In this document: positions 1 through 64,000 of the stretch, piece by piece
Position numbering within the stretch: position 1 is the first letter of the stretch
How the letters are laid out: every line of letters starts with the position of its first letter
NCBI GenBank assembly: GCA_947445225.1
Contig: CANFCX010000001.1
Coordinates: 24,189 to 88,188 of the forward strand
Length of the DNA: 64,000 bases
Source: Rhodospirillales bacterium
GTDB taxonomy: Bacteria; Pseudomonadota; Alphaproteobacteria; CACIAM-22H2
Direction of reading: 5' to 3'
The notes under the pieces: generated by a model
What the model was told of the DNA's origin: nothing
Databases searched by the model: none
What the model saw: only the letters and a program-made list of their open reading frames with translations
Position numbers and translations under genes: made by a program

Positions 1-178
1 CGGCACCTATCACCACGTCTCGCCGCAGCATTTGAAGCGTTATCTCGCCGAATTTGATTTCCGCTACAACGAGCGCACCGCGCTTGGCGTTGACGACAAG
101 ATGCGTGCGGATCGCGCCCTGGCCGGCATCGAAGGACGCCGCCTCACGTATCGGCGGATTAACAAACCCGCCGCCTAA
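1..178 (+). mobile_element. IS1595-family transposase, C-terminal fragment (5' end outside window)
   Basis: Frame 1 translates to ...HLKRYLAEFDFRYNERTALGVDDKMRADRALAGIEGRRLTYRRINKPAA*, matching the conserved C-terminus of IS1595/ISXO2-like DDE transposases; stop TAA at 176-178. Confidence 0.65.
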
Positions 179-352
179 GCCGTCGCTTTTCGACGAATTC
201 ATGGCGCGCTGGCTTTCGGTTTCTTCTTAGCCTTGGCGCGCTTTTTCTTCCCCAACGGGGCGTGAGCCTTCGGGGGCGATTTGAGCATGTGGTCGATTAC
301 ATGCTCAAATCGTTCCTTCGATCCGGGCTCGATTTTGGGGGGAGATTTAGCC

Positions 353-1015
353 ATGGCAGCCACCAAGAAAAACCGACGCAGCAGTAAGCCAACCGGACGT
401 GGCTTGCCGGTCGCTGAGTTGCTGAAGGTGGTCTACCATTTTGACGGCACCACGCCGCCTGGGTACGACTTTGAGATTGGTATGAAAGAGTATGCTGCCA
501 TCGGCTTCTTCATGGTGCATTGGGCTTTTCTTGAGGATGTCCTGTTTCTGCGAACACAAATATTTGCACGACGGGCGAAACAGCCGCTCCCTGCCATGGC
601 GCGCGATCTCTCGTTCACTAGGCGCATCCAGACGCTGAGGGAGTTGATCCAGAACGTCATAAAACAACCAACCGCTCGTGAACGATGGTTTCGATTGCTG
701 CAAAAAATCGCCAATGCGGAAGGTCGTAGGCATAAGTTGGCCCACGGACTCTGGCTCTATAATCCCAAACGTCCGGAACACCTGCTTTTGGGCGCATCTC
801 AGCGAATGTCGAAGCGCGCACGACTGGTTCATTTTGATTTCAAAGAAACGGCCGAATTCGCGCTTTCAATCGGCCGGCTATCTTTCGAGCTTGCACATCC
901 GCGTCCGGGCTCTGGCCGGCCCGCGAAGTCGTCGGACGAATTTTTCGCATCGATGAGTAGATCGTTCCTGCTAACGCTTCAAGGGAAAGACCCGAAAACT
1001 CTGGGTCTTCCGTAG
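353..1015 (+). CDS. hypothetical protein, lower GC than surroundings; possible HEPN-like Rx5H motif (RRHKLAH)
   Basis: ORF 281..1015; internal ATG at 353 (MAATKKNRRSS...) preceded by GGGGGGAGA SD-like run 8 nt upstream; GC visibly lower than flanks; sits next to the IS1595 remnant. Confidence 0.5.
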   Translation: MAATKKNRRSSKPTGRGLPVAELLKVVYHFDGTTPPGYDFEIGMKEYAAIGFFMVHWAFLEDVLFLRTQIFARRAKQPLPAMARDLSFTRRIQTLRELIQNVIKQPTARERWFRLLQKIANAEGRRHKLAHGLWLYNPKRPEHLLLGASQRMSKRARLVHFDFKETAEFALSIGRLSFELAHPRPGSGRPAKSSDEFFASMSRSFLLTLQGKDPKTLGLP

Positions 1016-1099
1016 CCCATAAGCGGAGAACCAGCGCGCCTTCAGTCAGCATCGCTGGGGTAACTTCCTTAAGGAGGATATCCAAAGTACGAGCGCCGG

Positions 1100-1360
1100 C
1101 CTGTCGGTTGCGACCTTTGCGCCCACCATCATTCTGTGTCAAGTATATAACTCCTCCCTCGATGGGGGGAGGGTTGGGTGGGGGTGCCTCCGGAAACGAA
1201 CCTCTTCGCGGCGAAGCCGCAATATTTGTCGGGCTCCGCCCGAGTCCCCCCACCCGGCGCAAATGCGCCGACCGCCCCCCCACAAGGAGGGAGGTTAGCC
1301 ATGTAGGCGGCGGCTAATTTGTCGGGGGTATGGGGGCCTCCCGGCCCCCATGACTTGCCT
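1100..1360. repeat. GC-rich hairpin-dense intergenic block containing one copy of the TGGGGGCC-N4-GGCCCCCA element (1331-1350)
   Basis: Palindromes CTCCTCCCTCgatGGGGGGAGGG, GGTGGGGGTGC...GTCCCCCCACCC, TGGGGGCCTCCCGGCCCCCA read directly in the sequence. Confidence 0.5.
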
Positions 1361-1767
1361 TAAGCACTAGCGAGCGCCTCGAGCTTAGCGTCGGCGATGC
1401 GTTGGCGGGATTCGAGGGCGGCGCGGGTGGCGTCGTCCTTGGCCGCGGCCATGTCGTCCTTGATGTCGCGCAATTCTGTTTCGATCGCGGCGCGGTCGAG
1501 TTTATCGACCGGGGTCGCTTCCTCGGCCAGCACGGCACATCGATCGGGAGTGACTTCGGCGAAGCCACCGGCGACGAACAGCCGCTCGGCGATCTTGCCG
1601 TCATCGTGGATGGCAATGACGCCCGGGCGGATGGTGGAGATCAGCGGCGCGTGACCGGGCAGCACGCCGAAATCGCCTTCGCCGCCGGGGATGACGACCA
1701 TGTCGACCGCGCGGCTGACCAACAGACGCTCCGGCGAGACCAGCTCGAACTGGACTTTATCGGCCAT
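1360..1767 (-). CDS. atpC: F0F1 ATP synthase subunit epsilon
   Basis: 135 aa, MADKVQFELVSPERLL..., typical epsilon subunit; directly downstream of atpD. Confidence 0.92.
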   Translation of the reverse strand: MADKVQFELVSPERLLVSRAVDMVVIPGGEGDFGVLPGHAPLISTIRPGVIAIHDDGKIAERLFVAGGFAEVTPDRCAVLAEEATPVDKLDRAAIETELRDIKDDMAAAKDDATRAALESRQRIADAKLEALASA

Positions 1768-1790
1768 GGCGATCTCCCGCGCTTCCGCCC

Positions 1791-4140
<2,350 letters not shown>

Positions 4141-4144
4141 GGGT

Positions 4145-4315
4145 TACCCCCCAAGCCCTCTCCTCGGGGAGAGGGCGCGCGCGCAGCGCGCGGTGAGGGG
4201 CGCTCGCGATCCGCCTCCCCAAAGCTCGGCCGTCGCCGCGGCTGGACCTCCGCGGCCCCTCACCCGGCCGCGCGTTCGCGCGCGACCGGCCTCTCCCCAG
4301 GGAGAGGCGGGCAAA
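4145..4315. repeat. Intergenic (atpA-atpG) GC-rich palindromic repeat cluster, CTCTCC..GGAGAG family
   Basis: CCCTCTCCTCGGGGAGAGGG at 4156-4175, CCTCTCCCCAGGGAGAGG at 4290-4307, flanking inverted GGTGAGGGGCG / GCCCCTCACC. Confidence 0.6.
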
Positions 4316-4340
4316 AGCCAATGTTTGGTGTCCGCGCACT

Positions 4341-5869
<1,529 letters not shown>

Positions 5870-5870
<1 letters not shown>

Positions 5871-6430
5871 TAGTCCACACCTTTCATGGCGAGCTGCAGT
5901 CTTTTGAGTTTTGTGTCGAGCGAGGAATCGACCATGCGCGAGCCAATCTTGACCCGCAGCCCGGAGATCAGCGCGGGATCGACCTTCGTCTCCATCGAAA
6001 CCTTCTTGCCGAGCGCCGCGCGCAGCGCATCGCCCAAAGCCGCCGATTGTTTTTCGGTCAGCGCCTTGGCTGAAACGATCTCGGCGCGGATTTCGCCGCG
6101 CCGCGACGCGAGCAGCCGCGCATACGCTTCGGCGATGGCGGAAAGCAGGAATAGCCGGCGATTGCGGGCGAGCACGGCGACAAAGCGGCGGGTGAGATCG
6201 GAAACCGTAACGCGGGCAAGCAGTGCGGCCATCGCCTTGCCCTGCTCCACCCGCGAGACCAAAGGCGAGGCGACGAACCGGCGCAGATCGGGGCTTTCCT
6301 CGACCAACGCCTTCAGCCGCGCCAGATCGGCGGCGACGCCATCGAGCAGCTTGGCATCCTCGGCCAGATCGTACAGCGCGCCAACATAACGCCCGCTTAA
6401 TGAGGATGCGCCACCCGCGCCGGATGCCAC
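5870..6430 (-). CDS. atpH: F0F1 ATP synthase subunit delta (OSCP)
   Basis: C-terminal 187 aa of ORF 5870..7078; GTG start at 6430 with GGAGAG 6 nt upstream; [17 protein letters not shown]... delta-like. Confidence 0.82.
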
Positions 6431-6623
6431 AGCAAACTCTCCACAATCTCGGGACCGAAGGCCCCGACCAAGCCCTTGAGAATACAGTAAAATCGGAAGT
6501 GCCGCGAGGACCGCCCGGGAAGCCCTCGCGTGAGGCGCGCGATTGCTAGCATAACCCTGTTGGTGGCGCAACACGGCAAGGCGCCGCAGCCCCCGGTTTT
6601 TCCAGGAACAACGCCGCCGCCTT

Positions 6624-6750
6624 ACCCTCTCCCCACCGGGAGCACCAACTCCCCTCTCCCCACCGGGGAGAGGGAGGGGCCCGCGCCGCTCGGCGCGGGA
6701 GGGTGAGGGAGGAAGTCGCAGGGGCCGTGAGGCCCCTGCACCCCATCCAA
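6624..6750. repeat. GC-rich palindromic intergenic repeats (CCCTCTCCCCACCGGGGAGAGGG type), upstream of atp operon
   Basis: Two tandem copies of CCCTCTCCCCACCGGG plus perfect palindrome CCCTCTCCCCACCGGGGAGAGGGAGGGG read in sequence. Confidence 0.55.
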
Positions 6751-6817
6751 TGGGAGAAATCAAACCGGAGCCGACCGCGCCTTGATCCGTGCGCCTACTA
6801 GGCGTACATAACTTCTC

Positions 6818-7099
6818 ATGCCCCGCGCCGCGCAACGTCAGGATCGGATCAGCCTTCGGCTCAGCCCGCAATCGAAGCGAAAGCTGGAGCGGGCGGCAGC
6901 CTATGCCGATAAGACGGTAACCGATTTCGTGCTCGACAGCGCGCTCAAGACCGCCGACGACATCGTGCGCGAGCAGGAGACGATCACGCTGACTCCCGCG
7001 GAATTTCAGCGCTTCTCCGATGCGCTTCTCAATCCGCCGCCTCTGAATAAGGTGCTGCGGAAAGCGCTCCGGGAACATCGCCGCATTACCGGCACCTAA
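6818..7099 (+). CDS. DUF1778-family (RHH) antitoxin, partner of GNAT toxin (TacA/AtaR-like)
   Basis: 93 aa, ...SLRLSPQSKRKLERAAAYADKTVTDFVLDSAL... typical DUF1778; ATGA overlap with downstream GNAT gene. Confidence 0.8.
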   Translation: MPRAAQRQDRISLRLSPQSKRKLERAAAYADKTVTDFVLDSALKTADDIVREQETITLTPAEFQRFSDALLNPPPLNKVLRKALREHRRITGT

Positions 7100-7602
7100 T
7101 GATCGCGACGGGTTCGGTTCGCACCGAGCCGCTGTCGCCGCACCATGAGCGCGATACTTTTGCCTGCGGTGAAGCGGCGCTCGATCGCTACCTGCGGACG
7201 CAGGCCGGTCAGGACGATCGTCGGCGCGTGTCCCGCGTCTTCGTCGCGGTCGAGGCGGGCTTTTCTCGGGTCATCGGCTTCCATGCCCTCAGCGCGACGG
7301 CGATCGACGCGAGGAGTTTCCCCGCGGAGATCGCCCGCCGCTTGCCGAAATATCCCGTTCCAGTGGCGTTGCTCGGGCGCCTCGCCGTCGATCTCGCCTG
7401 GCAGGGGCGCGGGCTCGGCGACTTCCTCGTCGCCGATGCCGTCCGGCGCGTGGCGAGCGTCGGCGAACATGTCGCCATTCATTCCATTGTCGTCGAAGCC
7501 ATGAGTGAGAAGGCGCGTGCCTTCTACGAGCGTTTCGGGTTCCGGCCATTGACCGACGATGGCCGGCGCCTCTTCCTGCTCCTGACGCCAGGCACTGCCT
7601 GA
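7099..7602 (+). CDS. GNAT-family acetyltransferase toxin (TacT/AtaT/KacT-like)
   Basis: 167 aa with HERDTFACGEAALDRYL... and acetyl-CoA motif WQGRGLG; classic gene order antitoxin-toxin. Confidence 0.8.
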   Translation: MIATGSVRTEPLSPHHERDTFACGEAALDRYLRTQAGQDDRRRVSRVFVAVEAGFSRVIGFHALSATAIDARSFPAEIARRLPKYPVPVALLGRLAVDLAWQGRGLGDFLVADAVRRVASVGEHVAIHSIVVEAMSEKARAFYERFGFRPLTDDGRRLFLLLTPGTA

Positions 7603-7614
7603 GGCGGTCCCACG

Positions 7615-7651
7615 CCCGAACCCCTCTCCCCGGTGGGGAGAGGGATTCGGG
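7615..7651. repeat. Perfect 37-nt palindrome CCCGAACCCCTCTCCCCGGTGGGGAGAGGGATTCGGG (likely terminator / REP-like element)
   Basis: Read directly; same CTCTCCCC..GGGGAGAG core as repeats at 4145-4315 and 6624-6750. Confidence 0.65.
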
Positions 7652-7659
7652 TGCGGGCG

Positions 7660-7892
7660 TGATGCGGCACTTTTCGGGAGGTTCCGGCCGGTCGGCTTTT
7701 GTGGCATATTGCAATGCACTTTGCCAATTTGCATGGGTATTTTCCGCAAAATGCGATGCACAATGAAAGTGTGCTCTGCGGCATAAAATTATCTTATTGA
7801 AAAACAACAATAATTTAGGACGCCGACTTTCGTATAGTTTGGCACGGCGCATGCAGCCCTACTTTAGTAGCGTGCGACAAGGAGTATTTCTA
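7660..7892 (+). promoter_or_regulatory. AT-rich putative promoter/operator region upstream of LuxR-type regulator; contains two TGCRATGCAC boxes
   Basis: GC drops sharply; TTGCAATGCAC and AATGCGATGCAC about 40 nt apart; AGGAG SD 8 nt upstream of ATG at 7893. Confidence 0.3.
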
Positions 7893-8525
7893 ATGAAGCT
7901 TTTGCTCATCCACCCGGCGACCGCGACCCGCTCGGTTCTGTCCCATGCCCTCGGCAAGATGTGGCGCGAGGCCGTGGTGGCCGAACGCGATACCGCCGGG
8001 CCGGCGCCGGGCGTCGACGAGCCGGGCATGATCGTCGTCGATGGTGCGTTGTGCGCTGACATGAACGCCGCCGATCTTCGCCTGTTGTGCCGCGCAGCCG
8101 CAGCCGCGCCCGTGGTCTTGCTCTCGACTTTCGTGGATTTGCCCGGCGTCATCGCCGCTTTCGACCGCGGCATGGCCGGCGTGGTGCCCAAATCCCTTTC
8201 GGTGGCCGCCATGGTTCAGGCGCTGCGCCTGATCGCCTCGGGTGAACGTTTCGTCCCGGCCTCCGTGCTCGCCGCCGTGCGCCCGATGGGCGGTGACCGC
8301 GGCGGGGAGACGCCCACGCTCGATCGCCTCACCCCGCGCGAACGCGAGGTACTCGGCCTGCTGCTCGAAGGCGGCTCGAACAAGGCCATCGGCCGCACCC
8401 TCAGCCTGACCGAAGCCACGGTCAAAGCCTACATGATGACGTTGTGCCGGAAACTCGGCGCGCGCAATCGCGCCCACGCCGTCCGCATCGCCGTCCAAAA
8501 CGGCTTCGCCGCCGCCGCGGCCTGA
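7893..8525 (+). CDS. LuxR/FixJ-family transcriptional regulator with atypical receiver-like N-domain
   Basis: C-terminal LuxR HTH (LTPREREVLGLLLEGGSNKAIGRTLSLTEATVKAYMMTLCRKLGARNRAHAV); N-terminus MKLLLIHPATATRSV lacks canonical acidic pocket. Confidence 0.8.
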   Translation: MKLLLIHPATATRSVLSHALGKMWREAVVAERDTAGPAPGVDEPGMIVVDGALCADMNAADLRLLCRAAAAAPVVLLSTFVDLPGVIAAFDRGMAGVVPKSLSVAAMVQALRLIASGERFVPASVLAAVRPMGGDRGGETPTLDRLTPREREVLGLLLEGGSNKAIGRTLSLTEATVKAYMMTLCRKLGARNRAHAVRIAVQNGFAAAAA

Positions 8526-8632
8526 AGTCGCCGGGGCCGCGAGCCCCACACACAAATTTCCCGTTAGGGCGCGGAGGCACCTCATACCCATCGAGCGATC
8601 GAGGGTGTGAGGGCCTCCCCCCTCGCCTCCAC
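8526..8632. repeat. GC-rich intergenic element between convergent luxR-like gene and priA
   Basis: GAGGGTGTGAGGGCCTCCCCCCTCGCCTCC hairpin-rich segment, related to GGGGGCC family. Confidence 0.4.
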
Positions 8633-10888
8633 CTACATGAAGCTGTAGGGGTCAACGTCGACCTCGATCTTCACACCGGGTTTGATCTTGGTCGAATCCA
8701 GCCATTGGCGCAGGATTGCCTGGAGATTCGCGGCCTTGCCGGTTTTGAGCAGGAGCCGGAAGCGGTGGCGGCCGCGCAGCAGCGATAGCGGGGCGGCGGC
8801 CGGGCCGAGCACCCTGACGCCTTCGATCCGCGGCGCGTTGCGGGCGAGCGCGCGCGCGCCCGCTTCCGCCTCATCCGCCGCAGGCGCCGACACCACGATC
8901 GCCGCCAGCCGGCCGAAGGGCGGGAGCAGGCGGTCGCGCCGGTCCTCTGCCTCGCTCGCCATGAAGCGGTCGCGGGCGCCCGCCGCCAGCGCCTGCGTCA
9001 CCGGGTGTTGCGGCAGATAGGTCTGGAGATAGACCCGGCCCGGGTGTTCGGCTCGGCCGGCCCGCCCCGCCACCTGGTGAAGAAGCTGGAAGGTCCGTTC
9101 CGCCGCGCGCAGATCGCCGCCGGCCAGCCCCAAATCCGCATCGACCACCCCGACCGTGGTGAGCAGCGGGAAATGATGGCCCTTCGCCATCACCTGGGTG
9201 CCGACCAGGATGTCGATCTCGCGCGCCTGCATCCGATCGACCAGGGCCTCGGCCTCGCGCGGGCCGGTCACGGTATCGCTGGTCATGATCGCGATGCGGG
9301 CCTGGGGCCAGGCCGCGGCGGCTTCCTCGGCCACCCGCTCCACGCCGGGGCCGCAGGCGATCAGGCTGTCCTCGGCCTGACAATGCGGGCAGAGGCGCGG
9401 CAGGGGTTGGCTTTCCCCACAATGATGACAGGCCAGCCGCCCGGCCGCGCGGTGTTCCACCAGCCAGGCCGCGCAGTTGGCGCAGCGCATCCGATGGCCG
9501 CAGCCCCGGCACAAGGTCAGCGGCGCATAGCCGCGGCGGTTGAGGAACAACATCGCCTGCTCTCCGCGCTCCAGCGATTGCGTGACCGCCGTCCGCAGGA
9601 CCGGGGACAGCCAGTGCCGGCGCGGCGGCGGATGGCGGCGCAGATCGACGATCGTCACTTGCGGCATTTGCGCCCCGCCATGGCGATCGGTCAGCACCAG
9701 CCGCGTGTACCGCCCGTCCTCGACATTGGTCAGCGTCTCCAGCGACGGCGTCGCCGAGGCCAACACCGCCGGGATCGCCGCCAACCGCGCCCGCACCACC
9801 GCCATGTCGCGGGCGTGGTAGATGACGCCCTCCTCCTGCTTGAAGGCGGCCTCGTGTTCTTCGTCCACGACGATGACACCCAGCGCCGCCAGCGGCAGGA
9901 ACAGGGCCGAACGCGCGCCCACCGCCACGCGGGCATGGCCGGCGGCGATGGCGTGCCAGGTCGCCCGCCGCACCGCCGGCGTCAGGTCCGAATGCCAGAC
10001 CGCCGGATCGGCACCGAAGCGGCGGCGGAACCGCTCCAGCCATTGCGCCGACAGCGCGATTTCCGGCAGCAGGACCAAGGCCTGCCGCCCCCGCCGCAGC
10101 GCCTCGGCGATCGCCTCGAAATACACCTCGGTCTTACCCGAGCCGGTCACGCCATCGAGCAGCGTCACCGAAAACCCGCCATCGCCCACCCGCCGCCGCA
10201 GCGCCGCCGCCGCCTCTTCCTGCGCGGGCGACAGGGACGGCGCCAGCGGCAAGCCGTCGGCGCCCGTTGGCCCCCACACCGGCGCCGCCGGTTCCAGCGG
10301 CGTGGCCTCGATCAGCCCGGCCTCGACCATGCCTTGGACAACCGCGCCGCTCACCCCGGCGGCCTTGGCTAGCGCGGGCGACGGCCACGGGCCGGGTTGG
10401 CTCAGCCTCACCAATACCCGCTGCCGCGCCGGCGGCAGCCGCGCGCCCGCGGGCGGGGGCACAACCAGCCGGTAGACCAAGCGCGGGGCCGGCGGGTGCA
10501 GGATCGTGGCGGTGTTGATCGCCATGCGCAGCACCTTGCCGCGCGGCGTCAGCGTGTAGGCGGCGACCCAATCGATCAGCCGGCACAGATCGGCGGGCAG
10601 CGGCGGCAGGTCGAGCTTTTCGATGACCGGCTTAAGACGCGCGCCGTCCACCGGCTCTGAATCCGGGGTCGCGGGCGCCCACACCACGCCGATTCCGCGG
10701 GTTTTGCCCAACGGCACGGCGACGATGTCGCCCGGATTCAGTGCCATCCCTTTGGCTGATGGATCGTCGGTCCCGGGAAGCGGAAGATAGTCGAAAGCCC
10801 GGTCCACCGGCACCGGCAGCAACACCGCCACGCGATGGGTCGATGCGCGCGATCCGTCGGGGGGCGAAGTGGCGCGGGCGGCAGGCAT
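8633..10888 (-). CDS. priA: Primosomal protein N' (replication restart helicase PriA)
   Basis: 751 aa; Walker A GVTGSGKT, Cys4 zinc motifs CRGCGHRMRCANC...CHHCG...CPHC typical of PriA. Confidence 0.93.
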   Translation of the reverse strand: MPAARATSPPDGSRASTHRVAVLLPVPVDRAFDYLPLPGTDDPSAKGMALNPGDIVAVPLGKTRGIGVVWAPATPDSEPVDGARLKPVIEKLDLPPLPADLCRLIDWVAAYTLTPRGKVLRMAINTATILHPPAPRLVYRLVVPPPAGARLPPARQRVLVRLSQPGPWPSPALAKAAGVSGAVVQGMVEAGLIEATPLEPAAPVWGPTGADGLPLAPSLSPAQEEAAAALRRRVGDGGFSVTLLDGVTGSGKTEVYFEAIAEALRRGRQALVLLPEIALSAQWLERFRRRFGADPAVWHSDLTPAVRRATWHAIAAGHARVAVGARSALFLPLAALGVIVVDEEHEAAFKQEEGVIYHARDMAVVRARLAAIPAVLASATPSLETLTNVEDGRYTRLVLTDRHGGAQMPQVTIVDLRRHPPPRRHWLSPVLRTAVTQSLERGEQAMLFLNRRGYAPLTLCRGCGHRMRCANCAAWLVEHRAAGRLACHHCGESQPLPRLCPHCQAEDSLIACGPGVERVAEEAAAAWPQARIAIMTSDTVTGPREAEALVDRMQAREIDILVGTQVMAKGHHFPLLTTVGVVDADLGLAGGDLRAAERTFQLLHQVAGRAGRAEHPGRVYLQTYLPQHPVTQALAAGARDRFMASEAEDRRDRLLPPFGRLAAIVVSAPAADEAEAGARALARNAPRIEGVRVLGPAAAPLSLLRGRHRFRLLLKTGKAANLQAILRQWLDSTKIKPGVKIEVDVDPYSFM

Positions 10889-10976
10889 GGGCTAGACTCT
10901 GCGAAGCGGGGGCGGTTTTCCCCGTCCCCTTATAACGCCGGACCGGCGTGAGCGGCACGATGATCGAGCAAGGACG

Positions 10977-11702
10977 ATGGCCAGCGATCCCGAAAAGATA
11001 ACCAAGGCCCCGACCGCCGTGGACATGGCCGCCGCCGATGTCGCGGTCTATCTGCGCCGGCACCCGGATTTCCTGGACAAAAACCCCGAGATTCTGGCCG
11101 CGATGCTGCCGCCCACGCGGCGCGACGGCGACGGTGTGGTCGATTTCCAGCGCGTCATGGTCGAAAAGCTGCGCGCCGAGGTCGATCGACTGCGTTCGGC
11201 CGAATACGAGCTGGTCTCGCTCGGCCGCAGCAACATGCACCATCAGGGCCGCGTCCATGCCGCCGCGCTCGCGCTGCTGGGCTCCACCACGCTCGAACAC
11301 CTGATCGAACTTATCGGCACCGATCTCGCCGTCGACCTGGACGTGGACGCCGCCACCTTGTGTTTTGAGGCGCCGCCCAATGCCGGCCCCGACGGCGTTG
11401 CCTGCCGGGGCCTGCGCCTGGTCCCGCGCGGCGCGGTCGAACGCCTGCTCGATGGCGGCAAATCCATTGTCCTGCTCGCAGACGAAACCGGCGACAGGGA
11501 TTTGTTCGGCGAGGCCGCCAGCCTGGTCCGTTCGCAGGCCCTGATCCGCATCGAACCGCGGAGGGGCGCACCCTTCGGCATCCTGGCGCTGGGCAGCCGA
11601 CAGCCCGAAAAATTCCACCCCGGCCAGGGAACCGAGCTGCTCGCCTTCCTCGGCCGCGTCGCCGAGCATTGCATCCGGTCATGGTTGGACCGCGCGACCT
11701 GA
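10977..11702 (+). CDS. DUF484-family protein (commonly upstream of xerC)
   Basis: 241 aa; VAVYLRRHPDFLDKNPEIL motif; 3' end overlaps xerC. Confidence 0.75.
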   Translation: MASDPEKITKAPTAVDMAAADVAVYLRRHPDFLDKNPEILAAMLPPTRRDGDGVVDFQRVMVEKLRAEVDRLRSAEYELVSLGRSNMHHQGRVHAAALALLGSTTLEHLIELIGTDLAVDLDVDAATLCFEAPPNAGPDGVACRGLRLVPRGAVERLLDGGKSIVLLADETGDRDLFGEAASLVRSQALIRIEPRRGAPFGILALGSRQPEKFHPGQGTELLAFLGRVAEHCIRSWLDRAT

Positions 11703-12646
11703 GCGAATTCCTTCCCAACCCCGAAACCGCGGACGCGGTCGCCGGCTGGCTCGAATGGCTGGCGACGGAACGCCGCGCCTCCCGCCACACACTGGCCGCC
11801 TATCGCCACGACCTGCTCGCCTTCCTCGGCTTCATGGGTGGACATCTGGGCAGCGCCCCGACCCCGGCCGATCTGGCGCTTCTCCGCACCGGCGATTTCC
11901 GCGCCTTCCTCGCCCGCCGCGCCGGCAACGGCCTGACCGCCGCAACCAATGCCCGCGCGCTGTCGGTCCTGCGTTCGTTTTTTCGCTGGCTCGACCGCAA
12001 CGGCCGCGGGAAATGCGCCGGCCTCGCTGGCCTGCGTTCACCCAAGCTGCCGCGATCGGTGCCGCGCCCGCTGACCGTTGACGACGCACGCAACGCGGTC
12101 GATCAGGTCGGCGATCTCAGCGACGAACCATGGGTGGGTTTACGCGATACCGCATTGCTTTGCCTGCTCTATGGATGTGGCCTGCGTATCGACGAGGCGT
12201 TGTCGCTGAACCGCCGCGACATCGCGCCCCTGCTCCAGGGCAGCGACAGCCTGATCGTGCTCGGCAAGGGCCGCAAGCAGCGCATGGTCCCGGTTCTGCC
12301 CGCCGTGCGTGAGGCGCTGGCCGCCTATCTCGCTGTCTGCCCCCACGCCGCGGGCGTCACCGCGCCAGTGTTCTTCGGCATGCGCGGGAAACGCCTGCAC
12401 GCCGGCATCGTGCAGAAACGCGTGCGGGAGCTGCGCGGCCTCATCGGCTTGCCCGACCGGGCGACACCGCACGCACTCCGCCACAGCTTCGCCACCCATC
12501 TGCTCGCCGCCGGCGGCGATCTGCGCGCCATTCAGGAATTGCTCGGCCACGCCTCGCTGTCGACGACCCAGCGCTACACCGAAATCGACGAAACCCAATT
12601 GCTCGCCGTGTACGATAAGGCGCATCCGCGGGCCCGTCGGGCTTAG
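11669..12646 (+). CDS. xerC: Tyrosine recombinase XerC
   Basis: 325 aa; C-terminal LRHSFATHLLAAGGDLRAIQELLGHASLSTTQRYTEID catalytic region; exact start (11669 vs 11681) uncertain. Confidence 0.9.
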   Translation: MHPVMVGPRDLSEFLPNPETADAVAGWLEWLATERRASRHTLAAYRHDLLAFLGFMGGHLGSAPTPADLALLRTGDFRAFLARRAGNGLTAATNARALSVLRSFFRWLDRNGRGKCAGLAGLRSPKLPRSVPRPLTVDDARNAVDQVGDLSDEPWVGLRDTALLCLLYGCGLRIDEALSLNRRDIAPLLQGSDSLIVLGKGRKQRMVPVLPAVREALAAYLAVCPHAAGVTAPVFFGMRGKRLHAGIVQKRVRELRGLIGLPDRATPHALRHSFATHLLAAGGDLRAIQELLGHASLSTTQRYTEIDETQLLAVYDKAHPRARRA

Positions 12647-12845
12647 CCCGACGGGGTTGGAATCAGCAAGGCGTAGTAGGGGTAGAAATGTGGGGGCCGG
12701 GAGGCCCCCACACCCCCGATAGTTTGGTGGAGTTCCCGCGCCCCAGGTTCAGGTCGGTGTGGGGGCCTCCCCGTCGGGAGAAGCCCGACCGGAATCCGGA
12801 GTCAAGCCGGCTTCGCCGGCAGGGCCCCCACGACTTCTTACTTCC
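12647..12845. repeat. Intergenic repeat block: TGGGGGCCGGGAGGCCCCCACACCCCCGATA hairpin plus ~65-nt MITE-like unit shared with 31684-31770
   Basis: 12691-12720 and 12769-12831 read directly; near-identical unit GTGGGGGCC..CGGGNGAAGCCCGAC..CGCCGGCAGGG..CCCCCAC at 31684-31770. Confidence 0.6.
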
Positions 12846-15800
12846 CTAATTCCCCTGCGCGCGCTGGCCCGGCGGCGTCGCGGCGCGCGGACCGAGGGTT
12901 GCCGGCGCGGGGATGAAATCGCGGAACAGGATTTCGTCGGTGACGGTCCACGGTTGGCCGGCGGGATTGAGATAGAAGCGCCGCATTTCTTCCAGGTTGA
13001 ACGGGCGCGAGCCGATGCGGCCGAGAACGGCGATTTGACCGCCGGTTTCATCCACGCCGCGGTCGCGGTCCAGCCCCTTGGACAGGGACAGGGCCGGCCA
13101 TGAGGTCGGCGCCCAGGCGATCAGCTCGGGTTTGGGCTCGGGGCTGAAGCCGTAGAAATTCGGCTGTTTGTCGGGCGCGGTTAGGTGGACGACCTTGAGC
13201 CCGTTCACGCCGTCGGCGACATAGGCGTAAGCGGTGGCGTTGGTGGTGCCGACGATCACGTCGTGCGCGTCGTTGATCCGGCCTTCGGCGTTGTACATCA
13301 TGTACATGAAGGGCTTTTCGGGATTTTCGACGTCGACGATCGCCAGCCCCTGTTTTTTCGCGCCGACATAGGCATAGGTGCGGGCGACATAGACGCGCTG
13401 CGGATCGTCCATCGGCACGGACGCACCCTCGACCAGGCGCGGTTTGTCGGGATGGGTTACGTCCACGACCTTGAGCCCGGTGCGGTCGGTCACGAACAGA
13501 TAGCGGAATTGCAGGGCAGAGGCGCGCGCGTCGTCGAGCTTCACAACCGCCTCCAGCTTGGGCTTCAGCGGATTGTCCATGTTGAGCACAACGATGCCGG
13601 CATCGGCGGCGACGTAGAAATAATACCCGGCGATGGTCAGGTGGCGTGCGCCCTTGAGGATGTTGTTTTCGTTCCAGGTGACCGCGCGCGTCAGGAAATT
13701 GTTGCGCGGCTCGCCATCGGCCAGCGTGTTGACGTCGGTCGCGATCAAGCCTTCTTCGGAGTCGGTGATGAAGGCGTAGTTGTAGATCGGGTGGAAGGGC
13801 TGCTCCTGATTGGTCACGCGCATCAGGTCGCCCTTGTTGCGGTCGGGATGGATGGGCTGGCTGGTGGGCAACACGACGCAGGTCGCGTTTTTCGAGGCGA
13901 TATGCGTGTCTTGGCCGAACAGGGAGAACGGCGCGCTGATGATGCGCTGCGACACGCTTTTGTTGGCGATGCTGGCGGTGTCATAGACACGCATCCCGCC
14001 CTTGCCTTCGGCGACAAACAGATATTCGCCGCGCAGTTGGAGGCACGACGCCGGGCCGCCGGCGGAATGGGTGAAGGCTCCGAAAGCCGCCGAGTTGGGC
14101 AGCCGCCGGCCGCGCGCTTCGTGTTCGGCGTAAAAATCGGGGTAGGCGTATTTGTGCAGATAACTGCCGATGACCGCCTGCGGCTCTTCGATTTCGGTCA
14201 CCTGCACGGCTTCGATACCGCCGGCGCCGCCGACCCAGGCGTTGTAGCCGACGAAATTGATGAAGTTGGTCCCTTGCAGCAGAAGCTGGGCCATGATCGC
14301 GTTGTTGTCGTTGGCTTGCGACAAATGGCAATCGGTGCAGGTCTTGGTCTCGGTCTTGCGCTCCGTATGCGGATAATGCGGGGCGAAGGCCTGGCTCGAA
14401 TAACCCGATGCGGCGATCGGCGGCTGCTGGATATAGATGCGGTCGCGGTTGATGTTCTGCGACGAAAGCACCAGCGCCGAGGTCGAGCGAATCGGCGCGA
14501 TGATGCCGTTGCGAACCGGCCCGTGGCGGCCGAGCTGGAAGATTTCGTCGCGGGCGACCTGCGGGTTGTACGTGGCGAAGTTGCGGCTTTCGGTGTCTTC
14601 GTAGTGGTGCCGCGGCGTCTTGCGATTGGCCTGGATCGGCAGATGGCAGCCGCCGCAACTGGTCGACCACGACAAATGGCAGGTGAAACACGCCATCTCG
14701 TCGTCGGGATGGGCGAGGTTTTCCTCCCCGATGCCGGGGCCCCATTTCATCGACAGATCCTTGGACATCAGCTTCGCCCGCGCCGCCTTGGCGTTGTATT
14801 GCGGGCTGCTGGGATCGACGCTGTCCTTGACCAGGCTCATTTCCCATTCCAGGCCCGGCCACACCGACGAACGCTGAAACAGCTTGTTGTCGCGCCATTC
14901 GAACCGGGGACGGCCGTCGCTAAGGCGCTTCAAGGCCAAATCGCGCCCGCCCGGCGGCGCCGCCGGGCCGCTGGTGAGCAGCGTCGGATACGCCCTCGCC
15001 GTGCCGTGGCAATCGGCGCATTGGATTTCGATGGCCGCGGCGACCTCGCCGACGATATGGCCGTTGTTGTGTGCGTCCTGCGAGAAATGGCAATCGACGC
15101 ATTGCATGCCGACGTCGACATGGATCGACGACATGTGGACGGCCTTGCTGAATTTGTCCTTGTCGTCATTGGCGACTTGTTTGCCCGCCGCATCCAGCAG
15201 ATTGCCCTTGCGGTCGCGCTTGAAGATGGCGCGGAAGTTCCAGCCATGGCCGTGATAATCGGCGAATTGCGTGTCCTTGAGCGTCGGGTTGAGTTCCGCC
15301 ACCTTCCTGAGGAATTCGGCGTCGCCCCATTTGCCGCGGATGGCGGCTTCTTCGGGGTTGCGCATCAGGATGGCGTGTTCTTCCTCGGTGGTCGGATATT
15401 TCTGCTTCGCCGGCCACATCGCCTGGGCATCGGATTCATAGTCCCACATCGTGAAGCCGAGCATCGAGTTGAGGAAGATGTTCGGCTGATGCATGTGGCA
15501 GATCATGCATTGGCTGGTCGGGATGGCGTTGGTGAATTCGTGTTTGATCGGGTGCCCGGATTCACCCTTGCGGATGGTGGGATCGGCGGTCTGGGTCGTG
15601 CCGGTGCTGCCGAATTTGGCGTAGGGCCCGGAATGGCGGGGGTCGCGGTCGTTGGCGTAAACGACGTGGCAGGACGAACAGCCGGAATGGCGGAAATCGC
15701 CAGGCTGATCGTTGGTGCCCATCATCCACAAAAAGGGATCGTTCAGGCGTGTCTTGGTGATGTTGATCGCGGGCACGGCGATGCGCAAACCGGTGGCGGG

Positions 15801-16793
15801 CCCGCGGTTGGATTGCCGGATGTCGGGTCGTCCCGGCTCTTCCAGCCGCTGCAAAGCGCCGAGCGAATTGGGCAAGCCGATTTCGGGGAATTGGGTGCCG
15901 ATGTTGCGGCCGCCGCGCTCGAAAATGCGGAAGATGTCCCCCGGGGGGATGACCTCCCAGGCGGGCAGCGGCACCAGCTCGGGCAGGATGCCGCGTTTTT
16001 TCATCGCCTCGGTGGGCGCGACCGGAGCCTTCAGCGAGGCCGGCTGCCCATCGCGGGTATAGCCTTCGCCCAGGATGTAATTCTTGAACGGCAGGATTCC
16101 GTTGTTGTAGGAGGCGCCGCCCCACAACATCGCGCCGGTCGCCATCAGGCTGCGTTCGACCGCCTGAATGGTAAGCATGTGGCAGGCGCCGCAGGCCTCG
16201 CGCGCCACGCGCAGATCGCCGGGGTTGATGAAGCGCACATATTCCGGCGCTTCCTTGATGATCAGGGTGTAGGTCCGTTCCTGATTGGCGCTCGACGGGT
16301 AATGCCAGGTTTCGGGAAAACGCGGCAACACATGGGCGCCGTCCATCGCCGCCCGGTAAGCGGGCTCGTAGACCGGGGCGTGATGTTCTTCGGCATGGGC
16401 GGATTCGGTCGGCTTGATGACGATATGGGCGCCGGGCTTATAGCCGGCGAGCGGGTCCGGTTCATGGCTCGTGTCGGGGGCGTGCGCGGCCGCCTGGTCG
16501 CCGCCGGGCCCATGGCTGCCGGCCGGACGAACCACGGTGGGGTTGCCCCCGTGGCAATCGGCGCAGCCGATATTGAGGGCCGAGTTCTGATGCATGTTGG
16601 GTTGGTCGGTCGCGGTATGGCAGGTCAGACAGCCCGCGCTTTTGGCGTCGGCTTGGGCCTTGGTCTGCCCGGCCGGAGCGGGCGGCGTGAACGCGTATTT
16701 GATGTCACGCGGCTTTTCACCCTCGGCGGCAAAAACCGCGACGGCGACGCCGGAAGCCAACAGGATGCCACAGAATATCCGCCACCCGCGCAT
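12846..16793 (-). CDS. Secreted decahaem c-type cytochrome fused to C-terminal LVIVD-repeat beta-propeller (1315 aa)
   Basis: Signal peptide; ten CxxCH motifs (CLTCH, CADCH, CGACH, CSSCH, CMICH, CVDCH, CADCH, CFTCH, CGGCH, CTDCH) in first ~830 aa; C-terminal repeats LKVVDVTHPDKP / LAIVDVENPEKP / LKVVHLTAPDKQ typical of LVIVD repeats. Confidence 0.85.
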   Translation of the reverse strand: MRGWRIFCGILLASGVAVAVFAAEGEKPRDIKYAFTPPAPAGQTKAQADAKSAGCLTCHTATDQPNMHQNSALNIGCADCHGGNPTVVRPAGSHGPGGDQAAAHAPDTSHEPDPLAGYKPGAHIVIKPTESAHAEEHHAPVYEPAYRAAMDGAHVLPRFPETWHYPSSANQERTYTLIIKEAPEYVRFINPGDLRVAREACGACHMLTIQAVERSLMATGAMLWGGASYNNGILPFKNYILGEGYTRDGQPASLKAPVAPTEAMKKRGILPELVPLPAWEVIPPGDIFRIFERGGRNIGTQFPEIGLPNSLGALQRLEEPGRPDIRQSNRGPATGLRIAVPAINITKTRLNDPFLWMMGTNDQPGDFRHSGCSSCHVVYANDRDPRHSGPYAKFGSTGTTQTADPTIRKGESGHPIKHEFTNAIPTSQCMICHMHQPNIFLNSMLGFTMWDYESDAQAMWPAKQKYPTTEEEHAILMRNPEEAAIRGKWGDAEFLRKVAELNPTLKDTQFADYHGHGWNFRAIFKRDRKGNLLDAAGKQVANDDKDKFSKAVHMSSIHVDVGMQCVDCHFSQDAHNNGHIVGEVAAAIEIQCADCHGTARAYPTLLTSGPAAPPGGRDLALKRLSDGRPRFEWRDNKLFQRSSVWPGLEWEMSLVKDSVDPSSPQYNAKAARAKLMSKDLSMKWGPGIGEENLAHPDDEMACFTCHLSWSTSCGGCHLPIQANRKTPRHHYEDTESRNFATYNPQVARDEIFQLGRHGPVRNGIIAPIRSTSALVLSSQNINRDRIYIQQPPIAASGYSSQAFAPHYPHTERKTETKTCTDCHLSQANDNNAIMAQLLLQGTNFINFVGYNAWVGGAGGIEAVQVTEIEEPQAVIGSYLHKYAYPDFYAEHEARGRRLPNSAAFGAFTHSAGGPASCLQLRGEYLFVAEGKGGMRVYDTASIANKSVSQRIISAPFSLFGQDTHIASKNATCVVLPTSQPIHPDRNKGDLMRVTNQEQPFHPIYNYAFITDSEEGLIATDVNTLADGEPRNNFLTRAVTWNENNILKGARHLTIAGYYFYVAADAGIVVLNMDNPLKPKLEAVVKLDDARASALQFRYLFVTDRTGLKVVDVTHPDKPRLVEGASVPMDDPQRVYVARTYAYVGAKKQGLAIVDVENPEKPFMYMMYNAEGRINDAHDVIVGTTNATAYAYVADGVNGLKVVHLTAPDKQPNFYGFSPEPKPELIAWAPTSWPALSLSKGLDRDRGVDETGGQIAVLGRIGSRPFNLEEMRRFYLNPAGQPWTVTDEILFRDFIPAPATLGPRAATPPGQRAQGN

Positions 16794-16801
16794 CGGCTAC
16801 C

Positions 16802-18688
16802 TCAATAAGTCAGGATCAGATTGGCCAGGACGGAATAAAAGAGGTCCTGGCTGCGGCTGGTTTCGTACAGATCGCGCAGCCCGTCGCTCGGCACCAAGAC
16901 CGCGCCGGACAGCCGGAACACGATGTTCTGCATGAACAGAGGCCGGTAGATCGCGGCGACCGAAAGGTCATAACCGATGTCGTGATGGATGTCGGCCTGG
17001 TTGCGGAGGAATTCGAGCGAGGAGGTATCCATGAATTCCAGCTTGTTGAAATTCGTGGACAGCCGCAGTTCCGGGGTCACGTCCATGTCGGTGCCGAAGC
17101 CGAGCAGCCGGATGCCGGGATTGTTGAAATTGGATTGCCCGATTTCCTTCGACGGGCGCAGCGACGGCAACACGCCGTTGCGGGGCGAAAGGGCGACACC
17201 GCCGCCGCCGATGAAGGGGATCGACTGGCGTATCCAATAGCTGGTGTCGGCGCCGGCGAATTGCGGGTTCTCGAAGATGGCGTCGAAACCCTCTTCCCGG
17301 TTGTCGAAGGGGTCCTTGTCGCCGCTGGCGACCAAAGCGGAGGCGCGCACGCGGATCCAGTCGAAATCGATGGAAGGCTCGATCGCGGCGAAATAGGCGC
17401 GAATGTCCGACTTATCGATTCCGCTGAACTGGTTATGATCGTCGGTGCCAAAGGCGTAATAGGCCGAGCCGGTCAGGTTGAGCCGGCCGAAATGCCCGTC
17501 GCCGTTGAGGCCGAGATAGTGGACATCGTATTTGCGCGGCCGCTGGTCGCCGATCGTGGCCGGGCGCTGCAGGAAGAAGTTCTTGTCGTAGTAGAAATCC
17601 TCGCTCTCGTCGTTGACGTTGTACATATACGTCGCCTGCGAGGTGAAGCCGACCACCGGGAAATCCTGCGCATAGACATTGGCAATATAGATATCGTCCT
17701 TGCGCAGCGGCTGGCCGATGTCGTTGAGGCCGCTATTGGTGTCCTTTTCCAGCCGGCGGAACCAGGCCAGATTGTATTGATAGAGGTTGTTCGAGCGGTT
17801 GCCGAACAGTCGCGCGCCCAACTGAATGTCCTGGAACACGAAGCCGCGGAAATCCGAGGAAAACGGCTGGATGCCGATGCGGATCGAATCGAAATCGTAA
17901 CGGTCCGACACGTTGCGTAGGTGATAGTCGATGAAGCCTTCCTGGAAGGCGATCATGTTGTCGGAGCGCACGGTGCCCTGGTTGGGGTCGGCGAACAGCA
18001 CGCCGCGTTCCTCGACCTCCGCGCGGTTGTATTGAATGACCGGCGTGATGCGGAATTCGTAATCGGGCGGGCGGTAGGCGGTGTCGCCCTTGATCAGCGA
18101 GGCGCTCAAGATCACGGTCTCGACGAACACGTTTTGGTTGGTGTCGCCGAACAGATCGACGGAGTTGGCGCGCCGCGTGGTCGAAATGCCCACCGGAATC
18201 GGCGTGCGCCGCGGCTCGTAGACCGTGTCCGAAATCGCGCTGAGGTTGATGAACCAATCGTCCCACAGCGGGCGGTCGCCTTTGAGCGTGTTCTGGTTGT
18301 ACGGGTCCCACCAGCGTTCGTTGACGCCGATCGCCTCGATCAGGCGCCAGCGATCCGGGATCGGGATGAATTCGCGCGGCAACACCGGCGACGGCGGCGG
18401 CACGGCACCGGGATCGGTGATCGGAGCCACGCGCGGCGGCGCGGGCGGCGGCGCGCCGGGCCGCCGCTGATCCTGGGCGACGATGGGCGCGACGGCGCCG
18501 GGTTGGGGAATTCCGAAATTGCCAGGGCTTCTCCCCGCCGGGGCGAGGAGAGGCGATTCCTCCTTGCCGGCCCAGGCCGGAACGGGAAGGCTCACCGCCG
18601 CCAGGGCCAAAATAAGGGGCAGCGAAGCCAATCCCGAAAGTCCGACCGTCTTTGTCCGCCGGCGCATCCTAGATGACCCCGCACACAT
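16802..18688 (-). CDS. Outer-membrane beta-barrel protein (porin-like, ~620 aa)
   Basis: Signal peptide MRRRTKTVGLSGLASLPLILALAAVSLPVPAWA (ATG at 18667 probably the true start); alternating amphipathic strands; C-terminal ...LANLILTY aromatic terminus typical of OMPs. Confidence 0.7.
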   Translation of the reverse strand: MCAGSSRMRRRTKTVGLSGLASLPLILALAAVSLPVPAWAGKEESPLLAPAGRSPGNFGIPQPGAVAPIVAQDQRRPGAPPPAPPRVAPITDPGAVPPPSPVLPREFIPIPDRWRLIEAIGVNERWWDPYNQNTLKGDRPLWDDWFINLSAISDTVYEPRRTPIPVGISTTRRANSVDLFGDTNQNVFVETVILSASLIKGDTAYRPPDYEFRITPVIQYNRAEVEERGVLFADPNQGTVRSDNMIAFQEGFIDYHLRNVSDRYDFDSIRIGIQPFSSDFRGFVFQDIQLGARLFGNRSNNLYQYNLAWFRRLEKDTNSGLNDIGQPLRKDDIYIANVYAQDFPVVGFTSQATYMYNVNDESEDFYYDKNFFLQRPATIGDQRPRKYDVHYLGLNGDGHFGRLNLTGSAYYAFGTDDHNQFSGIDKSDIRAYFAAIEPSIDFDWIRVRASALVASGDKDPFDNREEGFDAIFENPQFAGADTSYWIRQSIPFIGGGGVALSPRNGVLPSLRPSKEIGQSNFNNPGIRLLGFGTDMDVTPELRLSTNFNKLEFMDTSSLEFLRNQADIHHDIGYDLSVAAIYRPLFMQNIVFRLSGAVLVPSDGLRDLYETSRSQDLFYSVLANLILTY

Positions 18689-20558
18689 TCTGCGCCTTGG
18701 TAATGCCCAGGAAGGGGGTGAACGGGCAACTGACGTAACGCAGCCGAGTGCCGCGCGGGGACAGGTTGTCCGACCGCACGGCCGGGCGCGCGTTGCTCAA
18801 TCCGTTGCCCTTGCCGCCATGATAGAGGCCAAGCGCGGCGATCATGTCGTCCTGGTCGATGCCATCGCCCGAAACGCCGACGCCGCCGACCAACACGCCG
18901 TTGCGGTAGATCGGCACGCCGCCGGCGAATATCTGGATGCCGTTGGCCAGCCGGTTGGACCCGCCGGCCGCGGCGACCGCTGCCAGCCCGGTGCAGCCAG
19001 CGGCGTTGGTGGCGTTGCCGGGGTTGGTCAGGTGATTGGCGATGTCGGTGGAGACGAGGTCGAGCTGCAGCCCGGTGCTGAACGGGCTCCATTGCTGAAA
19101 GGGACGGCTCAACGGCCCCACCGACTGGCCATCGACGCCATCGGGGAAATAGGGGCGCGCGATGTTGCCGATGGCGCGAGCGCTATACGCGATGCCGTCG
19201 GCGAAAGCGGTCGGCCCGATCAAGGACCGTGCCTGGGCAATGTAATCGACGGCCAGCGCCAGCGCGGTGATTTCCGCGCCCGCGGTCGTCCGCGAGAAAA
19301 ACACGGCGGTTCGGCCTTTTTGCAGTGACACGTCGGTGCCGAAGACGGGCGCATCGGGGGTACGCACCAAACCCAGGACCAGGCCATTGGTGTCGACCAC
19401 ACTGATGGTGACCTGGGCGTAGCTGCCCAGCGGGCGCCGGATTTGCGCACGCGCCAGAAGCGCCACATCGAGGGCATGGCGCAGGATGGAGTTGACCTCG
19501 GCGGCGGTCAGCACATTGGCCGCGCCACCCACCACGGTGGCGGCGTCGCCACCGGCGGTCGGCGGAAAACGGTTGGCGCCGGCCGCGTTTTCCAACACGA
19601 AGGCGCGGCCGTTGTTGAAGACGCCGCCCGGATCGGGGATGTAGCCCGAACCCGCCGCGCCGAAAACCTGACCGGCGATGACGGCGGCGTTGGCATAACC
19701 GGCGACCGCGACCAGCGCCCCACCGGCGGGCGGGAAAGCCGGGGCCGAGCTGGGGTTGCTGCGGAAATCGGCCGGCGTGGCGTCCGAATAGCGGAGCGTG
19801 CGACCACCGGCGGTGATGCGGTTGGCGCGAATGTCGATGGGCGCGTCGAAGCCGTTGGTCCCGGCCAGCGCGATGACCTCGTCGGGATCGACGTCGCGAT
19901 TGATGATGTCGAGATCCAGGCTGTAGACACCATCGGAGATGGCGCCGACGCCGCCGACGACCCGGCCGTTCTTGTACAAGGGGAAGCCGCCGGTATCGGC
20001 GGACAACCCGGCAGGCGAACGTTTGGGGCCGCGCGTGGCCACGCCGGGGAATTGCAGGTTCAGGTCCGAACACGGCAATTGGCTGAATTGAACGCCGAAC
20101 AGCGGGCCGCCGGGCTGTTGTTTTTCGCCGACGTTGAAATGTTCCTGGACGATCTGGCTGGCCACCCGGGTGGAAAACGCGTTGCCGGCGGACGACAGAT
20201 AAGCGCCGGTGACCGCCTTGGCGATGGCCAAGAGGGTATCGGTATTGGCGATGGCGGCGCCTTCGAGGCCGGTGGCGACACCGCGCCCGGAACTGACCGT
20301 GATCGTCGTTGCGGCGCCGGTCATGCGGAAGACGCCGAGCACGTTGCCGACGCGATCGACGACGGCGATGGTGGCCAACCGGCCGCGCGCCGTGGCCTCC
20401 GTCACCGCCTGCGAAATCACCACGCCGACATCGGCGACCGTGAGGTTCTGCGCGCGCGCCGGAGCGGCGGACAGGGCGGTAAGACCGGCTAGACCCAGCA
20501 GGACCGCGAGAACCCGCCGCGCGACATAGTTCCCGGTCATGGCGGTCCTCGCGGTCAT
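18669..20558 (-). CDS. Secreted protein with two tandem GlcG/HbpS-like (DUF336, haem-binding/degrading-type) domains
   Basis: Signal peptide; motifs RLATIAVVDRVGNVLGVFRMTGA and QVTISVVDTNGLVLGLVRTPDAPVFGTDVSLQKGRTAVFFS, plus GGVGVSGDGIDQDDMIAALG typical of GlcG family. Confidence 0.7.
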   Translation of the reverse strand: MTARTAMTGNYVARRVLAVLLGLAGLTALSAAPARAQNLTVADVGVVISQAVTEATARGRLATIAVVDRVGNVLGVFRMTGAATTITVSSGRGVATGLEGAAIANTDTLLAIAKAVTGAYLSSAGNAFSTRVASQIVQEHFNVGEKQQPGGPLFGVQFSQLPCSDLNLQFPGVATRGPKRSPAGLSADTGGFPLYKNGRVVGGVGAISDGVYSLDLDIINRDVDPDEVIALAGTNGFDAPIDIRANRITAGGRTLRYSDATPADFRSNPSSAPAFPPAGGALVAVAGYANAAVIAGQVFGAAGSGYIPDPGGVFNNGRAFVLENAAGANRFPPTAGGDAATVVGGAANVLTAAEVNSILRHALDVALLARAQIRRPLGSYAQVTISVVDTNGLVLGLVRTPDAPVFGTDVSLQKGRTAVFFSRTTAGAEITALALAVDYIAQARSLIGPTAFADGIAYSARAIGNIARPYFPDGVDGQSVGPLSRPFQQWSPFSTGLQLDLVSTDIANHLTNPGNATNAAGCTGLAAVAAAGGSNRLANGIQIFAGGVPIYRNGVLVGGVGVSGDGIDQDDMIAALGLYHGGKGNGLSNARPAVRSDNLSPRGTRLRYVSCPFTPFLGITKAQNVCGVI

Positions 20559-21025
20559 TGCGCGATACCCACCCGGAACACGCCGAATTTGAAGCTGTCG
20601 GCCGTGCGATAGGCAACGATCACGTTAAAAGGGAATTCCTGGCCGGTGAGGTCTTCCTTCAACACCTTGAAGACGAGCCGGTTGCCGACGGGCTGGATGC
20701 GATTGTCGATCAGATGGTCGGTGTCGCCGTCCCAGCGCACCCAATAGCCGAGATTGCTGCGCTGCAGCAGCAAATTTCCCCAGGGTTTGGCGATGACATA
20801 GGTGGCGAGCGGCTGATCGCCGTGCAGATCGATTTCGCGGATGATCTCGGCGGCCTCCGGGCGAATGGCGATCGGCGCCAGCATCGCACCTTCAACGCTC
20901 AACGCCTCGCCCCGGCCGGACGCCGGGGCCAGCAACGCCAACGCCATGAAAAAAAAGGTAAATCCAAATCTGGACGGACCGGCTTTCGGTCGTGTTCCAC
21001 TTGGATCGTGCGCCAACAGCGCCAT
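20555..21025 (-). CDS. Small secreted hypothetical protein (~156 aa)
   Basis: In-frame ATG (MALLAHDPSG...) downstream of cytochrome stop; hydrophobic FGFTFFFMALALLAPASG signal-like segment; 4-nt overlap with next gene. Confidence 0.5.
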   Translation of the reverse strand: MALLAHDPSGTRPKAGPSRFGFTFFFMALALLAPASGRGEALSVEGAMLAPIAIRPEAAEIIREIDLHGDQPLATYVIAKPWGNLLLQRSNLGYWVRWDGDTDHLIDNRIQPVGNRLVFKVLKEDLTGQEFPFNVIVAYRTADSFKFGVFRVGIAQ

Positions 21026-21072
21026 CCGGTCATCCCCCATTTTTTTTGCCCGGCCAACAAAGCCGCGCCACT

Positions 21073-22779
21073 TTAACGCGGCGCGCCCGTTTGGCCAACC
21101 CCCGGCGCGCCGCCGACGGCTTGCGGACGCATCGGACCCATGGCCGGCGTGTGGAAGACGTGGCAGGCCACGCAGGTCGACGGCACCAACGTAGTCACTT
21201 CTTCCCCGCCATGGCAGCGGCGGCAATTGGCGATCCCCGGGAGCAGGACCTCGGAACTGGCAACGGATTTCGGCGCGGCGTGGCAATCGACGCAATCGGT
21301 GTTTTTGTGTTTGCTGTGATCGAATTTGCCCTTGGGCATCCAGGTCGCCGCCACGAACACCGGCTTGACCCGGAAATTGGGTCTCTCGTCGAGCCGGGTC
21401 GTCCGTTCGACGAGGTGGCAACTCCCGCAGATGCTCTTGCCGTAGACGATCTCGATGGTCGCATCGGCGCGGCTGCGCGCCCAGGCCAGCGCTTCGGTGC
21501 GCGCCGCTTCCTCGATCGGCGTGCCGGCACGGCGACGCACGGCGGCCGGCGCCGTGGGATCCTCGAAACCGCCTTCGAGTGCGACGCGGCCGTAGAAATC
21601 GTTGAGGACCTTGGCGACTTCGTCGGGTTTGCCATGCGGCACTTCGCGGTCGAGCGCCTGGGCCTCGAACTTCAATTTGTGGCAATCGCGGCAATCGGTC
21701 TCCATGTCAACCGCACGCATGCCCACGCCGCCGGTCTCCGGGCGGTGGCAATCATTGCAGACCATTTTCTGCAAGCCGGTGGGGCCACGCACGCCGGCTG
21801 GCACCAAATGTTTGTCATGCGGGAAGATTAGGTTGGAATTTTCCTTCAGCGCCGGATCACCGATCGCCAACCGCGCCAGGGTCCGCGTTGCCGGGTCGGT
21901 CACCACCGACGGCCGAAATTCGGGGTGATCGCGGCCGAAATCGCTGACGTTGATCAGCTTGGTCGTGGGGATGATCGCGGTCAGCCGCACATGGCAATCG
22001 TCGCACAAGGCTTGCGCCGTCTGGATCGCCGGCTGCCGGCCTTGATGTTCCTTGTGGCAAGACGCGCAGCGAGTCTCTTCCAGTGCCGGCAGTTGCACCG
22101 TCTTCACATCGGCGTGGTGGGCGATGTCGCTGTGGCAGGTAAGGCAGGCCTGGTCCTGGACCATGATGAAGGGCCGCTCGTGGCAGGTCGTGCAATCACT
22201 CGCGAAATATTTGTGCACGCCGGAGATTTCGCCGGATTCCCATGACTTGTCCGCCGCGATCGGCATCGCCGTCATGCTTTTGTGAAGGTCGGGTATGAAA
22301 AAGGCAGCGACCGGAAGGACCAGGAAAAGCAGGAGCACGGTGGCGAACGCGGTCCACGACAATACGCGTTTGCTGAACGCGGCATCACCCAGGCGGGCAT
22401 GGCTGCGCTGCGTTAGTTCGGCGAGATCGTCTCCCAGCGGCTGCACCAATTCGACGGTAACCGCGACGCCATAGCCAGGCGGCGCTTCCACCACATCGAT
22501 CTTGTAGGGACCGACGGCGATCGAATCGCCGGGCCGGACACGACCTGAATTGGCGGCGGCGCCATTGATGGAAAGATCGTTGCTGCCAACCGCGGAGGCG
22601 TAGACCTGGCCCTCGCGCACATGTATTTCGGCGTGGTCGAGCGCGACCCGCGGATCAGGAAGATAGACTTCGTTCTTGGTGCCGCGGCCGATGCGGATGA
22701 ATTCCACGGTGGCGTCTTGGTCGCGCCGGGAGACGCCACGATTGCCGCGCCGAGTCAAATAGCCGACTTGGACAAGCAC
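21073..22779 (-). CDS. FHA domain - transmembrane helix - periplasmic decahaem c-type cytochrome fusion (568 aa)
   Basis: N-terminal FHA (IRIGRGTKNEVYLPDPRVALDHAEIHVREGQVYASAVGSNDLSINGAAANSGRVRPGDSIAVGPYKI), TM VLSWTAFATVLLLFLVLPVAAFFIP, then ten CxxCH motifs (CTTCH, CLTCH, CASCH, CDDCH, CNDCH, CRDCH, CGSCH, CVDCH, CRRCH, CVACH); GTG start with GGGAG SD. Confidence 0.85.
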   Translation of the reverse strand: MLVQVGYLTRRGNRGVSRRDQDATVEFIRIGRGTKNEVYLPDPRVALDHAEIHVREGQVYASAVGSNDLSINGAAANSGRVRPGDSIAVGPYKIDVVEAPPGYGVAVTVELVQPLGDDLAELTQRSHARLGDAAFSKRVLSWTAFATVLLLFLVLPVAAFFIPDLHKSMTAMPIAADKSWESGEISGVHKYFASDCTTCHERPFIMVQDQACLTCHSDIAHHADVKTVQLPALEETRCASCHKEHQGRQPAIQTAQALCDDCHVRLTAIIPTTKLINVSDFGRDHPEFRPSVVTDPATRTLARLAIGDPALKENSNLIFPHDKHLVPAGVRGPTGLQKMVCNDCHRPETGGVGMRAVDMETDCRDCHKLKFEAQALDREVPHGKPDEVAKVLNDFYGRVALEGGFEDPTAPAAVRRRAGTPIEEAARTEALAWARSRADATIEIVYGKSICGSCHLVERTTRLDERPNFRVKPVFVAATWMPKGKFDHSKHKNTDCVDCHAAPKSVASSEVLLPGIANCRRCHGGEEVTTLVPSTCVACHVFHTPAMGPMRPQAVGGAPGVGQTGAPR

Positions 22780-22803
22780 GGTATTACTCCCGCTCCGAAA
22801 TCG

Positions 22804-23661
22804 TTACCAGTAGAAGAAAACGGAGAAAACGTGGGTCGTCAGCGCCGCCAAAAGGCCGACCGACAACGGCACGTGGAACATCAGCCAAATTTCCAGGAAA
22901 GCCCGGTATTGCACGTCGCGCCGCGCGCGACCGACAAGGTCGCTCTTGCGGCTCAACAAGGTCAGCAATTTACGCACGGCGACGGCGTCTTCCACCGAGA
23001 CCTTGGTCGCGAGTTGTTTGATCCTGGCCAGCGCGCGCGAAGTCGGGCAATTGGGATCGCGGCCGGAAAGCTGACGCCACACCGACCCGCCGATCTGAGT
23101 ATTGCGTCCGGAATCGAGCACCGCCCGCGTGATCTCGTCGGGCAGTCCCATGGAAACTTCGCGGCTTTCGGTATCGAGCGCGGCGATGCGCGTGAAAATC
23201 TCGGTCAGTGTCAGCCCGCCGCGGTTCTGGGTCATCAAGGCGGGATACCGTTGATAGAAAAACACGCCGAACACGCCCGACAGGATGACCAGCATCATCA
23301 AGGTGTAGGCAAGCGTATGCACGTTCCAGCCGAACTGGAACCCGGTGTGCAGCGTGGCCACGACGATCAGCGCGAGGCCGAGATAGACATGCGCCGATAG
23401 CCAGCCCTGAAGTTTCGTCGGACCCTGGTTGTACCGCCGTTTACGTACGCCGAACCACATCAGCCACAGGATCAAGCCCGCGCCGATCGTGCCCAACACA
23501 TAACCGAGCCACGTGCCGCCATTGGGCGGGTCCAACGGGCTGTGGGCGCCGTAGACGATCGCAGCCGCCAGCGCGCCCAGGACGGCGACCTTCAAATACC
23601 GGAAGTTGCGGTAGACGAGATAGGATTGATGCATCGTCTTTTGGCTGTTGGCCGACCTCAA
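22804..23661 (-). CDS. Polytopic membrane protein with conserved intramembrane histidines (candidate b-type haem/quinol-interacting subunit)
   Basis: 285 aa, five predicted TM helices each with His (SAHVYLG, TLHTGF, NVHTLAY, MFHVPLS, TTHVFSV); TTG start overlapping upstream stop (TTGA). Confidence 0.55.
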   Translation of the reverse strand: MRSANSQKTMHQSYLVYRNFRYLKVAVLGALAAAIVYGAHSPLDPPNGGTWLGYVLGTIGAGLILWLMWFGVRKRRYNQGPTKLQGWLSAHVYLGLALIVVATLHTGFQFGWNVHTLAYTLMMLVILSGVFGVFFYQRYPALMTQNRGGLTLTEIFTRIAALDTESREVSMGLPDEITRAVLDSGRNTQIGGSVWRQLSGRDPNCPTSRALARIKQLATKVSVEDAVAVRKLLTLLSRKSDLVGRARRDVQYRAFLEIWLMFHVPLSVGLLAALTTHVFSVFFYW

Positions 23662-26057
23662 AGACCCCGGTTAGACAGCGAGAAGAATTCCTCGGGGCTG
23701 ACACGAATGGCGGCGCCGGTCGGACAGGCCCGCACGCAGGACGGGCCGCCTTCGATGCCTTTGCACATGTCGCATTTCACCGCCATCTTGCGTTTGTTCG
23801 GGTCTTTTTTCTTGCCGTGGGTGGCTTCCCAATCCTCGCCCGGCCCGTGGCCCAGCCCGAACAACATCCAGGCCAGCAAGCCCGGCTTGGCCGGCGGCTC
23901 CGCCGACATGTGAATGACGTGATAAGGACAATTGCGCTCGCAATTGCCGCAACCGATGCATTTTTCGTCGATGAACACTTCACCATTGGGCGAACGGTGG
24001 ATGGCGTCGGCCGGGCAATCGGACATGCAATGCGGGTGTTCGCAATGCCGGCACGAGGTTGGCACATGGATCGAGGCATAGGTCGGGCCGGCTTCGCGAT
24101 CCAGCCGCGACACCCCGTGATGGGTCTCGGCGCAGGCCTTTTCGCAATTGTCGCACCGCACGCACAGCGATTCGTCGATCAACAGAACGTCGGTCGCCTC
24201 GCCCAAACCTTGGTCGAGCAGGAACTGCATCAGATTCGAATGGTCGGGCCGGCCTTCCATGCGGGCGTTTTCGACGAGCCGTGCCTGGAACCGAGATTCG
24301 ACCTCGACGCGCAACTCGGGCGAGCGATCGAGCAGGCCGCGGAAGGCGCCGCCATCGAGTTTGATGGCCTCCGTCGCCACCGCCGCCCGCACCGTGGCGG
24401 TGCGCGGGCTCTTGGTCAGCAGCGCCATTTCGCCGACATAATGGCCGGCGGGGACATAGGACAAAACCACGTCGCGGCCGCCCAGGTTGCGCGCCACGGT
24501 CACCGACCCGCTGCGGATCAAATAGACGTTGTCGCCGATATCGCCTTCCTTGATCAGCACGTCGCCGGCGCTGAAGGACTGGATCGTGGCCGTGCGCACG
24601 ACATCGACCAGGTCGCGCTTGGAGACCTGCGGCGCTAGATGCGTCTGCACCTGGCGGATCATGGCGGTTTCGTCGAGCACACGTTTAGCCGCGGCGATCG
24701 AACGGGTCAGCTTGATAACCTGCCGGCGCGGGGTCTCGATCAACACGCAATCGGCGCCCGCCACCACCGTCGCCGTGCGCCGGCGGCCGGAGATCAAACC
24801 CATCTCGCCGAAGAATTCGCCGGTCTTCAGCGTCACCTTGATCGCTGGGTTTTCGGCGCTGACCTGGACATCGACCGACCCCGACAGGATCGAATAGAAG
24901 CTGTCGGAATAATCGTTGCGCTTGAAAACGATCTCGCCCTGTTTGGGCACATGGACGTCGCTGTCGAGCAGGAATTCGCGAAGCTGCAGCTTGGTCAACG
25001 AGGAGAACATCGGCACGCGCTGCTGCACGCCCTCCAGGAACTGCGAGACGGTCACCCCTTGCAGCCCCGTGAGTTTTGCCTCGAGCAGCGGCTCGTCCGC
25101 CGGCTTCACCTCATGCCCGAGGATATATTCGACCACCTCGTAGCCCTGGTTCATGCAGTGTTTGATCAGGGGATAACCGGCGAGCGCGCCGATGATGTAC
25201 AGCCCCTTCACGTTCGATTCGTAGCTGTCGCTGACCCCCGGAACCGAGGCCGGATCGGCGTTGGGGAACACGATGCCGCAGGCCTCGACGAATTTGCGCG
25301 GCGGCAGGGCGCCGATACGGGCGATGACCCGGTGGCACTTGACCACCGCCTCGCCCTCCGGCGTTTTCAGGAAAATGGCGCTGGGATCGGTCTCGACCTT
25401 AATGACCTTGGTATTGAAATAACACTGGATGCGGCCTTCCTTGATGGCCGATTCGATCAGCGCGACGTTGCCCGCCTTGGCGCGCGCGAAATCACCCATG
25501 ACGTTGACGACGATGACCTCGTTTTGGGCGGCCAGCGCGATGGCGTTTTCGAGCCCGGCATCACCGGCGCCGATCACAACGATGGTTTCGTCTTTGTATT
25601 CTTCCGGGTCGTCGAGTTGGTACTGGACGTTGGGGCCGGTTTCGCCGGGTACGCCGAGGGTGCGGATATTGCCCTGCAACCCAATGGCGAGCACGACGGC
25701 ATCGGCGGTGAGCGTTTGTTTGTTGGCGAGCGTGATCGTGAAGATCGCGCCTTCCTTCTTGATGCCCGCGACATCGGCGTTTTGGCGCAGGTTGAATTTC
25801 AACTCGCCGGCGCTTTTGTCCCAGGAACCGAGGATGGTTTCGCGGGCGCCTTCCTTGAATTGAAGATCGCTGCGCAGGGGCAGGACCTCCGGCGTCGCCA
25901 TGACGTGTTTTTTCTTCTGATACTTGTAGATCGTATCGGAAAGATGGGTGGTGCGTTCGAGCAGCACATAAGACGCGCCACGCTTGGCCGCGCGTCCCGC
26001 CGCGCTTAATCCGGCCGGGCCCGATCCGACAATCGCGATCGCATAGTGTTCGGCCAT
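23658..26057 (-). CDS. FAD/NAD(P)-binding oxidoreductase fused to two cNMP-binding domains and a C-terminal 4x[4Fe-4S] ferredoxin domain (799 aa)
   Basis: GSGPAG and GAGDAG dinucleotide folds; two CRP-type cNMP signatures (FGEMGLISGRRRTATVVA; VGEMALLTKSPRTATVRA); four Cys clusters CVRCDNCEKAC, CRHCEHPHCMSDCP, CIGCGNCERNCP, CDMCKG..CVRACP. Confidence 0.85.
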   Translation of the reverse strand: MAEHYAIAIVGSGPAGLSAAGRAAKRGASYVLLERTTHLSDTIYKYQKKKHVMATPEVLPLRSDLQFKEGARETILGSWDKSAGELKFNLRQNADVAGIKKEGAIFTITLANKQTLTADAVVLAIGLQGNIRTLGVPGETGPNVQYQLDDPEEYKDETIVVIGAGDAGLENAIALAAQNEVIVVNVMGDFARAKAGNVALIESAIKEGRIQCYFNTKVIKVETDPSAIFLKTPEGEAVVKCHRVIARIGALPPRKFVEACGIVFPNADPASVPGVSDSYESNVKGLYIIGALAGYPLIKHCMNQGYEVVEYILGHEVKPADEPLLEAKLTGLQGVTVSQFLEGVQQRVPMFSSLTKLQLREFLLDSDVHVPKQGEIVFKRNDYSDSFYSILSGSVDVQVSAENPAIKVTLKTGEFFGEMGLISGRRRTATVVAGADCVLIETPRRQVIKLTRSIAAAKRVLDETAMIRQVQTHLAPQVSKRDLVDVVRTATIQSFSAGDVLIKEGDIGDNVYLIRSGSVTVARNLGGRDVVLSYVPAGHYVGEMALLTKSPRTATVRAAVATEAIKLDGGAFRGLLDRSPELRVEVESRFQARLVENARMEGRPDHSNLMQFLLDQGLGEATDVLLIDESLCVRCDNCEKACAETHHGVSRLDREAGPTYASIHVPTSCRHCEHPHCMSDCPADAIHRSPNGEVFIDEKCIGCGNCERNCPYHVIHMSAEPPAKPGLLAWMLFGLGHGPGEDWEATHGKKKDPNKRKMAVKCDMCKGIEGGPSCVRACPTGAAIRVSPEEFFSLSNRGL

Positions 26058-26244
26058 GCCGGTCCGCCCCCTCGGACACGTCAGCGTTTGTCGAGACCCC
26101 CCCGAACCCGAATCGACGCTTTACGAAAGGCCCGCGCCGCCAGGATTTCATATACACGTTAGGGTTATAGACCGACGGTTGTCAATTTCGGAGTGTCCTT
26201 CTACAGTGCATTTCTGTCCGGTCGAACGCACCCGCAACAGGGGG

Positions 26245-27933
26245 AACCATCGGGTGACGAAGCGGCAAGCTTTGCATCGCCTATCGCTAAAATCCGCGGC
26301 CGGCGCCGTGGCGTTGGTTTGCCTTGCCGGATCGGCGGTGGGGCAGGTCGCCGGCAGTGGCTGGATCGTCGATCCGCGATCGGGTTGTGCAACCAGCAAT
26401 CCCTTTCCCAAGGACGGCGAGAGCATCGCTTGGTTTGGCGGCTGCCGCGACGGCAAACTCGACGGGCCCGGCCTGCTTATCTGGTACCGAAGCGGGTTTG
26501 AGGCCGAACGCGACGAGGGTTTTTTCCAAGGCGGGGAGCTGGACGGACCGGCGACGATCACCTTCGCCGACGGTAACTCCGTGCGCGGCGATTACCGCAT
26601 GGGTGAACGCCATGGCGAGTTCCTCGTCCATCAGCGCGACGGAACCGCCCTTTATCGCCTCTACGATCTCGGCCGGCTCGCCGCCGAACGCCCGGCCACC
26701 GGCGAAGATGCCGTGCGCCTCCAATCGCGTGCGACCGCCGCCGTCGCCCCAATCGCACCCACGCCCGTGCCGGCCGCCCCACCGCGCGCCCAAGCGGCGG
26801 CGCCTCCTGCCATGGCCGAACCGGAACCCAGGCCGATGGCGGCCGCGCCGATCGAGCCGCTGCGGCCGCAGCCCGCCCCGCCACCATTGGCCAGCCTGAC
26901 CCCACCGCCACCGCCGCCGCCGCTGCCCGCCCCCACCCGGCCTTCGACATCGGCGGCATTCGGCAGCGCGGCGCGCAGCGACGTCGAAATCGACCTGGGC
27001 GTGTTGGCGTCGCTGCGGGCGCCATCGGCGGCGTCCTCCAGTCGATCGACCGCGCCGGTGAAGCTGCGTCCGCCTCGGGCGGCCGCGCCAACGGCGGCGA
27101 CGCGACGCGCCCCGGTCCAGGCCGCGGTTCGGCCCGCCGTGTTCGTCGATGCCTCGGTGATCGACGGTCTGGGCGCGGTTCGCGCGGTCGCCGCCGCCAG
27201 GCCCGCCGCCACCCGCGCCAACTTCGTCCAGCAATCCGCCGCGCTGGTGCCGGATTGGTACTTGCCCGCGGGACAGACTTTCGCTGCGGCGGACTACACC
27301 CCAGCCGCCGCGCCGATCTCCGCGGTCACGCCTGAAATTCTTTTCGCCGAGGGCTACCGCCACGAGCGCGACGGGCGCATGAGCCAGGCCGAGGCGCTCT
27401 ACGATACCGTCTACCGCCTCTATGCCGAAACGCCGATGGCAGTCCTCGCCGGGGAACGCCTGGCCTGGGTGCGGCAGCAAACCACCGGTTTGCCCATGCC
27501 GCAGCAAACCATGCTGGCCGCCGCCGGAAGTGCCTCGATCGGGCAGTCCACGACCCCGATCGGGCGGTCAACCGCGCCGATCCCGCCGGCGACGACACCA
27601 ATGTCGCCCGCGACCGCGACTTTCGCGCCGCCGCAGCCGTCGGCGCCGCCGGTGCAGTCCGCGCAAATTCCGGTCGCCGCCGTGGTGCGTTCACGTGTGG
27701 GCGCCTATCTGTGCACCGTCGATGGGCTGTATTCCAACAGCTCGCGCTGGTGCGGCGTTGTCCGCCGTGAATATGACCGTTATTTCGAGGTCGAGGTCAG
27801 CAAGGTGACGATCAAGACGCCGCTGGCCGTGGGCTTTAACAGTTCGGCCTGTACCGGCAACAAGTTCATCGGCTATTTCTCTTTCGGCGAGCGCGTCTGG
27901 GTACCCCAGAATTGCATGGCGGAGACTCTTTAA
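26245..27933 (+). CDS. Secreted MORN-repeat protein with Pro/Ala-rich linker and Cys-containing C-terminal domain
   Basis: GTG start 26245 with GGGGGAA SD; signal peptide VTKRQALHRLSLKSAAGAVALVCLAGSAVGQ; MORN-like repeats WFGGCRDGKLDGPGLLIWY..GFFQGGELDGPATITFADGN..GDYRMGERHGEFL. Confidence 0.6.
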   Translation, partial: NHRVTKRQALHRLSLKSAAGAVALVCLAGSAVGQVAGSGWIVDPRSGCATSNPFPKDGESIAWFGGCRDGKLDGPGLLIWYRSGFEAERDEGFFQGGELDGPATITFADGNSVRGDYRMGERHGEFLVHQRDGTALYRLYDLGRLAAERPATGEDAVRLQSRATAAVAPIAPTPVPAAPPRAQAAAPPAMAEPEPRPMAAAPIEPLRPQPAPPPLASLTPPPPPPPLPAPTRPSTSAAFGSAARSDVEIDLGVLASLRAPSAASSSRSTAPVKLRPPRAAAPTAATRRAPVQAAVRPAVFVDASVIDGLGAVRAVAAARPAATRANFVQQSAALVPDWYLPAGQTFAAADYTPAAAPISAVTPEILFAEGYRHERDGRMSQAEALYDTVYRLYAETPMAVLAGERLAWVRQQTTGLPMPQQTMLAAAGSASIGQSTTPIGRSTAPIPPATTPMSPATATFAPPQPSAPPVQSAQIPVAAVVRSRVGAYLCTVDGLYSNSSRWCGVVRREYDRYFEVEVSKVTIKTPLAVGFNSSACTGNKFIGYFSFGERVWVPQNCMAETL

Positions 27934-29117
27934 TGGCTGATCGGTTCAAGACCCGTCTTTTGGTCACGAGTTTTCTGACCGGCGTCGCCGTTGCCGGGAT
28001 CCTGACCGGCGCACCCGATCGGGCCGAAGCGCAAACCGTGCTGTCGATCGGCTCCCTGGACGGATTGAATACCTTCCTCTCCGGCATGGACGCGGCCTTG
28101 CGCGCGGCGCGCGTGGCGGGCGATTCGGCGAGCGCGGCCGGCACCGGCGATCTGACCGTCTGGCACAATCCTAGCGAGGCCCGTAGCTGGTCGGACTCCG
28201 CCGCCGCCGCGGACGACCCGTGGACAAAGGCCAATCTGAAAGTCGTCGATCTGTTCACCCAAATGGGTGGGGAACGTATGGACCGCGCCCTTGTGTTCCG
28301 GCGCGGCGCGGACGGCTTCTCCGCCGCCATCGACGGCATGGGCGCGGCCTGGTTCGCCGCGGCCGAGGCCGCTCAGGTCGGGTTGCTCCGCCAATTGGTC
28401 AAGGACAGCGCCGCGGTGCCCACCGCGCTTAAGGACGCGGTCGCCGACGCCGATGCCGAGACCTTGGGTGATGTCGTCGCCGCGGTGGCGCAAGCCGCGC
28501 GCAGCGGCGTGATCTTCCTGACCCGCGGGGGCACGGCCACCGTCACCATTCGCGACCCCCAAATCAGCGTCGCCGGTGGCGCGCCCTTTGTGTTGTCGCC
28601 CAGCGGCATCGTTGTCGGCGACATCGCGGTTTCCGGCGCCACCCAATTGTCGGTGGCGCTGACCGCGCCCGGCGACATCGCCGACGGCCAGCACCTTCTC
28701 TATGTCTACAATCCCGGCCGCGCCTTGCTGGCGGCCGCCGAATTCCAGATTTCGATCGCCAACGGGGCGACCGTCGCCGCCCTGCCGGTTTCGGCGACGG
28801 CTCCAGCTTCGGGTGTCGCCCTTCTCCCCGCCAATGGCAGCATCGATGGCCGCGTCGCCTCGGGACAGGAAGCGGTCTACCGCTTCGACCTGCTCGCCCC
28901 CGCCGCCGTCGCCATCCATTCGACCGGCCCAACCGATGTTTTTGGCCGGCTCGAAAACGCCAATGGGACGGTGCTCGCCGAAAACGACGATGGCGGCAGT
29001 TGGTACAATTTCAGGCTGGCCCGTAACCTCGCCGCCGGCACCTATTACCTGCGGGTGCGCCATTGCTGCTCCGGCAATGGCAGCTTCACCCTGAACACGG
29101 CGACGGCGGCGCAGTAG
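27933..29117 (+). CDS. Secreted protein with C-terminal pre-peptidase (PPC)-like beta-sandwich domain
   Basis: TAATG overlap with upstream gene; signal peptide; C-terminal GQEAVYRFDL..GPTDVFGRLENANGTVLAENDDGGSWYNFRL..AGTYYLRVRH matches PPC-type domain. Confidence 0.55.
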   Translation: MADRFKTRLLVTSFLTGVAVAGILTGAPDRAEAQTVLSIGSLDGLNTFLSGMDAALRAARVAGDSASAAGTGDLTVWHNPSEARSWSDSAAAADDPWTKANLKVVDLFTQMGGERMDRALVFRRGADGFSAAIDGMGAAWFAAAEAAQVGLLRQLVKDSAAVPTALKDAVADADAETLGDVVAAVAQAARSGVIFLTRGGTATVTIRDPQISVAGGAPFVLSPSGIVVGDIAVSGATQLSVALTAPGDIADGQHLLYVYNPGRALLAAAEFQISIANGATVAALPVSATAPASGVALLPANGSIDGRVASGQEAVYRFDLLAPAAVAIHSTGPTDVFGRLENANGTVLAENDDGGSWYNFRLARNLAAGTYYLRVRHCCSGNGSFTLNTATAAQ

Positions 29118-29122
29118 CAGTA

Positions 29123-29156
29123 ATGGGGGCCGCAGGCCCCCACCCCCGATAATTGT
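29123..29156. repeat. ATGGGGGCCGCAGGCCCCCACCCCCGATA hairpin element (same family as 1331-1350, 12691-12720, 31741-31770)
   Basis: Read directly in the intergenic gap between convergent genes. Confidence 0.55.
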
Positions 29157-31295
29157 TTACCGAACCGGCCGGGGTTGGGCGATGCCGCCGAATTCCAGGT
29201 CGACGAGGGCCTGGAATTTGCGGCGGATTTCCTGGGTCAGGTCGCGCGCCTGTTCCGGGTTGCGGACGATGCGCGGGGTGAGCAGCACGATGAGTTCCGT
29301 GCGGCTGGCGCTTTCGTTCTTGGCGCCGAACAATGCGCCCACCACTGGAATCTGATGCAGGAAGGGGATGCCCGAATCGCCCTTGTCGTTGCGCTCGCGG
29401 ATCAACCCGCCGAGCAGCACGGTCGATCCTGTCTCCACCGCTACGGTTGACAGAATCCGGCGCTGGCTGAAGGTCGGCGAATCGATGTTGGTGACCGTCG
29501 TGCGGCTGACGTCGCTGACCGATTGGATGATGTCGAGGGTCACGATCCCGCTGGCATTGACCCGCGGCGTGACCTCGAGGATAACGCCGGTGTCGCGATA
29601 TTGAACGGTGTTGACGATCAAGGGAGTCGCGGTCACCGCGCTGGTCGCCGTTTGTGTGATGATCGGCACGACGTCGCCGACCTGAAGCCGCGCGATCTGG
29701 TTGTCGAGCACGAGAAGCTGCGGCGACGAAATCACGTTGATCTGGGTGAGCGAAGACAACGCATCGAGAACCGCGCGCGTCTGGCCGCCATTGGTCAGGC
29801 TGAATGCAAAACCCGGCAGGGTCGGCGAGATGCCCGTGGTTAGGGCGCCGGTGGAGAGGATCGTCCGCCCGTTATCGGCGATGCCCAACCCGCCGCTCTG
29901 CAGGAAATATTGCAGCCCGTATCGCAGCGAATTGTTGAGCGTGACTTCGACGATGCTGGCTTCGATCAACACCTGAAGCGGCACGATGTCGAGCTGATTG
30001 AGCACATCCTGGACCAGGGCGTAGTCGCGGCTGGTCGCCGAAATCAGCAAGGCATTGCCGGCCTCGTCCGCGGTCACCCGCACCGGCCCGCGGCCTCCGG
30101 CCACGGCGATCGTGGCCTCCACGCGCGGCCCATCGGAAGGGGCACCGGCCGCCGGCGATAGCCCTTGCGGCTCGTTTGCCGGCGCGTTCACCCGTCCCAG
30201 CGTTTCCTCGCCGTTGCGGCCGAAGATGCCTTGCAGAATCTTGACCAGCTCGGTCGCCTTGGCGTTTTGGACGCGATAGACGAAAAGCTGCGGATCGGCG
30301 GCGTTGCGCGTGCGATCGAGCCGCGTAATCCAGTGGAACGCCTCTTCGACGTAACGCTGTTCGCGCGCCATCACGATCACGGCGTTGAGGCGGTTGACCG
30401 GGATGAAGCGGACCTGGCCCGCCAGCAAGCCCTTTTGCTGGCCGCCGAAGATGTTGTTCAGGTCATTGACCAGAACGTTGACGTCGATGTTATCCACGCT
30501 CGCCAGCAGCATGTTCATGCCGGCGAACTGATCGACATCGAACAAACGGACCGATTCCTGGACCGAGGCAATTTCCTGCGCGTTGCCGGCGACGATGAGA
30601 AGGCCGCGTGATTCGTCCACGATGACGATCCGGCCTTTCGGCACGATCAGTTCCAGCACCTTCTGAAGTTCGGTGGCGGAAATGAATTGCAGCGGGAAGA
30701 CTTGCAGGCTCTGGCCGGCGGGCAACGGCAGGCCGGCCACGCCGGGGCGCGGCGCCACGCCAGGGCGCACGCCCTCGCGCTGCACGACCACGCGGTACAG
30801 CCCGGCGGTCTCGATCAAGGTCGCGCCGCGCGCGTTCAATGCCGCCTCCAAAACCGGCAGCACCGCGTCGCGCGTCAACGGGCGCGCGGTACGCAGGGTG
30901 ACGGTTCCCGATACGTCGGGATCAATCAAGTAGTTGAGGCCCAGTATGTCGCGCAGCACCACGCCGATGACCTCGCGGATATCGGCATCCTCGAAATTCA
31001 GGGTGACGTCGCCGATGGCATTGGGCCGGGGCGTCCTGGGTTCGCCGACCGCGTCCCGGCCGGAAGCCGGGTAGAATTCCTCGATCTTGGCGGCAACCGG
31101 CGTGCGGGTTTGAGACGCCGGCAGCGGCGCCGCGGGCCGCACGGCCGCGATCGGCGGCGGCGGGGCAGGGGCGATCCGTGTCTGCGGCGGCAGGCCGGGC
31201 GGCGTCCCGGCGGCAGGGATGTCCTGGAGCGGGTCGAGGCCACAGCCGGCGAGCAGCAGCAAGACAGCAGCGAATGGACGTGCCGATCGGATCAA
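29157..31295 (-). CDS. gspD: Secretin, GspD-type (type II secretion outer-membrane channel), lipoprotein-type signal, isolated from other gsp genes
   Basis: 712 aa; N-terminal MIRSARPFAAVLLLLAGCG lipobox; N0 domain (VTLNFEDADIREVIGVVLRDILGLNYLIDP..); C-terminal secretin domain (..VVGALFGAKNESASRTELIVLLTPRIV). Confidence 0.85.
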   Translation of the reverse strand: MIRSARPFAAVLLLLAGCGLDPLQDIPAAGTPPGLPPQTRIAPAPPPPIAAVRPAAPLPASQTRTPVAAKIEEFYPASGRDAVGEPRTPRPNAIGDVTLNFEDADIREVIGVVLRDILGLNYLIDPDVSGTVTLRTARPLTRDAVLPVLEAALNARGATLIETAGLYRVVVQREGVRPGVAPRPGVAGLPLPAGQSLQVFPLQFISATELQKVLELIVPKGRIVIVDESRGLLIVAGNAQEIASVQESVRLFDVDQFAGMNMLLASVDNIDVNVLVNDLNNIFGGQQKGLLAGQVRFIPVNRLNAVIVMAREQRYVEEAFHWITRLDRTRNAADPQLFVYRVQNAKATELVKILQGIFGRNGEETLGRVNAPANEPQGLSPAAGAPSDGPRVEATIAVAGGRGPVRVTADEAGNALLISATSRDYALVQDVLNQLDIVPLQVLIEASIVEVTLNNSLRYGLQYFLQSGGLGIADNGRTILSTGALTTGISPTLPGFAFSLTNGGQTRAVLDALSSLTQINVISSPQLLVLDNQIARLQVGDVVPIITQTATSAVTATPLIVNTVQYRDTGVILEVTPRVNASGIVTLDIIQSVSDVSRTTVTNIDSPTFSQRRILSTVAVETGSTVLLGGLIRERNDKGDSGIPFLHQIPVVGALFGAKNESASRTELIVLLTPRIVRNPEQARDLTQEIRRKFQALVDLEFGGIAQPRPVR

Positions 31296-31342
31296 CGGAT
31301 AATCCCCCTGCGCCGATTATAGGTGTGTTGCCGGGAAAACGC

Positions 31343-31714
31343 ATGACGGATTCGTCTTCGGCGCCCGGGCGCGGGCGAATCGCCAGCTATCGCGCGTTCT
31401 GGCCGTTTTATGTGGGCGAGCACCGGCACGCCTGGACGCGGCGGCTGCATTTCATCGGGACCTTGGGCGCGCTCGGCGCGCTGGTCGCGGCGGTGGCTTC
31501 GCGCGAGCCCTGGTTTCTGCTCGCCGCGCCGGTCTGCGGCTACGGCTTCGCCTGGGCCGCGCATGGGCTCATCGAAAAAAACCGGCCGGCGACGTTCCAA
31601 TACCCGCTATGGAGCCTGATCGGCGATTTCCACATGGCCGCGCTGATGGCCGTGGGCAGGATGCAAAGAGAAGTGGACAAGGTTGTGGGGGCCCGTCGGG
31701 CGAAGCCCGACTAG
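31343..31714 (+). CDS. DUF962 (Mpo1-like) membrane protein
   Basis: YRAFWPFYVGEHRHAWTRRLHFIGT..GYGFAWAAHGLIEKNRPATFQYPLWSLIGDFHM typical of DUF962. Confidence 0.6.
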   Translation: MTDSSSAPGRGRIASYRAFWPFYVGEHRHAWTRRLHFIGTLGALGALVAAVASREPWFLLAAPVCGYGFAWAAHGLIEKNRPATFQYPLWSLIGDFHMAALMAVGRMQREVDKVVGARRAKPD

Positions 31715-31770
31715 CTCAGGAATCGGCCGGTTTCGCCGGCAGGGAGGCCCCCACGCCCCCAATAAATCCC
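31684..31770. repeat. ~85-nt MITE-like GC-rich repeat, near-identical to 12769-12831 plus terminal GGCCCCCACGCCCCCAATA hairpin
   Basis: GTGGGGGCCCGTCGGGCGAAGCCCGAC...GGCCGGTTTCGCCGGCAGGGAGGCCCCCAC aligned by eye with the 12769-12831 copy. Confidence 0.6.
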
Positions 31771-31778
31771 TTCGGCGT

Positions 31779-32393
31779 CTAGGTCTTCCGGCGGAGCGGG
31801 CGGATGGGGGCGATGTCGGCGGCTTCGGGCTCACCCCAACGTTTGACCAAACCGAGATCGAGATCGAACTGGTCGAGGATGCGGCCAACCGTTTGGTTGA
31901 CGATGTCGTCCACGGTGGCCGGTTTTGCATAAAAAGCCGGCACCGGCGGCATCACCACCGCGCCCATCTCCGTCACTGCCGCCATGCTCCGCAGATGCCC
32001 CAGATGCAGCGGCGTTTCGCGCACGGCCAACACCAGCCGCCGCCTTTCCTTCAGCGTCACGTCGGCGGCCCGGCTCAACAGGCTCGAGGTCACCCCGGAG
32101 GCGATCTCCGACAAAGTGCGGATCGAACAGGGCACGATCGCCATGCCGAGTGTCTTGAACGAGCCGCTGGCCAGCGACGCGCCGATATCCGTGACCGCAT
32201 GGAAAACCGAGGCGAGGTCGCGCACCTGGGCGACCTTCATCGTCGTTTCATGAGCCAGGGTGATTTCGGCGGAGCGCGACATCACCAAATGTGTCTCGAC
32301 ATCGGTCCCGCGCAGCGCTTCCAGCAGCCGAATCCCGTACACCACGCCGGACGCGCCGCTGATGCCGACCACTAATCTTTTGGAAGAAGCCAT
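31779..32393 (-). CDS. ubiX: Flavin prenyltransferase UbiX
   Basis: ATG at 32393 (MASSKRLVVGISGASGVVYGIRLLEAL...), classic UbiX/Pad1 N-terminus. Confidence 0.9.
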   Translation of the reverse strand: MASSKRLVVGISGASGVVYGIRLLEALRGTDVETHLVMSRSAEITLAHETTMKVAQVRDLASVFHAVTDIGASLASGSFKTLGMAIVPCSIRTLSEIASGVTSSLLSRAADVTLKERRRLVLAVRETPLHLGHLRSMAAVTEMGAVVMPPVPAFYAKPATVDDIVNQTVGRILDQFDLDLGLVKRWGEPEAADIAPIRPLRRKT

Positions 32394-32479
32394 GACGCCC
32401 ATCCTACCGGCGGCCCGGCAAAGCGGCAATGCGAAGCGCGGCCTTGCCTCGCCGGTATGAAAGACGCAACCTATCTCCC

Positions 32480-33103
32480 GTGAGCCCCGATTCGCCCGAA
32501 GCCGAAAACGCCAACGCGGTCCATCGCGAGAAGATGGCGCGGATCAAGGCGGCGCGCGACCGCATGATGGCGACCAAGACCGAACAACGCGGGCTGCTGA
32601 TCGTCCATACCGGCAAGGGCAAGGGCAAATCGACCGCCGCCTTCGGCATGGCCTTGCGCGCCATCGGCCATGGCATGCGAATTGGCATTGTGCAATTCAT
32701 CAAGGGCGCGTGGAATTGCGGCGAGCGCGATGCGTTGGAACATTTCGCCGAGTTGGTGACCATCCGCGCGATGGGGGAAGGCTTCACCTGGGAAACCCAG
32801 GATCGCGAGCGCGACATCGCCGCGGCAGGCCGGGCCTGGGACATGGCGAAATCGATGATCGCCGATGCCGGTTACGACATGGTGATTCTCGACGAGTTGA
32901 ACGTCGCGTTGCGTTATGGCTATCTGCCCCTGGCCGAAGTCCTGGATGTGTTCCGGGCGCGGCCGCCGGGGCAACATGTCGTTGTCACCGGCCGCAACGC
33001 CGCGCCCGAATTGATCGAGCTGGCCGATCTCGTCACCGAAATGACCTTGGTCAAACATCCGTTTCGCGATGGAATCAAGGCGCAGAAGGGGGTCGAGTTT
33101 TGA
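32480..33103 (+). CDS. cobO: Cob(I)yrinic acid a,c-diamide adenosyltransferase (CobO/BtuR)
   Basis: ...LIVHTGKGKGKSTAAFGMALRAIGHGMRIGIVQFIKGAW...HPFRDGIKAQKGVEF conserved CobO; start codon uncertain (GTG 32480 or ATG 32534). Confidence 0.85.
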   Translation: MSPDSPEAENANAVHREKMARIKAARDRMMATKTEQRGLLIVHTGKGKGKSTAAFGMALRAIGHGMRIGIVQFIKGAWNCGERDALEHFAELVTIRAMGEGFTWETQDRERDIAAAGRAWDMAKSMIADAGYDMVILDELNVALRYGYLPLAEVLDVFRARPPGQHVVVTGRNAAPELIELADLVTEMTLVKHPFRDGIKAQKGVEF

Positions 33104-33150
33104 GGCCGCTCGCCGCCATTCACGCCCCTACCCAAAGATTGGAGGCACCC

Positions 33151-33852
33151 ATGCTCCGCGCCGCTGTCCCACAGTGCACACAATCCCGCCGTTCCTTCCT
33201 GACCACTGGGCTGGCCGCAGGAATCGGCGCCGCCGCCTTCGCCGCGCCCGCCCGCGCCGATCAGGCCCTGGTCGATCGCGCCCGACTCACCTTGCAGGCG
33301 CTGCTCGTCGACCGCGACTACGCAAACTTCCAACGCCTATTGCCTTTGGCCCGGGCCACCTTGATCGTGCCCAATCTGTTCAAGGCGGGATTGATCCTGG
33401 GCGCCGAGGGTGGCGATGGTCTTCTCCTCGCCCGCGATCCCGCGCGCGGCTGGAGCCCGCCCGCCTTCTACGCCCTGGGCGGCGGCAGCATTGGCCTGCA
33501 GTTCGGCGTGCAGGACGCCCAGGTCGTGTTGTTGATCATGAATGAAAAGGGGCTGAACGCGCTCACCCGCGATCAGGTCAAGCTAGGCGCCGACATCAGC
33601 ATCGCCGCCGGCCCGGTTGGCGCCGGGCTGGACGCGGCGACGACGACCAATCTGGGTGAGGACATCTATTCTTTCTCCAAGACCCGCGGGCTGTTCGGCG
33701 GCTTGTCGCTCGAAGGCACGGTCATCTATCGCCGCGACGATTTTAACGCCGCCTATTACGGCGCCGGCGCCACGACCCAGACCATCGTCTTCGATCGGCG
33801 TTTCACCAATCCCGGCGCCGCCGCCTTGATCGCCGCCCTGCCGCGAACCTGA
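33151..33852 (+). CDS. Tat-secreted SYLF (DUF500/Ysc84-like) lipid-binding domain protein
   Basis: ATG 33151; twin-arginine motif [20 protein letters not shown]; SYLF-type sequence ([26 protein letters not shown]..). Confidence 0.7.
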
Positions 33853-33857
33853 CCGCC

Positions 33858-35375
33858 GTGAGCCGCGCCGGGGCGACGGATACCGGCATCCGCCGCGACC
33901 GCAAGCGGACCGCCGCCCTGATGATCCAGGGCACCGGCTCGGATGTCGGCAAATCGCTGATCGTCGCCGGGCTGGCCCGCGCCTTCACGCGACGCGGGCT
34001 GCGCGTGCGCCCTTTCAAGCCGCAAAACATGTCCAACAACGCCGCCGTCACCGTAGATGGCGGCGAAATCGGGCGCGCCCAGGCGCTTCAAGCCCGCGCC
34101 TGCGGAATCGCGCCGCATTCCGACATGAACCCGGTGCTGCTCAAGCCGCAATCGGACACCGGCGCGCAAATCGTCGTGCAAGGCCGCGTCCATGGCTGGG
34201 CGAACGCCGCGGAGTATCGAAACCTCAAGCGGACTTTGCTTCCCGCCGTATTGGAAAGCTTCGGCCGGATCGCCGCGGATGCCGATCTGGTCCTGGTCGA
34301 AGGCGCCGGCAGCCCCGCCGAAATCAACCTCCGCGACGGCGACATCGCCAATATGGGTTTTGCGCTGGCCGCCGAAGTTCCGGTCGTTCTTGTCGGCGAC
34401 ATCGAACGCGGCGGCGTGATCGCCAGCCTGGTCGGCACCCATTTGCTGCTGGAACCGGCCGAACGCGCGGCCCTGAAAGGTTTCATCGTCAACAAATTCC
34501 GCGGCGATCCCCGATTATTCGACGACGGCATCCGCGCGATCGTGGAGCGCACGGGCATGGAGTGCCTCGGCGTGGCACCCTATTTCGACGCCGCGTCGGC
34601 GCTGCCGGCCGAGGATTCCGCCAGCCTCGATTCGACCCGGCTCCAGCCCCGGACCGACGGCCGAATCCGAGTCGCCATTCCGCGTTTGCCGCGCATCGCC
34701 AATTTCGACGATCTGGACCCACTCGCGGCCGAAGCGGACGTGTCGGTTGAAATGGTGCCGGCGGGCCGACCCTTGCCCGAAGATGCCGAATTGATCGTGC
34801 TGCCCGGGTCCAAATCCACGCTGTCCGATCTGGCTTTCCTGCGGCGGCAGGGCTGGGACATCGACATCCTCGCCCATGTCCGTCGCGGCGGTGCGGTGAT
34901 CGGCCTTTGCGCCGGTTATCAGATGCTGGGTAAACGTATCGCCGATCCCGACGGTGTGGACGGAAACGCGGGCGAAGCCCCCGGTCTCGGCTTGCTCGCC
35001 GTGGAAACGATCATGGGCAGGGACAAGACGCTGATCGCGGTGAAGGGCGGCGATGGCTTGAGCGGTGCGCCGATCCACGGTTATGAAATGCATGTCGGCG
35101 CCACGACCGGCCCCGATCTTGAACGCCCGATGCTGGTCATCGATGGCAAGCCCCATGGCGCCTCCAGCCGCGATGGCCGCGTCCGCGGCTGTTATATCCA
35201 TGGGTTGCTCGCCTCGGACGATTATCGCGGCAAACTTTTGCGGGGGTTGCGTCCGGGCCGCGACGGCGGCGTCGCTTATGACACGCTGGTTGAAACGACC
35301 CTCGACCGGCTCGCCGATCATTTGGCCGAAGCACTCGATCTCGACCGGCTGCTGACGATAGCCCGGGCGCGGTGA
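33858..35375 (+). CDS. cobQ: Cobyric acid synthase CobQ/CbiP
   Basis: [22 protein letters not shown]... N-terminus and glutamine amidotransferase C-domain; start may be ATG 33921. Confidence 0.9.
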
Positions 35376-36368
35376 TCAGCGTCCGAGGCTGACCCAGGCC
35401 AGACCGGCGACCAGCATGGCGTTGAGCAGGCACGCCGCCACGAACATGTACAGCGACCGGCGGATATCGCCGGCGGTGGCCCGCGCCCGGCCTTCGCCGA
35501 TCCAGCGGTCGTTGACGAATTCACCGGGGTATCGCCGGGGCCCGGCCAAAGCGAGGTCGAGCGCGCCCGCCATCGCCGCCTCCGGCCAGCCGGAATTGAT
35601 CGAGCGATGATGGCCCGAATCGCGCAACGTCGTTTTCAACGCCCGCCAGGGGCTGGCGGTGGGCACGAAAAACGCGGCGAGAATCATCAGCACCGCGCTC
35701 AACCGGGCGGGAACGAGGTTCAGCGCGTCGTCGAGCCGCGCCGCGGTCATGCCGAACGCCCGATACCGCGCGCTGCGATGGCCGATCATGCTGTCGAGCG
35801 TGCTGGCGGTCTTGTAGACGAACAGGCCGGGCAGCCCGGCCAGGGCGTACCAAAATACCGGCGCCACCACGGCGTCGGAGAAATTCTCGGCGCAGGATTC
35901 GATGGCGGCGCGGGCCACGCCGTGTTCATCCAGGCTTTCCGGATCGCGGCCGACGATATGGCGCACGGCGTCCCGCCCGGCGTATAGTCCGCCCTTGTCC
36001 AGGGCCACGGCCACCGCTCGCACGTGATCGAACAGGCTGCGCTGCGCGACCAGGACGGCGACCAGGAAAACTTCGAGCGGCCCACTCCAGACCCGGCCTT
36101 GGCCGATCCATTGGATGAACCAAGCGACCCCGCCAGCCGACCCGCACAACACCAGGACGACGAAGGCGCCGCGCAGCGTTCGGTCGGCGTTGCTGCGGCT
36201 GTCCCGGTTGAGGCGGCGTTCCAGGAATTCGATCGCCCGGCCGACCAGCGCGACCGGGTGCGGCACGAAACGGAACAGTTGCGGCAGATCGCCGAGAACG
36301 GCGTCTATCGCCAACGCCAGCAATAGAATAATGAATGGATCGACGGCGACGATCTCGGCTTCCCCCAT
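35376..36368 (-). CDS. cobD: Adenosylcobinamide-phosphate synthase CobD/CbiB
   Basis: 330-aa C-terminal portion of ORF 35376..37382 from ATG 36368 (MGEAEIVAVDPFIILLLALAIDAVLGDLPQ...), typical CobD; upstream part of the long ORF is antisense to cbiX. Confidence 0.9.
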   Translation of the reverse strand: MGEAEIVAVDPFIILLLALAIDAVLGDLPQLFRFVPHPVALVGRAIEFLERRLNRDSRSNADRTLRGAFVVLVLCGSAGGVAWFIQWIGQGRVWSGPLEVFLVAVLVAQRSLFDHVRAVAVALDKGGLYAGRDAVRHIVGRDPESLDEHGVARAAIESCAENFSDAVVAPVFWYALAGLPGLFVYKTASTLDSMIGHRSARYRAFGMTAARLDDALNLVPARLSAVLMILAAFFVPTASPWRALKTTLRDSGHHRSINSGWPEAAMAGALDLALAGPRRYPGEFVNDRWIGEGRARATAGDIRRSLYMFVAACLLNAMLVAGLAWVSLGR

Positions 36369-36434
36369 GGCCAAAGCATGGGACGCGGAGTCGGGCGCGT
36401 CAATGAGAGCGAAACCAAGGTCGAGGCCGTAACG

Positions 36435-37400
36435 ATGGACGATGTCGCGATTCTGATCTGCGCCCATGGCAGCCGCGATGGCGACGCCATCACCGAACTG
36501 GAGGCGCTGGCCGCCGGCATGAGGCGGCGCCTGCCCCACCGCGAAATCGGCGCGGCCTATCTGGAATTCGCCCGCCCCACCATCCGCGAGGGGCTGGAAG
36601 CGCTGGTCGCGCGCGGCGCCCGCCGCATCCATGCGCTTCCCGCCATGCTGTTCGCCGCCGGCCATGTGAAAAACGACCTGCCTTGGGAGTTGAACAGCTT
36701 CGCCGCCGAGCATAAGGGCGTGGAATTGGCCTATGGCCGCGATCTCGGCATCGACGCCCGTTTGTTGGCGGCGGCGCGCGCCCGCATCGAGGCGGCCGAA
36801 AAAGTGTCGCCGCGCGCGATCGCGCGCAAGGATACCTTGCTGCTGGTCATCGGCCGCGGCACCAACGATCCCGACGCCAACGGCAACATCGCCAAGATCG
36901 CGCGCATGTTGTGGGAAGGCATGGGTTTCGGTTATGCGACGGTCGGCTATAGCGGCGTGGCCCCGCCGCTGACGCCCGACGCCCTGGCTTATGCCCAGCG
37001 GCTCGGCTTCAAGCGGATCGTGGTTTTTCCCTATTTCCTGTTCACCGGGGTGCTGGTGAAGCGGATTTACGCCGCCACCGACGAGGCCGCCGCCGCCCAT
37101 CCCGAAACCGAGATTCTCAAGGCGAGCTATCTCAACGATCACCCCGAGGTACTGGACACCTTCATCGACCATCTGGCCGAAATCGGCCGCGGCGAGAATC
37201 TGATGAATTGCCGGCTGTGCAAATACCGCGAAAGGCTGGTCGGGTACGAAAGTGCCGTGGGAACGCCCCAGGTCGGGCATCATCTCCATGTCCGCGGCAT
37301 TGGCACCGATGCCGATCATCACCACGATCACGATCATGACCACGGCCATGGGCATGGGCATGACCATCACGACCACGGCCACCGGCGCGATTCAAAATAG
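36435..37400 (+). CDS. cbiX: Sirohydrochlorin cobaltochelatase CbiX (long form with His-rich C-terminal tail)
   Basis: MDDVAILICAHGSRDGD...; C-terminal HHHDHDHDHGHGHGHDHHDHGH metal-binding tail. Confidence 0.85.
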   Translation: MDDVAILICAHGSRDGDAITELEALAAGMRRRLPHREIGAAYLEFARPTIREGLEALVARGARRIHALPAMLFAAGHVKNDLPWELNSFAAEHKGVELAYGRDLGIDARLLAAARARIEAAEKVSPRAIARKDTLLLVIGRGTNDPDANGNIAKIARMLWEGMGFGYATVGYSGVAPPLTPDALAYAQRLGFKRIVVFPYFLFTGVLVKRIYAATDEAAAAHPETEILKASYLNDHPEVLDTFIDHLAEIGRGENLMNCRLCKYRERLVGYESAVGTPQVGHHLHVRGIGTDADHHHDHDHDHGHGHGHDHHDHGHRRDSK

Positions 37401-37404
37401 CCGC

Positions 37405-38958
37405 ATGAGGCAGTTCGACGCCTATGTGATGGTCGATTGGAGCGCCGCCTCGAAACCCGTCACCGGAAAAAACAGCATCTGGTATGCGGTCGGGCGGCGC
37501 GGCAAGGCCGGGCCGGACATCGAAACCGTCAATGTCGCGACACGTTCTGCCGCGATCGCGGAAATCAGGCGCCGGCTGATGGATTTCACGGCGCGGAAAC
37601 AATCGGTGTTGGTCGGCTGGGACTTCCCGCACGGTTATCCGCGCGGATTCGCGCGCCGCCTCGGGTTGAGCGGTACACCCTGGCACGAGACCTGGCGTTT
37701 CCTCGCCGAATGCAGCGACCTTCTCGACGGGGACGACAATTCCAATAACCGCTTCGAGATCGCCGCCGCCCTCAACCGCAGCCATTTCAAAGCCGGCTTT
37801 CCGTTTTGGGGCCATCCGGCGGGCCGGGAAATCGTCGGGTTAAAACCCACGAAGACTCCGGAGTTCGGGCCGGGTGAAATCGCGGAAAGGCGACTGATCG
37901 AAACGGCGCCTTATGTCGCCAAGGCGAAATCGGTCTGGCAGCTCGCTTATAACGGCTCCGTCGGCAGCCAAGCGCTTTTGGGCATCCCCTGGGTGCATCG
38001 GTTGCGGCACGATCGCGACCTGGCCCCGCATTCCACGATATGGCCGTTCGAGACCGGGCTGCGCGCCCTGACCCGTCCGGCGCCGGCCGCGCCCTGGATC
38101 GTCCACGCCGAAATCTATCCGTCCCTGTGGTCCTCGCGGATCAAGCCGGGTCCCGGCCAGACCCTGGACGAGGCACAGGTTCGCGCCGTCGTCTCCCTTC
38201 TCGCCGAGCGCGACGAGGCCGGGGCGCTGCCGCGTATGTTCGCCGGCCCCTCCAATTTGAGCGCGACCGAACGGCGGAGCGTGGAACAGGAGGAAGGCTG
38301 GATATTTGGCGTGTCCGGAAAGCTCGACTATGAACGCGATCCCCAAGCCATCTACCGGCGTTCCTTCGCGACCATCGCCGAGGAAACCGATCTCGCGCGC
38401 CTGCCGCGTGACATGGTGGCGATCGCCACCCGCCTTATCCATGCCTGCGGCATGACCGATATCGTCGACGATCTCGCCTGGTCGGCGGACGCCGCGACCG
38501 CCGGGCGCCAAGCGCTCGCGCGCGGAGCCCCGATCCTGGTCGATTCGCGCATGGTCGAAGCCGGCATCATCGCCGCGCGGCTAAAGGGCGGCAACCGCAT
38601 CGTCTGCACATTGCGCGACAAAGGCGTGGACGGGCTCGCGCGCAAACTCGGCACGACACGTTCCGCCGCCGCCGTGGAAAAATGGCGCGCCCGGCTTGCC
38701 GGCGCCGTCGTCGCCATCGGCAACGCGCCCACCGCGCTGTTCCGCCTGCTCGAATTGCTCGACGAAGGGGCCGACCGCCCGGCGGTGATCCTTGGCTTTC
38801 CCGTCGGTTTCGTTGGCGCCGCCGAGGCCAAAGCGGCGCTGGAGGCCGATTCGCGCGGCGTGCCCTTCATTACTTTGCGCGGCCGTCGCGGCGGCAGCGC
38901 CATGGCCGCGGCCGCCGTCAACGCCCTGGCCCGGCCGGAAACCGAGGATGGCGCATGA
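37405..38958 (+). CDS. cobH: Precorrin-8X methylmutase CobH/CbiC with ~330-aa N-terminal domain of unknown function
   Basis: C-terminal ~210 aa (DYERDPQAIYRRSFATIAEETDLARLPRDMVAIATRLIHACGMTD...GFPVGFVGAAEAK) is CobH; N-terminal domain MRQFDAYVMVDWSAASKP... is continuous in frame with no stop. Confidence 0.75.
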   Translation: MRQFDAYVMVDWSAASKPVTGKNSIWYAVGRRGKAGPDIETVNVATRSAAIAEIRRRLMDFTARKQSVLVGWDFPHGYPRGFARRLGLSGTPWHETWRFLAECSDLLDGDDNSNNRFEIAAALNRSHFKAGFPFWGHPAGREIVGLKPTKTPEFGPGEIAERRLIETAPYVAKAKSVWQLAYNGSVGSQALLGIPWVHRLRHDRDLAPHSTIWPFETGLRALTRPAPAAPWIVHAEIYPSLWSSRIKPGPGQTLDEAQVRAVVSLLAERDEAGALPRMFAGPSNLSATERRSVEQEEGWIFGVSGKLDYERDPQAIYRRSFATIAEETDLARLPRDMVAIATRLIHACGMTDIVDDLAWSADAATAGRQALARGAPILVDSRMVEAGIIAARLKGGNRIVCTLRDKGVDGLARKLGTTRSAAAVEKWRARLAGAVVAIGNAPTALFRLLELLDEGADRPAVILGFPVGFVGAAEAKAALEADSRGVPFITLRGRRGGSAMAAAAVNALARPETEDGA

Positions 38959-40160
38959 CACCCTGGCTTTTTGTCGTCGGCGTCGGCGAGGACGGGCTGG
39001 ACGGGCTGCCGTCGTCCCATCGCGCGTTGATCGATTCCGCGGAAGTTCTGGTCGGCGGCGAGCGTCTGCTCGCCATGGTTCCCGCGGGCAAGGCCGAACG
39101 CATCGCCTGGTCCAGGCCGTTTGCCGATTCATTTCCCGCCATCGCCGCCCAGCGCGGGCGCCTGGTCGTCGCGCTCGCCTCGGGCGACCCGCTGTGGTTC
39201 GGCGCCGGCGCCTCCCTGCTCGACCGGTTCACGATCGAGGACATGACGATTCTGCCCACGCCCGGCGCCTTCAGCCTGGCGGCGGCACGCCTGGGCTGGC
39301 CGCTCGCGGGCGTGGAGACGATCAGCCTCGCGGCGCGCCCGCTCGCGCAGCTCCACCTTTTTCTCGCGCCCGGAATCCGCATCCTGGCGCTTTCACAGGA
39401 CGGGACGACACCCGCGCAAGCCGCCGCGCTGTTGCGCGAGGCGGGTTGGGGGCCAAGCCGATTTGTCCTGCTTGAAAGGCTCGGCGGCGAGCGGGAGCGA
39501 ATCGTCGAGGGCACGGCGGAAAATTGGCTGGCCGAACGCTGCAACGTACTCAACACGATCGCCATCGAGTGTCGCCCCGGACCGGGGGCCAAACCACGCT
39601 CGCGCACCGCCGGTTTGCCCGACGACGCCTTCCGCCATGACGGCCAGATCACCAAACAAGAGGTGCGCGCCGCGACGCTCGCCGCGCTCGCGCCGCTGCC
39701 GGGCGCGCTGCTTTGGGACATCGGCGCCGGCTGCGGCTCGATCGGCATCGAATGGTCGCGTGCCGCCCGCGATGCCCAGGCCATCGCCATCGAACGCGAT
39801 GAATCGCGGCGTGCGCTGATCGCCGCCAATGCCGCGGGACTCGGCGTACCCGGCCTGCGGATCGTGGCCGGCGCCGCGCCCGGCGCACTCGCAAAATTGC
39901 CGACGCCGGACGCCGTTTTCATCGGCGGCGGCATCGGCGATCCCGGCCTTGTCGAGGCGGCGTGGGCCGCGCTGAAACCGCGCGGTCGGCTCGTCGCCAA
40001 CGCGGTGACGGTCGCGGGCGAAGCCGCCCTGGCGGCGGCGCGGGCGGCTTACGGCGGCGAGCTGGCGCGACTCCAGGTCTCGCGCGCCGAGAAGCTCGGC
40101 GATCATTTGGCATGGCGGCCCTTGTTGCCGGTCACGCAATGGGCGGCGACGAAGGTCTGA
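38955..40160 (+). CDS. cobL: Precorrin-6Y C5,15-methyltransferase (decarboxylating) CobL/CbiET
   Basis: ATGA overlap with cobH; MTPWLFVVGVGEDGLDGL... tetrapyrrole methylase N-domain and SAM-MTase C-domain (LWDIGAGCGSIGIE). Confidence 0.9.
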   Translation: MTPWLFVVGVGEDGLDGLPSSHRALIDSAEVLVGGERLLAMVPAGKAERIAWSRPFADSFPAIAAQRGRLVVALASGDPLWFGAGASLLDRFTIEDMTILPTPGAFSLAAARLGWPLAGVETISLAARPLAQLHLFLAPGIRILALSQDGTTPAQAAALLREAGWGPSRFVLLERLGGERERIVEGTAENWLAERCNVLNTIAIECRPGPGAKPRSRTAGLPDDAFRHDGQITKQEVRAATLAALAPLPGALLWDIGAGCGSIGIEWSRAARDAQAIAIERDESRRALIAANAAGLGVPGLRIVAGAAPGALAKLPTPDAVFIGGGIGDPGLVEAAWAALKPRGRLVANAVTVAGEAALAAARAAYGGELARLQVSRAEKLGDHLAWRPLLPVTQWAATKV

Positions 40161-40163
40161 GCG

Positions 40164-40871
40164 ATGGGTATCGGCACCCTTTACGGTCTCGGTGTCGGGC
40201 CGGGCGATCCGGAGCTTCTCACGCTCAAGGCCCTGCGCCTGTTGCGCGCCTGCCCGGTGATCGCCTATCCCGCGCCGGAGGAAGGCAACAGTTTCGCGCG
40301 CTCCATCGTTGCGCCCCACCTGATCGGAAACCAGCGGGAGATCGAAATCCGCATGCCGTTAAGCGCCGAGCGATTCCCCGCGGCGGAGGCTTATGACCGC
40401 GGCGCCGAGGCCATCGCGGCCGAGCTGCGCGCGGGAAACGACGTGGCGGTGTTGTGCCAGGGCGACCCGTTTCTCTATGGCTCCTTCCAATATCTGTTCG
40501 CGCGCATGGCCGACAACTTCAAGGTTGTGGTTGTTCCGGGCGTTTCGTCGATCACCGCGTCGGCGGCGGCGCTGCGCATGTCATTGGCGGCCCGCGACGA
40601 TATCGTCACGATTATCCCCGGGACGCTGCCGGAGGACCGGCTGGAAGCGATGCTCGCCGCGGCCGATGCGGCGGCCATTCTCAAACTAGGGCGGCATTTC
40701 GCCAAGGTGCGTACGGTGTTGGACCGGCTTGGCCTCGCCGATCGCGCCCGTTATATCGAACGCGCCACGCTGGACGGCCAGGCCATGACACCGCTCGCCA
40801 GCGTCGATCCGGCGCGGGTTCCCTATTTCTCGATGATCCTCGTGCATAAACGCGGCGCGGCTTTCCGATGA
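40164..40871 (+). CDS. cobI: Precorrin-2 C20-methyltransferase CobI/CbiL
   Basis: MGIGTLYGLGVGPGDPELLTLKALRLL... typical. Confidence 0.9.
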   Translation: MGIGTLYGLGVGPGDPELLTLKALRLLRACPVIAYPAPEEGNSFARSIVAPHLIGNQREIEIRMPLSAERFPAAEAYDRGAEAIAAELRAGNDVAVLCQGDPFLYGSFQYLFARMADNFKVVVVPGVSSITASAAALRMSLAARDDIVTIIPGTLPEDRLEAMLAAADAAAILKLGRHFAKVRTVLDRLGLADRARYIERATLDGQAMTPLASVDPARVPYFSMILVHKRGAAFR

Positions 40872-42685
40872 ACCGGACACGTCTGCCCCAGGGCGCCGCG
40901 CTGGTCGCGTTGACCGCCGACGGCGCGCGGCTCGCCGCACGTCTGCAGCCCGCCTTGCCGGGCGCCCGCATCCATGGGCTCGGTTCCCGCATTGCCGACG
41001 CCGATGAGATTTTCTCCGACACGGCCGAACACCTGCGTTTCCTCTTCGCCGCCGGCCGGCCCATCATCGGTATCTGCGCGGCCGGCATCCTGATCCGCGC
41101 GCTGGCGCCGCTGATCGCCAACAAACGCGCCGAACCGCCGGTCATCGCCGTCGCGGCCGATGGCGGCGCGGTCGTGCCGCTTCTCGGCGGGCATCGCGGC
41201 GCCAACCGGCTCGCCAAATCCATCGCTTCCGCGCTCGGCGGCGTCGCTTCGATCACAACCGCCGGTGATACGGCCCTCGGTTTTGCCCTGGACGACCCGC
41301 CGGCGGGATGGCGCGTCGCCAATGTCGAGGCCGCCAAGGCAATGGCGGCCGCGCTTCTTGCGGGCGACTCCGTGGCGTTGGTGGTGGAGTCCGGCGACGC
41401 CACCTGGCTGCGTGAATCGGGGATCGCCTTCGTGGAAGCCGCCCCGCTCCGCGTGTTGGTCACCGATCGCGCCGTCATCGGCGATGCCTCTACGCTCGTC
41501 CTGCATCCGCCGGTTCTGGCCGTGGGTGTGGGCTGCGAGCGGGATGCCGACCCGGAGGAACTTGCCCGGCTGGTCGATGGCACCTTGGCGGCGCATGGGC
41601 TGTCGCCGCTTGCGGTCGCCTGTGTCGCCAGCATCGACTTGAAGGCCGACGAACCGGCCGTGCAGTCGCTGGCGCGAAGACTGGGCGTACCGGCCAGGTT
41701 CTACCCCGCCGCGCGGCTGGAGGACGAAAAGCCGCGCCTGCGCAACCCGTCCGAAGTCGTGTTCCGCGAAACCGGCTGTCATGGCGTCGCCGAGGGCGCC
41801 GCGCTGGCCGCCGCCGGGAGAGAATCCGTGCTGGTCGTGCCCAAGATCAAATCGGCGCGCGCCACCGGCGCCGTCGCGCGCAGTCCGGCCGACATCGATG
41901 CGACGGCGGTTGGCCGCGGGCGCGGCCGTCTGGCGATAATCGGCATCGGTCCCGGCGCGGCCGCGTTACGTACACCGGAGGCCTCCGCCGCTTTGGCCGA
42001 AGCGACCGATATTGTCGGCTATTCCCTTTACCTGGAACTGCTCGGGTCGGCCGTCACCGGCAAACGCATCCACGAACGGCCATTGGGCGCGGAGACCGAA
42101 CGAACGCAACTCGCGCTCGACCTCGCCGCCGCCGGAGCGACCGTGGCGTTGATTTCATCCGGCGACGCCGGAATCTATGGCTTGGCGAGCCTCGCCTTCG
42201 AATTACTCGACCGCGAGAACCGGGCCGATTGGAATCGCATCGCCATCGCGGTTTTACCGGGGGTTTCCGCGCTCCAGGCGGCGGCCGCCGCGGCCGGGGC
42301 CGTCCTCGGCCATGATTTCGCGGCGATTTCGCTGTCCGATTTGTTGACGCCCTGGCCCGATATCGAGCGGCGGCTGCGGGCCGCGGCCGAGGGCGATTTC
42401 GTCGTCGCCCTTTACAATCCCGCCTCGGCGAAGCGGCAACGCGGGATCGGCGTGGCCCGCGACATCCTGCTGGCCCATCGCGCCCCCGACACGCCTGTCG
42501 TGTTGGCGCGCAATCTGGGCCGCGACGGCCAAGTTGTCGACACCATCAGCTTGGCGGAACTCGGCCCCGACAAGGTCGACATGCTGACCATCGTATTGAT
42601 CGGCTCGACCCAATCGCGAAGAATGCGCCGCGGCCGGGAGGATTGGGTCTACACGCCGCGCGGTTACGAACGGAAATCGACGTAG
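40868..42685 (+). CDS. cobJ: CbiG-like (cobalt-precorrin-5A hydrolase) domain fused to precorrin-3B C17-methyltransferase CobJ/CbiH
   Basis: N-terminal ~340 aa with CbiG_C/CobE-like VGVGCERDADPEEL..; C-terminal RLAIIGIGPGAAALRTPEA... tetrapyrrole methylase. Confidence 0.85.
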   Translation: MNRTRLPQGAALVALTADGARLAARLQPALPGARIHGLGSRIADADEIFSDTAEHLRFLFAAGRPIIGICAAGILIRALAPLIANKRAEPPVIAVAADGGAVVPLLGGHRGANRLAKSIASALGGVASITTAGDTALGFALDDPPAGWRVANVEAAKAMAAALLAGDSVALVVESGDATWLRESGIAFVEAAPLRVLVTDRAVIGDASTLVLHPPVLAVGVGCERDADPEELARLVDGTLAAHGLSPLAVACVASIDLKADEPAVQSLARRLGVPARFYPAARLEDEKPRLRNPSEVVFRETGCHGVAEGAALAAAGRESVLVVPKIKSARATGAVARSPADIDATAVGRGRGRLAIIGIGPGAAALRTPEASAALAEATDIVGYSLYLELLGSAVTGKRIHERPLGAETERTQLALDLAAAGATVALISSGDAGIYGLASLAFELLDRENRADWNRIAIAVLPGVSALQAAAAAAGAVLGHDFAAISLSDLLTPWPDIERRLRAAAEGDFVVALYNPASAKRQRGIGVARDILLAHRAPDTPVVLARNLGRDGQVVDTISLAELGPDKVDMLTIVLIGSTQSRRMRRGREDWVYTPRGYERKST

Positions 42686-44505
42686 AAGGCCTCGATCTGG
42701 CCCTGGCGACCGCGCACCTCCACCATGCCGATGGATTTGACGGGAAGATCGAGCTTCGACGCCTGCCGCGTGACCCCGCTCATCACGACCACGACATTGC
42801 CGGCATTGTCGATGGACTTGCCGAGCTGCTCCAGCCGGTTCGCGGTGTTCACCGTGTCGCCGACGATGGTGTAGTTGATGCGGCCGGGCGCGCCGATATT
42901 GCCGACGACGACGTCACCCGAATGCAGGCCGATGCGAATGCCCAAGGCCCCGCCCTCGCGCCCCATGGCCTCGGCGATGGCCAGCGCGGCGCGGCAGCCA
43001 CGGGCGGCATGGTCTTTCTGTTTCTCGGGCGCGCCCCAAAAGGCCATGACGGCGTCGCCGATGAATTTGTCCACGGTGCCACCCTCGGCCTCGATGCAGG
43101 CGGTGACCAGCCCGAAATGCCGGTTGAGCAGCGCCGCGACTTCCGGCGCCGGGAGTTTTTCCGCCATCGTGGTGAACCCGGCGATGTCGGTGAACATCAC
43201 CGTGACCGTACGTTCCTTCGACGGCATCGCGCCCTTTGCCGCGTCCCATTCGCCATGGCCGACCAATCGTTGCACCAGCTTCCTGGGGACATAGGTCTCG
43301 AACCAACGCAACCCGACGACCATGGCATTGAAGGCCTGGGCCGCGGCGTTCAGCTCCACGAACAGGGTGCGGGGCAACCTTTCGACCGTATCCAGCGACA
43401 GATCGCTCACCCGCCGCGCCGCGATCGAAAGCCGGATCAGCGGCACGGTTAAATATCGGGAATAACCGTAAGCGACCAGCAACGAGACGAGCAGAACCGC
43501 GATCCCGGCGATCGCCGCCCAGCGCAGGCGTGTCAGTTCGTCGGTGATGTCGGTGGCGGCAAAATAGACGCCGACTTCCCAGGGCTTGTCGCTGTAGCGG
43601 TTCAAGACGCGCGACAACATGGCGTATTGAGTGCCACCGGATTCGGCGAGCCGGATGCCGGTCTTTTCGGTGAAGTCGCGGTCGAGCACGTTCAAACTCT
43701 GCGGACGGTCGAATGCCAGGAGAACCGGATCCCCGACCTCCGCGATCGTGGGCAGCAAATTGTCGCCGCGCGGCGGCCGGCGCGTCTGAAGAAGGGGATG
43801 GGCGAGGACCATGTGATGGTCGTAAAGAATGAAAGCCGTGCCCTTGAGGGTGCGCGCGGTGTCGTCGAGAATTTGCGAAAACTGGTCCACCTGGACGGTG
43901 GCCGCCAACAGCCCGACATAATTGCCGCCGATGCGAACCGGGTGGCGAACATTGACCAGCACCTGATCAGCGGTTTCCGGCAGCACGATTTCCGCCCAAT
44001 ACAGTCCCGTCCTATCGCGCGCCACGTCCATGGCGTTGCTGATGACCGGCATCGCGCGCACGTCGATGACGTCGAGCGCGACTCCATTCGGATGGCGAAG
44101 GGCCCGCAGCATCGAATTGTCGGCGCCGATGAGTACGAGCGAACGCACTTCGGGAGTCGCCGACAAGGCGCCGGCAAAGTATTTGCCCAGATCGCCGGTC
44201 TCGAAGGTGATGGTACCGGCCTCGATCTGGCGGGCAAGGTGGGTGAGCTGATTCTCCACCGGCCGCAGATATTGGTCGATCACGCTGACGATCTGCTGGC
44301 TTGCGGCTTCGGATTTGTCGCGCAGCAGGTCGATGGTATTGGTGCGGGCGCTCCAGATTCCGAGCGCCAGGACCGATGCCACGGCAAGGAAGACGAGGCC
44401 GCCGAAACCAAGCACCAAACCGGTGGCGATCTTGATCTCGGCCGACGGGTGCGGCGCCTCGCCCTGTGCGGCCGGGGCGGCGATGGCGGGGGAGTCGCTT
44501 TTCAT
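42664..44505 (-). CDS. Membrane-bound class III adenylate/guanylate cyclase with periplasmic sensor domain and HAMP
   Basis: Two TM segments flanking ~270-aa periplasmic region, HAMP, then cyclase domain (FTDIAGFTTMAE..GDAVMAFWGAP..RIGLHSGDVVVGNIG). Confidence 0.85.
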   Translation of the reverse strand: MKSDSPAIAAPAAQGEAPHPSAEIKIATGLVLGFGGLVFLAVASVLALGIWSARTNTIDLLRDKSEAASQQIVSVIDQYLRPVENQLTHLARQIEAGTITFETGDLGKYFAGALSATPEVRSLVLIGADNSMLRALRHPNGVALDVIDVRAMPVISNAMDVARDRTGLYWAEIVLPETADQVLVNVRHPVRIGGNYVGLLAATVQVDQFSQILDDTARTLKGTAFILYDHHMVLAHPLLQTRRPPRGDNLLPTIAEVGDPVLLAFDRPQSLNVLDRDFTEKTGIRLAESGGTQYAMLSRVLNRYSDKPWEVGVYFAATDITDELTRLRWAAIAGIAVLLVSLLVAYGYSRYLTVPLIRLSIAARRVSDLSLDTVERLPRTLFVELNAAAQAFNAMVVGLRWFETYVPRKLVQRLVGHGEWDAAKGAMPSKERTVTVMFTDIAGFTTMAEKLPAPEVAALLNRHFGLVTACIEAEGGTVDKFIGDAVMAFWGAPEKQKDHAARGCRAALAIAEAMGREGGALGIRIGLHSGDVVVGNIGAPGRINYTIVGDTVNTANRLEQLGKSIDNAGNVVVVMSGVTRQASKLDLPVKSIGMVEVRGRQGQIEAFYVDFRS

Positions 44506-44530
44506 GGCGGCACCAAGCTAAGAATACCGG

Positions 44531-45301
44531 ATGATCGTGCATTTCATCGGCGCGGGGCCGGGTGCCGCAGACCTTATCACGGTGCGCGGCCTCAACCTCA
44601 TTCGGCGCTGTCCCGTAATTCTGTATGCCGGATCGCTGGTCCCGGATGCGGTGGTCGCGGAGGCGCCCCAAGGCGCCCGAATCGTCGATACCGCGCCGCT
44701 CCACCTGGATCAAATCGTGGAAGAGATGCGCGCCGCCCATGCCCGCAACGAGGACGTGGCCCGAATCCATTCCGGCGATCCCTCGCTTTACGGGGCCATC
44801 GGGGAGCAGATGCGGCGGCTCGACGCTTTGGGCATCCCGTATGACGTGACGCCGGGCGTGCCGGCCTATGCGGCGGCGGCGGCGGCCCTGCGCGCCGAGC
44901 TGACCCTGCCGGGACTTAGCCAGACCGTGATCCTGACCCGCACCGCCGTGCGGGCCTCAGCGATGCCCGAGGGGGAGTCGCTGTCCCGGCTGGGGGCTAG
45001 CGGGGCGACGCTCGCCATTCATCTGTCGATCAACAACCTCGCCGTCGTTCTTCGCGAATTGACACCTTTGTATGGCGGCGATTGCCCGGTCGCCGTCGTC
45101 CACCGCGCCTCGTGGCCGGACGAGGCGATCCTGCGCGGCACACTCGCCGACATCCGCGCCAAGGTGAAGGCGGCGGGTTTCACGCGCACGGCCATGATCC
45201 TGGTCGGCCGCGCCTTGGCGCCGGCCGGCTTCGACGACAGCCGGCTTTATGCCGCCGACCATCGCCATGTCTGCCGCAAGGCCGGAAACGATCAGGACTG
45301 A
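44531..45301 (+). CDS. cobM: Precorrin-4 C11-methyltransferase CobM/CbiF
   Basis: [38 protein letters not shown]... typical. Confidence 0.9.
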
Positions 45302-46050
45302 AGCCGCGCCCTTATCCAGGCGAACGCCGCCGCGGGCGTGGCCACGGTTTCGCCCTGGTCCTTGACCGGCCGCCGCAGAAGGATCACCGGGATGCGAGCC
45401 TCGCGCGCGGCGATCAGCTTCGCCGCGGTCGCGCCGCCCCCGCTGGCTTTGGCGATGACCACGTCGATGTGGTGGCGGGCAAGCAGGGTCCGTTCGGATT
45501 CGAGCGTGAACGGCCCGCGGCCGAGAACGATTTCATAAGCGTTCAGTTGCAGACGCGCCTTGGGCGGATCGATCAGGCGCACCAGGAACCAGGTGTCCGC
45601 GATCCCGGAAAACGCCGGCAGGGCGCGGCTCCCGACGGTGAGGAACACCCGCCGGCCGAGCCCCGGCAACAACGAAGCCGCCGCGGCCGCGTCCTCGACC
45701 TCGACCCAGCGATCGCCGTCCTGACGCTCCCAAGCGGGCCGGGCGAGTCGCAACAAGGGCACGCCGGCGGCGGCGCAGGCGACATCGGCATTGGCGGCGA
45801 TCTCGGTGGCGAAGGGGTGGGTGGCGTCCACGACAAGCTCGACGTTCCGTTCGGCAAGAAAGGCGGCGAGGCCGCTCTTTCCGCCGAAACCGCCCCTGCG
45901 GACTTCCCCCGGCGGCAGATGTGGATGTTCGGTGCGGCCGGCAAGCGAGGTCACGATTTCTACTCCCGGCACCTGGCTGAGCATCTCCGCCAAGGCCACG
46001 GCCTCGGCCGTGCCGCCCAGGATGAGCAACCGGCGGCTAGGGCCCGGCAT
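45292..46050 (-). CDS. cobK: Precorrin-6A reductase CobK/CbiJ
   Basis: ATG at 46050 ([17 protein letters not shown]...); CobK-like throughout. Confidence 0.85.
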
Positions 46051-47155
46051 GGCCGAGCAAGACGCCGCCCCGATCGAAGACCGCCACGTCGACCGCGACG
46101 CCGCCGGCCAGCGCGGCCAGCGCGGTTTCGCGCGCACGGCGCGCGACCTGTTCGGCAAGCCGCGGCCCCCAGGAAGCACCGGCGGCGGCCATGATCTGCC
46201 CCGCCGTGGTGGCGCCGGCCACCGCGTGCAGCGCCTCGTCCGGTGCTCCGATCTCGCGCAACAGGCTCATCAACGCCACGCTGTCCACGGATGAACGGCC
46301 GGAATGAAGGTCGAGGTGCCCGGCCGCGAGTTTCGACAATTTTCCGAAGCCGCCGGCGATTGTCAGGCGCGGCACCGGATGCGACCTCAGATATTTGAGA
46401 AGGCCGCCGGCGAAATCGCCCATGTCGATCAGGGCGACCTCCGGCAATCCGTAGAGGCTCTGCACGGCCGCTTCCGAAGTCGATCCGGTGCAGGCCGCGA
46501 TATGCCCCCGTCCGGCGGCGCGGGCGACATCGACGCCGCGTTGAATCGCGTGAATCCAGGACGAACAGGAATAGGGAATGACAACCCCGGTGGTGCCCAA
46601 GATGGAAAGGCCGCCAACGATGCCCAGCCGCGCATTCATGGTTTTTTTCGCGAGTTCGACCCCGCCGGGTATGGAGATGGTGACCATGACATCGCCGCTG
46701 CCGCCAAAGGCACCGGCGATTTCGCCGATGGTCTGTCGAATCATCCCGCGCGGCGCCGGGTTGATCGCGGGTTCGCCGGGCGCCAGCGACAATCCGGGCA
46801 AGGTCACCGTGCCGACACCCTCCCCGGCCTTGAAGACGACGCCACCGCCCTCCGCGCCGCGCGCGACCTCGACGACAATCAACGCGCCATGGGTGATGTC
46901 AGGATCGTCGCCGGCATCCTTGATAATGGCGGCGCGCGCCCAACCGGCGCCGAGTTCACCGCAGGCGACGGCAAAACTCGGTCTTTCGCCGCGCGGCAGG
47001 GCAATCGCGACCGGGTTTGGAAAGACCCCCGTCAGCAGGGCCTGATAGGCGGCCCGCGCGGCGGCGGTGGCGCAGGCGCCCGTGGTCCAGCCACGGCGCA
47101 AATCGCGCCGGTCGGCCGGCCTGGTCGCCGATTCTTCGGGATCGACATCGGCCAC
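46037..47155 (-). CDS. cbiD: Cobalt-precorrin-5B (C1)-methyltransferase CbiD
   Basis: LRRGWTTGACATAAARAA... hallmark CbiD N-terminus. Confidence 0.88.
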   Translation of the reverse strand: MADVDPEESATRPADRRDLRRGWTTGACATAAARAAYQALLTGVFPNPVAIALPRGERPSFAVACGELGAGWARAAIIKDAGDDPDITHGALIVVEVARGAEGGGVVFKAGEGVGTVTLPGLSLAPGEPAINPAPRGMIRQTIGEIAGAFGGSGDVMVTISIPGGVELAKKTMNARLGIVGGLSILGTTGVVIPYSCSSWIHAIQRGVDVARAAGRGHIAACTGSTSEAAVQSLYGLPEVALIDMGDFAGGLLKYLRSHPVPRLTIAGGFGKLSKLAAGHLDLHSGRSSVDSVALMSLLREIGAPDEALHAVAGATTAGQIMAAAGASWGPRLAEQVARRARETALAALAGGVAVDVAVFDRGGVLLGHAGP

Positions 47156-47229
47156 GAAAAAATCCTCAAGGTTTTCCCGTTCATCAAAGCGGCTATCGAT
47201 GGCTCATGGCAAGTCCCGTGCGCGGCGGC

Positions 47230-48459
47230 TCACCAGGTCATCGCGCCGATACCATTCAGCCAAGCCACGGCCACAGCGATGGACAGCAGCGCGATCGGGA
47301 TGCCCGACCGGGCATGGTCGGCGAAACTCAGGCGAACACCCACCGTCGCCGCTCGCTCCACCACGATCAGATTGGCGATGCTGCCGACCAGCAGAAAATT
47401 GCCGGCGAGCGTCGATAGCAGGCCCAGGCCGTGCAGCGCGCCGCGCGGCAATTCCGGCCACATTTCCAGCAGCATCACGACCGCGGGCACGTTGCCGATC
47501 GTGTTGCTGAGGACCAGGGCCAACGGCGCCATCAAATGCAGGCGGTCGGGCAGCCAATCCTGTTCCGCCAGCATTCCCAGAAAAGCGTCGGGCAGGCCGG
47601 TGGCGGCAAAGGCGTCGTTGACGACGAACAAGGCGGCAAAAAGAACAAGAAGTGGCCAGTCGACGGTCACGAGCATGTCGCGGCTGGCGAAGCGGCGGCT
47701 GAACAGCATCGCCGAGGCAACCAAAAGCGCCGCACTTTCGCGCGGCAGCTCCGTCGCGAACAAGACGAGGAGGACACCAACCCCGAGGCCGGCGCCAAAA
47801 AGCTGCCGCCGATCCATTCTTGGCGAATCCTGAAAATCAATACTCGGACCGCGTGGCGCCAGGGACTCGCGCCATAGGAACCCCACGACGGCATAAACGA
47901 TGGCCATGGAAAGGACGGAAGGCACGACGCAGACCGCCGCGAAGCTCCAAAAATCGAGCGCGCCGACCTGGCCGATCAGGATGTTCTGTGGATTGCCGAT
48001 GAGTGTCGCCGCGGAGCCGGCGTTGCTCGCGCCGGCGAGCGCGATCAAAAAAGGCCGGGGATCCAGGCCGCGGGCACGAACCCCGGCGCAGAGCAGCGGC
48101 GTCATCGCGAAGACAACGACATCGTTGACCAGGATCGCCGACAGACCGCCGCCGACGGCCACGGTCAACGCCAGCAATGTCCGTGGGCTACCCTCGTGCC
48201 GCGCGATCCAGGAAGCGGCCGCGTCGTAAAAGCCGAGTGCCGCAAAGCGCGCCGACAGGACCATCAACCCGAACAGCAGCAAGACGGTCGGGAAGTCGAT
48301 GGCGTCGGGAAGACGGTCGGCGGGCAACACACCCGAAGCGACCAGAATGACCGCCCCGGTCAGCGCGGCGCCGGTGCGATCCAGCCGCAACCCCGGCACC
48401 CGGCCCACCGCCATCACGATATAGACGGCGGCGAAAACCGCGCTGGCTAACCAGGGCAC
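47230..48459 (-). CDS. ArsB/NhaD/DASS-superfamily anion/metal permease (12-TM), first gene of the cbiD-cobK operon
   Basis: 409 aa, highly hydrophobic, internal repeat topology; family assignment from general sequence character only. Confidence 0.65.
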   Translation of the reverse strand: MPWLASAVFAAVYIVMAVGRVPGLRLDRTGAALTGAVILVASGVLPADRLPDAIDFPTVLLLFGLMVLSARFAALGFYDAAASWIARHEGSPRTLLALTVAVGGGLSAILVNDVVVFAMTPLLCAGVRARGLDPRPFLIALAGASNAGSAATLIGNPQNILIGQVGALDFWSFAAVCVVPSVLSMAIVYAVVGFLWRESLAPRGPSIDFQDSPRMDRRQLFGAGLGVGVLLVLFATELPRESAALLVASAMLFSRRFASRDMLVTVDWPLLVLFAALFVVNDAFAATGLPDAFLGMLAEQDWLPDRLHLMAPLALVLSNTIGNVPAVVMLLEMWPELPRGALHGLGLLSTLAGNFLLVGSIANLIVVERAATVGVRLSFADHARSGIPIALLSIAVAVAWLNGIGAMTW

Positions 48460-48495
48460 AGCGCGGCCAGGACCGGCAAAGCCCCGGCGAGAGCC

Positions 48496-50517
48496 TCAGG
48501 CGCCGTGCACCGCCATGGGCTGGGGCGCGGCGGCCATCGGAACCTGGGACCCGGGTTGCACGCGCGGCGCTGCCACCGGCCGGCGAGCTTGGGTAACACG
48601 CTCCTGCGCCGCCTCAAGGATCAGGCGCAGCAGGTCGGCGTAACGCAGCCCGGCGTAACTCGCCATGATGTTGAGCTTGCCGTCCCAGCACCAACCGGGA
48701 TTGGGGTTGACCTCGAGCAGTTTGATCGCGCCGTCGGCATCGGCGCGGAAGTCGAATCGCGCATAGTCGCGACAGCCCAGGCGCTCGAACAGCACGGTCG
48801 AGTAGTCGACCAGGCGGCGCCGCACATCCTCGTCGATCGCCGCCGGCTTGTACTTGATCTGCGTCCAATACGGCGATTCCGGCACCCATTTCGATTCATA
48901 CGAGAGAATCTTGGGCAAATCGGCGTTGAGCCCGCTGAAATCGACCTCGAGCGTCGGCAGCACCTGATAGGACAATCCGGGATTGCCGATGATGCCGATG
49001 CTGTATTCCGCGCCGGTCAGATATTCCTGCACCAGCACCGGGCGCCCCGGCAATTCCTCGCGTAGCTTTTCCAGATAGGTGATCGCTTCTTCCGGCGTCC
49101 ACACCACGGCGTCCTTGGTGATGCCGATGCTGCTGTCGCCGAAACAGGGCTTGATCAGCGCCGGAAAGATCGACGGCAGGTTCGCGGATTGGTCGTCCGG
49201 GTTGACATAGGTTTCGGCCGGGACCGGGAGATCGAGCGATTCGGCGATCGAACGGACCAGCGCCTTGTTGTAACAAAGGCCGAGGCAGCTCGCGCCGGCC
49301 CCGGTATAGGGCACGCCCAGCATTTCGAGCAACGCCGGCACATGCGGCTCGAGGAAGGCATCGTTGTTGAAGCCTTCGTCGCAGAGATTGAGCACGAATT
49401 TGGGCGGGTTGGCTCGAAGCTGGCTGACCATCGCGGTGTGATTGTCGATGAAGTCGAATTTGTAGCCCGGCAATTCGCCCAGGGCCTCGCGCAGGCGCTT
49501 GATGGTCTCGAAGTCTTCCTTGTTGAACTGGCCGCCGCGCTTGACCATGTCGGGCAGGCGCGGATCACCCATGACGACGCTGACCTCCGGGTAGGCGATG
49601 CCACGCACCGCCGTGACCGCGACCTTGCGCGGCGCCTGCGCCGTCAGGAACATACGCGTGGCCATCATACCAAGGTCTTGGTTGCGCCCGGATTCGGTGC
49701 CCACCCAATCGTGGAACCGCAGCGATTCGAAACCGACTCGTTCCAGCAGCTCGCGGATGCGTTCACGCGAATAGAGCCGCTCGGCATAGAACTGATCGGC
49801 GATCACGCCGCGTTCGGCATGCACCACGACTTCGCGCGAAACCAGGCGTTGTTGATCGTTGGCGAGCGAGCGTTCCCGGCAGACGAAGTGGTTCTGGTCG
49901 ATCCATTCCCAGGACCGGCGCTCGAAGTGCGTCCGTAGCCAGTCGCCATCGGCGAGGTCCATGGCCAGCGTCCCGTTGGAGGCCAGCGCCCGTTTCACCG
50001 CCTCCAGCACCGCCACGTCGTCTTCCTCGCGGTCGAAATAGCCGTAGGAATTGCCCATCAGCGTGACGCAGTGGAAGGAATTCTCCGGAACCCGGAATTT
50101 GCGGGCGTCGCCTTCATGGAAGGAGACGTTGAGGCCCAACTGCTTGGCGCGCTTGCGGGCGAGCCGGACCAGATACCGCGAGCGGTCGATGCCGGTGACG
50201 GCGTTGAAACCCCGGCGCGCGAGTTCGATGACGTGGCGACCCTGGCCGCAGCAGAGATCGAGGATTCGATCGTTCGGCTCCAAACCCGAGGACTTGATCA
50301 GCGAATCGATTTCGCGGCCGGTGTTGGTGTCGTTTTCGACGACATCGCCATCTGTTTGGATGTAGAGCGAATTGAACAACGTCCGCCACCAATCGGAGGG
50401 CAGATGGCGTTCGAGATCGGAAACCGGGCCAAGCGTCCGTACCGGTCCCTGCGGCTTGGGCGTACCGTTCCCATTGGGTTTGTGGACGCCGTTGCCGTTG
50501 GACGACTTTTTCGCCAT
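48496..50517 (-). CDS. Class I SAM-dependent methyltransferase fused to ATP-grasp (D-Ala-D-Ala ligase-like) domain
   Basis: ATG at 50517 (MAKKSSNGNG...); MTase motif I ILDLCCGQGRHVIELARRG; C-terminal ATP-grasp (..VLVQEYLTGAEYSIGIIGNPG..LLEVNPNPGW..). Confidence 0.7.
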   Translation of the reverse strand: MAKKSSNGNGVHKPNGNGTPKPQGPVRTLGPVSDLERHLPSDWWRTLFNSLYIQTDGDVVENDTNTGREIDSLIKSSGLEPNDRILDLCCGQGRHVIELARRGFNAVTGIDRSRYLVRLARKRAKQLGLNVSFHEGDARKFRVPENSFHCVTLMGNSYGYFDREEDDVAVLEAVKRALASNGTLAMDLADGDWLRTHFERRSWEWIDQNHFVCRERSLANDQQRLVSREVVVHAERGVIADQFYAERLYSRERIRELLERVGFESLRFHDWVGTESGRNQDLGMMATRMFLTAQAPRKVAVTAVRGIAYPEVSVVMGDPRLPDMVKRGGQFNKEDFETIKRLREALGELPGYKFDFIDNHTAMVSQLRANPPKFVLNLCDEGFNNDAFLEPHVPALLEMLGVPYTGAGASCLGLCYNKALVRSIAESLDLPVPAETYVNPDDQSANLPSIFPALIKPCFGDSSIGITKDAVVWTPEEAITYLEKLREELPGRPVLVQEYLTGAEYSIGIIGNPGLSYQVLPTLEVDFSGLNADLPKILSYESKWVPESPYWTQIKYKPAAIDEDVRRRLVDYSTVLFERLGCRDYARFDFRADADGAIKLLEVNPNPGWCWDGKLNIMASYAGLRYADLLRLILEAAQERVTQARRPVAAPRVQPGSQVPMAAAPQPMAVHGA

Positions 50518-50900
50518 TGCGCGCTCGCGTTTTCGGGTTGATGGGGAAGGAAAACCGGCTTCGCCGGAAAAGACATCGGACGCGCGCCCGCCCAGGCCGG
50601 CTTCGTGCAACGAAGCGGGTGATGAGTCTATGGCCGCCTCCGACCGTAATTTGGCCGGCGGCGGCAGACTACTCCCAGGGTCGGGATCGGGTGATTGACG
50701 AGGCATTCTCGCGCACGTTCGTCGAGCCGCTACTTAACGTCGCGGTCGGACGGCCGTCAAGCGGTTCGGAAACGATTCGAGGCGAGCGACACAGAAAATT
50801 GAAGAGTGCGACCGATGGGTCACGGTGGGCGAGTCGGGCGTGCGTCCAAACGCGGAGATTCGGCCGCCTATGTTTCGCCCAAAAGCCGGTATAGGCTGAG

Positions 50901-51746
50901 GTGATGAACGACAATTCCACGATCGATCTGCCGGTGTTCGAGAGCGGATGGGTTTGGCTGGTTGGCGCCGGACCCGGCGAGCCAGGATTGCTGACGCTGC
51001 TTGCCCATCACGCGCTCCGCTCGGCCGACGCCATCGTCTACGACGCGCTTGTCGATCCGCGCATCCTGAAACTCGCGCGGCTGGGCGCACGCCTGGAATA
51101 TGCGGGCAAGCGCGGCGGCAAGCCTTCCTCCCGGCAGCCCGACATTTCCGGACGGCTGATCCAACTCGCGCGCCGCAAACTCCGCGTGCTCCGCCTCAAG
51201 GGCGGCGATCCGTTCGTGTTCGGCCGCGGCGGCGAAGAAGCGCTGGCACTGGTCGCCGCCGGCATCCCCTTCCGGCTGGTGCCCGGCATCACCGCCGCCA
51301 TCGGGGGACTCGCTTATGCCGGCATCCCGGTCACGCATCGCGACACCAACGCCGCCGTGACCTTCGTCACCGGCCACGCCGCGGGCGGCGACGTCCCCGA
51401 CGACGTGGACTGGACCGCCCTGTCGCGCGGCGCGCCGGTCTTGGTGATCTACATGGCCCTCAAACACATCGACCGGATCGCCGCGCGGCTGATCGCGGCG
51501 GGACGTCCGGGCACCGAACCGGTCGCCATCGTCAGCAAAGCCGCGACGCCGGACCAGCGCGTGCTGGAAACGACACTGGAGTCCTGTGCCGCGGATACCA
51601 CGGCGCATCACATCGAGCCGCCGGCGTTGATCGTGGTCGGCGAGACGGTGCGGCTGCGCGCCGGCCTCGACTGGATCGGCGCGTTGTCCGGGCGGGTTCT
51701 CGACGCCGATCCCCTCCGCAACCGGATTCGGCGGAAAAGCGTGTGA
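50901..51746 (+). CDS. cobA: Uroporphyrinogen-III C-methyltransferase CobA (SUMT)
   Basis: VWLVGAGPGEPGLLTLLAHHALRSADAIVYDAL... typical SUMT. Confidence 0.9.
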   Translation: MMNDNSTIDLPVFESGWVWLVGAGPGEPGLLTLLAHHALRSADAIVYDALVDPRILKLARLGARLEYAGKRGGKPSSRQPDISGRLIQLARRKLRVLRLKGGDPFVFGRGGEEALALVAAGIPFRLVPGITAAIGGLAYAGIPVTHRDTNAAVTFVTGHAAGGDVPDDVDWTALSRGAPVLVIYMALKHIDRIAARLIAAGRPGTEPVAIVSKAATPDQRVLETTLESCAADTTAHHIEPPALIVVGETVRLRAGLDWIGALSGRVLDADPLRNRIRRKSV

Positions 51747-52039
51747 GATACCGTTCCTGCCTGCGCGCCGGGTTGTCGGGCGCCGCTTTCCTTTTTGTTT
51801 CGGCCTGCGCGCCCTCCGGCCTGCAATGGGTGCGCGAAGGCGCGGGTCCGGACGATTTCCGCCGCGACCGAGCCGATTGCCTCGACCGCGCCGGCGATTT
51901 CGACTTCATGTCCGGCGGCCGCCGCGACGAATCCCGGGAGGAACGCCCGATCGACCGCAGCCAGGGACAGATCTATCGCACCTGCTTGGAGGCGCTGGGG
52001 TATCGGCAGGTGCGCGTGAATTCAGGGCGCGGGTCGTGA
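51743..52039 (+). CDS. Small lipoprotein, hypothetical (98 aa)
   Basis: GTG 51743 overlapping cobA stop; VRYRSCLRAGLSGAAFLFVSAC lipobox; GTGA overlap with SCO1 start. Confidence 0.45.
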   Translation: MRYRSCLRAGLSGAAFLFVSACAPSGLQWVREGAGPDDFRRDRADCLDRAGDFDFMSGGRRDESREERPIDRSQGQIYRTCLEALGYRQVRVNSGRGS

Positions 52040-52662
52040 CCGGATACGCACGCATCGTGGCCGTCGTGCTCGCCGTTCTGATCGGCGGCGGCGTCGGGCT
52101 GCTGGCGCGGCTTGTGCTCTCCCCATCGGAAGCGCCGATCGTCACCGTCCTGCGCGAGGGTGCTGTGACCGGCGCCTCGTTGATCGGCGGTCCGTTCACC
52201 CTGGTCGATCAAAACGGTATGACCCGCCAGGACGCCGAATTTCGCGGGCGGCTCATGCTGGTGTATTTCGGGTTCACCTATTGCCCCGATGCCTGTCCCA
52301 CGAGCCTGCAGGTCATGAGCGACGCGCTCGACCTGATCGGCAATGACGCGCCGCGCGTTCAACCGATTCTCATCACCATCGATCCAGCGCGCGACACGCC
52401 GGAAAGACTGAAAGACTACGCCGCGCATTTCCATCCGCTGCTGCTGGCGCTCACCGGTACCGCCGAGCAGGTGGCGGAAGCGGCGCGCGCCTATCGCGTC
52501 TATTACGCGAAAGCGGCGGCCACGGCGCCGGGCGATCCCGACTACATGATGGATCATTCGTCGTTCATTTATCTGATGGGATCGGACGGAAAATACCTGA
52601 CCCATTTCCGTCCCGATGTGCCCGCCGATCGCATCGCGGCCAGCCTGCGCGATCATCTGTGA
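52036..52662 (+). CDS. SCO1/SenC-family copper chaperone
   Basis: N-terminal TM, CPDAC (CxxxC) motif, thioredoxin-like fold sequence ..HSSFIYLMGSDGKYL.. Confidence 0.8.
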   Translation: MTGYARIVAVVLAVLIGGGVGLLARLVLSPSEAPIVTVLREGAVTGASLIGGPFTLVDQNGMTRQDAEFRGRLMLVYFGFTYCPDACPTSLQVMSDALDLIGNDAPRVQPILITIDPARDTPERLKDYAAHFHPLLLALTGTAEQVAEAARAYRVYYAKAAATAPGDPDYMMDHSSFIYLMGSDGKYLTHFRPDVPADRIAASLRDHL

Positions 52663-52666
52663 CGAC

Positions 52667-53989
52667 GTGGCGACGCGCGGCCGGGGATTGATCGTCGCCG
52701 CCCCGGCCTCGGGAAGCGGCAAGACCATCGTGACCCTCGCCCTGCTGCGCCTATTGGCGCGCGCGGGGAGCGAAACGGTGGCGGCGAAATGCGGCCCCGA
52801 CTATATCGATTCGGGTTTCCTGGCGGCGGCCAGCGGACGGCCCTGTCTCAATCTGGATGCCTGGGCGATGCGGCCGGCGACGTTGAGCCGGCTGGTCGGC
52901 GATGTCTCGCGCGGCGTCTTTGTGCTCTGCGAGGGCGCGATGGGTTTGTTCGACGGCGCCGAAGGCGGCGGCGGTTCGACCGCCGACATCGCCGCCCTGA
53001 CCGGCTGGCCGGTCCTGTTGGTCGTGGATGCGCGCGGCCAGGGCGCCTCCGCGGCCGCCGTCGTGCGCGGCTTCGTGGGTTTGCAGCCGAATACGACCAT
53101 CGCCGGTGTTGTCTTCAACCGCGTCGGCGGATCCCGCCATGAATCGATACTGCGCCAAGCCATGCTACACATCGTCCCCGACGTGCCGGTATTGGGCGTC
53201 GTCCCGCGCGACGCCCGGCTGGCGTTACCGGAGCGGCATCTGGGTCTGGTGCAGGCGCGGGAACACGCCGAACTCGGCGCCCGGCTCGATGCCGCCGCCG
53301 ACGCCATCGCCCCGGTTCTCGACCTTCCCGCCATCGCCGCCATCGCCCGGACCAGTCCCCTGGCCACGACCGGCGAGTCGCCGGCCCGGCCGCTGCCGCC
53401 GCTTGGCCAGCGCATCGCCGTGGCCGCGGACACCGCCTTTTCCTTTACCTATCCCGCGATTTTGGCCGGATGGCACGCGGCCGGCGCCGAAATCATTCCC
53501 TTTTCGCCGCTGGCGGATGAGGCGCCCGACGATAGGGCGGATGCCGTCTATCTGCCCGGCGGTTATCCCGAGTTGCATGCCGGCAGGCTCGCCGCCAATC
53601 GGCACTTCCTCGAGGGCCTGCGCGGCGCGGCGCGCCGAGGCGCGGCGATCTATGGCGAATGCGGCGGTTATATGGTGTTGGGCCGGACATTGACCGACGC
53701 CGGCGGACAGTGCCACGCGATGGCCGGTCTGCTGCCGGTCGCGACGTCCTTCTCCGAGCGCCGCCTCCATCTCGGCTACCGGCAGGTCGAGTTGGCCGGG
53801 CCTTGCGCGTTGGGCGAGCTCGGCGCCCGTTTCCGCGGCCATGAATTCCACTACGCGACCGTGTTAGGCGAAGGGCCGGGCGATCCTTTGTTCAGCGTCG
53901 CCGATTCGACCGGCCAATCATTGCATGATGCCGGCTGGGTGGACGGCCGCGTCGCCGGCTCCTTCATCCACTTGATCGACGCCGCATAA
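52667..53989 (+). CDS. cobB: Cobyrinic acid a,c-diamide synthase CobB/CbiA
   Basis: IVAAPASGSGKTIVTLALLRLLARAG... P-loop and C-terminal glutaminase domain; GTG start 52667. Confidence 0.88.
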   Translation: MATRGRGLIVAAPASGSGKTIVTLALLRLLARAGSETVAAKCGPDYIDSGFLAAASGRPCLNLDAWAMRPATLSRLVGDVSRGVFVLCEGAMGLFDGAEGGGGSTADIAALTGWPVLLVVDARGQGASAAAVVRGFVGLQPNTTIAGVVFNRVGGSRHESILRQAMLHIVPDVPVLGVVPRDARLALPERHLGLVQAREHAELGARLDAAADAIAPVLDLPAIAAIARTSPLATTGESPARPLPPLGQRIAVAADTAFSFTYPAILAGWHAAGAEIIPFSPLADEAPDDRADAVYLPGGYPELHAGRLAANRHFLEGLRGAARRGAAIYGECGGYMVLGRTLTDAGGQCHAMAGLLPVATSFSERRLHLGYRQVELAGPCALGELGARFRGHEFHYATVLGEGPGDPLFSVADSTGQSLHDAGWVDGRVAGSFIHLIDAA

Positions 53990-54028
53990 GACGATCGCTG
54001 CCGGCGGCGCCGATCCCGCTCTGTCCGG

Positions 54029-54589
54029 TCAGCGGCGCAGAGCCGCGTCCACCGCTTGTGTCACTTCCCGAGAGGTTGGCTCCACATCCGATGGCCATGC
54101 CCCGATGAGCGCGCCGTCCCCGCCGATCAGGTATTTGTGGAAATTCCATTGCGGCGAGCCGGCTTCGCCAAGCTGGGCCGCGATCCACCGATAAAAGGGA
54201 TGGGCCGCGGAACCGGCCACCACTTGCTTGTCGGTCATCGGGAAGGTGACACCGAAATTGGCTTCGCAGAATTGCTTGATCTCGGCCTTGCTGCCCGGCT
54301 CTTGCCCGCCGAAATCGTTCGATGGAACCCCAACCACGACCAGGCCCTTCGCCTCGTATTTTTCCCACAGCGCCTGCAAGGTTTCGTATTGGCCGGTATA
54401 CCCGCAGAAGGAAGCCGTGTTGACCACGAGGACGGGTTTGCCCTTGTAGTCCTTCAGCGCGAGGTCGCCGCCATCGATCGACGGAAAGGTGAAATCGTGA
54501 GCGTTCATCGCCATCGCCCCCATCGAAACCAGCGCCAAACAAACCACCGCAACCGCCCGCGGCGCGAGCCGAACCATCAACTTAGCCAT
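54029..54589 (-). CDS. gpx: Glutathione peroxidase with signal peptide
   Basis: VLVVNTASFCGYTGQYETLQALWEKY... and WNFHKYLI motifs. Confidence 0.88.
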   Translation of the reverse strand: MAKLMVRLAPRAVAVVCLALVSMGAMAMNAHDFTFPSIDGGDLALKDYKGKPVLVVNTASFCGYTGQYETLQALWEKYEAKGLVVVGVPSNDFGGQEPGSKAEIKQFCEANFGVTFPMTDKQVVAGSAAHPFYRWIAAQLGEAGSPQWNFHKYLIGGDGALIGAWPSDVEPTSREVTQAVDAALRR

Positions 54590-55247
54590 ATCGTTCCTCT
54601 TTCCACGGATCCCCGTGATTGTGATAGCCGCGAGCCTCCCAGAAACCGGGACGATCTTGAATCGTGAATTCGAGCCGGCGCACCCATTTCGCGCTTTTCC
54701 AGAAATACAGCTTGGGCACGATCAGCCGCATCGGCCCGCCATGGTCGGAATGAATCGGCTTGCCCTCCCAGGAATGGGCGAGCAGCACGTCGGATTCGGC
54801 GAATTGGGCGAGGGGGATATTCGTCGTATAGCCGTCATAACTATGGGCGATGACGAACTTCGCGCTGTCATGCGGCTTGACCACGGACAGCAGGTGTTTC
54901 GCCGACACACCTTCCCAATGATTGTCGTAGCGGCTCCACGACGTCACGCAGTGAATATCGGACATGTCCTGGATCTGGGGTTGGGTCCGAAACTCGAGCC
55001 AGCCCCAGTTCAATTGGTTCTCGACGGCGCCATCGACGACCAGCCGCCAACGAAACGATTCGATCTTCACCTGAAAGCCGAGATCGAGGATCGGCCAATT
55101 GGTCACATGGCGCTGGCCCGGCGGCAGGCGCGGGCGCGCCCCATCGGCCGCCTTGCCGGTGAGCAGCCGACCTTCTTGCGCCCATTTCTGCTTGGTCTCG
55201 ACCAGCTTCTGGCGGTCCTTGCCCCCCAAGCGGGCATCTCCGGGCAT
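54582..55247 (-). CDS. Sulfite-oxidase-family molybdopterin-dependent oxidoreductase (YuiH/MsrP-like catalytic domain, no signal peptide)
   Basis: Mo-cofactor domain motifs HCVTSWSRYDNHWEGV, HSYDGYTTNIPL, GGPMRLIVP. Confidence 0.7.
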   Translation of the reverse strand: MPGDARLGGKDRQKLVETKQKWAQEGRLLTGKAADGARPRLPPGQRHVTNWPILDLGFQVKIESFRWRLVVDGAVENQLNWGWLEFRTQPQIQDMSDIHCVTSWSRYDNHWEGVSAKHLLSVVKPHDSAKFVIAHSYDGYTTNIPLAQFAESDVLLAHSWEGKPIHSDHGGPMRLIVPKLYFWKSAKWVRRLEFTIQDRPGFWEARGYHNHGDPWKEERYG

Positions 55248-55392
55248 GGTTCGTCTCCTAACGCCAACACTTGACCTCAAGATAGCGCGAATGCGCCCGC
55301 TGGAAAGACGTTGTTTCGGTCACATCGCGTTGATCTGGGATTTCCAGCGGTCGCTTGTGACAAGGAAGACGGAAGCGATTAGGTTCTGGCGC

Positions 55393-57624
55393 ATGATCCG
55401 CAGACGCAATGTTGCCAGCCTGTTCCTGTTGATGGCGGGCTTGGGTTTGTTCCTGGGCTTGGCCGCGGCGGCGCCAAAGACAGCGGTGGCGCAGACCGTT
55501 GCCAACACCGCCGCCGGCCCCGGCCTCGCCGAACTCGAAGCGTTGGCCGCCACGCTGGAGGACGAAGCCGCCCGCCGGCAACTGATCGAACACATCCGCG
55601 CCCTGGTTGCCGTCCAGCAAAAACAGCCGGAGTCGCCGATCGCGCTGCCCCCCGACAGTTTGGGCGCGCAGCTTCTGGCCTTCCTGTCGCAACAGGTCGC
55701 CGACGTCAGCCGCAGCCTGTTTTCGGCCTTGGCCTTTGTTAATGACGCGCCGAATCTGCTGATGTGGGTGTGGCGCCAGGCCGAGAGCCCGGAGGGCCGC
55801 AACCGGCTTCTGGAAATCATCGTCAAGGTCGCCGTCGTCATAGGCATCGGCATGTTGGCCGAGCGGTTCGCACACCGGCTGCTGGCGCGGCCGCGGCGTG
55901 CGGTCGAGGACCGCGACACCGAAACGTTGTGGCTGCGTTTCCTGCTGCGGCTCGCCCGCGCCGGCATCGATCTGGCCGCCATCGTCGCCTTCGCGGCGGT
56001 GGCTTATTCGGTGCTGCCGCTGACCGAGCCCAACCTGACCACCCAGTTGGTCGCGTTGGGCCTGATCAATGCCAGCCTGGTGGCGCGTGCGTTGTTGCTG
56101 TTGGCGCGGATCGCGCTGGCCCCGAATACGCCGTCGCTGCGGCTTGTGCCGCTCGACGATGCCGCGTCCGCGTATGGATTCAGGTGGGCGCATCGACTGG
56201 CCAACACCACCGTCTATGGTTATTTCGCCGCCGAGGCGAGCCTTTTGCTTGGCCTGCCGACGGGGGGCCGGGATTTCATCCTCAAATCGGTCGGGCTGAT
56301 CGTCGCGGGGATGTTGGTATTCCTGATTTTACGCCAGCGGATGGCGGTGGCGGATTGGATTCGCGGCCGCTCGGCCGGGGGTTCACCCGCGCTCGCCGGG
56401 CTGCGCCGGCTGCGCCAGCGCATCGCCGATGTCTGGCATATCTTGGCGATCGCCTACGTCGTCGCCATCTACGCGATCTGGGTTTTGCGGGTTCCCGGCG
56501 GCTTCGAATTCGTCCTGCGCGGCACCGGCCTCACGCTGGCGACGCTGGTCGCGGCCCGCCTTCTTGGGCAATGGGTGACCCGCTTGTTCACGCGGGAAAT
56601 CCTGCTGGGCAGCGAAATCAAGCGGCGGTTCCCGACCTTGCAAAAGCGGCTGAACCGCCATCGCGACCTTTTCCATTCCATTGTCAGGTCGGCGATCAAC
56701 GTGTTTGCCGCCCTGTCCATTCTTCAGGGCTGGGGTATCGGATCGCTTGATTGGCTGCTGTCGGACAAGGGGCGCAACGCCCTCGGCGGCGCCTTTAACA
56801 TTCTTCTTATCCTTCTGGTCGCGCTCGTGTTGTGGGACGCGCTCAACGCGATGATGGAGCGTTATCTGTCGCAGACGGCGAGCGGAGACGCCGCCCGCCG
56901 GCTGGCCCGCGCCCAAACGCTGATGCCGCTGGTGCGCCGCATCGTCTTTGCCGTCATCGCCACTTTCGTCACGTTGATGGTGTTGTCCGAGATCGGCGTC
57001 AACATCACGCCGTTGCTTGCCGGCGCCGGCGCGATCGGCCTCGCCATCGGGTTCGGGGCGCAAAATCTGATCAAGGACCTGTTGAGCGGCGTCTCGCTCT
57101 TGATGGAGGACGTCATCGCCGTGGGCGACGTCGTTGATCTCGACGGCCATGCCGGGGTCGTCGAGGCCATGTCGATTCGGTCGATTCGCCTGCGCGACGA
57201 GGCCGGCACCGTGCACACCGTTCCCTTCAGCGCGGTCACCACGGTCCGCAACATGACGAAGGATTTCGCCTTCGCCGTGATCCAGGTCGGCGTCGGTTAC
57301 CAGGAAGACTACGAAGCGGTGAGCGTTTTGATCTGCGCGGTCGGCGACGGGCTGCGGGCCGATCCGGCATTCGCCGCGCAAATCCTGGCGCCCACGGAAA
57401 TGGTCGGCATCGACAGCTTTGGCGATTCCTCGGTGATCGTCAAAGCCCGGATCAAGACCAAGCCGGCGCAGCAATGGATTGTCACCCGCGAATTCCGCCG
57501 CCGGCTCAAGAAAGCCTTCGACGAACGCGGAATCACCTTCGCCTCGGGTCCGCGCATGGTCCGCGTCGTGACCACCCCGGAACCGGCCGCGCCGGCCATC
57601 CCCACCCCAAGCGCCGCGCGGTAG
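55393..57624 (+). CDS. Large MscS-family mechanosensitive channel (MscK/KefA-like)
   Basis: Signal peptide, long periplasmic/ multi-TM N-region, C-terminal MscS core (ITPLLAGAGAIGLAIGFGAQNLIKDLLSGVSLLMEDVIAVGDVVD). Confidence 0.85.
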   Translation: MIRRRNVASLFLLMAGLGLFLGLAAAAPKTAVAQTVANTAAGPGLAELEALAATLEDEAARRQLIEHIRALVAVQQKQPESPIALPPDSLGAQLLAFLSQQVADVSRSLFSALAFVNDAPNLLMWVWRQAESPEGRNRLLEIIVKVAVVIGIGMLAERFAHRLLARPRRAVEDRDTETLWLRFLLRLARAGIDLAAIVAFAAVAYSVLPLTEPNLTTQLVALGLINASLVARALLLLARIALAPNTPSLRLVPLDDAASAYGFRWAHRLANTTVYGYFAAEASLLLGLPTGGRDFILKSVGLIVAGMLVFLILRQRMAVADWIRGRSAGGSPALAGLRRLRQRIADVWHILAIAYVVAIYAIWVLRVPGGFEFVLRGTGLTLATLVAARLLGQWVTRLFTREILLGSEIKRRFPTLQKRLNRHRDLFHSIVRSAINVFAALSILQGWGIGSLDWLLSDKGRNALGGAFNILLILLVALVLWDALNAMMERYLSQTASGDAARRLARAQTLMPLVRRIVFAVIATFVTLMVLSEIGVNITPLLAGAGAIGLAIGFGAQNLIKDLLSGVSLLMEDVIAVGDVVDLDGHAGVVEAMSIRSIRLRDEAGTVHTVPFSAVTTVRNMTKDFAFAVIQVGVGYQEDYEAVSVLICAVGDGLRADPAFAAQILAPTEMVGIDSFGDSSVIVKARIKTKPAQQWIVTREFRRRLKKAFDERGITFASGPRMVRVVTTPEPAAPAIPTPSAAR

Positions 57625-57654
57625 TCGCGCCGTCCCGCGTCCGATCGTCTTGCC

Positions 57655-58470
57655 ATGGAGCCACACATGCCGCTTCAATCGATCCCGCTTCCCCGCCGTT
57701 ACGGTCCGGTCAATTGGCTCGGATTGTGGACGCTGTATGTCCGCGAGGTGCGGCGCTTCTGGAAGGTCGGAACCCAGACGATCGCCGCGCCCGTGGTCTC
57801 CGCGCTTCTGCTTCTGGCAGTGTTCCTTCTGGCGCTCGGCGGTGCTTCCCAAAGATTCGGCGACGTCGATTTCCTGGAGTTCCTGGCGCCGGGCCTGATC
57901 ATGATGACGATGGTCCAGAACGCCTTCGTTAATACCTCGTCCTCCCTGATGATCTCCAAGGTTCAGGGCAACATCGTCGATACGGTGATGCCCCCCTTGT
58001 CGCCGGGAGAGCAGACATTCGGTTTTGCTCTCGGCGGCGTGACCCGGGGGTTGGTCGTGGGCTTGGCCGTGGCGCTGGCGGTTCTGCCCTTCACCTCCCT
58101 GCACGTTCACGATTGGGCCTTCGTCTTCTTTCACGCCATCGCCGCCTCACTCATGCTTTCGCTGATCGGCATCATCGGCGGCATCTGGTCCGAGAAATTC
58201 GATCAGCTGGCCGCCCTGACCAATTTCGTGGTGACGCCCCTCTCTTTCCTTTCGGGCACCTTCTATTCGGTATCGCGGCTGCCGGAAGGCTGGCAGATCG
58301 CGGCCCATCTCGATCCGTTTTTCTACATGATCGACGGGTTTCGCTATGGTTTCGTCGGCCATGCCGACGGCTCGCTTTCCGCCGGAATTTGGGTTCTGAT
58401 CGTTTGCAATATCGGGCTGTGGTGGCTGACCCACCGCATGTTCGCATCGGGTTACAAACTCAAGACCTAG
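57655..58470 (+). CDS. ABC-2 family transporter permease (no cognate ATPase in window)
   Basis: 271 aa, 6 TM, ABC-2/NodJ-like N-terminus PRRYGPVNWLGLWTLYVREVRRFWK. Confidence 0.7.
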   Translation: MEPHMPLQSIPLPRRYGPVNWLGLWTLYVREVRRFWKVGTQTIAAPVVSALLLLAVFLLALGGASQRFGDVDFLEFLAPGLIMMTMVQNAFVNTSSSLMISKVQGNIVDTVMPPLSPGEQTFGFALGGVTRGLVVGLAVALAVLPFTSLHVHDWAFVFFHAIAASLMLSLIGIIGGIWSEKFDQLAALTNFVVTPLSFLSGTFYSVSRLPEGWQIAAHLDPFFYMIDGFRYGFVGHADGSLSAGIWVLIVCNIGLWWLTHRMFASGYKLKT

Positions 58471-58652
58471 ACCGGTTCGCTCCGGTTCATCGCAGCGACA
58501 CGGCGCCGCGCGGCCGCCTAATTCCGACCGATAGAACGTCATATTCCCGCCGTTGACTTGACCCGCCCGCCCGCCAATACTTGTCGTTTTTCCGCGGGGG
58601 GCCCGGTGGGCTTGAGGAAGGGCGGGCGACCGCCCCAGCAACAGGAGCAGCA

Positions 58653-59828
58653 GTGATTTCCGCCGTGATGCCAACCTATGCCCGGGCGGCTATCGCCTTC
58701 GAGCGTGGGGAGGGAGTCTATCTATTTAGCGCCGACGGCACCCGTTTCCTCGATTTCGCCAGCGGCGTCGGGGTGACTTCGCTTGGACACGGCCATCCCC
58801 ATCTTGTCGGCGCGTTGACCGAACAGGCCTCGCGCCTGTGGCACACCTCGAACCTGTACCGCTGTCCGGGCCAGGAGCGGCTCGCGCAAAGGCTGGTCGA
58901 CAACAGCTTCGCCGACACGGTGTTCTTCACCAATTCCGGGGCCGAAGCCGTGGAATGCGGTTTGAAATTGATCCGCAAACATTTCGACGAAACCGGCAAG
59001 CCCGAACGCTATCGCGTGATCTGCTGCGAAGGCGCGTTCCATGGGCGCACCTTGGCCACCATCGCGGCGGGCGGCCAGGAGAAAAATCTGAAGGGATTCG
59101 ATCCCGTCGTCGATGGATTCGATCACGTCGCGTTCGGGAATTTGAACGAACTGCGCGCGAAGATCGGGCCGGATACCGCCGCCATCCTGGTCGAGCCGAT
59201 ACAGGGCGAGGGCGGCATCCGCGTCGGCGATTCCGACTATCTCAAGGGGTTGCGCGCGGTCGCCGACGAATTCGGCCTTCTCCTTTTTTTCGACGAGGTT
59301 CAGTGCGGCATGGGCCGGACCGGCCGGCTCTTCGCCCATGAATGGTCGGGCGTGACGCCGGACGTGATGGCCGTGGCCAAGGGCATCGGCGGCGGCTTCC
59401 CCGTCGGCGCCTGTCTGGCCACCGAACGCGCCGCCATCGGCATGACCGCCGGGACACATGGTTCGACTTATGCCGGCGGACCGCTGGCCATGGCCGCGGC
59501 CAACGCCGTCCTGGACGTGATCCTGGCCGATGGATTTCTGGCCGGGGTGCGGCGCGTTGGCTCCATTCTTTGGGAGAAGCTGCGTGGTTTGGTCTCGACC
59601 CATCCGCGCGTCTTCACAACCCTGAGCGGCCGCGGGTTGATGCTGGGCCTGAGTTGCGTCGCCGCAAATACCAACGTCGTCGAGCGGCTGCGCGCCAACC
59701 GGCTGTTGGTGGTCGCCGCCGGGGGCAACATGATTCGCCTGCTGCCGCCGCTCATCATCGACGCCCGGCATGTCGAGGAGGCGGGGGATCAAATCGAGAC
59801 CGCCTGCCGGGAATTGGAGGCCGCCTGA
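58653..59828 (+). CDS. argD: Acetylornithine aminotransferase
   Basis: Class III PLP aminotransferase (..[19 protein letters not shown].., ..[16 protein letters not shown]..); adjacent to argF; start GTG 58653 (AGGAG SD) or ATG 58668. Confidence 0.88.
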
Positions 59829-60745
59829 TGGACGAGCCGCGGCATTTCCTCGACATCGACCGCTGCAGCGCCGGCACGCTGCGCGGCATCCTCGAACTCG
59901 CCACTGCCTTCAAGCGGCATCGGCCGCCCAAGGGTGAGCCGCGGCCGCTTGTCGGCAAGACTCTCGCGATGCTCTTCGAGAAGCAATCGACCCGGACGCG
60001 CGTGTCCTTCGAGGTCGGGATGAGCCAACTCGGCGGCGACACGATCGTGCTCAACACCCAGGATTCGCAGTTGGGGCGCGGCGAAAGCATCGCCGACACC
60101 GCTCGCGTGTTGTCGCGGTATGTCGATGCCATCGTGTTGCGCACCAACAGCGAGGACAAGCTGCACGAATTGGCCGATCATTCGCAGGTGCCGGTCATCA
60201 ACGGCCTGACCGACAAGAGCCATCCCTGCCAAGTCCTCGCCGATGTGATGACGTTCGAGGAACATCGCGGCCCCATCCGCGGGCGGGTCGTGGCGTGGAG
60301 CGGCGACGGCAACAACGTCGCGGCTTCGTGGGTCCATGCCGCCATCCGCTTCGATTTCGTGCTGCGGTTGGCGTGTCCGACGGGCCTGCAGCCGCCGGAG
60401 GCGCTGCTGGCCTGGGCGCGCGAGGAAGGCGGCGCGGTTTCCGTCACCCAGGATGTCGAAGCGGCGGTCGCCGATTCCGATTGCGTGGTGACCGACACCT
60501 GGGTCTCCATGGGCCAGTCCGACGGCGAATCCCGGCACAATCTGCTCCAGCCCTACCGCGTCGATGAACGTTTGATGGCGCGCGCCAAGCCCGATGCGAT
60601 TTTCATGCATTGCCTCCCGGCCCGGCGCGACCGCGAGGTGACGGCGGGTGTCATCGACGGACCGCAATCGGTGGTCTGGGATGAAGCCGCGAACCGCCTG
60701 CACGCGCAGAAGGGCCTGCTCGCCTGGTGTCTGAACGGGATTTGA
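59828..60745 (+). CDS. argF: Ornithine carbamoyltransferase
   Basis: STRTRVSFE and HCLPA motifs; ATGA overlap with argD stop. Confidence 0.93.
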
Positions 60746-61668
60746 GCGCACCCCCCGACGACTTTATTCAGTCCTTCAAGGCGGCGCCGCTGACGTTGCG
60801 CGGCCGCCTGTTGCGGCTTGGTCCCGCGATCGACGCGATCCTGCGCCGACACGACTATCCGCTGCCGGTGGCGTCGCTGCTGGGGGAGGCCCTGACGCTG
60901 GCCGCCCTGCTCGCGGCCACGTTGAAATACGATGGCGTCTTCACGCTGCAAACCAAGGGCGACGGCGCGATCCGTTTGCTGGTCGCCGACGTGACCAGCG
61001 ACGGCGCCTTGCGCGGTTATGCCCAATACGATGGCGACCGCCTGGCGACCATCGCCGCCCCTGGGCAGCCCGGGCCATCGGCCTCGGCGCCGCGCCTGCT
61101 GGGCGCCGGGTACCTTGCCTTCACGGTCGATCAGGGAACCCACACCGAACGATATCAAGGCATTGTCGAACTGACCGGGGCGACGTTGGCCGAATGCGCG
61201 CATCATTATTTCCGGCAGTCCGAGCAATTGGAGACGGGGATTCGGATCGCCGTCGGACAAGGCGTCGACGGCACTTGGCGCGCGGGCGGTCTGTTGGTGC
61301 AAAGGCTGCCGCCGCCGGGCGCCGAGGTCGCGGCGCTGGCGCCGCCGCAAGACGAAGACGAGGCCGAGGATGGCTGGCGGCGCGCCCTGGTCATGGTCGG
61401 CAGCGCGGCCACGTCCGAATTGCTGGATCCGGGGCTTGCCGCCGAGACGCTGCTCTATCGCTTGTTCCATGAAAAAGGCGTGCGTGTATGGCCGCCCAAG
61501 GGTCTTCGCCATTCCTGCCGCTGCTCGCCGCACCGGGTCGAGGCAATGCTGCGCCAATTGCAGCCCACCGAACTCACCGACCTGATGATCGACGGGAAGC
61601 TGATCGTGACCTGCGAGTTCTGCAACGCGCGCTACACCTATGACGACCGTGCGCTCGCTTCACCTTGA
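60727..61668 (+). CDS. hslO: Redox-regulated chaperone Hsp33
   Basis: C-terminal zinc centre [11 protein letters not shown]...CEFCNARY; GTG start overlapping argF 3' end. Confidence 0.88.
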
Positions 61669-61731
61669 CCCAAAGGCCACCGGCGCCCATTTATTCAACA
61701 TCGAGACTTCGATAAGGGGGCGGAACCCGCG

Positions 61732-62352
61732 ATGACACCAAAGGCCTGCTACCCAATCTTGGCGCGAGCGATCGGCGCCCTCGCCTTGACGTTGTTATGG
61801 AGCTGCGCCCCGACACCGGCGCAGGCGCCGCTACCGCAACTGACCTACGGACATCTCGGGGTCCTTCGTCTGGATGCCCGCACGGTCGAAATCGTCGCCG
61901 AATATTCTCCGCCGCTGACCTACCCCAATGTCGAACATTTGTTCCCGGTTTCGCCGGAGGCGGCGCTGCGGCGGTGGGCGGTCGATCGTTTGCAACCAGC
62001 CGGGCGACAGGCGCTGGGCGACGGACGGCGCGTCATCGTCCTGATCAAGGACGCCCGAGTCGTGGAAACCCGCCTGCCGCGGACCGAGGGCCTGCGCGGA
62101 GCGTTCACCGAGGACCAATCCGAGCGTTACGATGCCGTGCTGGAGGTGGCCATCGAAATCCGGTCCGACCGCGCCAATTTCCGCGACGCCTTCGTAACGG
62201 CGCGCGCCGAACGCTCGCGGACGGTGACGGAGGGAATCTCCATCAGCGCGCGTGAAAGAGTGTGGTTCGAGATTACCGAAAGCCTGATGAACGATCTGAA
62301 CCGCGAACTGGATCGCCAGATGCGGGAGAACTTCAGGCAGTACTTGTTATAG
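61732..62352 (+). CDS. Lipoprotein, hypothetical
   Basis: LALTLLWSCAP lipobox; no recognisable domain. Confidence 0.5.
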   Translation: MTPKACYPILARAIGALALTLLWSCAPTPAQAPLPQLTYGHLGVLRLDARTVEIVAEYSPPLTYPNVEHLFPVSPEAALRRWAVDRLQPAGRQALGDGRRVIVLIKDARVVETRLPRTEGLRGAFTEDQSERYDAVLEVAIEIRSDRANFRDAFVTARAERSRTVTEGISISARERVWFEITESLMNDLNRELDRQMRENFRQYLL

Positions 62353-62357
62353 CCGCC

Positions 62358-62792
62358 TTAAGCCGAGCGGCCGCGGCGGCGTTTGATCTCGATGCCGACC
62401 GCCGCGGCTTGGGCGTAGACGTCGAGTTTTGCGACCCGCACACGCGCCTCGATCGCCCGTTCATCGGCAAGACAGAGGGCGGCGATGCGTTCGGCCAACG
62501 TCTCGATCAGATTGATGTGGCCGGCGCCGACCAGCGCGCGAATCCCCTCCACGATCGCTTCATAGGACAACACGGCCGACAGCGCGTCGGGAAAAGGCGA
62601 TGGCTGTTGCCGGACGCCCAGATCGACATTGATGCTGACGCGCTGGGGCGCGCGTTTTTCGTGCGCATGGACGCCGATGTTCGCGATGAGAACGAGATCG
62701 CGAATGAATATCGAGTACTGGCCGGTCTCGTCCTGCGTTTCCACTGGTATTCCCCTTCCGGCGCGCAAGCCCCGTCCCGCCGTCCTTCCCAC
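62358..62792 (-). CDS. folB: Dihydroneopterin aldolase
   Basis: IFIRDLVLIANIGVHAHEKRAPQRVSINVDL... FolB fold; start may be internal GTG (~62744). Confidence 0.8.
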   Translation of the reverse strand: MGRTAGRGLRAGRGIPVETQDETGQYSIFIRDLVLIANIGVHAHEKRAPQRVSINVDLGVRQQPSPFPDALSAVLSYEAIVEGIRALVGAGHINLIETLAERIAALCLADERAIEARVRVAKLDVYAQAAAVGIEIKRRRGRSA

Positions 62793-62839
62793 GTTATCGC
62801 GCCCTTCCTCGGCCTTGGCAATTCATCGTAGGTTGCGGC

Positions 62840-63352
62840 ATGGAATTTGTGCTGATCGCACTGGGCACCAATCTCGGCGACCGGCTTGCCAATCTCGGCG
62901 CGGCCCTGCGCGGGCTCGATGGGCCGCTTCGCGACATCGTCACCTCCCCGGTCTATGAAACCGCGCCGCGTTATGTCGAAGACCAGCCGCCTTTCCTCAA
63001 CATGGCCGCACGTGCGGAGACGACCCTCGCGCCGCTCGATCTGCTGGTCAGGCTCAAAGACATCGAACGGGCGCTAGGACGCAAAGATGGCGTGCGCAAC
63101 GGCCCCCGCCTCATCGACCTCGACATCATTTTCTATGGCGCGCGCGTTCTGCGCCTGCCGGGGCTGACCATCCCCCATCCCAGGCTGGCGGAGCGCAGCT
63201 TCGTGCTTCGCCCGCTCGCCGATATCGCGCCCACGTGGCGGCATCCGGAGACGGGCGCGACGGTGACCGAAATGTTGGCCCCCATCGCCGACGATCCCGG
63301 CGTGAGGCTGGCGACGCGGCAATTTGAGCCGATTGCGGGGGGCCCGCGCTAA
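62840..63352 (+). CDS. folK: 2-amino-4-hydroxy-6-hydroxymethyldihydropteridine pyrophosphokinase
   Basis: MEFVLIALGTNLGDRLANL..SPVYETAP..GPRLIDLDII typical HPPK. Confidence 0.9.
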   Translation: MEFVLIALGTNLGDRLANLGAALRGLDGPLRDIVTSPVYETAPRYVEDQPPFLNMAARAETTLAPLDLLVRLKDIERALGRKDGVRNGPRLIDLDIIFYGARVLRLPGLTIPHPRLAERSFVLRPLADIAPTWRHPETGATVTEMLAPIADDPGVRLATRQFEPIAGGPR

Positions 63353-63831
63353 CGCGGCGGCGCGCGCGTGGGACCGAGAACGACGCTGTGTTCGCCCGCG
63401 GCCGATCCCAGAAGGATGCGGTCCTGGGCAATGGACTTCACGGTCCAGCCTTCGATGTCGCCGCCTTCGGGCACGCGCAGGACGCGGCCGGTATTGCCTT
63501 CCCGAAGCATCACAAAACGCCGATCGCCGGAAGTGACCACGCCGGTCAACCGATACCGTCCGATGGTAGCGCCGTCGGGTGCAACCTGGCCGGCCTGGCT
63601 TGGCGCCGGCGCCGCTCGCCGCGCCGCGACAAAAAGCGGGCGGCGGAGCGAATCGGCGAGCGCTTCGAAAGGCGGCAGAACCGGCAGGGCGGCGCCTTCG
63701 GCCCCCTGACCCGGTTGGCGCCCCGAGGCCGGCGGGGAATCGTCCATCGGCAGCACCCAGGGAAGGCCGCCGAGGATGATGAAGACGGCGATCGCCGCCG
63801 CCAGCCTTACGCCCGCGCGTCCCGCTTTCAT
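63349..63831 (-). CDS. Inner-membrane-anchored protein with PilP/GspC-type C-terminal domain (T2SS GspC/GspN-like)
   Basis: N-terminal TM (AAAIAVFIILGGLPWVL), C-terminal YRLTGVVTSGDRRFVMLREGNTGRVLRVPEGGDIEGWTVKSIAQDRILL resembling HR/PilP domain; ATGA coupling to upstream partial gene. Confidence 0.4.
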   Translation of the reverse strand: MKAGRAGVRLAAAIAVFIILGGLPWVLPMDDSPPASGRQPGQGAEGAALPVLPPFEALADSLRRPLFVAARRAAPAPSQAGQVAPDGATIGRYRLTGVVTSGDRRFVMLREGNTGRVLRVPEGGDIEGWTVKSIAQDRILLGSAAGEHSVVLGPTRAPPR

Positions 63832-64000
63832 CGGAACCCCGCCGGCTGCGCGCCAGCCGCCAGCGGCCGGAATCCAACGACGTCGAACTGCACATCGAGA
63901 TTCCGCCCGGCGCCCACGGCCTGGCTCGTGCGCGCCCCGATCGTCACGTTGTCGATCAGAAGCACCGGCCGTTCGCTTTCGAGGGCGTGAAGGAGCGCGA
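63828..64000 (-). CDS. Partial (3' end only) gene, possibly GspM/GspL-like secretion component
   Basis: Frame translates to ...ALLHALESERPVLLIDNVTIGARTSQAVGAGRNLDVQFDVVGFRPLAAGAQPAGFR*; assignment by context only. Confidence 0.25.
   Translation of the reverse strand, partial: ALLHALESERPVLLIDNVTIGARTSQAVGAGRNLDVQFDVVGFRPLAAGAQPAGFR

Follow-up and report, generated by a model that had tools for sequence, protein, structure and literature searches.

The window, a 64-kb stretch of DNA from an uncultured freshwater Rhodospirillaceae-like alphaproteobacterium, contains GC-rich hairpins that recur at the ends of its genes, and the question is what kind of element they are. A first-pass annotation of this sequence had recognised a long repeat in at least two copies and had explained it as either a MITE-like mobile element or a REP-like terminator family. 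Our census of the window comprised three intact short hairpins (H1, H2 and H3), two long units (A and B), four decayed relatives (C, D, E and F) and one solo inner hairpin, listed here with the inner modules of the long units (hp1 and hp2 are the two hairpins of a module; bit scores are from a covariance model).

1176-1255, minus strand: C, decayed relative of the long unit, GGGTGGGGGGA / CTCGGGCGGAGCCCGAC / AAATATT / GCGGCTTCGCCGC ... CACCCCCACCC
1320-1351, minus strand: H1, intact short hairpin, A-TGGGGGCC-GGGA-GGCCCCCA-T with tail A-CCCCC-GACA (minus-strand reading); 47 bits; -21 kcal/mol
6718-6748, plus strand: F, diverged short hairpin, GCAGGGGCC-GTGA-GGCCCCTGC with tail ACCCCATCC; 17.4 bits, E-value 0.002
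8531-8559, plus strand: E, decayed short hairpin, CCGGGGCC-GCGA-GCCCCAC, then ACACAAATTT
8598-8625, minus strand: D, decayed short hairpin, which reads ATCGAGGG-TG-TGAGGGCC-TCCC-CCCTCG on the plus strand
12633-12655, plus strand: solo inner-type hairpin, CCCGTCGGGC-TTA-GCCCGACGGG; -22.7 kcal/mol, z -3.4
12690-12721, plus strand: H2, intact short hairpin, G-TGGGGGCC-GGGA-GGCCCCCA-C with tail A-CCCCC-GATA; 50.5 bits; -23.1 kcal/mol, z -3.35
12754-12831, minus strand: A, long unit, with truncated tail complement TCGG--TG, arm TGGGGGCC (12760-12767), loop TCCC and arm GGCCCCCA (12823-12830); predicted fold -48 kcal/mol, z -3.0
12772-12822, plus strand: inner module of A, hp1 CGTCGGGAGAAGCCCGAC, spacer CGGAATCCGGAGTCAA, hp2 GCCGGCTTCGCCGGC(AG)
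29124-29151, plus strand: H3, intact short hairpin, TGGGGGCC-GCA-GGCCCCCA with tail CCCCC-GATA; 42.4 bits
31685-31764, plus strand: B, long unit, with outer hairpin G-TGGGGGCC ... GGGA-GGCCCCCA-C and tail G-CCCCC-AATA; predicted fold -46.6 kcal/mol
31694-31741, plus strand: inner module of B (48 nt), hp1 CGTCGGGCGAAGCCCGAC, spacer TAGCTCAGGAATCG, hp2 GCCGGTTTCGCCGGC, then A

The short unit has the layout (R)TGGGGGCC, a loop of 3-4 nt and GGCCCCCA(Y), followed by an unpaired 3′ tail, R-CCCCC-GAYA (H1, H2, H3). Its stem of 9-10 bp is predicted to fold at -17 to -23 kcal/mol. The motif GGGGGCC is rarer than expected in the window (20 copies against 28.7 expected), and 10 of the 20 copies make up the five hairpin pairs; the 19-nt pattern of arm plus tail has three exact matches. 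The three intact short hairpins score E-values of 1e-13 to 3.5e-11, and the ninth stem pair, which was not forced by any search pattern, covaries (GC 15, UA 2, AU 1). Intact copies at unlinked loci are almost identical: H1 and H2 share stem, loop and tail, with 97% identity over 29 nt (H1 being complementary to H2). The repeat family is real and far beyond chance. Arm and tail also tend to change together. D has CCCTC in both, with an identical G-to-A (C-to-T) change in its tail and both arms; in F, arm and tail alike carry C4, and in two SAR324-like variants C6. The solitary short hairpins that the first-pass annotation had placed at 1331-1350 and 29123-29156 correspond to H1 and H3.

The two long copies that it had reported are likewise present, as A and B, with 78% mean column identity and ~60 invariant columns. 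Two details changed on inspection. A begins at ~12754-12760 and not at 12769, and the short hairpin thought to flank each long unit is, in B, the unit's own outer stem and tail. A long unit consists of a short hairpin whose loop harbours a quasi-palindromic module of ~48 nt, itself made of two hairpins. Minus this module, B reads TGGGGGCC-GGGA-GGCCCCCA, identical to the hairpin and loop of H1 and H2, and the layout of the tail is likewise the same. H2 is a separate short hairpin 41 nt upstream of A, and the outer stem of A is an exact inverted copy of it, loop included (12756-12771 versus 12699-12714; 16 nt, 100% complementary). A CTCCGGAG-type core lies between two small inverted hairpins, one with a GAA and one with a TTC loop, so that the module resembles a tiny REP dimer. 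It occurs in both orientations relative to the tail: the module of A is opposite in orientation to its host hairpin, unlike that of B. The central spacer is not conserved. The decayed relative C carries GTCGGGCTCCGCCCGAG with one mismatch.

Most intact copies begin 6-16 nt past a stop codon, or overlap one, and point in the same direction as the preceding gene. The arm of H1 begins 9 nt past the atpC stop (1360-1362), and that of H2 44 nt past the xerC stop, both in the sense orientation. H3 lies 6 nt past the stop of a 401-aa PPC-domain gene and occupies most of the 39-nt gap to a convergent gspD-like gene (ending at 29157), and A lies 13-14 nt past the stop of a 1315-aa cytochrome/LVIVD gene (12846-12848, minus strand). 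Among the decayed copies, D follows the priA stop (8633-8635) by 7 nt and E follows the stop of a GerE-type regulator gene (7797-8525, plus strand) by ~7 nt. An Mpo1-like ORF (31178-31714) runs into B, which supplies its last ~9 codons and its stop (31712-31714); the Pfam domain of this protein ends at residue 162 of 178. The xerC stop, TAG (12644-12646), spans the loop and 3′ arm of the solo hairpin, whose stem is the hp1 stem of the long unit.

As the first-pass annotation had noted, intact copies sit at gene 3′ ends (5/5), mostly between convergent genes (4/5). In the window, seven of the eight outer hairpins follow a same-direction stop codon, and in 9/10 metagenome copies flanked on each side by a called ORF, the hairpin is nearer the stop of the sense gene. 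Convergent genes have a copy each, arranged tail to tail (H2/A, E/D, and 8247/8399 of metagenome contig L027). Two members lie in divergent promoter regions, namely a copy on Baikal contig L020 and F, which for this reason is an exception to the 3′-end rule. Since the placement is strand-specific, it argues for a role at the RNA level, the strand bias being the ground for this suggestion. Palindromic units in alternating orientation are combined with other short motifs, as in BIME- or RIME-type mosaics. One mosaic (12633-12831) consists of the solo hp1, H2 (plus), a 41-nt spacer and A (minus) with its nested module, and another (8531-8625) of E (plus) and D (minus); at 1176-1351 and 6600-6750, family units are mixed with other GC-rich hairpins.

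These features were compared with those of known repeat classes. The short unit is a GC-rich imperfect palindrome of 20-40 nt that folds into a stem-loop and is extragenic, mainly downstream of ORFs (F and the L020 copy excepted), which agrees with REPs in the broad sense. Its invariant stem, variable loop, conserved unpaired tail, tail-to-tail dimers and mosaic clusters match the REP features of Di Nocera et al. 2013 (PMC3733652), according to whom most REPs are found downstream of ORFs, dimers may be head-to-head or tail-to-tail, and the elements may donate stop codons and have short unpaired tails. The GTAG or CGTC tag of their super-families is absent from the flanks of 19 copies, where the conserved unpaired end is R-CCCCC-GAYA. 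The CGTC of hp1 pairs with GACG, and hp1 is thus ruled out as a CGTC-REP by the definition of that family (PMC3733652). No RAYT-like protein was detected in six-frame ORFs from ~450 kb of sampled loci, the window included, in a low-sensitivity search that combined phmmer, queried with E. coli RayT, and a scan for an HUH...Y motif, and the nine ORFs adjoining the window's elements include no transposase family. REPs typically occur in more than 100 copies per genome.

A literature search with the exact arm-plus-tail string returned no paper. We found no description of this hairpin family, which is an ordinary kind of bacterial repeat (REP/BIME-like). The explanation that we favour, and consider reasonably probable, is that the hairpins are untagged REP-like elements in BIME-like mosaics, with the long unit as a nested composite form. 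Of the first-pass proposal, a REP-like family at gene 3′ ends is supported, and a usual MITE or a canonical terminator is not. The hairpin would be transcribed as part of the 3′ UTR and would serve as a 3′-end structure, perhaps a barrier to 3′ exonucleases or a terminator or pause site that needs no U-tract; given its closeness to the stop codon (within 15 nt), it might also brake the terminating ribosome. On this reading, mRNA 3′ ends are probably set by the hairpins, in a part of the genome that shows no enrichment of canonical terminators. At the DNA level the family would be renewed by a trans-acting activity, RAYT-like or recombinational, rather than evolve in place, and the inner module would be a secondary entrant into hairpin loops in either orientation.

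The behaviour of this module gives rise to the most probable of the other explanations, to which we assign perhaps one chance in a few: that the ~48-nt module is a minimal non-autonomous single-strand element (HUH/Y1, IS200/IS605-PATE or REPIN) that enters extruded G5CC loops without duplication and may be excised precisely, restoring the short form. It ends in a hairpin on each side, lacks terminal inverted repeats and target-site duplications, and always lies inside the loop, yet at varying positions (0/GGGA, GCC/GG and TCCC/G, the slash marking where the linkers split the host loop) and in both orientations. It is ~90% conserved at three independent loci with differing linkers, the remainder of B is exactly the hairpin and loop of H1 and H2, and hp1 occurs alone at the xerC stop. 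REPs inside small palindromes provide a precedent (PMC3733652). Against this, only three independent insertions are known, the left flank common to them is a loose 'CC' (n = 3 independent events), and no transposase was found in the nine neighbouring ORFs or the ~450 kb sampled. At 48 nt the module is also, to our knowledge, smaller than any characterised PATE or REPIN. Nor was a filled-versus-empty polymorphism of the module found at securely orthologous sites, the atpC case being confounded by rearrangement. There, a long unit in the MaH MAG (MaH-04nov19-121, CAMDDQ01; L019) had been taken for an insertion polymorphism relative to the short H1 beside atpC; this was withdrawn, as the L019 copy, which lacks a tail, has as its orthologue the Baikal L020 copy beside 'gene X', and the region between the atpC and 'gene X' sides is rearranged.

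The history of the family was traced in related genomes. A search pattern built on both modules of the long unit, with 24 specified bases, had four matches in 596 Gb of genomes, three of them in the two closest relatives; the scan covered GTDB representatives, among which the source genome of the window is not included. For the XerC product of the window no identical protein is on record, and the atpC product occurs only on ENA contigs of ~2 kb or less and on one further contig. Baikal-G46 (Baikal-deep-G46, GCA_009694125.1), the only close representative genome, had just two exact long units, and its 30 kb of syntenic sequence contained no intact short copy. The long unit was found only in the lineage of the window (Baikal and MaH MAGs). 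The first-pass annotation had held that a unit limited to two copies without flanking duplications would refute its proposal: the long unit is indeed low-copy and without duplications, yet it stands at two loci in a relative, which leaves that objection half in force. An 8.1-kb deletion in Baikal ends exactly at a hairpin edge. The Baikal-G46 contig on the atpC side appears to end near these elements, which are a possible cause of the break.

Orthologous copies show how the elements age. B and its Baikal orthologue (L070 12352-12445 / L022), in which the recoded Mpo1-like C-terminus is also present, are ~88% identical, that is, at the level of the flanking DNA, and some changes break pairs (GCCGGC to GCCTGC; a deletion in the outer stem). 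C is 96% conserved (Baikal-G46, L020 5577-5674), the solo hairpin is kept at L070 6385, and F at L070 79-118. The aligned element of D in L070 differs by a single substitution, and the Baikal orthologue of E reads GGGGGCC-GCT-GGCCCC-AA-CCCAGG; the decayed state of D, E and F is common to the window genome and Baikal. In these comparisons, the long unit drifts and old copies decay at a pace close to neutral.

The short hairpin with its tail is more widely distributed. It is multi-copy in SAR324-like metagenome contigs (at least 12 contigs) with the same placement as in the window, so that hairpin and tail occur in the Rhodospirillaceae-like alphaproteobacterium and in two SAR324-like lineages, in all cases within ~15 nt of stops and strand-specifically. 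Six other metagenome matches (L024, L033, L036, L049, L051 and L064) were excluded from the family as they fell inside one conserved ORF, and blastn of H2 against 72,556 plasmids gave no match, possibly owing to low-complexity masking. Hairpins of the G5CC type are also common in unrelated phage contigs, where 12 of 196 flanks contain a C5 run; beside G5CC hairpins the run is enriched ~17-fold, even in these contigs. Because of the shared placement in two phyla, the joint change of arm and tail and this enrichment, it is conceivable, if rather doubtful, that the G5CC hairpin and R-CCCCC-GAYA tail form a discrete module shared across phyla and not merely a lineage-specific REP. If true, this would imply an undescribed trans-acting partner that reads stem and tail together, for which a nuclease or transposase copying the element, or a conserved RNA 3′-end or termination factor, would be candidates. 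The 48-nt insert would then be the smallest known mobile element that targets hairpin loops.

The same phage hairpins and their C5 runs, together with the sense-oriented placement right after stop codons, could instead indicate that the hairpins are neither mobile nor copied and arose in place as factor-independent terminators or RNA-stability hairpins, their likeness reflecting convergent selection for a stable G5CC stem. Sites combining a hairpin and a T-run are not enriched in the window (14, 16 and 24, versus 17.3, 18.7 and 18.1 in shuffles), which suits such a role. We regard this origin as improbable. Positions that are unpaired and functionally unconstrained are identical between unlinked copies (the loop GGGA of H1 and H2; the shared tail R-CCCCC-GAYA), the outer part of A mirrors H2 over 16 nt, and copies form mosaic clusters together with other repeat modules. 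Next to the stem comes R-CCCCC-GAYA, with AU-rich bases beginning only 9-10 nt later, and because the stem lacks a following U-tract, a canonical terminator is not supported; a terminator scan of the window does not pick up the family hairpins.

A classical DDE-type MITE, with the outer stem as a 9-bp terminal inverted repeat and the transposase encoded elsewhere, would account for the size of the long unit (~75-80 nt), its inverted-repeat ends (GTGGGGGCC / GGCCCCCAC) and its presence at several loci. We consider it very improbable. No target-site duplication, which the first-pass annotation had suggested looking for, was found at any of the five long or three short copies, and the supposed 'terminal inverted repeat' is the host hairpin's own stem, identical to that of free-standing short hairpins without an interior; for these two reasons a MITE is not supported. 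The asymmetric tail, moreover, belongs to the short hairpin and not to a symmetric transposon, and the nine neighbouring ORFs include no transposase family. Least probable of all is a structured ncRNA gene or cis-regulatory RNA (a ~75-nt three-way junction with a 9-bp closing stem), which has in its favour a stable predicted fold (-46 to -48 kcal/mol, z -2.2 to -3.0) and a copy conserved at the orthologous position in Baikal-G46, and against it that both strands fold equally well, that the orthologue differs by ~12%, like neutral flanks, with pair-breaking changes, that the central spacer varies, that copies overlap coding 3′ ends and that Rfam gave no match even at E-values up to 10.

The Rfam 15 search at gathering score returned no match for the whole window, and the relaxed search (E-value up to 10) gave noise only, both at 12600-12900, where the best match was ftsZ-DE at 22.6 bits against a threshold of 72.2 bits, and at five SAR324-like loci. 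A tRNA-like or CCA-end reading of GGCCCCC-A-CC was discarded, as ACC occurs in H3 only, ACA or ACG standing in most copies. Readings as CRISPR, attC or uptake sequences were rejected on the grounds of spacing, consensus and cross-phylum occurrence.

If the REP-like reading is right, an untagged family from an uncultured freshwater alphaproteobacterium is added to the catalogue of REP-like repeats, along with a clear case of a repeat lodged in the loop of a hairpin. The elements coincide with rearrangement junctions and recode gene C-termini, for example that of the Mpo1-like protein, and MAG assemblies can break at such repeats. Of greater interest are the cross-phylum conservation, the strict sense orientation after stops and the co-variation of arm and tail. 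Should these prove true genome-wide, the family would lend itself to the study of how RAYT-less REP families spread and of what unpaired REP tails are for, a matter explicitly left open by Di Nocera et al. (PMC3733652).

Among known systems, those in which hairpin loops of extragenic palindromes are specific insertion targets bear on the nested module. The insertion sequences IS1397 and ISKpn1 insert into the loop of REP (PU) sequences, IS1397 duplicating 3-4 bp, and the PATEs derived from IS200/IS605 have hairpin ends and no target-site duplication, insert on the 3′ side of a fixed tetra- or pentanucleotide and depend on a cognate TnpA. Those are full insertion sequences or elements of >100 nt with known transposases, and the duplication made by IS1397 has no counterpart at the present module. 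In E. coli, REPs within 15 nt of a stop codon reportedly cause terminating ribosomes to stall and reduce the expression of the gene upstream. A stable predicted hairpin 6-16 nt past the stop is common to most intact copies here, where it is known from sequence.

The REPIN-RAYT system (Bertels and Rainey 2011, PMC3116915; Nunvar et al. 2010, PMC2817692) shares with our elements the arrangement of two inverted hairpins in a larger foldable unit (the inner module; the H2/A pair), vertical inheritance and a presumed copying within the genome; the present system would be non-autonomous. The present units differ in the absence of GTAG, of a RAYT in the ~450 kb sampled and, as yet, of a large 'population' of near-identical copies. 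The alphaproteobacterial CGTC-1 to CGTC-4 REPs (PMC3733652) are alike in host class, in a hairpin that starts with CGTC (hp1) and in having no dedicated transposase known. Their layout is an unpaired CGTC, a stem of 8-9 bp beginning with A/T, a loop of 4-5 nt and a CCA tail (PMC3733652), whereas hp1 has its CGTC paired with GACG and a GGGC stem with a GAA loop.

In layout the family is close to the REPs (PUs) and BIMEs of Enterobacteria and Pseudomonas (super-families in PMC3733652). Shared features are a GC-rich imperfect palindrome of 20-40 nt with a conserved unpaired end, placement after ORFs where the neighbouring genes are convergent or co-directional, the formation of inverted dimers and mosaics, short unpaired tails and the capacity to supply stop or C-terminal codons. 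The present family has neither the GTAG or CGTC tag by which most described REPs are defined nor a RAYT identified in the ~450 kb sampled; its core sequence occurs in two phyla, and its unpaired end is longer (9-10 nt, R-CCCCC-GAYA, versus 3-4 nt). For the nested form, the nearest parallels are the GTAG-23 REPs of Thermomicrobium roseum, inserted in small GC-rich palindromes, CCGSSCC(n3,4)GGSSCGG, that also occur empty in hundreds of copies, and the CGTC-1 dimers of H. neapolitanus inside 41-bp palindromes (PMC3733652). In each case a small repeat or dimer lies in the loop of a short palindrome that is also found 'empty'. Unlike them, the module described here (~48 nt) is without an unpaired GTAG or CGTC, its CGTC being base-paired, and the palindrome that hosts it is strand-biased relative to genes and bears an asymmetric tail.

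The interval 12647-12845 is the entire intergenic gap between convergent xerC-like and multihaem/LVIVD genes, and its repeats have relatives elsewhere in the window.

Repeat elements of the window and the genes framing 12647-12845.
11669-12646, plus strand: xerC-like gene
12846-16793, minus strand: 1315-aa multihaem/LVIVD protein gene
12633-12655: solo hairpin CCCGTCGGGC-TTA-GCCCGACGGG, holding the xerC stop codon
12690-12721: H2, short hairpin G-TGGGGGCC-GGGA-GGCCCCCA-C, then the tail A-CCCCC-GATA
12754-12831: long unit A
31685-31764: long unit B, between an Mpo1-like ORF and a convergent ubiX-like gene
1320-1351, minus orientation: H1, stand-alone short hairpin starting 9 nt past the atpC stop
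29124-29151: H3, stand-alone short hairpin starting 6 nt past the stop of a 401-aa gene
1176-1255, minus strand: C, decayed long-type unit
8531-8559, plus strand: E, decayed hairpin
8598-8625, minus strand: D, decayed hairpin
6718-6748: F, diverged copy upstream of a TacA-like antitoxin gene

The first-pass annotation had proposed a MITE-like or REP-like terminator repeat, and the repeat itself is real, with two long units and several short hairpins, each a stem with a 3-4 nt loop and an unpaired C-rich tail. The GGGGGCC heptamer is under-represented in the window (20 observed vs 28.7 expected), and half of its copies make up the five hairpins of H1, H2, H3, A, and B. A covariance model trained on 19 copies scored H2 at 50.5, H1 at 47 and H3 at 42.4 bits, and the diverged copy F at 17.4 bits; no other full-length match in the window exceeded 11 bits. 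The arm and tail pattern has three exact matches there, and the family is not due to chance.

Placement is strand-specific, just past stop codons. Counting the outer hairpins (the hosts) of A and B, seven of the eight window hairpins point in the same direction as a gene ending 0-44 nt upstream, as determined by ORF-context analysis with manual reading for H1 and B. F is the exception. H3 takes up most of the 39-nt gap between the 401-aa gene and a convergent secretin gene, and the gap separating priA from a GerE-type regulator gene holds E and D, a decayed pair arranged tail to tail. Beside F, a 93-aa ORF (6818-7099) matches the TacA-like antitoxin family (Pfam PF08681, E 4e-24), and the adjacent 167-aa ORF (7099-7602) is possibly its cognate toxin. 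Further GC-rich modules are interleaved with the hairpins at 6600-6720 and 1260-1300, including two direct copies of CCCTCTCCCCACCGGG, the hairpins CCCCTCTCCCC-ACC-GGGGAGAGGGAGGGG and CCCGCGCCG-CTC-GGCGCGGG, and CCTCCCTCC / GGGGGGG tracts; these may be a second repeat family.

A scan for the long-unit pattern through 596 Gb of genomes (GTDB representatives) returned only four matches, three of them in two close MAGs, which share 88-95% identity with the window over aligned syntenic blocks: 'Rhodospirillaceae bacterium Baikal-deep-G46' (hereafter Baikal-G46; loci L020 and L022/L070) and MaH-04nov19-121, labelled Asaia bogorensis (locus L019, CAMDDQ010000001.1). The representatives do not include the source genome, since the scan would otherwise have returned A and B. 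The atp operon of L019 shares 93-95% nucleotide identity with the window, whose one other close relative carries a Rhodospirillaceae label; judging from these sequences, the Asaia bogorensis label is probably wrong. The next-nearest XerC homologues reach only 65-68% identity, so the lineage is isolated.

Each long unit, taken at first to be flanked by a short hairpin, instead lies nested within it. B reads TGGGGGCC, 48 nt, then GGGA-GGCCCCCA-CG-CCCCCAATA, and removing the 48 nt leaves the hairpin and loop of H1/H2, with a matching tail layout. The outer part of A is an inverted short hairpin: 12699-12714 in H2 (loop, 3' arm and tail start) and 12756-12771 in A (tail-complement remnant, arm and loop TCCC) are 100% complementary over 16 nt, so each of the two convergent genes is followed by one half of an H2/A tail-to-tail dimer. 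In the inner module, hp1 CGTCGGGCGAAGCCCGAC and hp2 GCCGGCTTCGCCGGC(A) are separated by a spacer of 14-16 nt whose core is of the CTCCGGAG type. The two hairpins (loops GAA and TTC) are inverted versions of a single unit that have diverged, which makes the module itself quasi-palindromic. It is ~90% conserved among five long copies, and the linkers to the outer stem vary (0/GGGA in B, 0/GGGC in its Baikal orthologue, GCC/GG in L020 and L019, TCCC/G in A); in A it is inverted relative to the tail of its host hairpin. Among the relatives and metagenome loci compared, the hp1/hp2 module was found in the window's lineage only. The module would have entered hairpin loops secondarily; entry by a single-strand, no-duplication mechanism is conceivable, if rather unlikely. 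None of the five long copies compared has flanking direct repeats, and a DDE-type MITE, the other half of the original label, was rejected for want of target-site duplications.

B is an old copy. Its Baikal-G46 orthologue occupies the same site with an identical element-encoded C-terminus (...VVGARRAKPD*), and the two differ by ~12%, as does the flanking DNA, with some substitutions breaking pairs. In both genomes the Mpo1-like ORF (31178-31714 in the window) draws its last ~9 codons and stop (...GARRAKPD*) from the element, and in the solo hairpin the stop codon of xerC reaches from the loop into the 3' arm. C, D, E, F, and this solo hairpin are likewise conserved between the two, and old copies decay neutrally. 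H2, A, and H3 fall in window segments absent from Baikal-G46. One, of 8.1 kb (12653-20761), carries genes for the 1315-aa multihaem/LVIVD protein, a 628-aa ORF and a 629-aa HbpS-like protein; its left junction coincides exactly with the solo hairpin's 3' edge, and at its right junction a small, periplasmic-looking ORF (about 20560-20946, minus strand) is cut short in Baikal-G46, which identifies the segment as deleted from the Baikal lineage. The other, of 5 kb (26306-31310), has a clean junction and carries a 625-aa ORF, the 401-aa PPC-domain protein gene, H3, and the GspD-like secretin gene. No intact short copy was found in ~30 kb of Baikal-G46, part of a 42-kb search of related loci. Some unlinked copies are near-identical. 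Old copies have drifted by 12%, and against this background the near-identity of H1, H2, and the outer hairpin of A suggests that copying or conversion took place recently in the window's genome. An earlier reading of H1 and the MaH long unit as alleles of one site was withdrawn, because the MaH copy has its orthologue in the Baikal L020 copy, beyond a rearranged region. Behind atpC lies a rearrangement hotspot with many of these repeats; in L020 (4922-5564) two ORFs, one RelE/ParE-like and one HTH antitoxin-like, separate the long unit from a C-type relic, and the corresponding place in the window has other content.

An exact scan of JGI metagenomes detected the short hairpin with its tail at 47 loci. 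Six (L024, L033, L036, L049, L051, and L064) were set aside because the string lies inside one conserved ORF (...PQYNGSIEAAGGQLKTRA...NRPWGPSAPTPDQ...) that looks like a putative integrase or transposase core. Several organism groups with multiple copies each were left. Positions outside the search constraint are conserved (yrTG, TGGGGGCC, variable loop, GGCCCCCA, CR, CCCCCGA, TAnGG), and the ninth stem pair covaries (GC 15, UA 2, AU 1). The best named matches of IscS in the Ga0209919 / Ga0102952-3 group (GC 0.69) are SAR324 cluster bacteria (83% identity), and those of RlmN in the Ga0316187 group (GC 0.60) are Deltaproteobacteria and SAR324 MAGs (66-67%), indicating a core element common to an alphaproteobacterial lineage and SAR324-like lineages. 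Placement in these contigs matches that in the window: where ORFs were called on both sides, the hairpin was nearer the stop of its sense gene in nine of ten cases (about 0-61 nt, vs 36-175 nt to the other gene), and contig L027 has a tail-to-tail pair, each hairpin 8-14 nt behind its own convergent gene. In the SAR324-like contig L034 (1033-1454), three tandem 191-nt units each bear hairpin and tail, then a further small hairpin formed by GATAAAGGGGG, as well as a conserved stretch of ATTGGCTACCTTTCG; the hairpin of this organism belongs to a larger repeat. Three loci with GC of about 0.66 and a proBA/proC neighbourhood (L060 1030-5094, L032, L028) have ten or more copies within 11 kb of a variant, CGGGGGCC-GAAG-GCCCCCG-CA-CCCCCGGGCGGAT, with the closing T-A pair swapped to C-G, often directly after a canonical hairpin+T6 terminator.

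Variant copies often have matching C-runs in tail and 3' arm (D, CCCTC; F, C4; L066-1749 and L053-7374, C6), with mismatches in three others. Of 196 flanks of 98 distinct TGGGGGCC-N3-4-GGCCCCCA (G5CC) hairpins in IMG/VR viral contigs (L004-L018 and loci from L073 onward), 12 have CCCCC at offset 0-2, compared with 0 for G5, 1 for A5, 4 for T5, and only 1 for C5 at offset 5-7. This is a roughly 17-fold enrichment over base-composition expectation; 47 flanks are T-rich and terminator-like. The importance of the family could rise if cross-phylum conservation and arm-tail co-variation hold genome-wide.

No Rfam match was obtained at any useful threshold. A canonical terminator was rejected, as the stem runs into a C-rich tail instead of a U-tract; hairpin + T-run sites in the window are not in excess over shuffles. 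No RAYT-like sequence was detected in ~450 kb sampled and no transposase family among nine ORFs neighbouring the elements, both weak tests. Membership of the GTAG or CGTC super-families was rejected on the definition of Di Nocera et al., in which an unpaired GTAG or CGTC tag is obligatory, and the CGTC super-family also needs an 8-9 bp stem starting with A/T and a CCA tail (PMC3733652).

The hairpin would lie within the 3' UTR and may serve as a 3'-end barrier or U-independent terminator, possibly influencing translation termination too, and a DNA-level copying process would yield new copies. Functional analogies may be drawn with two known cases: REP loops are the insertion target of IS1397, and E. 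coli REPs within 15 nt of a stop codon reportedly stall terminating ribosomes (the work of Liang et al. in 2015).

The REP-like reading fits the general description of REP/BIME elements, which are small GC-rich palindromes downstream of ORFs, between convergent or same-direction genes, with inverted dimers, stop codons donated to genes, and short unpaired tails (PMC3733652). In T. roseum, REPs are nested in small GC-rich palindromes, CCGSSCC(n3,4)GGSSCGG, of which hundreds of empty copies exist as well (PMC3733652); the composite long unit has a direct precedent in this arrangement.

Follow-up and report, generated by a model that had tools for sequence, protein, structure and literature searches.

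A Decahaem Cytochrome Fused to an LVIVD β-Propeller as Candidate Terminal Subunit of a Conserved, Putatively Envelope-Spanning Redox Operon

In the 64,000-nucleotide stretch of DNA from a Rhodospirillales bacterium that was analysed here ("the window"), a gene on the minus strand (12846..16793) encodes a 1315-amino-acid fusion of a decahaem c-type cytochrome and a seven-bladed LVIVD β-propeller. We read this protein as the terminal redox subunit of a conserved module that would span the cell envelope, acting as a terminal reductase at the outer membrane, and assign to this reading a probability of roughly 45%. The target gene closes a redox gene cluster, so that a role as "terminal oxidoreductase" is reasonable. 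The operon is widespread, highly conserved and unstudied, and it seems to form a path along which electrons from NAD(P)H in the cytoplasm reach the outer membrane.

The Fusion Protein

The original prediction, which had been made from the letters of the window and named no strand, described a 1315-residue open reading frame (ORF); this ORF is real, starts with ATG and lies on the minus strand. On the plus strand, stop codons interrupt the translation of the same interval, and a long plus-strand ORF antisense to the gene (13185..16808) is without support. Ten CxxCH motifs were found at residues 55, 77, 201, 372, 429, 565, 592, 702, 713 and 819, spanning ~770 residues, much as had been predicted (~780), against 0.0085 motifs per protein expected by chance (mean of shuffles of the target protein); the variants CxxCK and Cx3-4CH are absent from the protein. 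All thirty Cys/Cys/His positions of the ten motifs are invariant in an alignment of 93 sequences. The haem domain that comprises them (residues 48–830; 14304..16652, minus strand) contains about twelve more invariant His residues. Searches of the PDB by sequence and profile returned no relatives of this domain among solved structures, save a marginal ActA-like match (E ~0.1). Its structure model is of low to moderate confidence, with confident patches, and no haem protein is among the matches listed in the fold searches with the target.

The N-terminus contains a hydrophobic segment (residues 3–25), and by eye a Sec-type signal peptide is probable (residues 1–23, MRGWRIFCGILLASGVAVAVFAA; 16725..16793, minus strand), with cleavage near VFA/A; the predicted secretion of the protein is supported to this extent. 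A lipobox is present neither in the target nor in its close homologues, the N-termini of which are comparable and devoid of Cys. The conserved CxxCH motifs together with the export signal point to a multihaem c-type cytochrome, with haem binding being predicted. A His/Pro/Ala-rich insertion of ~47 residues after haem 2 (residues ~95–143; 16365..16511, minus strand), recognised as an alignment gap, is missing in 18 of the 19 other aligned sequences, with a partial equivalent in P0014 only.

The propeller (residues ~851–1265; 12999..14243, minus strand) had been proposed from four repeat strings, all of which are present (residues 1107–1118, 1150–1161, 1199–1210 and 932–946), and two further repeats are found at residues 1067–1078 and 1015–1029. 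The Pfam family LVIVD (PF08309) matches in two scored stretches with 63.7 bits (cut-off 20.2; E = 9.8e-18), homologues of the target being positive as well, and the structure model is a closed, seven-bladed propeller. The propeller also contains an invariant pair of non-haem Cys residues, C917 and C972.

Distribution and Conservation

More than 7800 homologues of the target were found, the best 120 of which are full-length with 65–72% identity; relatives occur in the genomes of 517 species and are annotated as "hypothetical" in nearly all cases. Across three proteobacterial classes, the protein, propeller included, retains ~65% identity (63–72%), making it the most conserved protein of its cluster. 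The median identity is 65% for the terminal protein, 60% for the partner barrel, 56% for the flavoprotein, 50% for the HbpS-like protein, 48% for the cytochrome b and 36% for the anchored decahaem protein. This gradient is the pattern typical of a catalytic subunit, which would here be served by faster-evolving wires. By our reading, the high conservation of the target is easier to reconcile with a specific role in catalysis or docking than with a surface that contacts minerals; to our knowledge, outer cytochromes that touch minerals do not retain 63–72% identity from class to class. Many of the carriers are, judged from their genera, presumably aerobic heterotrophs.

The Operon

The target gene had been predicted to be the terminal gene of its cluster, and it is indeed the seventh and last in a run of closely spaced genes that share one direction, followed by a convergent xerC-like gene. 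The order of the cluster is flavoprotein, cytochrome b, FHA-containing decahaem protein, small secreted protein, HbpS-like protein, barrel and target. Of the 59 loci from Alpha-, Beta- and Gammaproteobacteria with sufficient flanking sequence, 55 carry all six larger genes; in 45 of these 55, the gene order is as in the window, and in 10 the flavoprotein gene lies downstream. Across the loci, no other genes are co-conserved.

The first gene (23658..26057, minus strand) encodes a cytoplasmic flavo-iron-sulfur protein of 799 residues that lacks a signal peptide and transmembrane (TM) segments. According to Pfam, NCBIfam and its PDB relatives (Bdr/YpdA, the CNB domains of PKA-R/PKG, and HycB), it combines an FAD/NAD(P)H domain resembling YpdA and thioredoxin reductase, a pair of cNMP-binding domains and a polyferredoxin of the HycB/NrfC kind. 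It is followed by a membrane di-haem cytochrome b of 285 residues (22804..23661, minus strand; likely start at the ATG at 23634), in which His91/His105 and His263/His277 form two pairs, each 14 residues apart (Hx13H) within a TM helix; these four residues are invariant in 60 homologues and also in a set of 13. In that set, all 13 sequences match cytochrome b561 (PF01292; best E = 2.1e-9), and three match Ferric_reduct (PF01794) weakly, the window's protein reaching 13.2 bits on the latter model (cut-off 28); PF01292 is the better fit. Characterised members of PF01292 exchange electrons with quinones; therefore, quinol input is possible, instead of or besides NAD(P)H.

The third gene (21073..22779, minus strand) encodes a 568-residue inner-membrane decahaem protein, with an OdhI-like cytoplasmic FHA domain (residues 28–97), one TM helix (residues 137–167) and ten CxxCH motifs in its periplasmic domain (Pfam FHA and cytochrome c7/c3). 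Next come a weakly conserved, small secreted protein (20555..21040, minus strand; ~161 residues from an ATG at 21040, the start being uncertain), for which tblastn gave matches in 15 of 80 loci, and a secreted HbpS/GlcG-like protein of 629 residues (18669..20558, minus strand). The latter matches PF03928 in two stretches (E = 7.7e-21), has a signal-like N-terminus, is conserved in 66 of 80 loci and in the divergent clade L081, and finds the PduO C-domain, EfgA/GlcG and an extracellular haem-binding protein in the PDB.

Regulation is a recurring theme: the window has CNB and FHA domains, and CHASE2 cyclases, a cNMP-binding protein and a Ser/Thr kinase adjoin the clusters of divergent clades. 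It could be argued that the system is mainly a redox sensor, the haems of which would inform the cytoplasm, via the FHA and cNMP-binding domains, of redox conditions in the periplasm or outside the cell, without substrate turnover being the purpose. This would accommodate the occurrence of FHA and tandem cNMP-binding domains inside electron-transfer proteins, the adjacent cyclases and Ser/Thr kinase of divergent clades, and the involvement of HbpS relatives in redox and formaldehyde sensing, as judged by molecule names and paper titles. We regard a sensor as very improbable: twenty c haems, two b haems, FAD and a polyferredoxin go far beyond the needs of any known sensor, the NAD(P)H-binding flavoprotein indicates catalytic electron throughput, and the conserved operon encodes no DNA-binding, kinase or cyclase output domain.

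The Partner Barrel

The gene directly upstream of the target, a 628-residue ORF (16802..18688, minus strand) with its likely start at M8 (18667), encodes an outer-membrane β-barrel according to its structure model and Foldseek. The model (pLDDT 81) has 18 long strands; the best Foldseek match is AlgE (3rbh; E = 3.7e-17), followed by Occ/OprD channels, with a TM-score of 0.61–0.69 (normalised to AlgE). The protein models as an approximately 18-stranded channel of the AlgE/OprD type and not as a 26-stranded MtrB. AlgE and OprD/Occ, its best structural matches, likewise have 18 strands, but the window's barrel differs from them by a Pro-rich N-terminal extension with the conserved motif IPxPDRWR..WDPYNQNxLKGDxP, a very conserved internal loop region (residues ~455–525), an identity of only 11–13%, and the absence of polysaccharide genes near its gene. 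The barrel itself has no Pfam match; a few homologues carry PF13372, and some are named "alginate export domain". It contains no CxxCH motif and, therefore, cannot itself conduct electrons.

The barrel gene always lies directly upstream of the cytochrome gene. The pair is the invariant core of the system, being homologous and adjacent also in divergent clades that are ~40–44% identical and have different feeder genes. This adjacency is one reason to consider that the target might sit at the cell surface as an extracellular terminal reductase akin to MtrC/OmcA, with a propeller that binds a mineral or other insoluble acceptor and with the barrel as the porin of the conduit. Further points in its favour are lipobox-like signals in two divergent relatives of the target, a poly-c7 extension at the N-terminus of one divergent relative, as is typical of electron-transfer "wires", the surface proteins among the closest structures of the LVIVD/YVTN propeller (the S-layer YVTN propeller 1l0q and the BtuG/BT1954 lids), a secretin gene 12 kb away within the window, and the proposal that the related ptd operon encodes a porin-cytochrome complex (10.1101/2023.11.21.568154). 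We nevertheless consider a surface location unlikely. The barrel is 18-stranded and AlgE/OprD-like with a conserved internal loop, no MtrB type being among the 50 matches listed, and there is no gene for a cytochrome that could occupy its interior, the sole other c-type cytochrome being anchored in the inner membrane. The target and its close homologues lack a lipobox, type II secretion genes are not co-conserved with the operon (secretin/type II matches in 2 of 80 loci), and the MtrC/OmcA and MtrA models remain far below their cut-offs. The cross-class identity and the presumed aerobic heterotrophy of many carriers, both weighed from general knowledge, speak against it, too. Of the original prediction of a surface-exposed terminal reductase/oxidase with a mineral-binding domain, the secreted haem-propeller fusion at the end of a redox cluster is supported; the surface and mineral part is not supported in that form, given the barrel type, the missing third cytochrome, lipobox and co-conserved type II genes, and the ~65% identity.

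The NAD(P)H module is wholly absent from some clades, and in some a single 459-residue cytochrome takes its place. That cytochrome could join the respiratory chain, which would fit an inward flow of electrons: the target would take them at the outer membrane from a donor in the periplasm or outside the cell (Fe(II), Mn(II), reduced sulfur or humics) and pass them to the cell, with the NAD(P)-linked module as a sink or regulator. Haem chains are reversible, and barrel-cytochrome pairs such as PioAB, MtoAB and Cyc2 also serve iron oxidation. Inward flow appears quite improbable, given that, for most donors, reducing NAD(P)+ by way of b and c haems is uphill in energy, that the operon has no co-conserved partner of the oxidase, cupredoxin or bc1 type, that the carriers are, by general knowledge, mostly heterotrophs, and that the barrel belongs to another type than PioB/MtoB.

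The Proposed Electron Route

In the preferred reading, that of a terminal reductase at the outer membrane, electrons would exit NAD(P)H via the FAD and Fe-S clusters of the 799-residue protein, cross the inner membrane via two b haems, as in NADPH oxidases, ferric reductases and Fre-MsrQ, and be relayed through the periplasm by the anchored decahaem protein to the ten-haem chain of the target. The latter may be docked at the periplasmic face of the barrel, with the propeller as docking and/or substrate-binding module, and would reduce an oxidised substrate that enters or leaves via the barrel; it would, hence, not be an Mtr-type wire threaded through the barrel. The cNMP-binding and FHA domains may gate this NAD(P)H-draining path, in line with the regulatory domains and neighbouring genes noted above. 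We infer the direction of electron flow from partner chemistry only. As for the substrate, our guess, of low confidence, is a soluble oxidant or a metal chelate in preference to a solid mineral.

A precedent is Fre-MsrQ-MsrP, in which a NOX-like chain of two components supplies electrons to a periplasmic reductase. In common with this chain, the NADPH oxidases and the ferric reductases, the window has a cytoplasmic NAD(P)H flavoprotein and a membrane protein with two TM His pairs, the members of each 14 residues apart, which would deliver electrons to the far side. The window differs in that its flavoprotein is of the YpdA/TrxR type with cNMP-binding domains and a polyferredoxin, its membrane protein is closer to PF01292, and the acceptor would be 20 c haems reaching the outer membrane. 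Counting against a docked reductase, co-encoded barrel-cytochrome pairs are extracellular electron-transfer systems in every characterised case known to us; the two lipoprotein-like relatives, the poly-c7 "wire" extension, the clades without NAD(P)H module, the possible quinol input and the limited confidence of the haem-domain model weigh in the same direction.

More speculative, and in our view doubtful, is the wider picture of a second-messenger-gated "bacterial NADPH oxidase extended by twenty c haems", present in many aerobic Alpha-, Beta- and Gammaproteobacteria from soil, freshwater and sea, which would export the reducing power of NAD(P)H past the quinone pool to the outer membrane and end in a new haem-propeller enzyme and an AlgE-like channel. 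If true, these bacteria would be able, in a way not described so far, to reduce an oxidant in the periplasm or outside the cell: a metal chelate, an oxyanion (iodate, for example) or O2, which would yield superoxide.

Relationship to Known Systems

With MtrCAB, PioAB and MtoAB, the window shares the pairing of genes for a multihaem cytochrome and an outer-membrane barrel, haem counts of ten and an electron relay in the periplasm. It differs from them by its barrel, modelled as 18-stranded and AlgE-like versus 26-stranded and MtrB-like, by lacking an MtrA-type cytochrome to fill the barrel as well as a lipobox, and by its input, which is apparently NAD(P)H via a b-type cytochrome versus the CymA-type quinol dehydrogenase of Mtr-type conduits. 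Membership in the MtrA/DmsE family (TIGR03508; cut-off 192.2 bits) was rejected for the 568-residue protein (18.7 bits) and for the target (14.5 bits); the former is TM-anchored, unlike the periplasmic decahaem proteins of that family. For MtrC/OmcA, the target matches neither TIGR03507 nor PF22113 and has no lipobox; its homologues reach 23–29 bits on the MtrC/OmcA model (cut-off 30), over the first three haems only. The ExtM cytochrome of selenite/tellurite operons (NF040943) was likewise rejected at 56.3 bits versus 800, the match being confined to residues 555–604.

Among periplasmic redox enzymes, the cd1 nitrite reductase NirS, the quinohaemoprotein dehydrogenases and hydrazine synthase resemble the target in combining haem c with a β-propeller, in being exported, and in a high conservation as found in enzymes. 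They differ in having far fewer haems than ten and no sequence or profile similarity to the target, the propeller of which is of the seven-bladed LVIVD/YVTN type with no cofactor motif recognised.

The closest described system, compared by domain content only, is the ptdABCDEFG operon of the marine alphaproteobacterial group UBA11136, an uncharacterised operon described in a preprint (bioRxiv 10.1101/2023.11.21.568154). Its inner module consists of an FAD/NAD(P) oxidoreductase, a cNMP and 4Fe-4S protein, a ferric-reductase-like TM protein, a periplasmic decahaem protein and a porin. By domain content, the candidate counterparts in the window are the 799-residue protein, which would correspond to a fusion of two ptd proteins, the 285-residue cytochrome b, the 568-residue decahaem protein and the barrel, and the gene order from cNMP/Fe-S protein to TM protein to decahaem protein is common to both operons. 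The ptd operon differs by an extra tetrahaem protein, and its description mentions neither an HbpS-like protein nor an FHA domain; the window's terminal protein, in turn, differs from that description by its ten haems and seven-bladed propeller.

The decahaem–LVIVD gene and its product

The open reading frame of the original prediction, for which no strand had been stated, is real and lies on the minus strand (window 12846–16793), where it encodes a protein of 1315 amino acids; read on the plus strand, the same interval is interrupted by stop codons. A plus-strand frame of 1207 amino acids (13185–16808), running antisense to the cytochrome gene, was without support and has been rejected. It is typical of the kind of frame that readily arises at a G+C content of about 65%, and it could mislead gene callers.

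The protein carries the ten predicted CxxCH motifs (residues 55, 77, 201, 372, 429, 565, 592, 702, 713, and 819), compared with a mean of 0.0085 in shuffled versions of its sequence, and contains no CxxCK or Cx3-4CH variants. Its N-terminus (MRGWRIFCGILLASGVAVAVFA/AE) resembles, by eye, a Sec signal lacking a lipobox. The Pfam LVIVD model is matched with 63.7 bits (cut-off 20.2), and all four LVIVD-type repeats predicted from the sequence were located, together with two additional ones. Only one further Pfam model exceeds its cut-off, matching a short stretch of cytochrome c7 type (approximately residues 552–602), on which the c3 and c554 models remain below their cut-offs. Among the NCBIfam models, nothing comes near any cut-off, with ExtM (56 bits versus 800), HmcA, DmsE, and NrfH all far sub-threshold. 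Just past haem 2, a His/Pro/Ala-rich insert of about 47 residues with seven histidines (16365–16511, minus strand; residues ~95–143) is missing from most homologues and has a partial counterpart in one of them, P0014; a role as flexible linker or as metal-binding tail is conceivable. The sequence downstream of the gene revealed neither a terminator-like nor a promoter-like site.

Structure of the propeller and the haem domain

A structure model was obtained for residues 40–1239 of the homologue P0010, which is 75% identical to the window protein, using a 93-sequence alignment (pTM 0.79, mean pLDDT 70.9). Confidence is mostly above 90 across the C-terminal 400 residues and patchy over the haem domain, as is expected for a domain modelled without its haems. 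The propeller strands correspond to residues ~851–1265 of the window protein. Since the Foldseek matches listed from the PDB are propellers only (AztD, the YVTN S-layer protein 1l0q, the BtuG/BT1954 surface lids, and WD40 proteins), the model confirms the predicted C-terminal LVIVD β-propeller, with about seven blades.

For the haem domain of ~780 residues, neither the sequence nor the 93-sequence profile retrieved a solved-structure relative from the PDB, the only match being a marginal one to an ActA-like di-haem protein (E about 0.1). With ~78 residues per haem (83 per haem being named as dense), the haems are thinly spread for a domain acting purely as an electron wire. All thirty Cys and His positions of the haem motifs are invariant in the 93-sequence alignment, as are about twelve more histidines; within the propeller, one Cys pair and extended parts of the sequence are likewise invariant among homologues.

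Distribution and divergent members of the family

The search for homologues returned more than 7800 matches, of which the best 120 are full-length, 65–72% identical, and nearly all annotated as “hypothetical protein”; a scan of one representative genome per species yielded 517 relatives. Carriers are found among the Alphaproteobacteria (Rhodospirillaceae, Zavarzinia, Geminicoccus, Nisaea), the Gammaproteobacteria (Arenicella, Steroidobacter, Dokdonella, Halieaceae, Lysobacterales), and the Betaproteobacteria (Burkholderiales, Casimicrobiaceae), from marine, lake, soil, and sludge habitats, among others. Three carriers are available in culture, namely Zavarzinia sp. CC-PAN008, Arenicella sp., and Halieaceae GM1-29. 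The carriers are mainly ordinary aerobic heterotrophs.

With the haem domain as query, searched for exhaustively, 576 clusters were obtained at E < 1e-30. The genuine divergent relatives (41–48% identity, 1171–1702 amino acids) have all kept the LVIVD propeller; the haem–propeller fusion is, therefore, old and obligatory. Three apparently propeller-less relatives of low identity (P0353, P0369, P0296) were discarded as frameshifted gene calls. The frameshifted entries are Arg/Ala-rich mistranslations from error-prone assemblies; they make the family look more diverse than it is, and one of them reads from the barrel into the cytochrome gene.

At their N-termini, the divergent relatives differ. 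P0257 (the entry with positions 2927–7873 of locus L084) bears a poly-c7 multihaem extension of ~550 amino acids, and lipobox-like signals are present in P0259 (..LVIIGC) and P0247 (..LLWGC); hence, localisation or anchoring may differ between clades.

The operon and its conservation

The cytochrome gene is the last of seven co-directional, tightly packed genes, in agreement with its predicted position at the end of the cluster. The products of the other genes are (i) a 799-aa flavoprotein without export signal, composed of an N-terminal YpdA/thioredoxin-reductase-like FAD/NAD(P)H domain, two PKA-R/PKG-like cyclic-nucleotide (cNMP)-binding domains, and a HycB/NrfC-like polyferredoxin; (ii) a 285-aa membrane protein with the invariant pairs His91/His105 and His263/His277, the members of each pair lying 14 residues apart in a transmembrane helix; (iii) a 568-aa protein with a cytoplasmic FHA domain, one transmembrane helix, and ten CxxCH motifs; (iv) a small secreted protein of ~161 amino acids; (v) a secreted 629-aa protein with HbpS/GlcG-like domains; and (vi) a 628-aa outer-membrane barrel, encoded directly upstream of the cytochrome (16802–18688, minus strand). 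Cytochrome b561 (PF01292) is matched by all 13 of 13 homologues of the 285-aa protein, a few of which also match Ferric_reduct, weakly.

All six larger genes are present in 55 of the 59 related loci whose upstream sequence extends far enough. Gene order is as in the window in 45 loci; ten have arrangements of betaproteobacterial type, in which the flavoprotein gene is found downstream. Clustering the flanking open reading frames all against all revealed no other co-conserved genes, including none for type II secretion or cytochrome maturation. A linkage to type II secretion was rejected: just 2 of 80 loci have a match to the secretin of the window, and families of this kind are absent from the co-conserved genes.

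Median identities decrease from the decahaem–LVIVD protein (65%) over the barrel (60%), the flavoprotein (56%), the HbpS-like protein (50%), and cytochrome b (48%) to the anchored decahaem (36%). This gradient, with the terminal cytochrome as the most conserved component, is the pattern of a catalytic subunit with faster-evolving wires.

Past the downstream end of the cluster lie DUF484 with a xerC-like recombinase, priA, and atpH-A-G-D (window 1791–12646), an alphaproteobacterial arrangement; the 5′ ends of the delta and alpha frames are over-extended by mechanical ORF calling. The operon seems not to belong to a mobile element.

The partner barrel and the invariant core

The window copy of the barrel protein has no Pfam match; some of its homologues are named “alginate export domain”, and the gene is also present in Nisaea and Oceanibacterium. 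Its structure model (pLDDT 81) has 18 long strands, with AlgE as the best PDB match (E = 3.7e-17, TM 0.61–0.69), followed by the 18-stranded Occ/OprD channels. The best-conserved parts of the protein are non-strand, namely residues ~455–525, an internal loop region (..FENPQFAGADTSYWIRQ..GQSNFNNPG..), and residues ~100–140, an N-terminal periplasmic motif (IPxPDRWR..WDPYNQNxLKGDxP). Both are candidate plug, selectivity, or docking elements.

The invariant core of the system was delineated from the gene contexts of relatives that are ~40–44% identical to the divergent query P0257. In clade 1 (locus L081), a 459-aa cytochrome, an HbpS-like protein, the barrel, and the decahaem–LVIVD protein are encoded, adjoined by a CHASE2 cyclase and lacking the flavoprotein, cytochrome b, and FHA–decahaem. 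Clade 2 (locus L083) comprises a CHASE2 cyclase, FecR, a HEAT and cNMP-binding protein, the barrel, the cytochrome, and an amine-oxidase-like flavoprotein, and in the clade with the poly-c7 extension, the barrel and the cytochrome are followed by a Ser/Thr kinase. The barrels of these three clades are homologous to that of the window (56%, 29%, and 27% identity; E between 0 and 3e-42). In clades 1 and 2, they contain the full N-terminal motif, while the alignment of the third starts inside it, at WWDPY. Since barrel and cytochrome are common to clades with differing feeder genes, the pair is the constant unit, around which the electron-feeding genes vary. Cyclic-nucleotide or phospho-signalling genes recur around this pair; that the module is mainly sensory is, in our estimation, very improbable.

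Proposed function

We favour, with a probability of roughly 0.45, the reading of the decahaem–LVIVD protein as a terminal reductase docked beneath an outer-membrane channel. Of the original interpretation as a surface-exposed reductase or oxidase with a substrate- or mineral-binding domain, the propeller and the place at the cluster's end are supported; an Mtr-type mineral reductase at the cell surface is, however, opposed by four observations, on which our preference is based. Firstly, the barrel is 18-stranded, devoid of a redox cofactor motif, and has a strongly conserved internal loop region; secondly, the operon encodes no cytochrome able to fill it; thirdly, the cytochrome and its close homologues are non-lipoproteins, and secretion genes are unlinked; fourthly, the cytochrome is the best-conserved component. 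Surface exposure is, thus, considered unlikely.

Judging from the partner proteins, electrons probably travel outward; flow in the inward direction is considered less likely still than surface exposure. Electrons from NAD(P)H would pass via FAD and Fe-S clusters to two b haems, thereby crossing the inner membrane, and from there via the anchored decahaem to the terminal decahaem–propeller protein at the outer membrane, with the propeller serving for docking and/or as substrate module. Gating by the cNMP-binding and FHA domains would restrain a path that would otherwise drain NAD(P)H. For its first step, this path has analogues in NADPH oxidases, ferric reductases, and Fre-MsrQ, whose family signatures are found in part only.

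Comparison with known systems

Multihaem cytochromes together with outer-membrane proteins are the known route for electrons between cells and their surroundings, and the characterised systems stem mostly from metal-respiring or iron-oxidising specialists. The window cluster does not match the MtrCAB, DmsE, or ExtM families, and both its apparent electron source (NAD(P)H via a flavo-Fe-S protein and a di-haem cytochrome b) and its AlgE-like partner are unlike the Mtr paradigm. The only similar description found in the literature searched is that of the functionally uncharacterised ptd operon, which is defined by domain content (2024 preprint, bioRxiv 10.1101/2023.11.21.568154). Likened by domain content only, the two share an inner module (flavoprotein, cNMP/Fe-S, transmembrane, decahaem) and a porin, whereas the outer cytochrome of ptd is a pentahaem protein with a β-sandwich instead of a decahaem–propeller. 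No LVIVD–multihaem fusion is described in that literature, and searches for the domain combination returned the same ptd preprint.

The protein is, hence, a new architectural variant among outer-membrane-associated multihaem redox modules, widespread, strongly conserved, and uncharacterised. The family stands out as large and highly conserved, carrying no functional name, and having a haem domain for which no relative was retrieved among solved structures. Its appeal lies in its abundance in ordinary aerobes, the unprecedented haem–propeller protein, the AlgE-like partner, and the apparently NAD(P)H-driven, second-messenger-gated supply line. Discovery of the substrate could account for an environmental redox activity now lacking an enzyme and could also define a new class of haem–propeller enzymes.

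Further features of the window

A GspD-like secretin gene (29157–31295, minus strand; N0, three Secretin_N domains, Secretin) is accompanied by no other recognisable type II secretion genes; its neighbours are a family-less 625-aa open reading frame and a PPC-domain protein of 401 amino acids. Cobalamin biosynthesis genes occupy a large region (~32400–54000), which encodes CobO/BtuR, CobQ, CobD, CbiC, several tetrapyrrole methylases, a CbiG fusion, and CobB-like proteins; across the window, Rfam detected no RNA family, including no cobalamin riboswitch at the gathering threshold. Inside this region, ~17 kb from the cluster, a dCache-type sensor is fused to an adenylate/guanylate cyclase (42664–44505, minus strand). 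In the divergent clusters L081 and L083, the CHASE2 cyclases are directly adjacent, and the cyclase of the window is a possible candidate for a cyclic-nucleotide link to the cNMP-binding flavoprotein. Finally, the gene at 48496–50706 (minus strand) encodes an unusual 736-aa fusion of a SAM-methyltransferase domain with a D-Ala-D-Ala-ligase-like ATP-grasp domain.

Follow-up and report, generated by a model that had tools for sequence, protein, structure and literature searches.

The gene cluster

At the centre of the locus lies a gene for an outer membrane β-barrel protein, here called the barrel, in an operon with genes for redox proteins. Its open reading frame, 16802..18688 (-), runs uninterrupted for 628 codons, has a coding-like composition (GC3 = 0.83), and is a real gene. 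A sequence-only reading of this DNA had given the product as 628 aa. The open frame stands but the start probably does not: initiation is most likely at the ATG at 18667 (M8 of the frame), giving 621 aa, because this codon is 1 nt past the stop of the upstream gene and coincides, in the alignment, with the initial Met of every homolog. The database contains both 621-aa and 628-aa versions of the protein, which we took into account in weighing ATG 18667. The earlier start at 18688 falls within the upstream gene. The features of the cluster are collected in Table 1, in coordinates of the window, by which we mean the whole 64-kb stretch of DNA that was analysed.

Table 1. Coding regions of the cluster and parts of the barrel protein (model residues are those of the 621-aa product)
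Feature	Position	Strand	Remarks
Downstream partner, 1315 aa	12846..16793	(-)	Signal peptide; 10 CxxCH in residues 55-823; C-terminal LVIVD-repeat domain
Barrel gene	16802..18667	(-)	621 aa from ATG 18667; stop codon 16802-16804
18-strand β-barrel domain, model residues 138-621	16805..18256	(-)	Periplasmic turns short (2-9 aa); C-terminus ...LILTY
Loop L7, model residues 448-518, 71 aa	17114..17326	(-)	Highly conserved: SGD.DPFD...FENPQFAGADTSYWIRQ..GGGG...SKE.GQSNFNNPG
Conserved motif N-terminal to strand 1, model residues 97-137 (PREFIPIPDRWRL...WDPYNQNTLKGDRP)	18257..18379	(-)	From alignments
Pro-rich low-confidence linker, model residues 34-96	18380..18568	(-)	pLDDT <50; mean conservation 0.22
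Signal peptide, model residues 1-33 (MRRRTKTVG...LPVPAWA, then GKEE)	18569..18667	(-)	Read from the sequence; hydrophobic segment; variable in alignment A1
Upstream partner, 629-aa exported protein, two HbpS/GlcG-like domains	18669..20558	(-)	Without CxxCH
Small protein, ~150 aa, N-terminal hydrophobic segment	20555..21025	(-)	No family match; conserved in a subset of loci
Inner module part 3, 568 aa	21073..22779	(-)	Cytoplasmic FHA domain, one TM helix (residues 137-167), periplasmic decahaem domain
Inner module part 2, 285-aa membrane protein	22804..23661	(-)	~5 TM helices, two Wx3Hx13H motifs, SGxxG
Inner module part 1, 799-aa cytoplasmic protein	23658..26057	(-)	FAD/NAD(P)-binding domain, two cNMP-binding domains, two 4Fe-4S motifs (Fer4)

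The barrel gene was initially described as sandwiched between cytochrome genes. This is true on one side only. Eight nt downstream starts the gene for the 10-haem cytochrome, but the upstream neighbour is an HbpS-like protein lacking CxxCH, and the next multihaem open reading frame (21073-22779), also with 10 CxxCH, is two genes further up. These two decahaem proteins are the only multihaem open reading frames (at least two CxxCH) in the window. The downstream cytochrome has a plain signal peptide without a lipobox; in its homologs, a lipobox expression matched 4 of 80 sequences, and these matches were judged spurious. Its LVIVD-repeat domain is presumed to be a β-propeller.

In this genome the HbpS-like protein bears a signal peptide of the ordinary kind, without a lipobox. 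In about 35 of 73 homologs a lipobox is present, with a Gly-rich linker behind it; these proteins are thus anchored in a membrane, for which the outer membrane is the simplest choice. Export by the Tat pathway was considered and rejected, an RR motif being present in only 4 of the 73 homologs. Within the inner module, the 285-aa protein has the motifs W87x3H91x13H105 and W259x3H263x13H277, and SGVFG at residue 128, and from its sequence is a putative dihaem cytochrome b, of the PCC3/PCC4 type of inner membrane protein (He et al., 2017; PMC5566968). Beyond the cluster, a gene for a GspD-type secretin is found 3 kb upstream in this genome. A GspD homolog was seen in just one other locus (L039), most loci being too short upstream to judge a link to type II secretion. 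In Nisaea, a prepilin peptidase gene adjoins the operon.

An outer membrane barrel of 18 strands

The AF2 model of the barrel protein has 18 strands, with a pLDDT of 82.7. The strands are amphipathic: the mean hydropathy is +0.89 for lipid-facing and -0.56 for lumen-facing positions. The signal peptide, the even number of strands and the C-terminal aromatic residue (the query ends in ...LILTY, and each of the 20 sequences of alignment A1 ends in Y or F) complete the set of features expected of an outer membrane β-barrel. Both the barrel and the terminal aromatic had been proposed earlier, and both proposals hold. The protein has no CxxCH motif, and in its 621 aa there is no Cys.

The model was read as secondary structure and pLDDT, and the position of L7 is accordingly a prediction from topology. 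Loops and turns were oriented on the convention that the N- and C-termini both face the periplasm, and it is on this basis that we infer their sidedness and the constriction of the pore. The Pro-rich linker is presumed to be periplasmic. Conservation is unevenly distributed: it is 0.63 in the short periplasmic turns, 0.53 in the N-terminal motif (where R106 is invariant, even when the diverse set is included), 0.84 in L3 and 0.57 in L7, while L1, L2, L5, L8 and L9 are variable (0.29-0.39). Such a pattern fits a periplasmic partner and a constriction in the lumen better than a partner at the cell surface. By analogy to loops of OprD and AlgE, L7 is probably an extracellular loop folded into the lumen, where it would constrict the pore.

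Two conserved His residues (H249 and H392 of the model) point into the lumen according to the alternation of residues along the strands, and we considered whether they hold a haem inside the barrel. This was rejected because distant members that are still linked to a cytochrome (P0257 and P0213) have Arg, Lys or other residues at these positions.

A large family with a fixed gene order

The barrel belongs to a family of ~8000 homologous 90%-clusters from at least 583 species. The family is uncharacterised and is covered by no Pfam or NCBIfam model: the barrel had no match above threshold in either collection, and sequence searches of the PDB, run both with the barrel itself and with a profile of 41 sequences, returned chance matches only. 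A full-text literature search found no description of this gene cluster, only of the related PCC4/ptd clusters; matches on Tenderiales, Idiomarina and Telmatospirillum proved to be unrelated to it. In other members of the family, the N-terminal region carries AMIN, SH3 or FN3 domains (Pfam) or SPOR-like repeats (by eye). We looked among the long members for Rosetta-stone fusions that would join the barrel to its partners, and rejected the idea, since none has HbpS-like or cytochrome domains. The three-gene outer module (HbpS-like protein, barrel and decahaem-LVIVD cytochrome) is widespread among aerobic heterotrophs, with carriers in SAR116, Rhodospirillales, Caulobacteraceae, Sphingomonadales, Lysobacterales and Burkholderiales. 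Cultured carriers include Nisaea acidiphila and Sphingobium herbicidovorans MH.

Related loci were collected by a scan built on alignment A1. The decahaem-LVIVD gene is downstream of the barrel in 79 of 79 loci, and a tandem HbpS-like gene is upstream in 73 of 73. The barrel is thus an obligate genetic partner of a decahaem cytochrome, as had been anticipated when it was first taken for the porin partner of the adjacent cytochrome. The inner module (the NAD(P)H/FAD/cNMP/4Fe-4S protein, the dihaem-b-type membrane protein and the anchored decahaem protein) accompanies them upstream in 50 of 59 loci. The electron-input genes can differ: at 35-41% identity the barrel/cytochrome pair is kept with other such genes, for example NapC/NirT (L086), or with none nearby (L088). 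A more distant clade, in which the barrel is 33-34% identical, has a signal-bearing aminopeptidase P as partner in both of its loci, one of which (L085) also has the HbpS-like protein. On the evidence of this clade, the role of the barrel is not intrinsically one of electron conduction.

Could the barrel be an ordinary general porin, or a soluble β-rich periplasmic protein, that lies next to cytochrome genes by chance? That no family model matches it would be in keeping with such a view. Against it are the order, invariant at 79/79 and 73/73 loci in three proteobacterial classes, the start and stop codons that are only 1 nt (HbpS-like/barrel) and 8 nt (barrel/cytochrome) apart, and the identity of 59-72% among the homologs listed, which we consider high for a general porin. 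We regard chance adjacency as very improbable, and a soluble periplasmic protein in particular, the outcome by which the sequence-only reading would have failed, is contradicted by the fold as well as by the synteny. We are highly confident, instead, that this is an outer membrane barrel of the AlgE fold that is dedicated to the module.

Relation to known systems

The closest solved structure is AlgE of Pseudomonas aeruginosa (PDB 3rbh, 4xnk), an 18-strand barrel on which the model can be superposed, although the sequences are only 10-14% identical. The pore of AlgE is electropositive and gated by its loops L2 and T8. The Alginate_exp profile (PF13372) gives the barrel 13.2 bits (E 0.039), short of the cut-off of 25.2; at E<0.1 it finds only 3 of 41 diverse family members, and a precomputed match exists for 2 of 120 listed homologs. 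The barrel differs from AlgE in having the additional N-terminal linker and motif and the 71-residue L7, and in its partners, a haem-binding-like protein and a decahaem cytochrome. It differs also in its surroundings. The AlgE system has genes for alginate and polysaccharide (alg8, alg44, algK, algX and others), whereas neither the window nor the related loci that were inspected, those of Nisaea and Sphingobium included, contain a polysaccharide synthase or alg genes. The genes around the barrel are for redox proteins and housekeeping functions, in those two organisms as well.

The likeness to AlgE raises the possibility of an export or assembly pore, through which a linear polymer would be secreted, or by which the product of an adjacent gene (the cytochrome, the peptidase or the HbpS-like lipoprotein) would be translocated or displayed, with the HbpS-like lipoprotein in the place of AlgK. 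In the alginate system AlgE and AlgK form a pair of barrel and lipoprotein, which the present pair recalls. The gene following the barrel varies by clade as a cargo might (cytochrome or aminopeptidase P), and the Gly/Ser/Pro linker that follows the lipidated Cys in HbpS-like homologs could thread a barrel. However, the alg-type genes just mentioned are missing, the HbpS-like protein of this genome has an ordinary signal peptide rather than a lipobox, and a 140-kDa, haem-loaded protein that is folded in the periplasm, as cytochrome c maturation demands, cannot pass through an 18-strand barrel. Export is therefore improbable in our estimate.

Substrate-specific channels of the OprD/Occ group (OccD2, 3sy9; OpdQ, 3t24; OccAB3, 5dl7) are also recovered by Foldseek, at an E-value ~10^6 times weaker than that of AlgE. 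The OprD family of Pfam matches neither the query nor its 41 relatives, and we know of no Occ channel that is the operon partner of a redox enzyme.

Porin-cytochrome complexes are the accepted route by which electrons cross the outer membrane in Gram-negative bacteria, and every validated case, to our knowledge, uses a wide MtrB-type barrel. Among the barrels of this type (MtrB, PioB and MtoB), MtrB has 26 strands in the structure of MtrCAB, a width sufficient for enclosing a decahaem wire of the MtrA type; the barrel here has 18 strands, and no gene for a small MtrA-like decahaem protein adjoins it. A surface-exposed lipoprotein cytochrome of the MtrC/OmcA type is likewise absent from the cluster, the large cytochrome having no lipobox here and only the spurious matches in homologs. 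The MtrB_PioB family (PF11854) was not matched by the query at E<=0.01 or by any of 41 relatives at E<=0.1, nor was there a corresponding NCBIfam match, in line with the earlier remark that the sequence is not obviously MtrB-like. The same reading had nevertheless offered MtrB, PioB and OmbB as analogues. As a mechanism the analogy is not supported: the narrow AlgE/OprD-type fold, a likely constricting L7, a partner without lipobox and the aminopeptidase clade together favour a channel or docking function over a sheath for the cytochrome, and an MtrB-type sheath is unlikely. What the cluster does share with the MtrCAB type is a barrel gene in an operon with multihaem cytochromes and neighbours that imply an electron route across the envelope. 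Its gene order of periplasmic partner, barrel and large multihaem protein is that of accepted porin-cytochrome clusters, which counts against a channel or docking platform.

The inner module has a closer precedent. The clusters named PCC4 (He et al., 2017; PMC5566968), alias ptdABCDEFG (Elbon et al., bioRxiv 10.1101/2023.11.21.568154), are putative porin-cytochrome clusters of unspecified function. The inner membrane protein of PCC4 has 5 TM segments, SGxxG and two Wx3Hx13H motifs, and its gene is preceded by one for an Fe-S protein and followed by one for a decahaem protein (PMC5566968). The same set of an Fe-S/cNMP protein, a 5-TM Wx3Hx13H/SGxxG protein and a decahaem protein is present here. 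Both clusters include an outer membrane barrel gene and both are uncharacterised. The outer parts differ: pentahaem PtdA, porin PtdB (compared by its description) and tetrahaem PtdD in the one, tandem HbpS-like protein, barrel and decahaem-LVIVD cytochrome in the other. Among the open reading frames of the window, none codes for a tetrahaem or pentahaem periplasmic cytochrome of the PCC4/ptd type.

Finally, Cyc2 of iron oxidisers, a fused monohaem cytochrome-porin, is likewise a small barrel implicated in redox chemistry at the outer membrane, and is thought to join that barrel to a single haem domain. It carries the CxxCH haem domain at its N-terminus; the barrel here has no CxxCH, and no Cys in its mature part.

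Channel or conduit

On our best reading, the three genes form an outer module of a kind not described before: a tandem HbpS-like protein, often an outer membrane lipoprotein, an 18-strand barrel and a soluble decahaem-LVIVD cytochrome would act together. The inner module would take electrons from NAD(P)H in the cytoplasm and pass them over the inner membrane, by way of the FAD/cNMP/2x[4Fe-4S] protein, the dihaem b protein and the anchored decahaem protein. The barrel would then be a gated, solute-specific channel and a docking platform rather than a sleeve around the cytochrome. With its conserved periplasmic turns and N-terminal motif it would keep the HbpS-like protein, the decahaem-LVIVD protein, or both, docked beneath the outer membrane, and a redox substrate or product would travel through the constricted lumen from the medium to this periplasmic enzyme, or the other way. 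The fold, the number of strands, the gene partnership and the domains of the neighbours are observations; the model that we build on them for the barrel we give about an even chance. Small solutes normally use general porins, which counts against the need for a dedicated channel.

The haem region of the cytochrome has ~80 residues per haem, and the protein is 60-72% identical across Alpha-, Beta- and Gammaproteobacteria; on both counts it resembles an enzyme rather than a wire. The AF model of its 826-residue haem domain (pLDDT 44.6) is too poor for judging enzyme likeness. An extracellular location of the protein would be an assumption; a periplasmic one is what we infer.

The main competitor is a conduit of new design, in which the barrel would hold the decahaem-LVIVD protein at the surface and electrons would cross through an insert in the lumen, for instance a segment of the cytochrome or a haem of the HbpS-like protein. 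Taken as a whole, such a system would amount to an extracellular reductase driven by NAD(P)H. The gene order and the tight coupling with a multihaem protein speak for it, as do the upstream genes, which encode a complete electron path to the periplasm, and the inner module itself, which is of the type assigned in the literature to the putative porin-cytochrome clusters PCC4/ptd. The precedent of Cyc2 can be counted on the same side. LVIVD repeats occur, according to Pfam, in cell-surface proteins. The secretin and prepilin peptidase genes nearby can also be brought in, for the cytochrome could be exported to the surface, contrary to the channel and docking model. On the other hand, 18 strands make a barrel far narrower than the 26 of MtrB, and it has no CxxCH. 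The two conserved His that face the lumen are replaced in distant cytochrome-linked members. Of nine surface loops predicted, five (L1, L2, L5, L8 and L9) show the lowest conservation in the whole protein. A convincing lipobox is missing from the cytochrome, whose conservation is unusually high for a protein at the surface, and the related clade works with a peptidase. Both the conduit and the extracellular reductase that would follow from it appear to us rather doubtful, but the points that favour a channel leave some room for them.

A fuller version would make the outer module a trans-outer-membrane redox machine of a kind so far unrecognised. The AlgE-fold barrel and an HbpS-like lipoprotein binding haem in a non-c-type manner would replace MtrAB, and would link the NAD(P)H-fed periplasmic decahaem chain to a decahaem/β-propeller enzyme at the surface. 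We hold this to be unlikely.

Implications

The module, whose conservation amounts to 60-70% identity, pairs multihaem cytochromes with a narrow barrel of the alginate-exporter fold and an HbpS-like protein, and seems to be fed by cytoplasmic NAD(P)H, controlled through cyclic nucleotides and FHA. Many of its carriers are abundant freshwater and marine heterotrophs that have no reputation for metal respiration. Should the barrel serve a periplasmic decahaem enzyme as its own substrate channel, this would point to a common and undescribed redox reaction in these bacteria. Should it be a conduit of new design, the structural rules for extracellular electron transfer would be broadened.

Barrel gene and product

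The barrel gene (see table) has a third-position GC of 0.83, similar to that of the flanking genes. The ATG at 18688 falls within the upstream gene, and the one at 18667, 1 nt past the TAG of that gene, lines up with the initial Met of every homolog in an alignment of 20. The database holds both 621-aa and 628-aa versions; the product is probably 621 aa, starting at ATG 18667. At its N-terminus is a signal peptide (MRRRTKTVG...PAWA, then GKEE) and the C-terminus reads ...LILTY, the terminal residue being Y or F in 20 of 20 aligned sequences. The ORF, its size and the C-terminal aromatic residue had been recognized in the sequence-only reading, and so had the giant cytochrome gene immediately downstream: 8 nt separate the barrel stop codon from the ATG of the decahaem-LVIVD gene. 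That the barrel is sandwiched between cytochrome genes proved incorrect, as its upstream neighbour (HbpS-like) has no CxxCH and is not a c-type cytochrome.

Features of the barrel, its operon and related loci. Coordinates are those of the window, or of the locus (L, from another genome) where named; residues follow the AlphaFold2 model.
Feature	Position	Strand	Description
Barrel ORF	16802..18688	minus	628 codons, read from sequence
Pro-rich linker	residues 34-96		after signal peptide; poorly conserved; pLDDT <50
Conserved motif	residues 97-137		PxPDRWRL...WDPYNQNxLKGDxP; contains R106
Loop L7			71 residues; conserved; FENPQFAGADTSYWIRQ...GGGG...SKE.GQSNFNNPG
HbpS-like protein	18669-20558	minus	two HbpS/GlcG-like domains, no CxxCH
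Decahaem-LVIVD protein	12846-16793	minus	1315 aa, ten CxxCH
Small protein	20555-21025	minus	~150 aa
FHA-decahaem protein	21073-22779	minus	cytoplasmic FHA, one transmembrane helix, ten periplasmic CxxCH
Hairpin	21085-21062	minus	GC-rich, terminator-like
Membrane protein	22804-23661	minus	~five transmembrane helices
Soluble protein	23658-26057	minus	799 aa; FAD/NAD(P)-binding fold, two cNMP-binding domains, 4Fe-4S motifs
Divergent ORF	26056-27933	plus	625 aa, no family match
PPC-domain ORF	27912-29117	plus	401 aa; PPC = pre-peptidase C-terminal
Secretin gene	29157-31295	minus	GspD type; Secretin, Secretin_N, GspD N0 (Pfam)
Flank past cytochrome gene 3' end	1360-12646		ordinary chromosomal core
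Peptidase-linked barrel locus	L083 190-2922
Peptidase-linked barrel locus	L085 5839-11097
Monohaem cytochrome c gene	L001 15655-16302		small; after decahaem-LVIVD gene
Monohaem cytochrome c and NapC/NirT tetrahaem genes	L086 10512-11598		after decahaem-LVIVD gene
Prepilin peptidase (A24) gene	L001 1820-2551		Nisaea; directly ahead of operon

Fold and family

Against Pfam and NCBIfam the protein has no match above threshold, and PDB sequence searches with it, or with a 41-sequence profile, gave no relative. The AlphaFold2 model, built from 116 homologs (mean pLDDT 82.7), has 18 long antiparallel strands (residues 138-620), with turns of 2-9 residues after even-numbered strands and longer loops after odd-numbered ones. 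Strand hydropathy alternates, with a mean of +0.89 on one face vs. -0.56 on the other. Because of these two features, the product, as modelled, is the outer-membrane barrel that had been proposed and not a soluble beta-rich protein.

The protein had also been described as not obviously MtrB-like, and HMM comparison agrees: we reject MtrB/PioB membership because 41 diverse relatives give no profile match. A Cyc2-like protein is likewise rejected, since the barrel has neither CxxCH nor Cys. Pfam Alginate_exp scores 13.2 bits, below its cut-off of 25.2, and reaches E<0.1 in 3 of 41 diverse members. By profile the barrel thus falls outside MtrB/PioB, Cyc2, OprD and Alginate_exp; with AlgE it shares the architecture only.

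R106 is invariant even among relatives 30-60% identical. Ahead of the motif that contains it, other family members have AMIN, SH3 or FN3 domains (Pfam), and some have repeats that, judged by eye, resemble SPOR. Such N-terminal regions suggest that the barrel N-terminus is periplasmic, possibly touching the cell wall. Mean conservation is 0.63 in the periplasmic turns, 0.84 in loop L3 and 0.57 in L7; loops L1, L2, L5, L8 and L9 vary most (0.29-0.39). L3 and L7 probably dip into the lumen, as the analogy with OprD and AlgE suggests. There is no support for a haem seated inside the barrel, as two conserved lumen-facing His are lost in distant cytochrome-linked members.

Family spread and gene partnership

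About 8000 clusters at 90% identity match the protein, the best 120 of these being 59-72% identical to it. The family comprises 1575 clusters at 50% identity (E ≤ 1e-3) and, when one genome was scanned per species, turned up in at least 583 species. Most of the 80 loci retained bear Alpha-, Beta- or Gammaproteobacteria labels, with SAR116, Rhodospirillaceae, Caulobacteraceae, Sphingomonadales, Lysobacterales, Burkholderiales, Methylococcales and Halieaceae among them; homologs are also found on Sphingobium megaplasmids.

Synteny was counted by tblastn of the window proteins against 82 loci, mainly the closest relatives (80 loci, 53-69% identity). The decahaem-LVIVD gene is immediately downstream of the barrel, on the same strand, in all 79 loci with enough flank, and the tandem HbpS-like gene is upstream in 73 of 73. 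The inner module (soluble, membrane and FHA-decahaem proteins) was found in 50 of 59. More distantly, L084 (41% identity) has an LVIVD protein with 9 CxxCH downstream and an HbpS-like domain fused to an M10 metalloprotease upstream. The order in L086 (35%) is barrel, decahaem-LVIVD, monohaem cytochrome c, NapC/NirT tetrahaem and cNMP protein, with the HbpS-like gene absent; L087 has FHA protein, barrel and cytochrome, and L088 (36%) barrel and cytochrome alone. As these distant loci keep the core pair, the constant unit is the barrel plus the decahaem-LVIVD protein; the electron-input genes vary. Of the proposed analogy to MtrB/PioB/OmbB as a porin partner, the cytochrome partnership stands and MtrB/PioB kinship does not.

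In the L083 and L085 clade (33-34% identity), a signal-bearing aminopeptidase P (AMP_N + M24) follows the barrel instead of the cytochrome; L085 also has an HbpS-like protein and an M1 peptidase close by. The monohaem gene that trails the decahaem-LVIVD gene in L001 and L086 is absent from the window, since a convergent tyrosine-recombinase gene abuts the operon end.

We consider it very probable that the barrel has the AlgE fold and is dedicated to the outer module (HbpS-like, barrel and decahaem-LVIVD genes). A soluble protein, or one placed here by chance, is contradicted by both fold and synteny and is scarcely credible.

Partner proteins

The two decahaem genes are the only multihaem ORFs in the window. 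In about 35 of 73 HbpS-like homologs a Gly/Ser-rich linker comes after a lipobox (e.g., ...LLAACGGGGG); in L002, L005, L016, L025 and some 30 other loci the linker is long and Gly/Ser/Pro-containing, e.g., LILSSCGGGGSDGGSGGSPTPAP. Gly or Ser comes next to the lipobox Cys on its C-terminal side; by the sorting rule of E. coli, such a residue points to the outer membrane. About half of the HbpS-like partners are thus probably outer-membrane lipoproteins; the window copy has an ordinary signal peptide and is not a lipoprotein. Among decahaem-LVIVD homologs no convincing lipobox was found (4 of 80 regex matches, judged spurious). The protein itself has ~80 residues per haem in its haem region and is 60-72% identical between proteobacterial classes, values that would suit an enzyme better than a rapidly evolving surface wire. 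A structural model of the haem domain has a pLDDT of 44.6, too low for use.

The small protein encoded between the FHA-decahaem and HbpS-like genes matches no family and has a hydrophobic segment at its N-terminus; it is found, at 30-52% identity, in only some related loci.

Electron input and surroundings

The membrane protein has the motifs W87x3H91x13H105, W259x3H263x13H277 and SGVFG. The same signature was described for the inner-membrane proteins of the putative porin-cytochrome clusters PCC3 and PCC4, read as dihaem b-type and ferric-reductase-like (He et al., PMC5566968). The inner trio matches PCC4 subgroup II in its Fe-S protein, inner-membrane protein and decahaem; the outer part of the cluster here is another set. 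We take PCC4 to be the same as ptdABCDEFG (Elbon et al., bioRxiv 10.1101/2023.11.21.568154), since the 4-, 5- and 10-haem contents match; both are explicitly without known function (PMC5566968; 10.1101/2023.11.21.568154). The FHA (phosphothreonine-binding) domain of the decahaem protein and the two cyclic-nucleotide-binding domains of the NAD(P)H/FAD/4Fe-4S protein make it appear that two kinds of signalling control the input module.

The hairpin, located exactly where the FHA-decahaem gene ends, lies between the inner and outer modules; it comes from a terminator scan that, taken overall, did not exceed chance. In Sphingobium the two modules form distinct units that diverge. The secretin gene shares the strand of the operon and lies ~3 kb upstream of it, with no other type II secretion genes among the scanned neighbouring ORFs; it and the Nisaea prepilin peptidase gene may have to do with exporting the decahaem protein. 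The 625-aa ORF diverges from the operon start, beside the PPC-domain ORF, and its homologs adjoin the operon in L006, L015 and L024. The opposite flank holds genes for F1 ATP synthase subunits, a GNAT acetyltransferase, a LuxR-type regulator and priA, and a DUF484 gene beside that for the tyrosine recombinase (Phage_integrase family). The cytochrome cluster has a GC of 0.62-0.68, inside the window range of 0.60-0.71.

Role of the barrel

The barrel could, with about even chances, be a solute-specific channel that is also a docking platform. It would hold the HbpS-like protein and/or the decahaem-LVIVD enzyme below the outer membrane and let a redox substrate or product through; electrons would be supplied from NAD(P)H via the inner module and, in other lineages, from quinol via NapC/NirT. 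We favour this because the 18-strand fold is narrow, the periplasmic face is conserved while the surface loops are mostly variable, the cytochrome has no lipobox and the peptidase-linked sister clade needs no electron conduction. The same points, and the loss of the two lumen-facing His, weigh against the main rival, a new type of porin-cytochrome conduit in which the cytochrome sits on the cell surface; we regard it as rather unlikely, even with the gene order, the complete encoded electron route, the nearby secretin gene and the Nisaea prepilin peptidase in its favour. An AlgE-style export or display pore is improbable: it fits the fold and the lipoprotein partner, but a folded, haem-loaded 140-kDa protein could not pass and polysaccharide genes are absent.

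The closest known counterparts in probable working are the OprD/Occ and AlgE channels, and in genomic logic the putative PCC4/ptd clusters and, more loosely, MtrCAB. A full-text literature search found no description of the barrel, the decahaem-LVIVD protein or their pairing. We view the protein as a cytochrome-associated outer-membrane barrel that uses the AlgE fold and has an HbpS-like protein as its third partner. A channel, the likeliest role for the barrel, is a conventional one. The module itself is well conserved and very widely distributed, occurs in organisms not linked to extracellular electron transfer, and is experimentally tractable.

Follow-up and report, generated by a model that had tools for sequence, protein, structure and literature searches.

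The gene clusters most like the locus analysed here are the PCC4 porin-cytochrome gene cluster (He et al. 2017, PMC5566968) and the ptdABCDEFG operon (bioRxiv 10.1101/2023.11.21.568154; 2024), both of which have been described by bioinformatics only. PCC4 and ptdEFG share with our locus a ten-haem cytochrome, an inner-membrane protein (IMP) of about 280-300 residues with five transmembrane (TM) helices, and an upstream Fe-S (pfam13247)/cNMP-binding protein. Both papers call the decahaem protein 'periplasmic', and neither mentions an FHA domain or a membrane anchor. Such a domain does appear in a 2026 preprint (bioRxiv 10.64898/2026.01.22.701106, section 6.3.2) on 'NHC', a membrane-associated nonahaem cytochrome of Ferrigenium straubiae in which a single TM helix separates a cytosolic FHA domain from a multihaem domain in the periplasm, and whose gene adjoins those of a five-TM protein and a [4Fe-4S] protein. 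The authors stated that the combination of FHA and multihaem domains was previously unreported; they favoured a CymA-like link to quinone and left the FHA domain unexplained. The likeness of NHC to our protein rests on its description. It has nine CxxCH motifs rather than ten, and its gene neighbours differ (nirK, SHP).

Parts of the arrangement are familiar from respiratory complexes. Geobacter CbcL joins a dihaem b membrane unit of the PF01292 type to a multihaem c domain, while FdnH-FdnI and HybA-type pairs combine a four-cluster FeS protein with a PF01292 dihaem cytochrome b.

The window, by which we mean the whole 64-kb stretch of DNA analysed, carries an operon on the reverse strand with the gene order A-B-C-D-E-F-G. 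Its A-B-C part resembles PCC4 and ptd, a match that rests on layout and not on identity to the published genes. The rest differs: a protein with two HbpS-like domains (E), an unrelated probable barrel (F) and a decahaem-LVIVD protein (G) replace the four- and five-haem proteins, and the combination of porin, tetrahaem and pentahaem proteins that marks PCC4 and ptd is absent from the window, judged by reading frames of at least 80 aa. We found no description of this E-F-G variant of the outer module in the literature.

Protein C and its family

Judged by its sequence, C (568 aa; 21073..22779, reverse strand) is a genuine cytoplasmic FHA domain followed by one TM helix and a ten-haem periplasmic cytochrome. 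The sequence-only reading had proposed an FHA domain within residues 1-100, a single TM helix with a cytoplasmic N-terminus and ten CxxCH haem sites, and all three were borne out. The FHA domain occupies residues 1-111 (22447..22779, reverse strand). PF00498 matches residues 28-90 over its full profile (1-67) at 31.2 bits against a cutoff of 20.7, and the protein has the eleven-stranded beta-sandwich of the FHA fold. Gly31-Arg32, Asp42 and Arg44 are kept, but the canonical phosphothreonine (pThr)-binding Ser and Asn are missing.

A conserved juxtamembrane linker follows (residues 112-143; 22351..22446, reverse strand). It has near-invariant columns in our alignment of 201 sequences (E110, L111, P114, G116, D117, S126 and R138 among the conserved residues) and a short helix at 116-125, modelled by AF2 with low confidence (pLDDT 46-66). 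The TM helix (residues 144-162; 22294..22350, reverse strand) has a hydropathy of 2.75 and a positive-inside charge bias that places the N-terminus in the cytoplasm, and its Pro156 is present in 201 of 201 sequences. The remainder, residues 163-568 (21073..22293, reverse strand), is the decahaem c-type cytochrome domain, which scores above the cutoffs of three c3/c7 class III haem profiles (PF14522, 55.6 bits; PF14537, 40.7; PF02085, 34.5). Besides the ten CxxCH motifs the alignment contains ten other invariant His, which suggests that all ten haems are bis-His ligated. We infer the periplasmic location and covalent attachment of the haem from the N-in TM helix and from the ccm genes that adjoin the operon in one related locus (L002).

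The cytochrome gave only far-sub-threshold NCBIfam matches to NapC/NirT, DmsE/MtrA, OmcA/MtrC, TmcA and HmcA; with the last two far below cutoff, there is no sequence membership in the Tmc/Hmc complexes of sulfate reducers. The FHA domain scored 25.9 bits against a cutoff of 33.2 for the type III secretion proteins YscD/PrgH (PF16697) and 26 against 120.25 for the type VI protein TagH (TIGR03354), and was below cutoff for GltG. About 6.4 kb upstream there is a GspD secretin gene (29157..31295), but the 5.3-kb segment that carries it is missing from the closest relatives, and no other secretion-system genes were identified in the operon.

The same architecture was found in at least 221 clusters at 50% identity and at least 300 species genomes. 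Among 87 full-length representatives carrying the FHA, linker and TM module, 83 have it on deca- or nonahaem proteins and the other four are generic multi-FHA proteins. Some members have a non-canonical tenth haem motif, such as CTGAGCH or CAKGCH. We found no relative lacking the FHA domain that could serve as a natural control; the sole candidate, P0067 (461 aa), has the domain and a C-terminal frameshift. The sequence-only reading knew of no fusion of FHA and multihaem cytochrome; its novelty was overstated, as public databases already label homologues of C 'FHA domain-containing protein' and the Ferrigenium preprint reports an FHA domain on a cytochrome.

The operon partners and their conservation

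Protein A (799 aa; 23658..26057, reverse strand) is, from its domain matches, a cytoplasmic flavo-FeS protein. Its FAD and NAD(P)H domain is TrxR/YpdA-like but lacks the redox CxxC, the FGE...R-T-A motifs of its two cNMP-binding domains are intact, and its C-terminal HycB/NrfC-like domain (PF13247 match) has 16 Cys in four complete motifs, predicted to hold four [4Fe-4S] clusters.

Protein B (276 aa; 22804..23634, reverse strand) is an inner-membrane protein with five TM helices; its reading frame extends to 23661, but its homologues start at Met10. Its motifs, W87x3H91x13H105 on TM3, S128GxxG132 on TM4 and W259x3H263x13H277 on TM5, are invariant or near-invariant and are those of the PCC3/PCC4 IMPs; in the PCC4 and ptd proteins, too, SGxxG on TM4 accompanies two Wx3Hx13H motifs. 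Five His (91, 105, 115, 263 and 277) are invariant in 46 sequences, and the two pairs H91/H105 and H263/H277, each spaced 14 apart, have the ligand pattern of a dihaem b protein. We thus predict that B is a dihaem cytochrome b. Its homologues match PF01292 (46/46), Ferric_reduct (14) and DUF4405 (13), all sub-threshold for the window protein itself. A cytoplasmic helical insert of about 120 residues lies between TM4 and TM5. The AF2 model of B has a pLDDT of 79.5.

The PF01292 matches of B and the HycB/NrfC likeness of A recall CbcL and FdnH-FdnI. Unlike in those systems, the FeS domain here lies in the cytoplasm and is fused to a flavoprotein and cNMP sensors, and the c haems sit on a protein of their own that brings its own anchor and an FHA domain. 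Compared with the eukaryotic NOX/FRE ferric reductases, B has five TM helices and not six, and its Ferric_reduct match is sub-threshold.

Downstream of C lie D (156 aa; 20555..21025), a variable protein without family match whose N-terminal segment is hydrophobic, and E (629 aa; 18669..20558), an exported protein with two HbpS-like (GlcG/DUF336) domains (PF03928, 74.9 bits in two stretches), both on the reverse strand. F (628 aa; 16802..18688, reverse strand) is an exported protein without haem; it has a signal-like N-terminus, no TM helix and no match in Pfam, NCBIfam or the PDB. All 59 of its homologues examined end in Tyr or Phe, with ...NLILTY, and F is probably an outer-membrane beta-barrel (porin). 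G (1315 aa; 12846..16793, reverse strand) is an exported decahaem cytochrome with ten CxxCH motifs and a C-terminal LVIVD beta-propeller (LVIVD 63.7 bits, Cytochrome_C7 26.2 bits). It is 63-73% identical across loci, and a PDB sequence search gave no match. C and G are the only c-type cytochromes among the reading frames of at least 80 aa in the 64 kb. A scan for promoters and terminators gave no excess over shuffled controls.

Nearly all of 83 related loci, which come from Alpha- and Gammaproteobacteria, Nitrospira and other groups, repeat the order A-B-C-(D)-E-F-G, with A in 79, B in 80, D in 45, E in 70, F in 67 and G in 64. The link between C and the neighbouring FeS flavoprotein, already suspected from the sequence, is thus well supported. 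Two loci (L070 and L071) keep relatives of A-B-C but have the outer module replaced by a tetrahaem protein, a pentahaem protein and a porin-like gene, the layout of PCC4 and ptd, and two others (L004 and L005) keep A-B-C with the outer module deleted. Since A-B-C is kept whether the outer module is exchanged or lost, we take it to be the core unit.

Mirror-tree and partial-Mantel analysis, which controls for overall divergence, gave a coherent but weak pattern that we read only as a hint: FHA distances track the FAD domain of A (r 0.24) and TM1-4 of B (0.28), linker distances track TM5 of B (partial r 0.445), and the haem domain tracks E, F and G (0.48-0.54), with the FHA domain negative against E and G.

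The FHA domain: docking or phosphothreonine reading

The sequence-only reading suggested phosphorylation-dependent docking or regulation by a Ser/Thr kinase. Our results do not support this. We assigned the pocket residues by alignment to GarA and OdhI and counted them in the 201 sequences. The Gly-Arg of the beta3-beta4 loop is nearly universal (G31 in 200, R32 in 198), but the phosphate-binding Ser of the GarA 'VSRRHA' in the beta4-beta5 loop is Ala46 in C, and across the family that position is Pro in 45, Leu in 43, Ala in 40 and Ser in only 26 (13%). Position 47, Arg in GarA and OdhI, is Leu in 170, and His49 is kept in 107. The 'NG' of 'S-x-N-G-T' in the beta6-beta7 loop occurs in three; C has Asn67 without NG(T), and most members have Ala, Gly or Ser there. 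GarA and OdhI keep the full pThr pocket, whereas by this alignment two of the three phosphopeptide-contact residues are lost across the family and the Gly-Arg alone survives. Nor did a regex scan for the Hanks-kinase catalytic-loop motif find any in the six frames of the 64-kb window or within ±10 kb in the 83 loci, likewise in six frames. From its sequence, the FHA domain more likely serves docking than the sensing of a kinase. Its top structural matches include GarA-KGD and KIF13B-centaurin, which are precedents for phospho-independent FHA binding. None of the FHA domains of GarA/OdhI-KGD, KIF13B-centaurin, YscD/PrgH or EssC/YukB is fused to a cytochrome, as it is in C.

The best explanation, to which we give a probability of about 45%, is that C is the haem wire of an A-B-C redox module and that its FHA domain is a phospho-independent dock for A (and B). 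It seems unlikely that the domain is instead a working pThr reader with an atypical pocket, Arg32 and Arg44 standing in for Ser and Asn, which switches the conduit when a kinase encoded elsewhere marks A, B or C. The source of the main phosphate ligand, the Gly-Arg dyad, is invariant, 88% of members keep Arg44 on the beta4-5 loop, the nearest structures are bona fide pThr-binding FHA domains of actinobacterial kinase pathways, and B offers invariant or near-invariant cytoplasmic Thr at 144, 151 and 188. However, the contact Ser is absent in about 87% of members and the Asn in about 98%, none of 84 genomic contexts has a linked Hanks kinase, and the two intact cNMP-binding domains on A appear already to supply regulation.

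Degenerate FHA domains in YscD/PrgH of type III and EssC/YukB of type VII secretion systems offer another model, in which the domain would self-associate or act as a scaffold, clustering C or placing it under the outer-membrane complex independently of A. We think this quite improbable, as canonical FHA structures outscore the secretion-system ones, the PF16697 match is below cutoff, and in the weak co-variation pattern the divergence of the domain tracks A and B and not the outer components. Very doubtful, in our view, is the Ferrigenium authors' proposal as applied here, with C itself a quinol dehydrogenase or quinone reductase like NapC, CymA or NrfH, B structural, A unrelated or loosely coupled and the FHA domain an accessory regulator. 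C does share with NapC/NirT proteins the order of one N-terminal TM helix and then a multihaem domain in the periplasm, but it has no Cytochrom_NNT or NapC-type match at E<=0.01 in Pfam or NCBIfam that would place it with NapC/NirT/NrfH/CymA, and its first haem motif lies 34 residues past the helix in a protein whose alignment suggests ten bis-His haems. B carries a complete dihaem-b signature and is inherited together with C in 80 of the 83 loci.

The docking model sees C as a periplasmic haem wire, anchored in the inner membrane, and A, B and C together as a conserved transmembrane redox module. A, gated by cyclic nucleotide, would oxidise NAD(P)H at the cytoplasmic face and pass the electrons over its FAD and four [4Fe-4S] clusters to B, whose two stacked b haems would carry them through the membrane to C and its ten bis-His c haems. 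In this genome the outer module, with E, the probable porin F and the decahaem protein G with its propeller, would receive them next. Docking and assembly would fall to the FHA domain, its loops with the invariant Arg32, Asp42 and Arg44 holding the soluble A (and B) at the membrane anchor of C. We favour outward flow, as NAD(P)H is a low-potential donor and the membrane potential helps electrons from the N to the P side. Our data show the domain identities, the logic of the topology, the conserved ligands, the conservation of the operon and the degenerate pocket, whereas the loading of cofactors, contacts among A, B and C, the partner of the FHA domain and the direction of flow belong to the model. 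We offer more tentatively, as possible though on balance doubtful, the fuller picture of the FHA domain as a membrane receptor that recruits A, a cNMP-gated NAD(P)H dehydrogenase, to the dihaem-b/decahaem wire, making a split NOX- or ferric-reductase-like machine that sends reducing power from the cytoplasm through both membranes to the cell surface, independently of the quinone pool.

The degenerate pocket shifts the priority from finding a kinase to finding a protein partner, and the cultured hosts, Oceanibacterium hippocampi, Desertibaculum subflavum and a Zavarzinia sp., make direct testing possible. The module is common in freshwater and marine bacteria, including lineages that cycle iron, nitrogen and sulfur. 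If the picture of the FHA domain as a membrane receptor for A is right, the FHA fold would have a new use, as an adaptor that works without phosphorylation in a complex for respiration or extracellular electron transfer, in hundreds of species of aquatic Alpha- and Gammaproteobacteria and Nitrospira. Should A-B-C connect NAD(P)H directly with haems in the periplasm or outside the cell, these bacteria would have a quinone-independent electron route across the inner membrane, and extracellular electron transfer would gain a signalling layer, through cNMP and possibly the FHA domain.

Architecture and spread of the FHA cytochrome

The protein under study, C (21073..22779 (-), GTG start, 568 amino acids), has an FHA domain at residues 28-90 (31.2 bits against a Pfam cutoff of 20.7), one hydrophobic helix (residues 144-162) and ten CxxCH motifs, at residues 196, 212, 238, 259, 341, 363, 451, 496, 519 and 536. 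Pfam, motif count and hydropathy thus confirmed the architecture proposed in the sequence-only reading. A motif scan of the reading frame found no variant haem motifs, and four multihaem cytochrome families scored above their own Pfam cutoffs. In an AlphaFold2 model built with 50 homologues, residues 1-111 form a beta-sandwich with high confidence (pLDDT 85-96). Haems of the c type are joined to their protein in the periplasm. As the 15 residues before the helix carry a net charge of +2.24 and the 15 after it -0.19 in 201 family members, and as residues 1-120 contain no signal-peptide-like stretch, the FHA domain is predicted to be cytoplasmic, as had been proposed, and the haem domain periplasmic. 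The homologue alignment has ten invariant histidines besides those of the CxxCH motifs, which fits ten predicted bis-His haems.

A word-indexed search found at least 402 homologues. The best 120 are 39-92% identical to C and mostly full length or nearly so, and 117 of them have ten CxxCH motifs. Homologues of about 688 residues (P0071, P0083, P0094, P0095, P0098 and others) have about 100 extra residues, rich in Ala, inserted between haem motifs 8 and 9. When residues 1-170 alone (FHA, linker and transmembrane helix) were used in an exhaustive HMMER scan (E<=1e-10), 221 clusters at 50% identity were found. Among the matches listed, 79 full-length representatives had ten CxxCH motifs and four had nine, with an extra non-canonical motif, CTGAGCH or CAKGCH, in at least two of these four (P0246, P0296). 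Only four matches listed lacked haem motifs, all generic multi-FHA proteins. As nearly all bear haem motifs, the FHA-helix module is, among the matches listed, exclusive to this decahaem cytochrome. P0067, considered as a relative without an FHA domain, was rejected: the domain is present and the C-terminus is frameshifted. With one genome scanned per species, 300 genomes had a relative of C, mostly Rhodospirillales and other Alphaproteobacteria, with some Gammaproteobacteria and Nitrospira; cultured hosts include Oceanibacterium hippocampi, Desertibaculum subflavum, Zavarzinia sp. and Ferrovibrio.

A conserved core with exchangeable outer modules

C is encoded in a compact operon whose genes all run in the same direction. 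A (23658..26057) combines a TrxR/YpdA-like FAD and NAD(P)H domain that lacks a redox CxxC, a pair of cNMP-binding domains in which the FGE...RTA motifs are intact, and a HycB/NrfC-like domain whose 16 cysteines form four ferredoxin motifs. B (22804-23661), a predicted dihaem b protein with five transmembrane helices, has a cytoplasmic helical insert of about 120 residues between TM4 and TM5 (residues 136-255). This insert has no family match; Thr188, Gly191, Gly192, Cys205 and Arg247 are invariant and Thr144 and Thr151 nearly so, and A or the FHA domain may dock on it. Downstream are D, small and variable; E, exported, with two HbpS-like domains; F, an exported protein of 628 residues without a family match; and G (12846-16793), 1315 residues with ten CxxCH motifs and an LVIVD propeller. 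A terminal Tyr or Phe is a trait of outer-membrane barrels; all 59 F homologues end in one (...NLILTY), and F is probably such a barrel. No PDB relatives of G were found. Locally, over 50 residues (555-604), G matches ExtM, the c-type cytochrome encoded in the selenite/tellurite reduction operon of Geobacter, with E 1.8e-15 but a score of 56 bits where the cutoff is 800.

Across 83 related loci, tblastn found C in 83, B in 80, A in 79, E in 70, F in 67 and G in 64, with gene order almost always kept. Two loci (L070, L071) retain A-B-C with the outer genes replaced by tetrahaem, pentahaem and porin-like genes, while the two closest genomes (L004, L005; 92-93% nucleotide identity) retain A-B-C and lack the outer genes altogether. 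A-B-C is therefore the core, and the outer modules are exchangeable.

Both 12724-20559 (E, F, G) and 26267-31586 are missing from L004 and L005. The latter segment holds a GspD secretin (29157..31295), a PPC-domain ORF (27912..29117) and an ORF at 26056..27933; a XerC/D-type integrase gene (11669..12646 (+)) stops about 80 bp from the left edge of the former. A GC-rich hairpin with an 8-9 bp stem, followed by a T-rich tail (21062-21085 (-)), lies exactly over the C stop codon, at the boundary between A-B-C and the accessory D-E-F-G, and may act as a partial terminator; sites of this kind are no more numerous in the region than in shuffled controls. A tetrahaem Cytochrome_C554-like gene of about 445-485 codons often adjoins the operon (L001 21611-end; L002 340-1680, with ccm cytochrome-maturation genes on both sides; L003 19870-21204; L018 13601-15055; L080 11709-13097); none was found within the 64 kb of the window. 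The surroundings (1360-7078 and 32429-46200) are ordinary chromosome, with F1 ATP synthase, priA (8633..10888) and a large cobalamin biosynthesis cluster (CobO, CobQ, CobD, CbiC, CbiG, methylases).

The role of the FHA domain

GarA and OdhI are the best structural matches to the FHA domain. Aligned with them, Gly31-Arg32 falls on the canonical Gly-Arg, Ala46-Leu47 lies opposite the phosphate-binding Ser-Arg, and loop 64-68 opposite the 'S-x-N-G-T' loop. Gly31 is kept in 200 of 201 members and Arg32 in 198. Position 46, canonically Ser, is Pro in 45, Leu in 43, Ala in 40 and Ser in 26; position 47 is Leu in 170, His49 is present in 107, and 'NG' occurs in the beta6-7 loop in three. The conserved Asn72-Gly73 belongs to the later beta7-8 turn, not to this loop. 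These counts at the aligned contact positions indicate that the canonical phosphothreonine pocket is degenerate. The beta4-5 loop conserves Asp42 (185/201) and Arg44 (176/201), and Arg32 and Arg44 may form a non-canonical phosphate site.

The sequence-only reading suggested that the electron-transfer hub is docked or regulated in a phosphorylation-dependent way by a Ser/Thr kinase, or by the neighbouring FeS flavoprotein. No Hanks-kinase catalytic-loop motif was found in the window or within ±10 kb in the 83 loci, and no kinase or phosphatase among the other window ORFs scanned. The conservation of Gly31, Arg32 and Arg44 would suit an atypical phosphothreonine reader, but with the pocket degenerate across the family and no Hanks-kinase motif nearby we consider this unlikely. 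Docking to the flavoprotein is the better supported part of the proposal, and our preferred reading, with a probability of about 0.45, is a phospho-independent docking domain for A (and B) within an A-B-C electron conduit. A self-association scaffold seems a little less probable than the atypical reader, and a CymA-like quinol dehydrogenase is improbable; what remains falls to a vestigial domain or some other reading.

Co-variation gives a hint about the partner. We compared pairwise distance matrices of sub-regions of A, B, C, E, F and G from 47 complete loci and the window, using partial correlations in which the mean divergence of the remaining regions was controlled for. The haem domain of C correlated with E, F and G (partial r 0.48-0.54), the FHA domain with the A FAD domain (0.24) and B TM1-4 (0.28), and the linker with B TM5 (0.445; permutation p = 0.001 for all these) and the A FAD domain (0.29; p = 0.007). 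The FHA domain was uncorrelated or negatively correlated with the A FeS domain, the B loop, E and G. As partial Mantel tests are anti-conservative with related sequences, we take this only as a consistent hint that the cytoplasmic and the periplasmic half of C each evolve together with partners on the same side of the membrane. FHA, linker and helix evolve faster than the rest of the operon, with mean distances of 0.62-0.69; those of F, G and the A FeS and FAD domains are 0.27-0.36.

A predicted conduit across the envelope

In the published PCC4 clusters, genes for a porin and for three cytochromes, of 4, 5 and 10 haems, accompany one for a five-helix inner-membrane protein that has SGxxG and two copies of Wx3Hx13H; one subgroup has an Fe-S (pfam13247) gene upstream (He et al. 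2017, PMC5566968). A cluster of this kind was named ptdABCDEFG in a 2024 preprint, with PtdE cNMP-binding and 4Fe-4S, PtdF a ferric-reductase-like membrane protein and PtdG a 'periplasmic' decahaem (bioRxiv 10.1101/2023.11.21.568154). Neither description mentions the FHA domain or anchor present in C. The FHA-multihaem fusion, of which the sequence-only reading knew no example, is not unprecedented: some homologues of C carry the NCBI names 'FHA domain-containing protein' or 'cytochrome c3 family protein', and a 2026 preprint reports a membrane-anchored nonahaem cytochrome with a cytosolic FHA domain in Ferrigenium straubiae, its gene adjoining those of 5-TM and [4Fe-4S] proteins, calling the combination previously unreported and leaving its function open (bioRxiv 10.64898/2026.01.22.701106). 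The fusion has therefore been noticed already but not characterised. Our literature search found no description of the E-F-G outer module, nor of the degenerate pocket, the exclusivity of the FHA-helix module or this envelope-spanning operon variant. C is a real, conserved and so far uncharacterised protein, and its system a variant of a known, purely predicted porin-cytochrome type.

From the observed domain identities, conserved ligands, topology logic and operon conservation we infer an electron path from A through B and C to the outer module. NAD(P)H would reduce the FAD of A, and electrons would pass over the four [4Fe-4S] clusters to the cytoplasmic-side b haem of B (His91/His263), to its periplasmic-side b haem (His105/His277), and through the ten c haems of C outwards. 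The FHA domain, on its anchor just under the membrane, would dock A and pack with B free of phosphorylation. GarA with KGD and KIF13B with centaurin are known cases of phosphorylation-free FHA docking, and YscD and EssC have degenerate FHA domains serving as membrane-proximal scaffolds; the role proposed for C resembles these, and their structures are among its structural matches.

About 17 kb from A, 42664-44505 (-) encodes a class III adenylate/guanylate cyclase of the membrane that carries a Cache-like sensor domain, a possible source of the nucleotide that would gate A. As NAD(P)H is of low potential and the membrane potential helps electrons to move from the N to the P side, outward flow is favoured; inward flow of Fe(II)- or nitrite-derived electrons would be doubly uphill. 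The cNMP domains of A would gate this drain of electrons.
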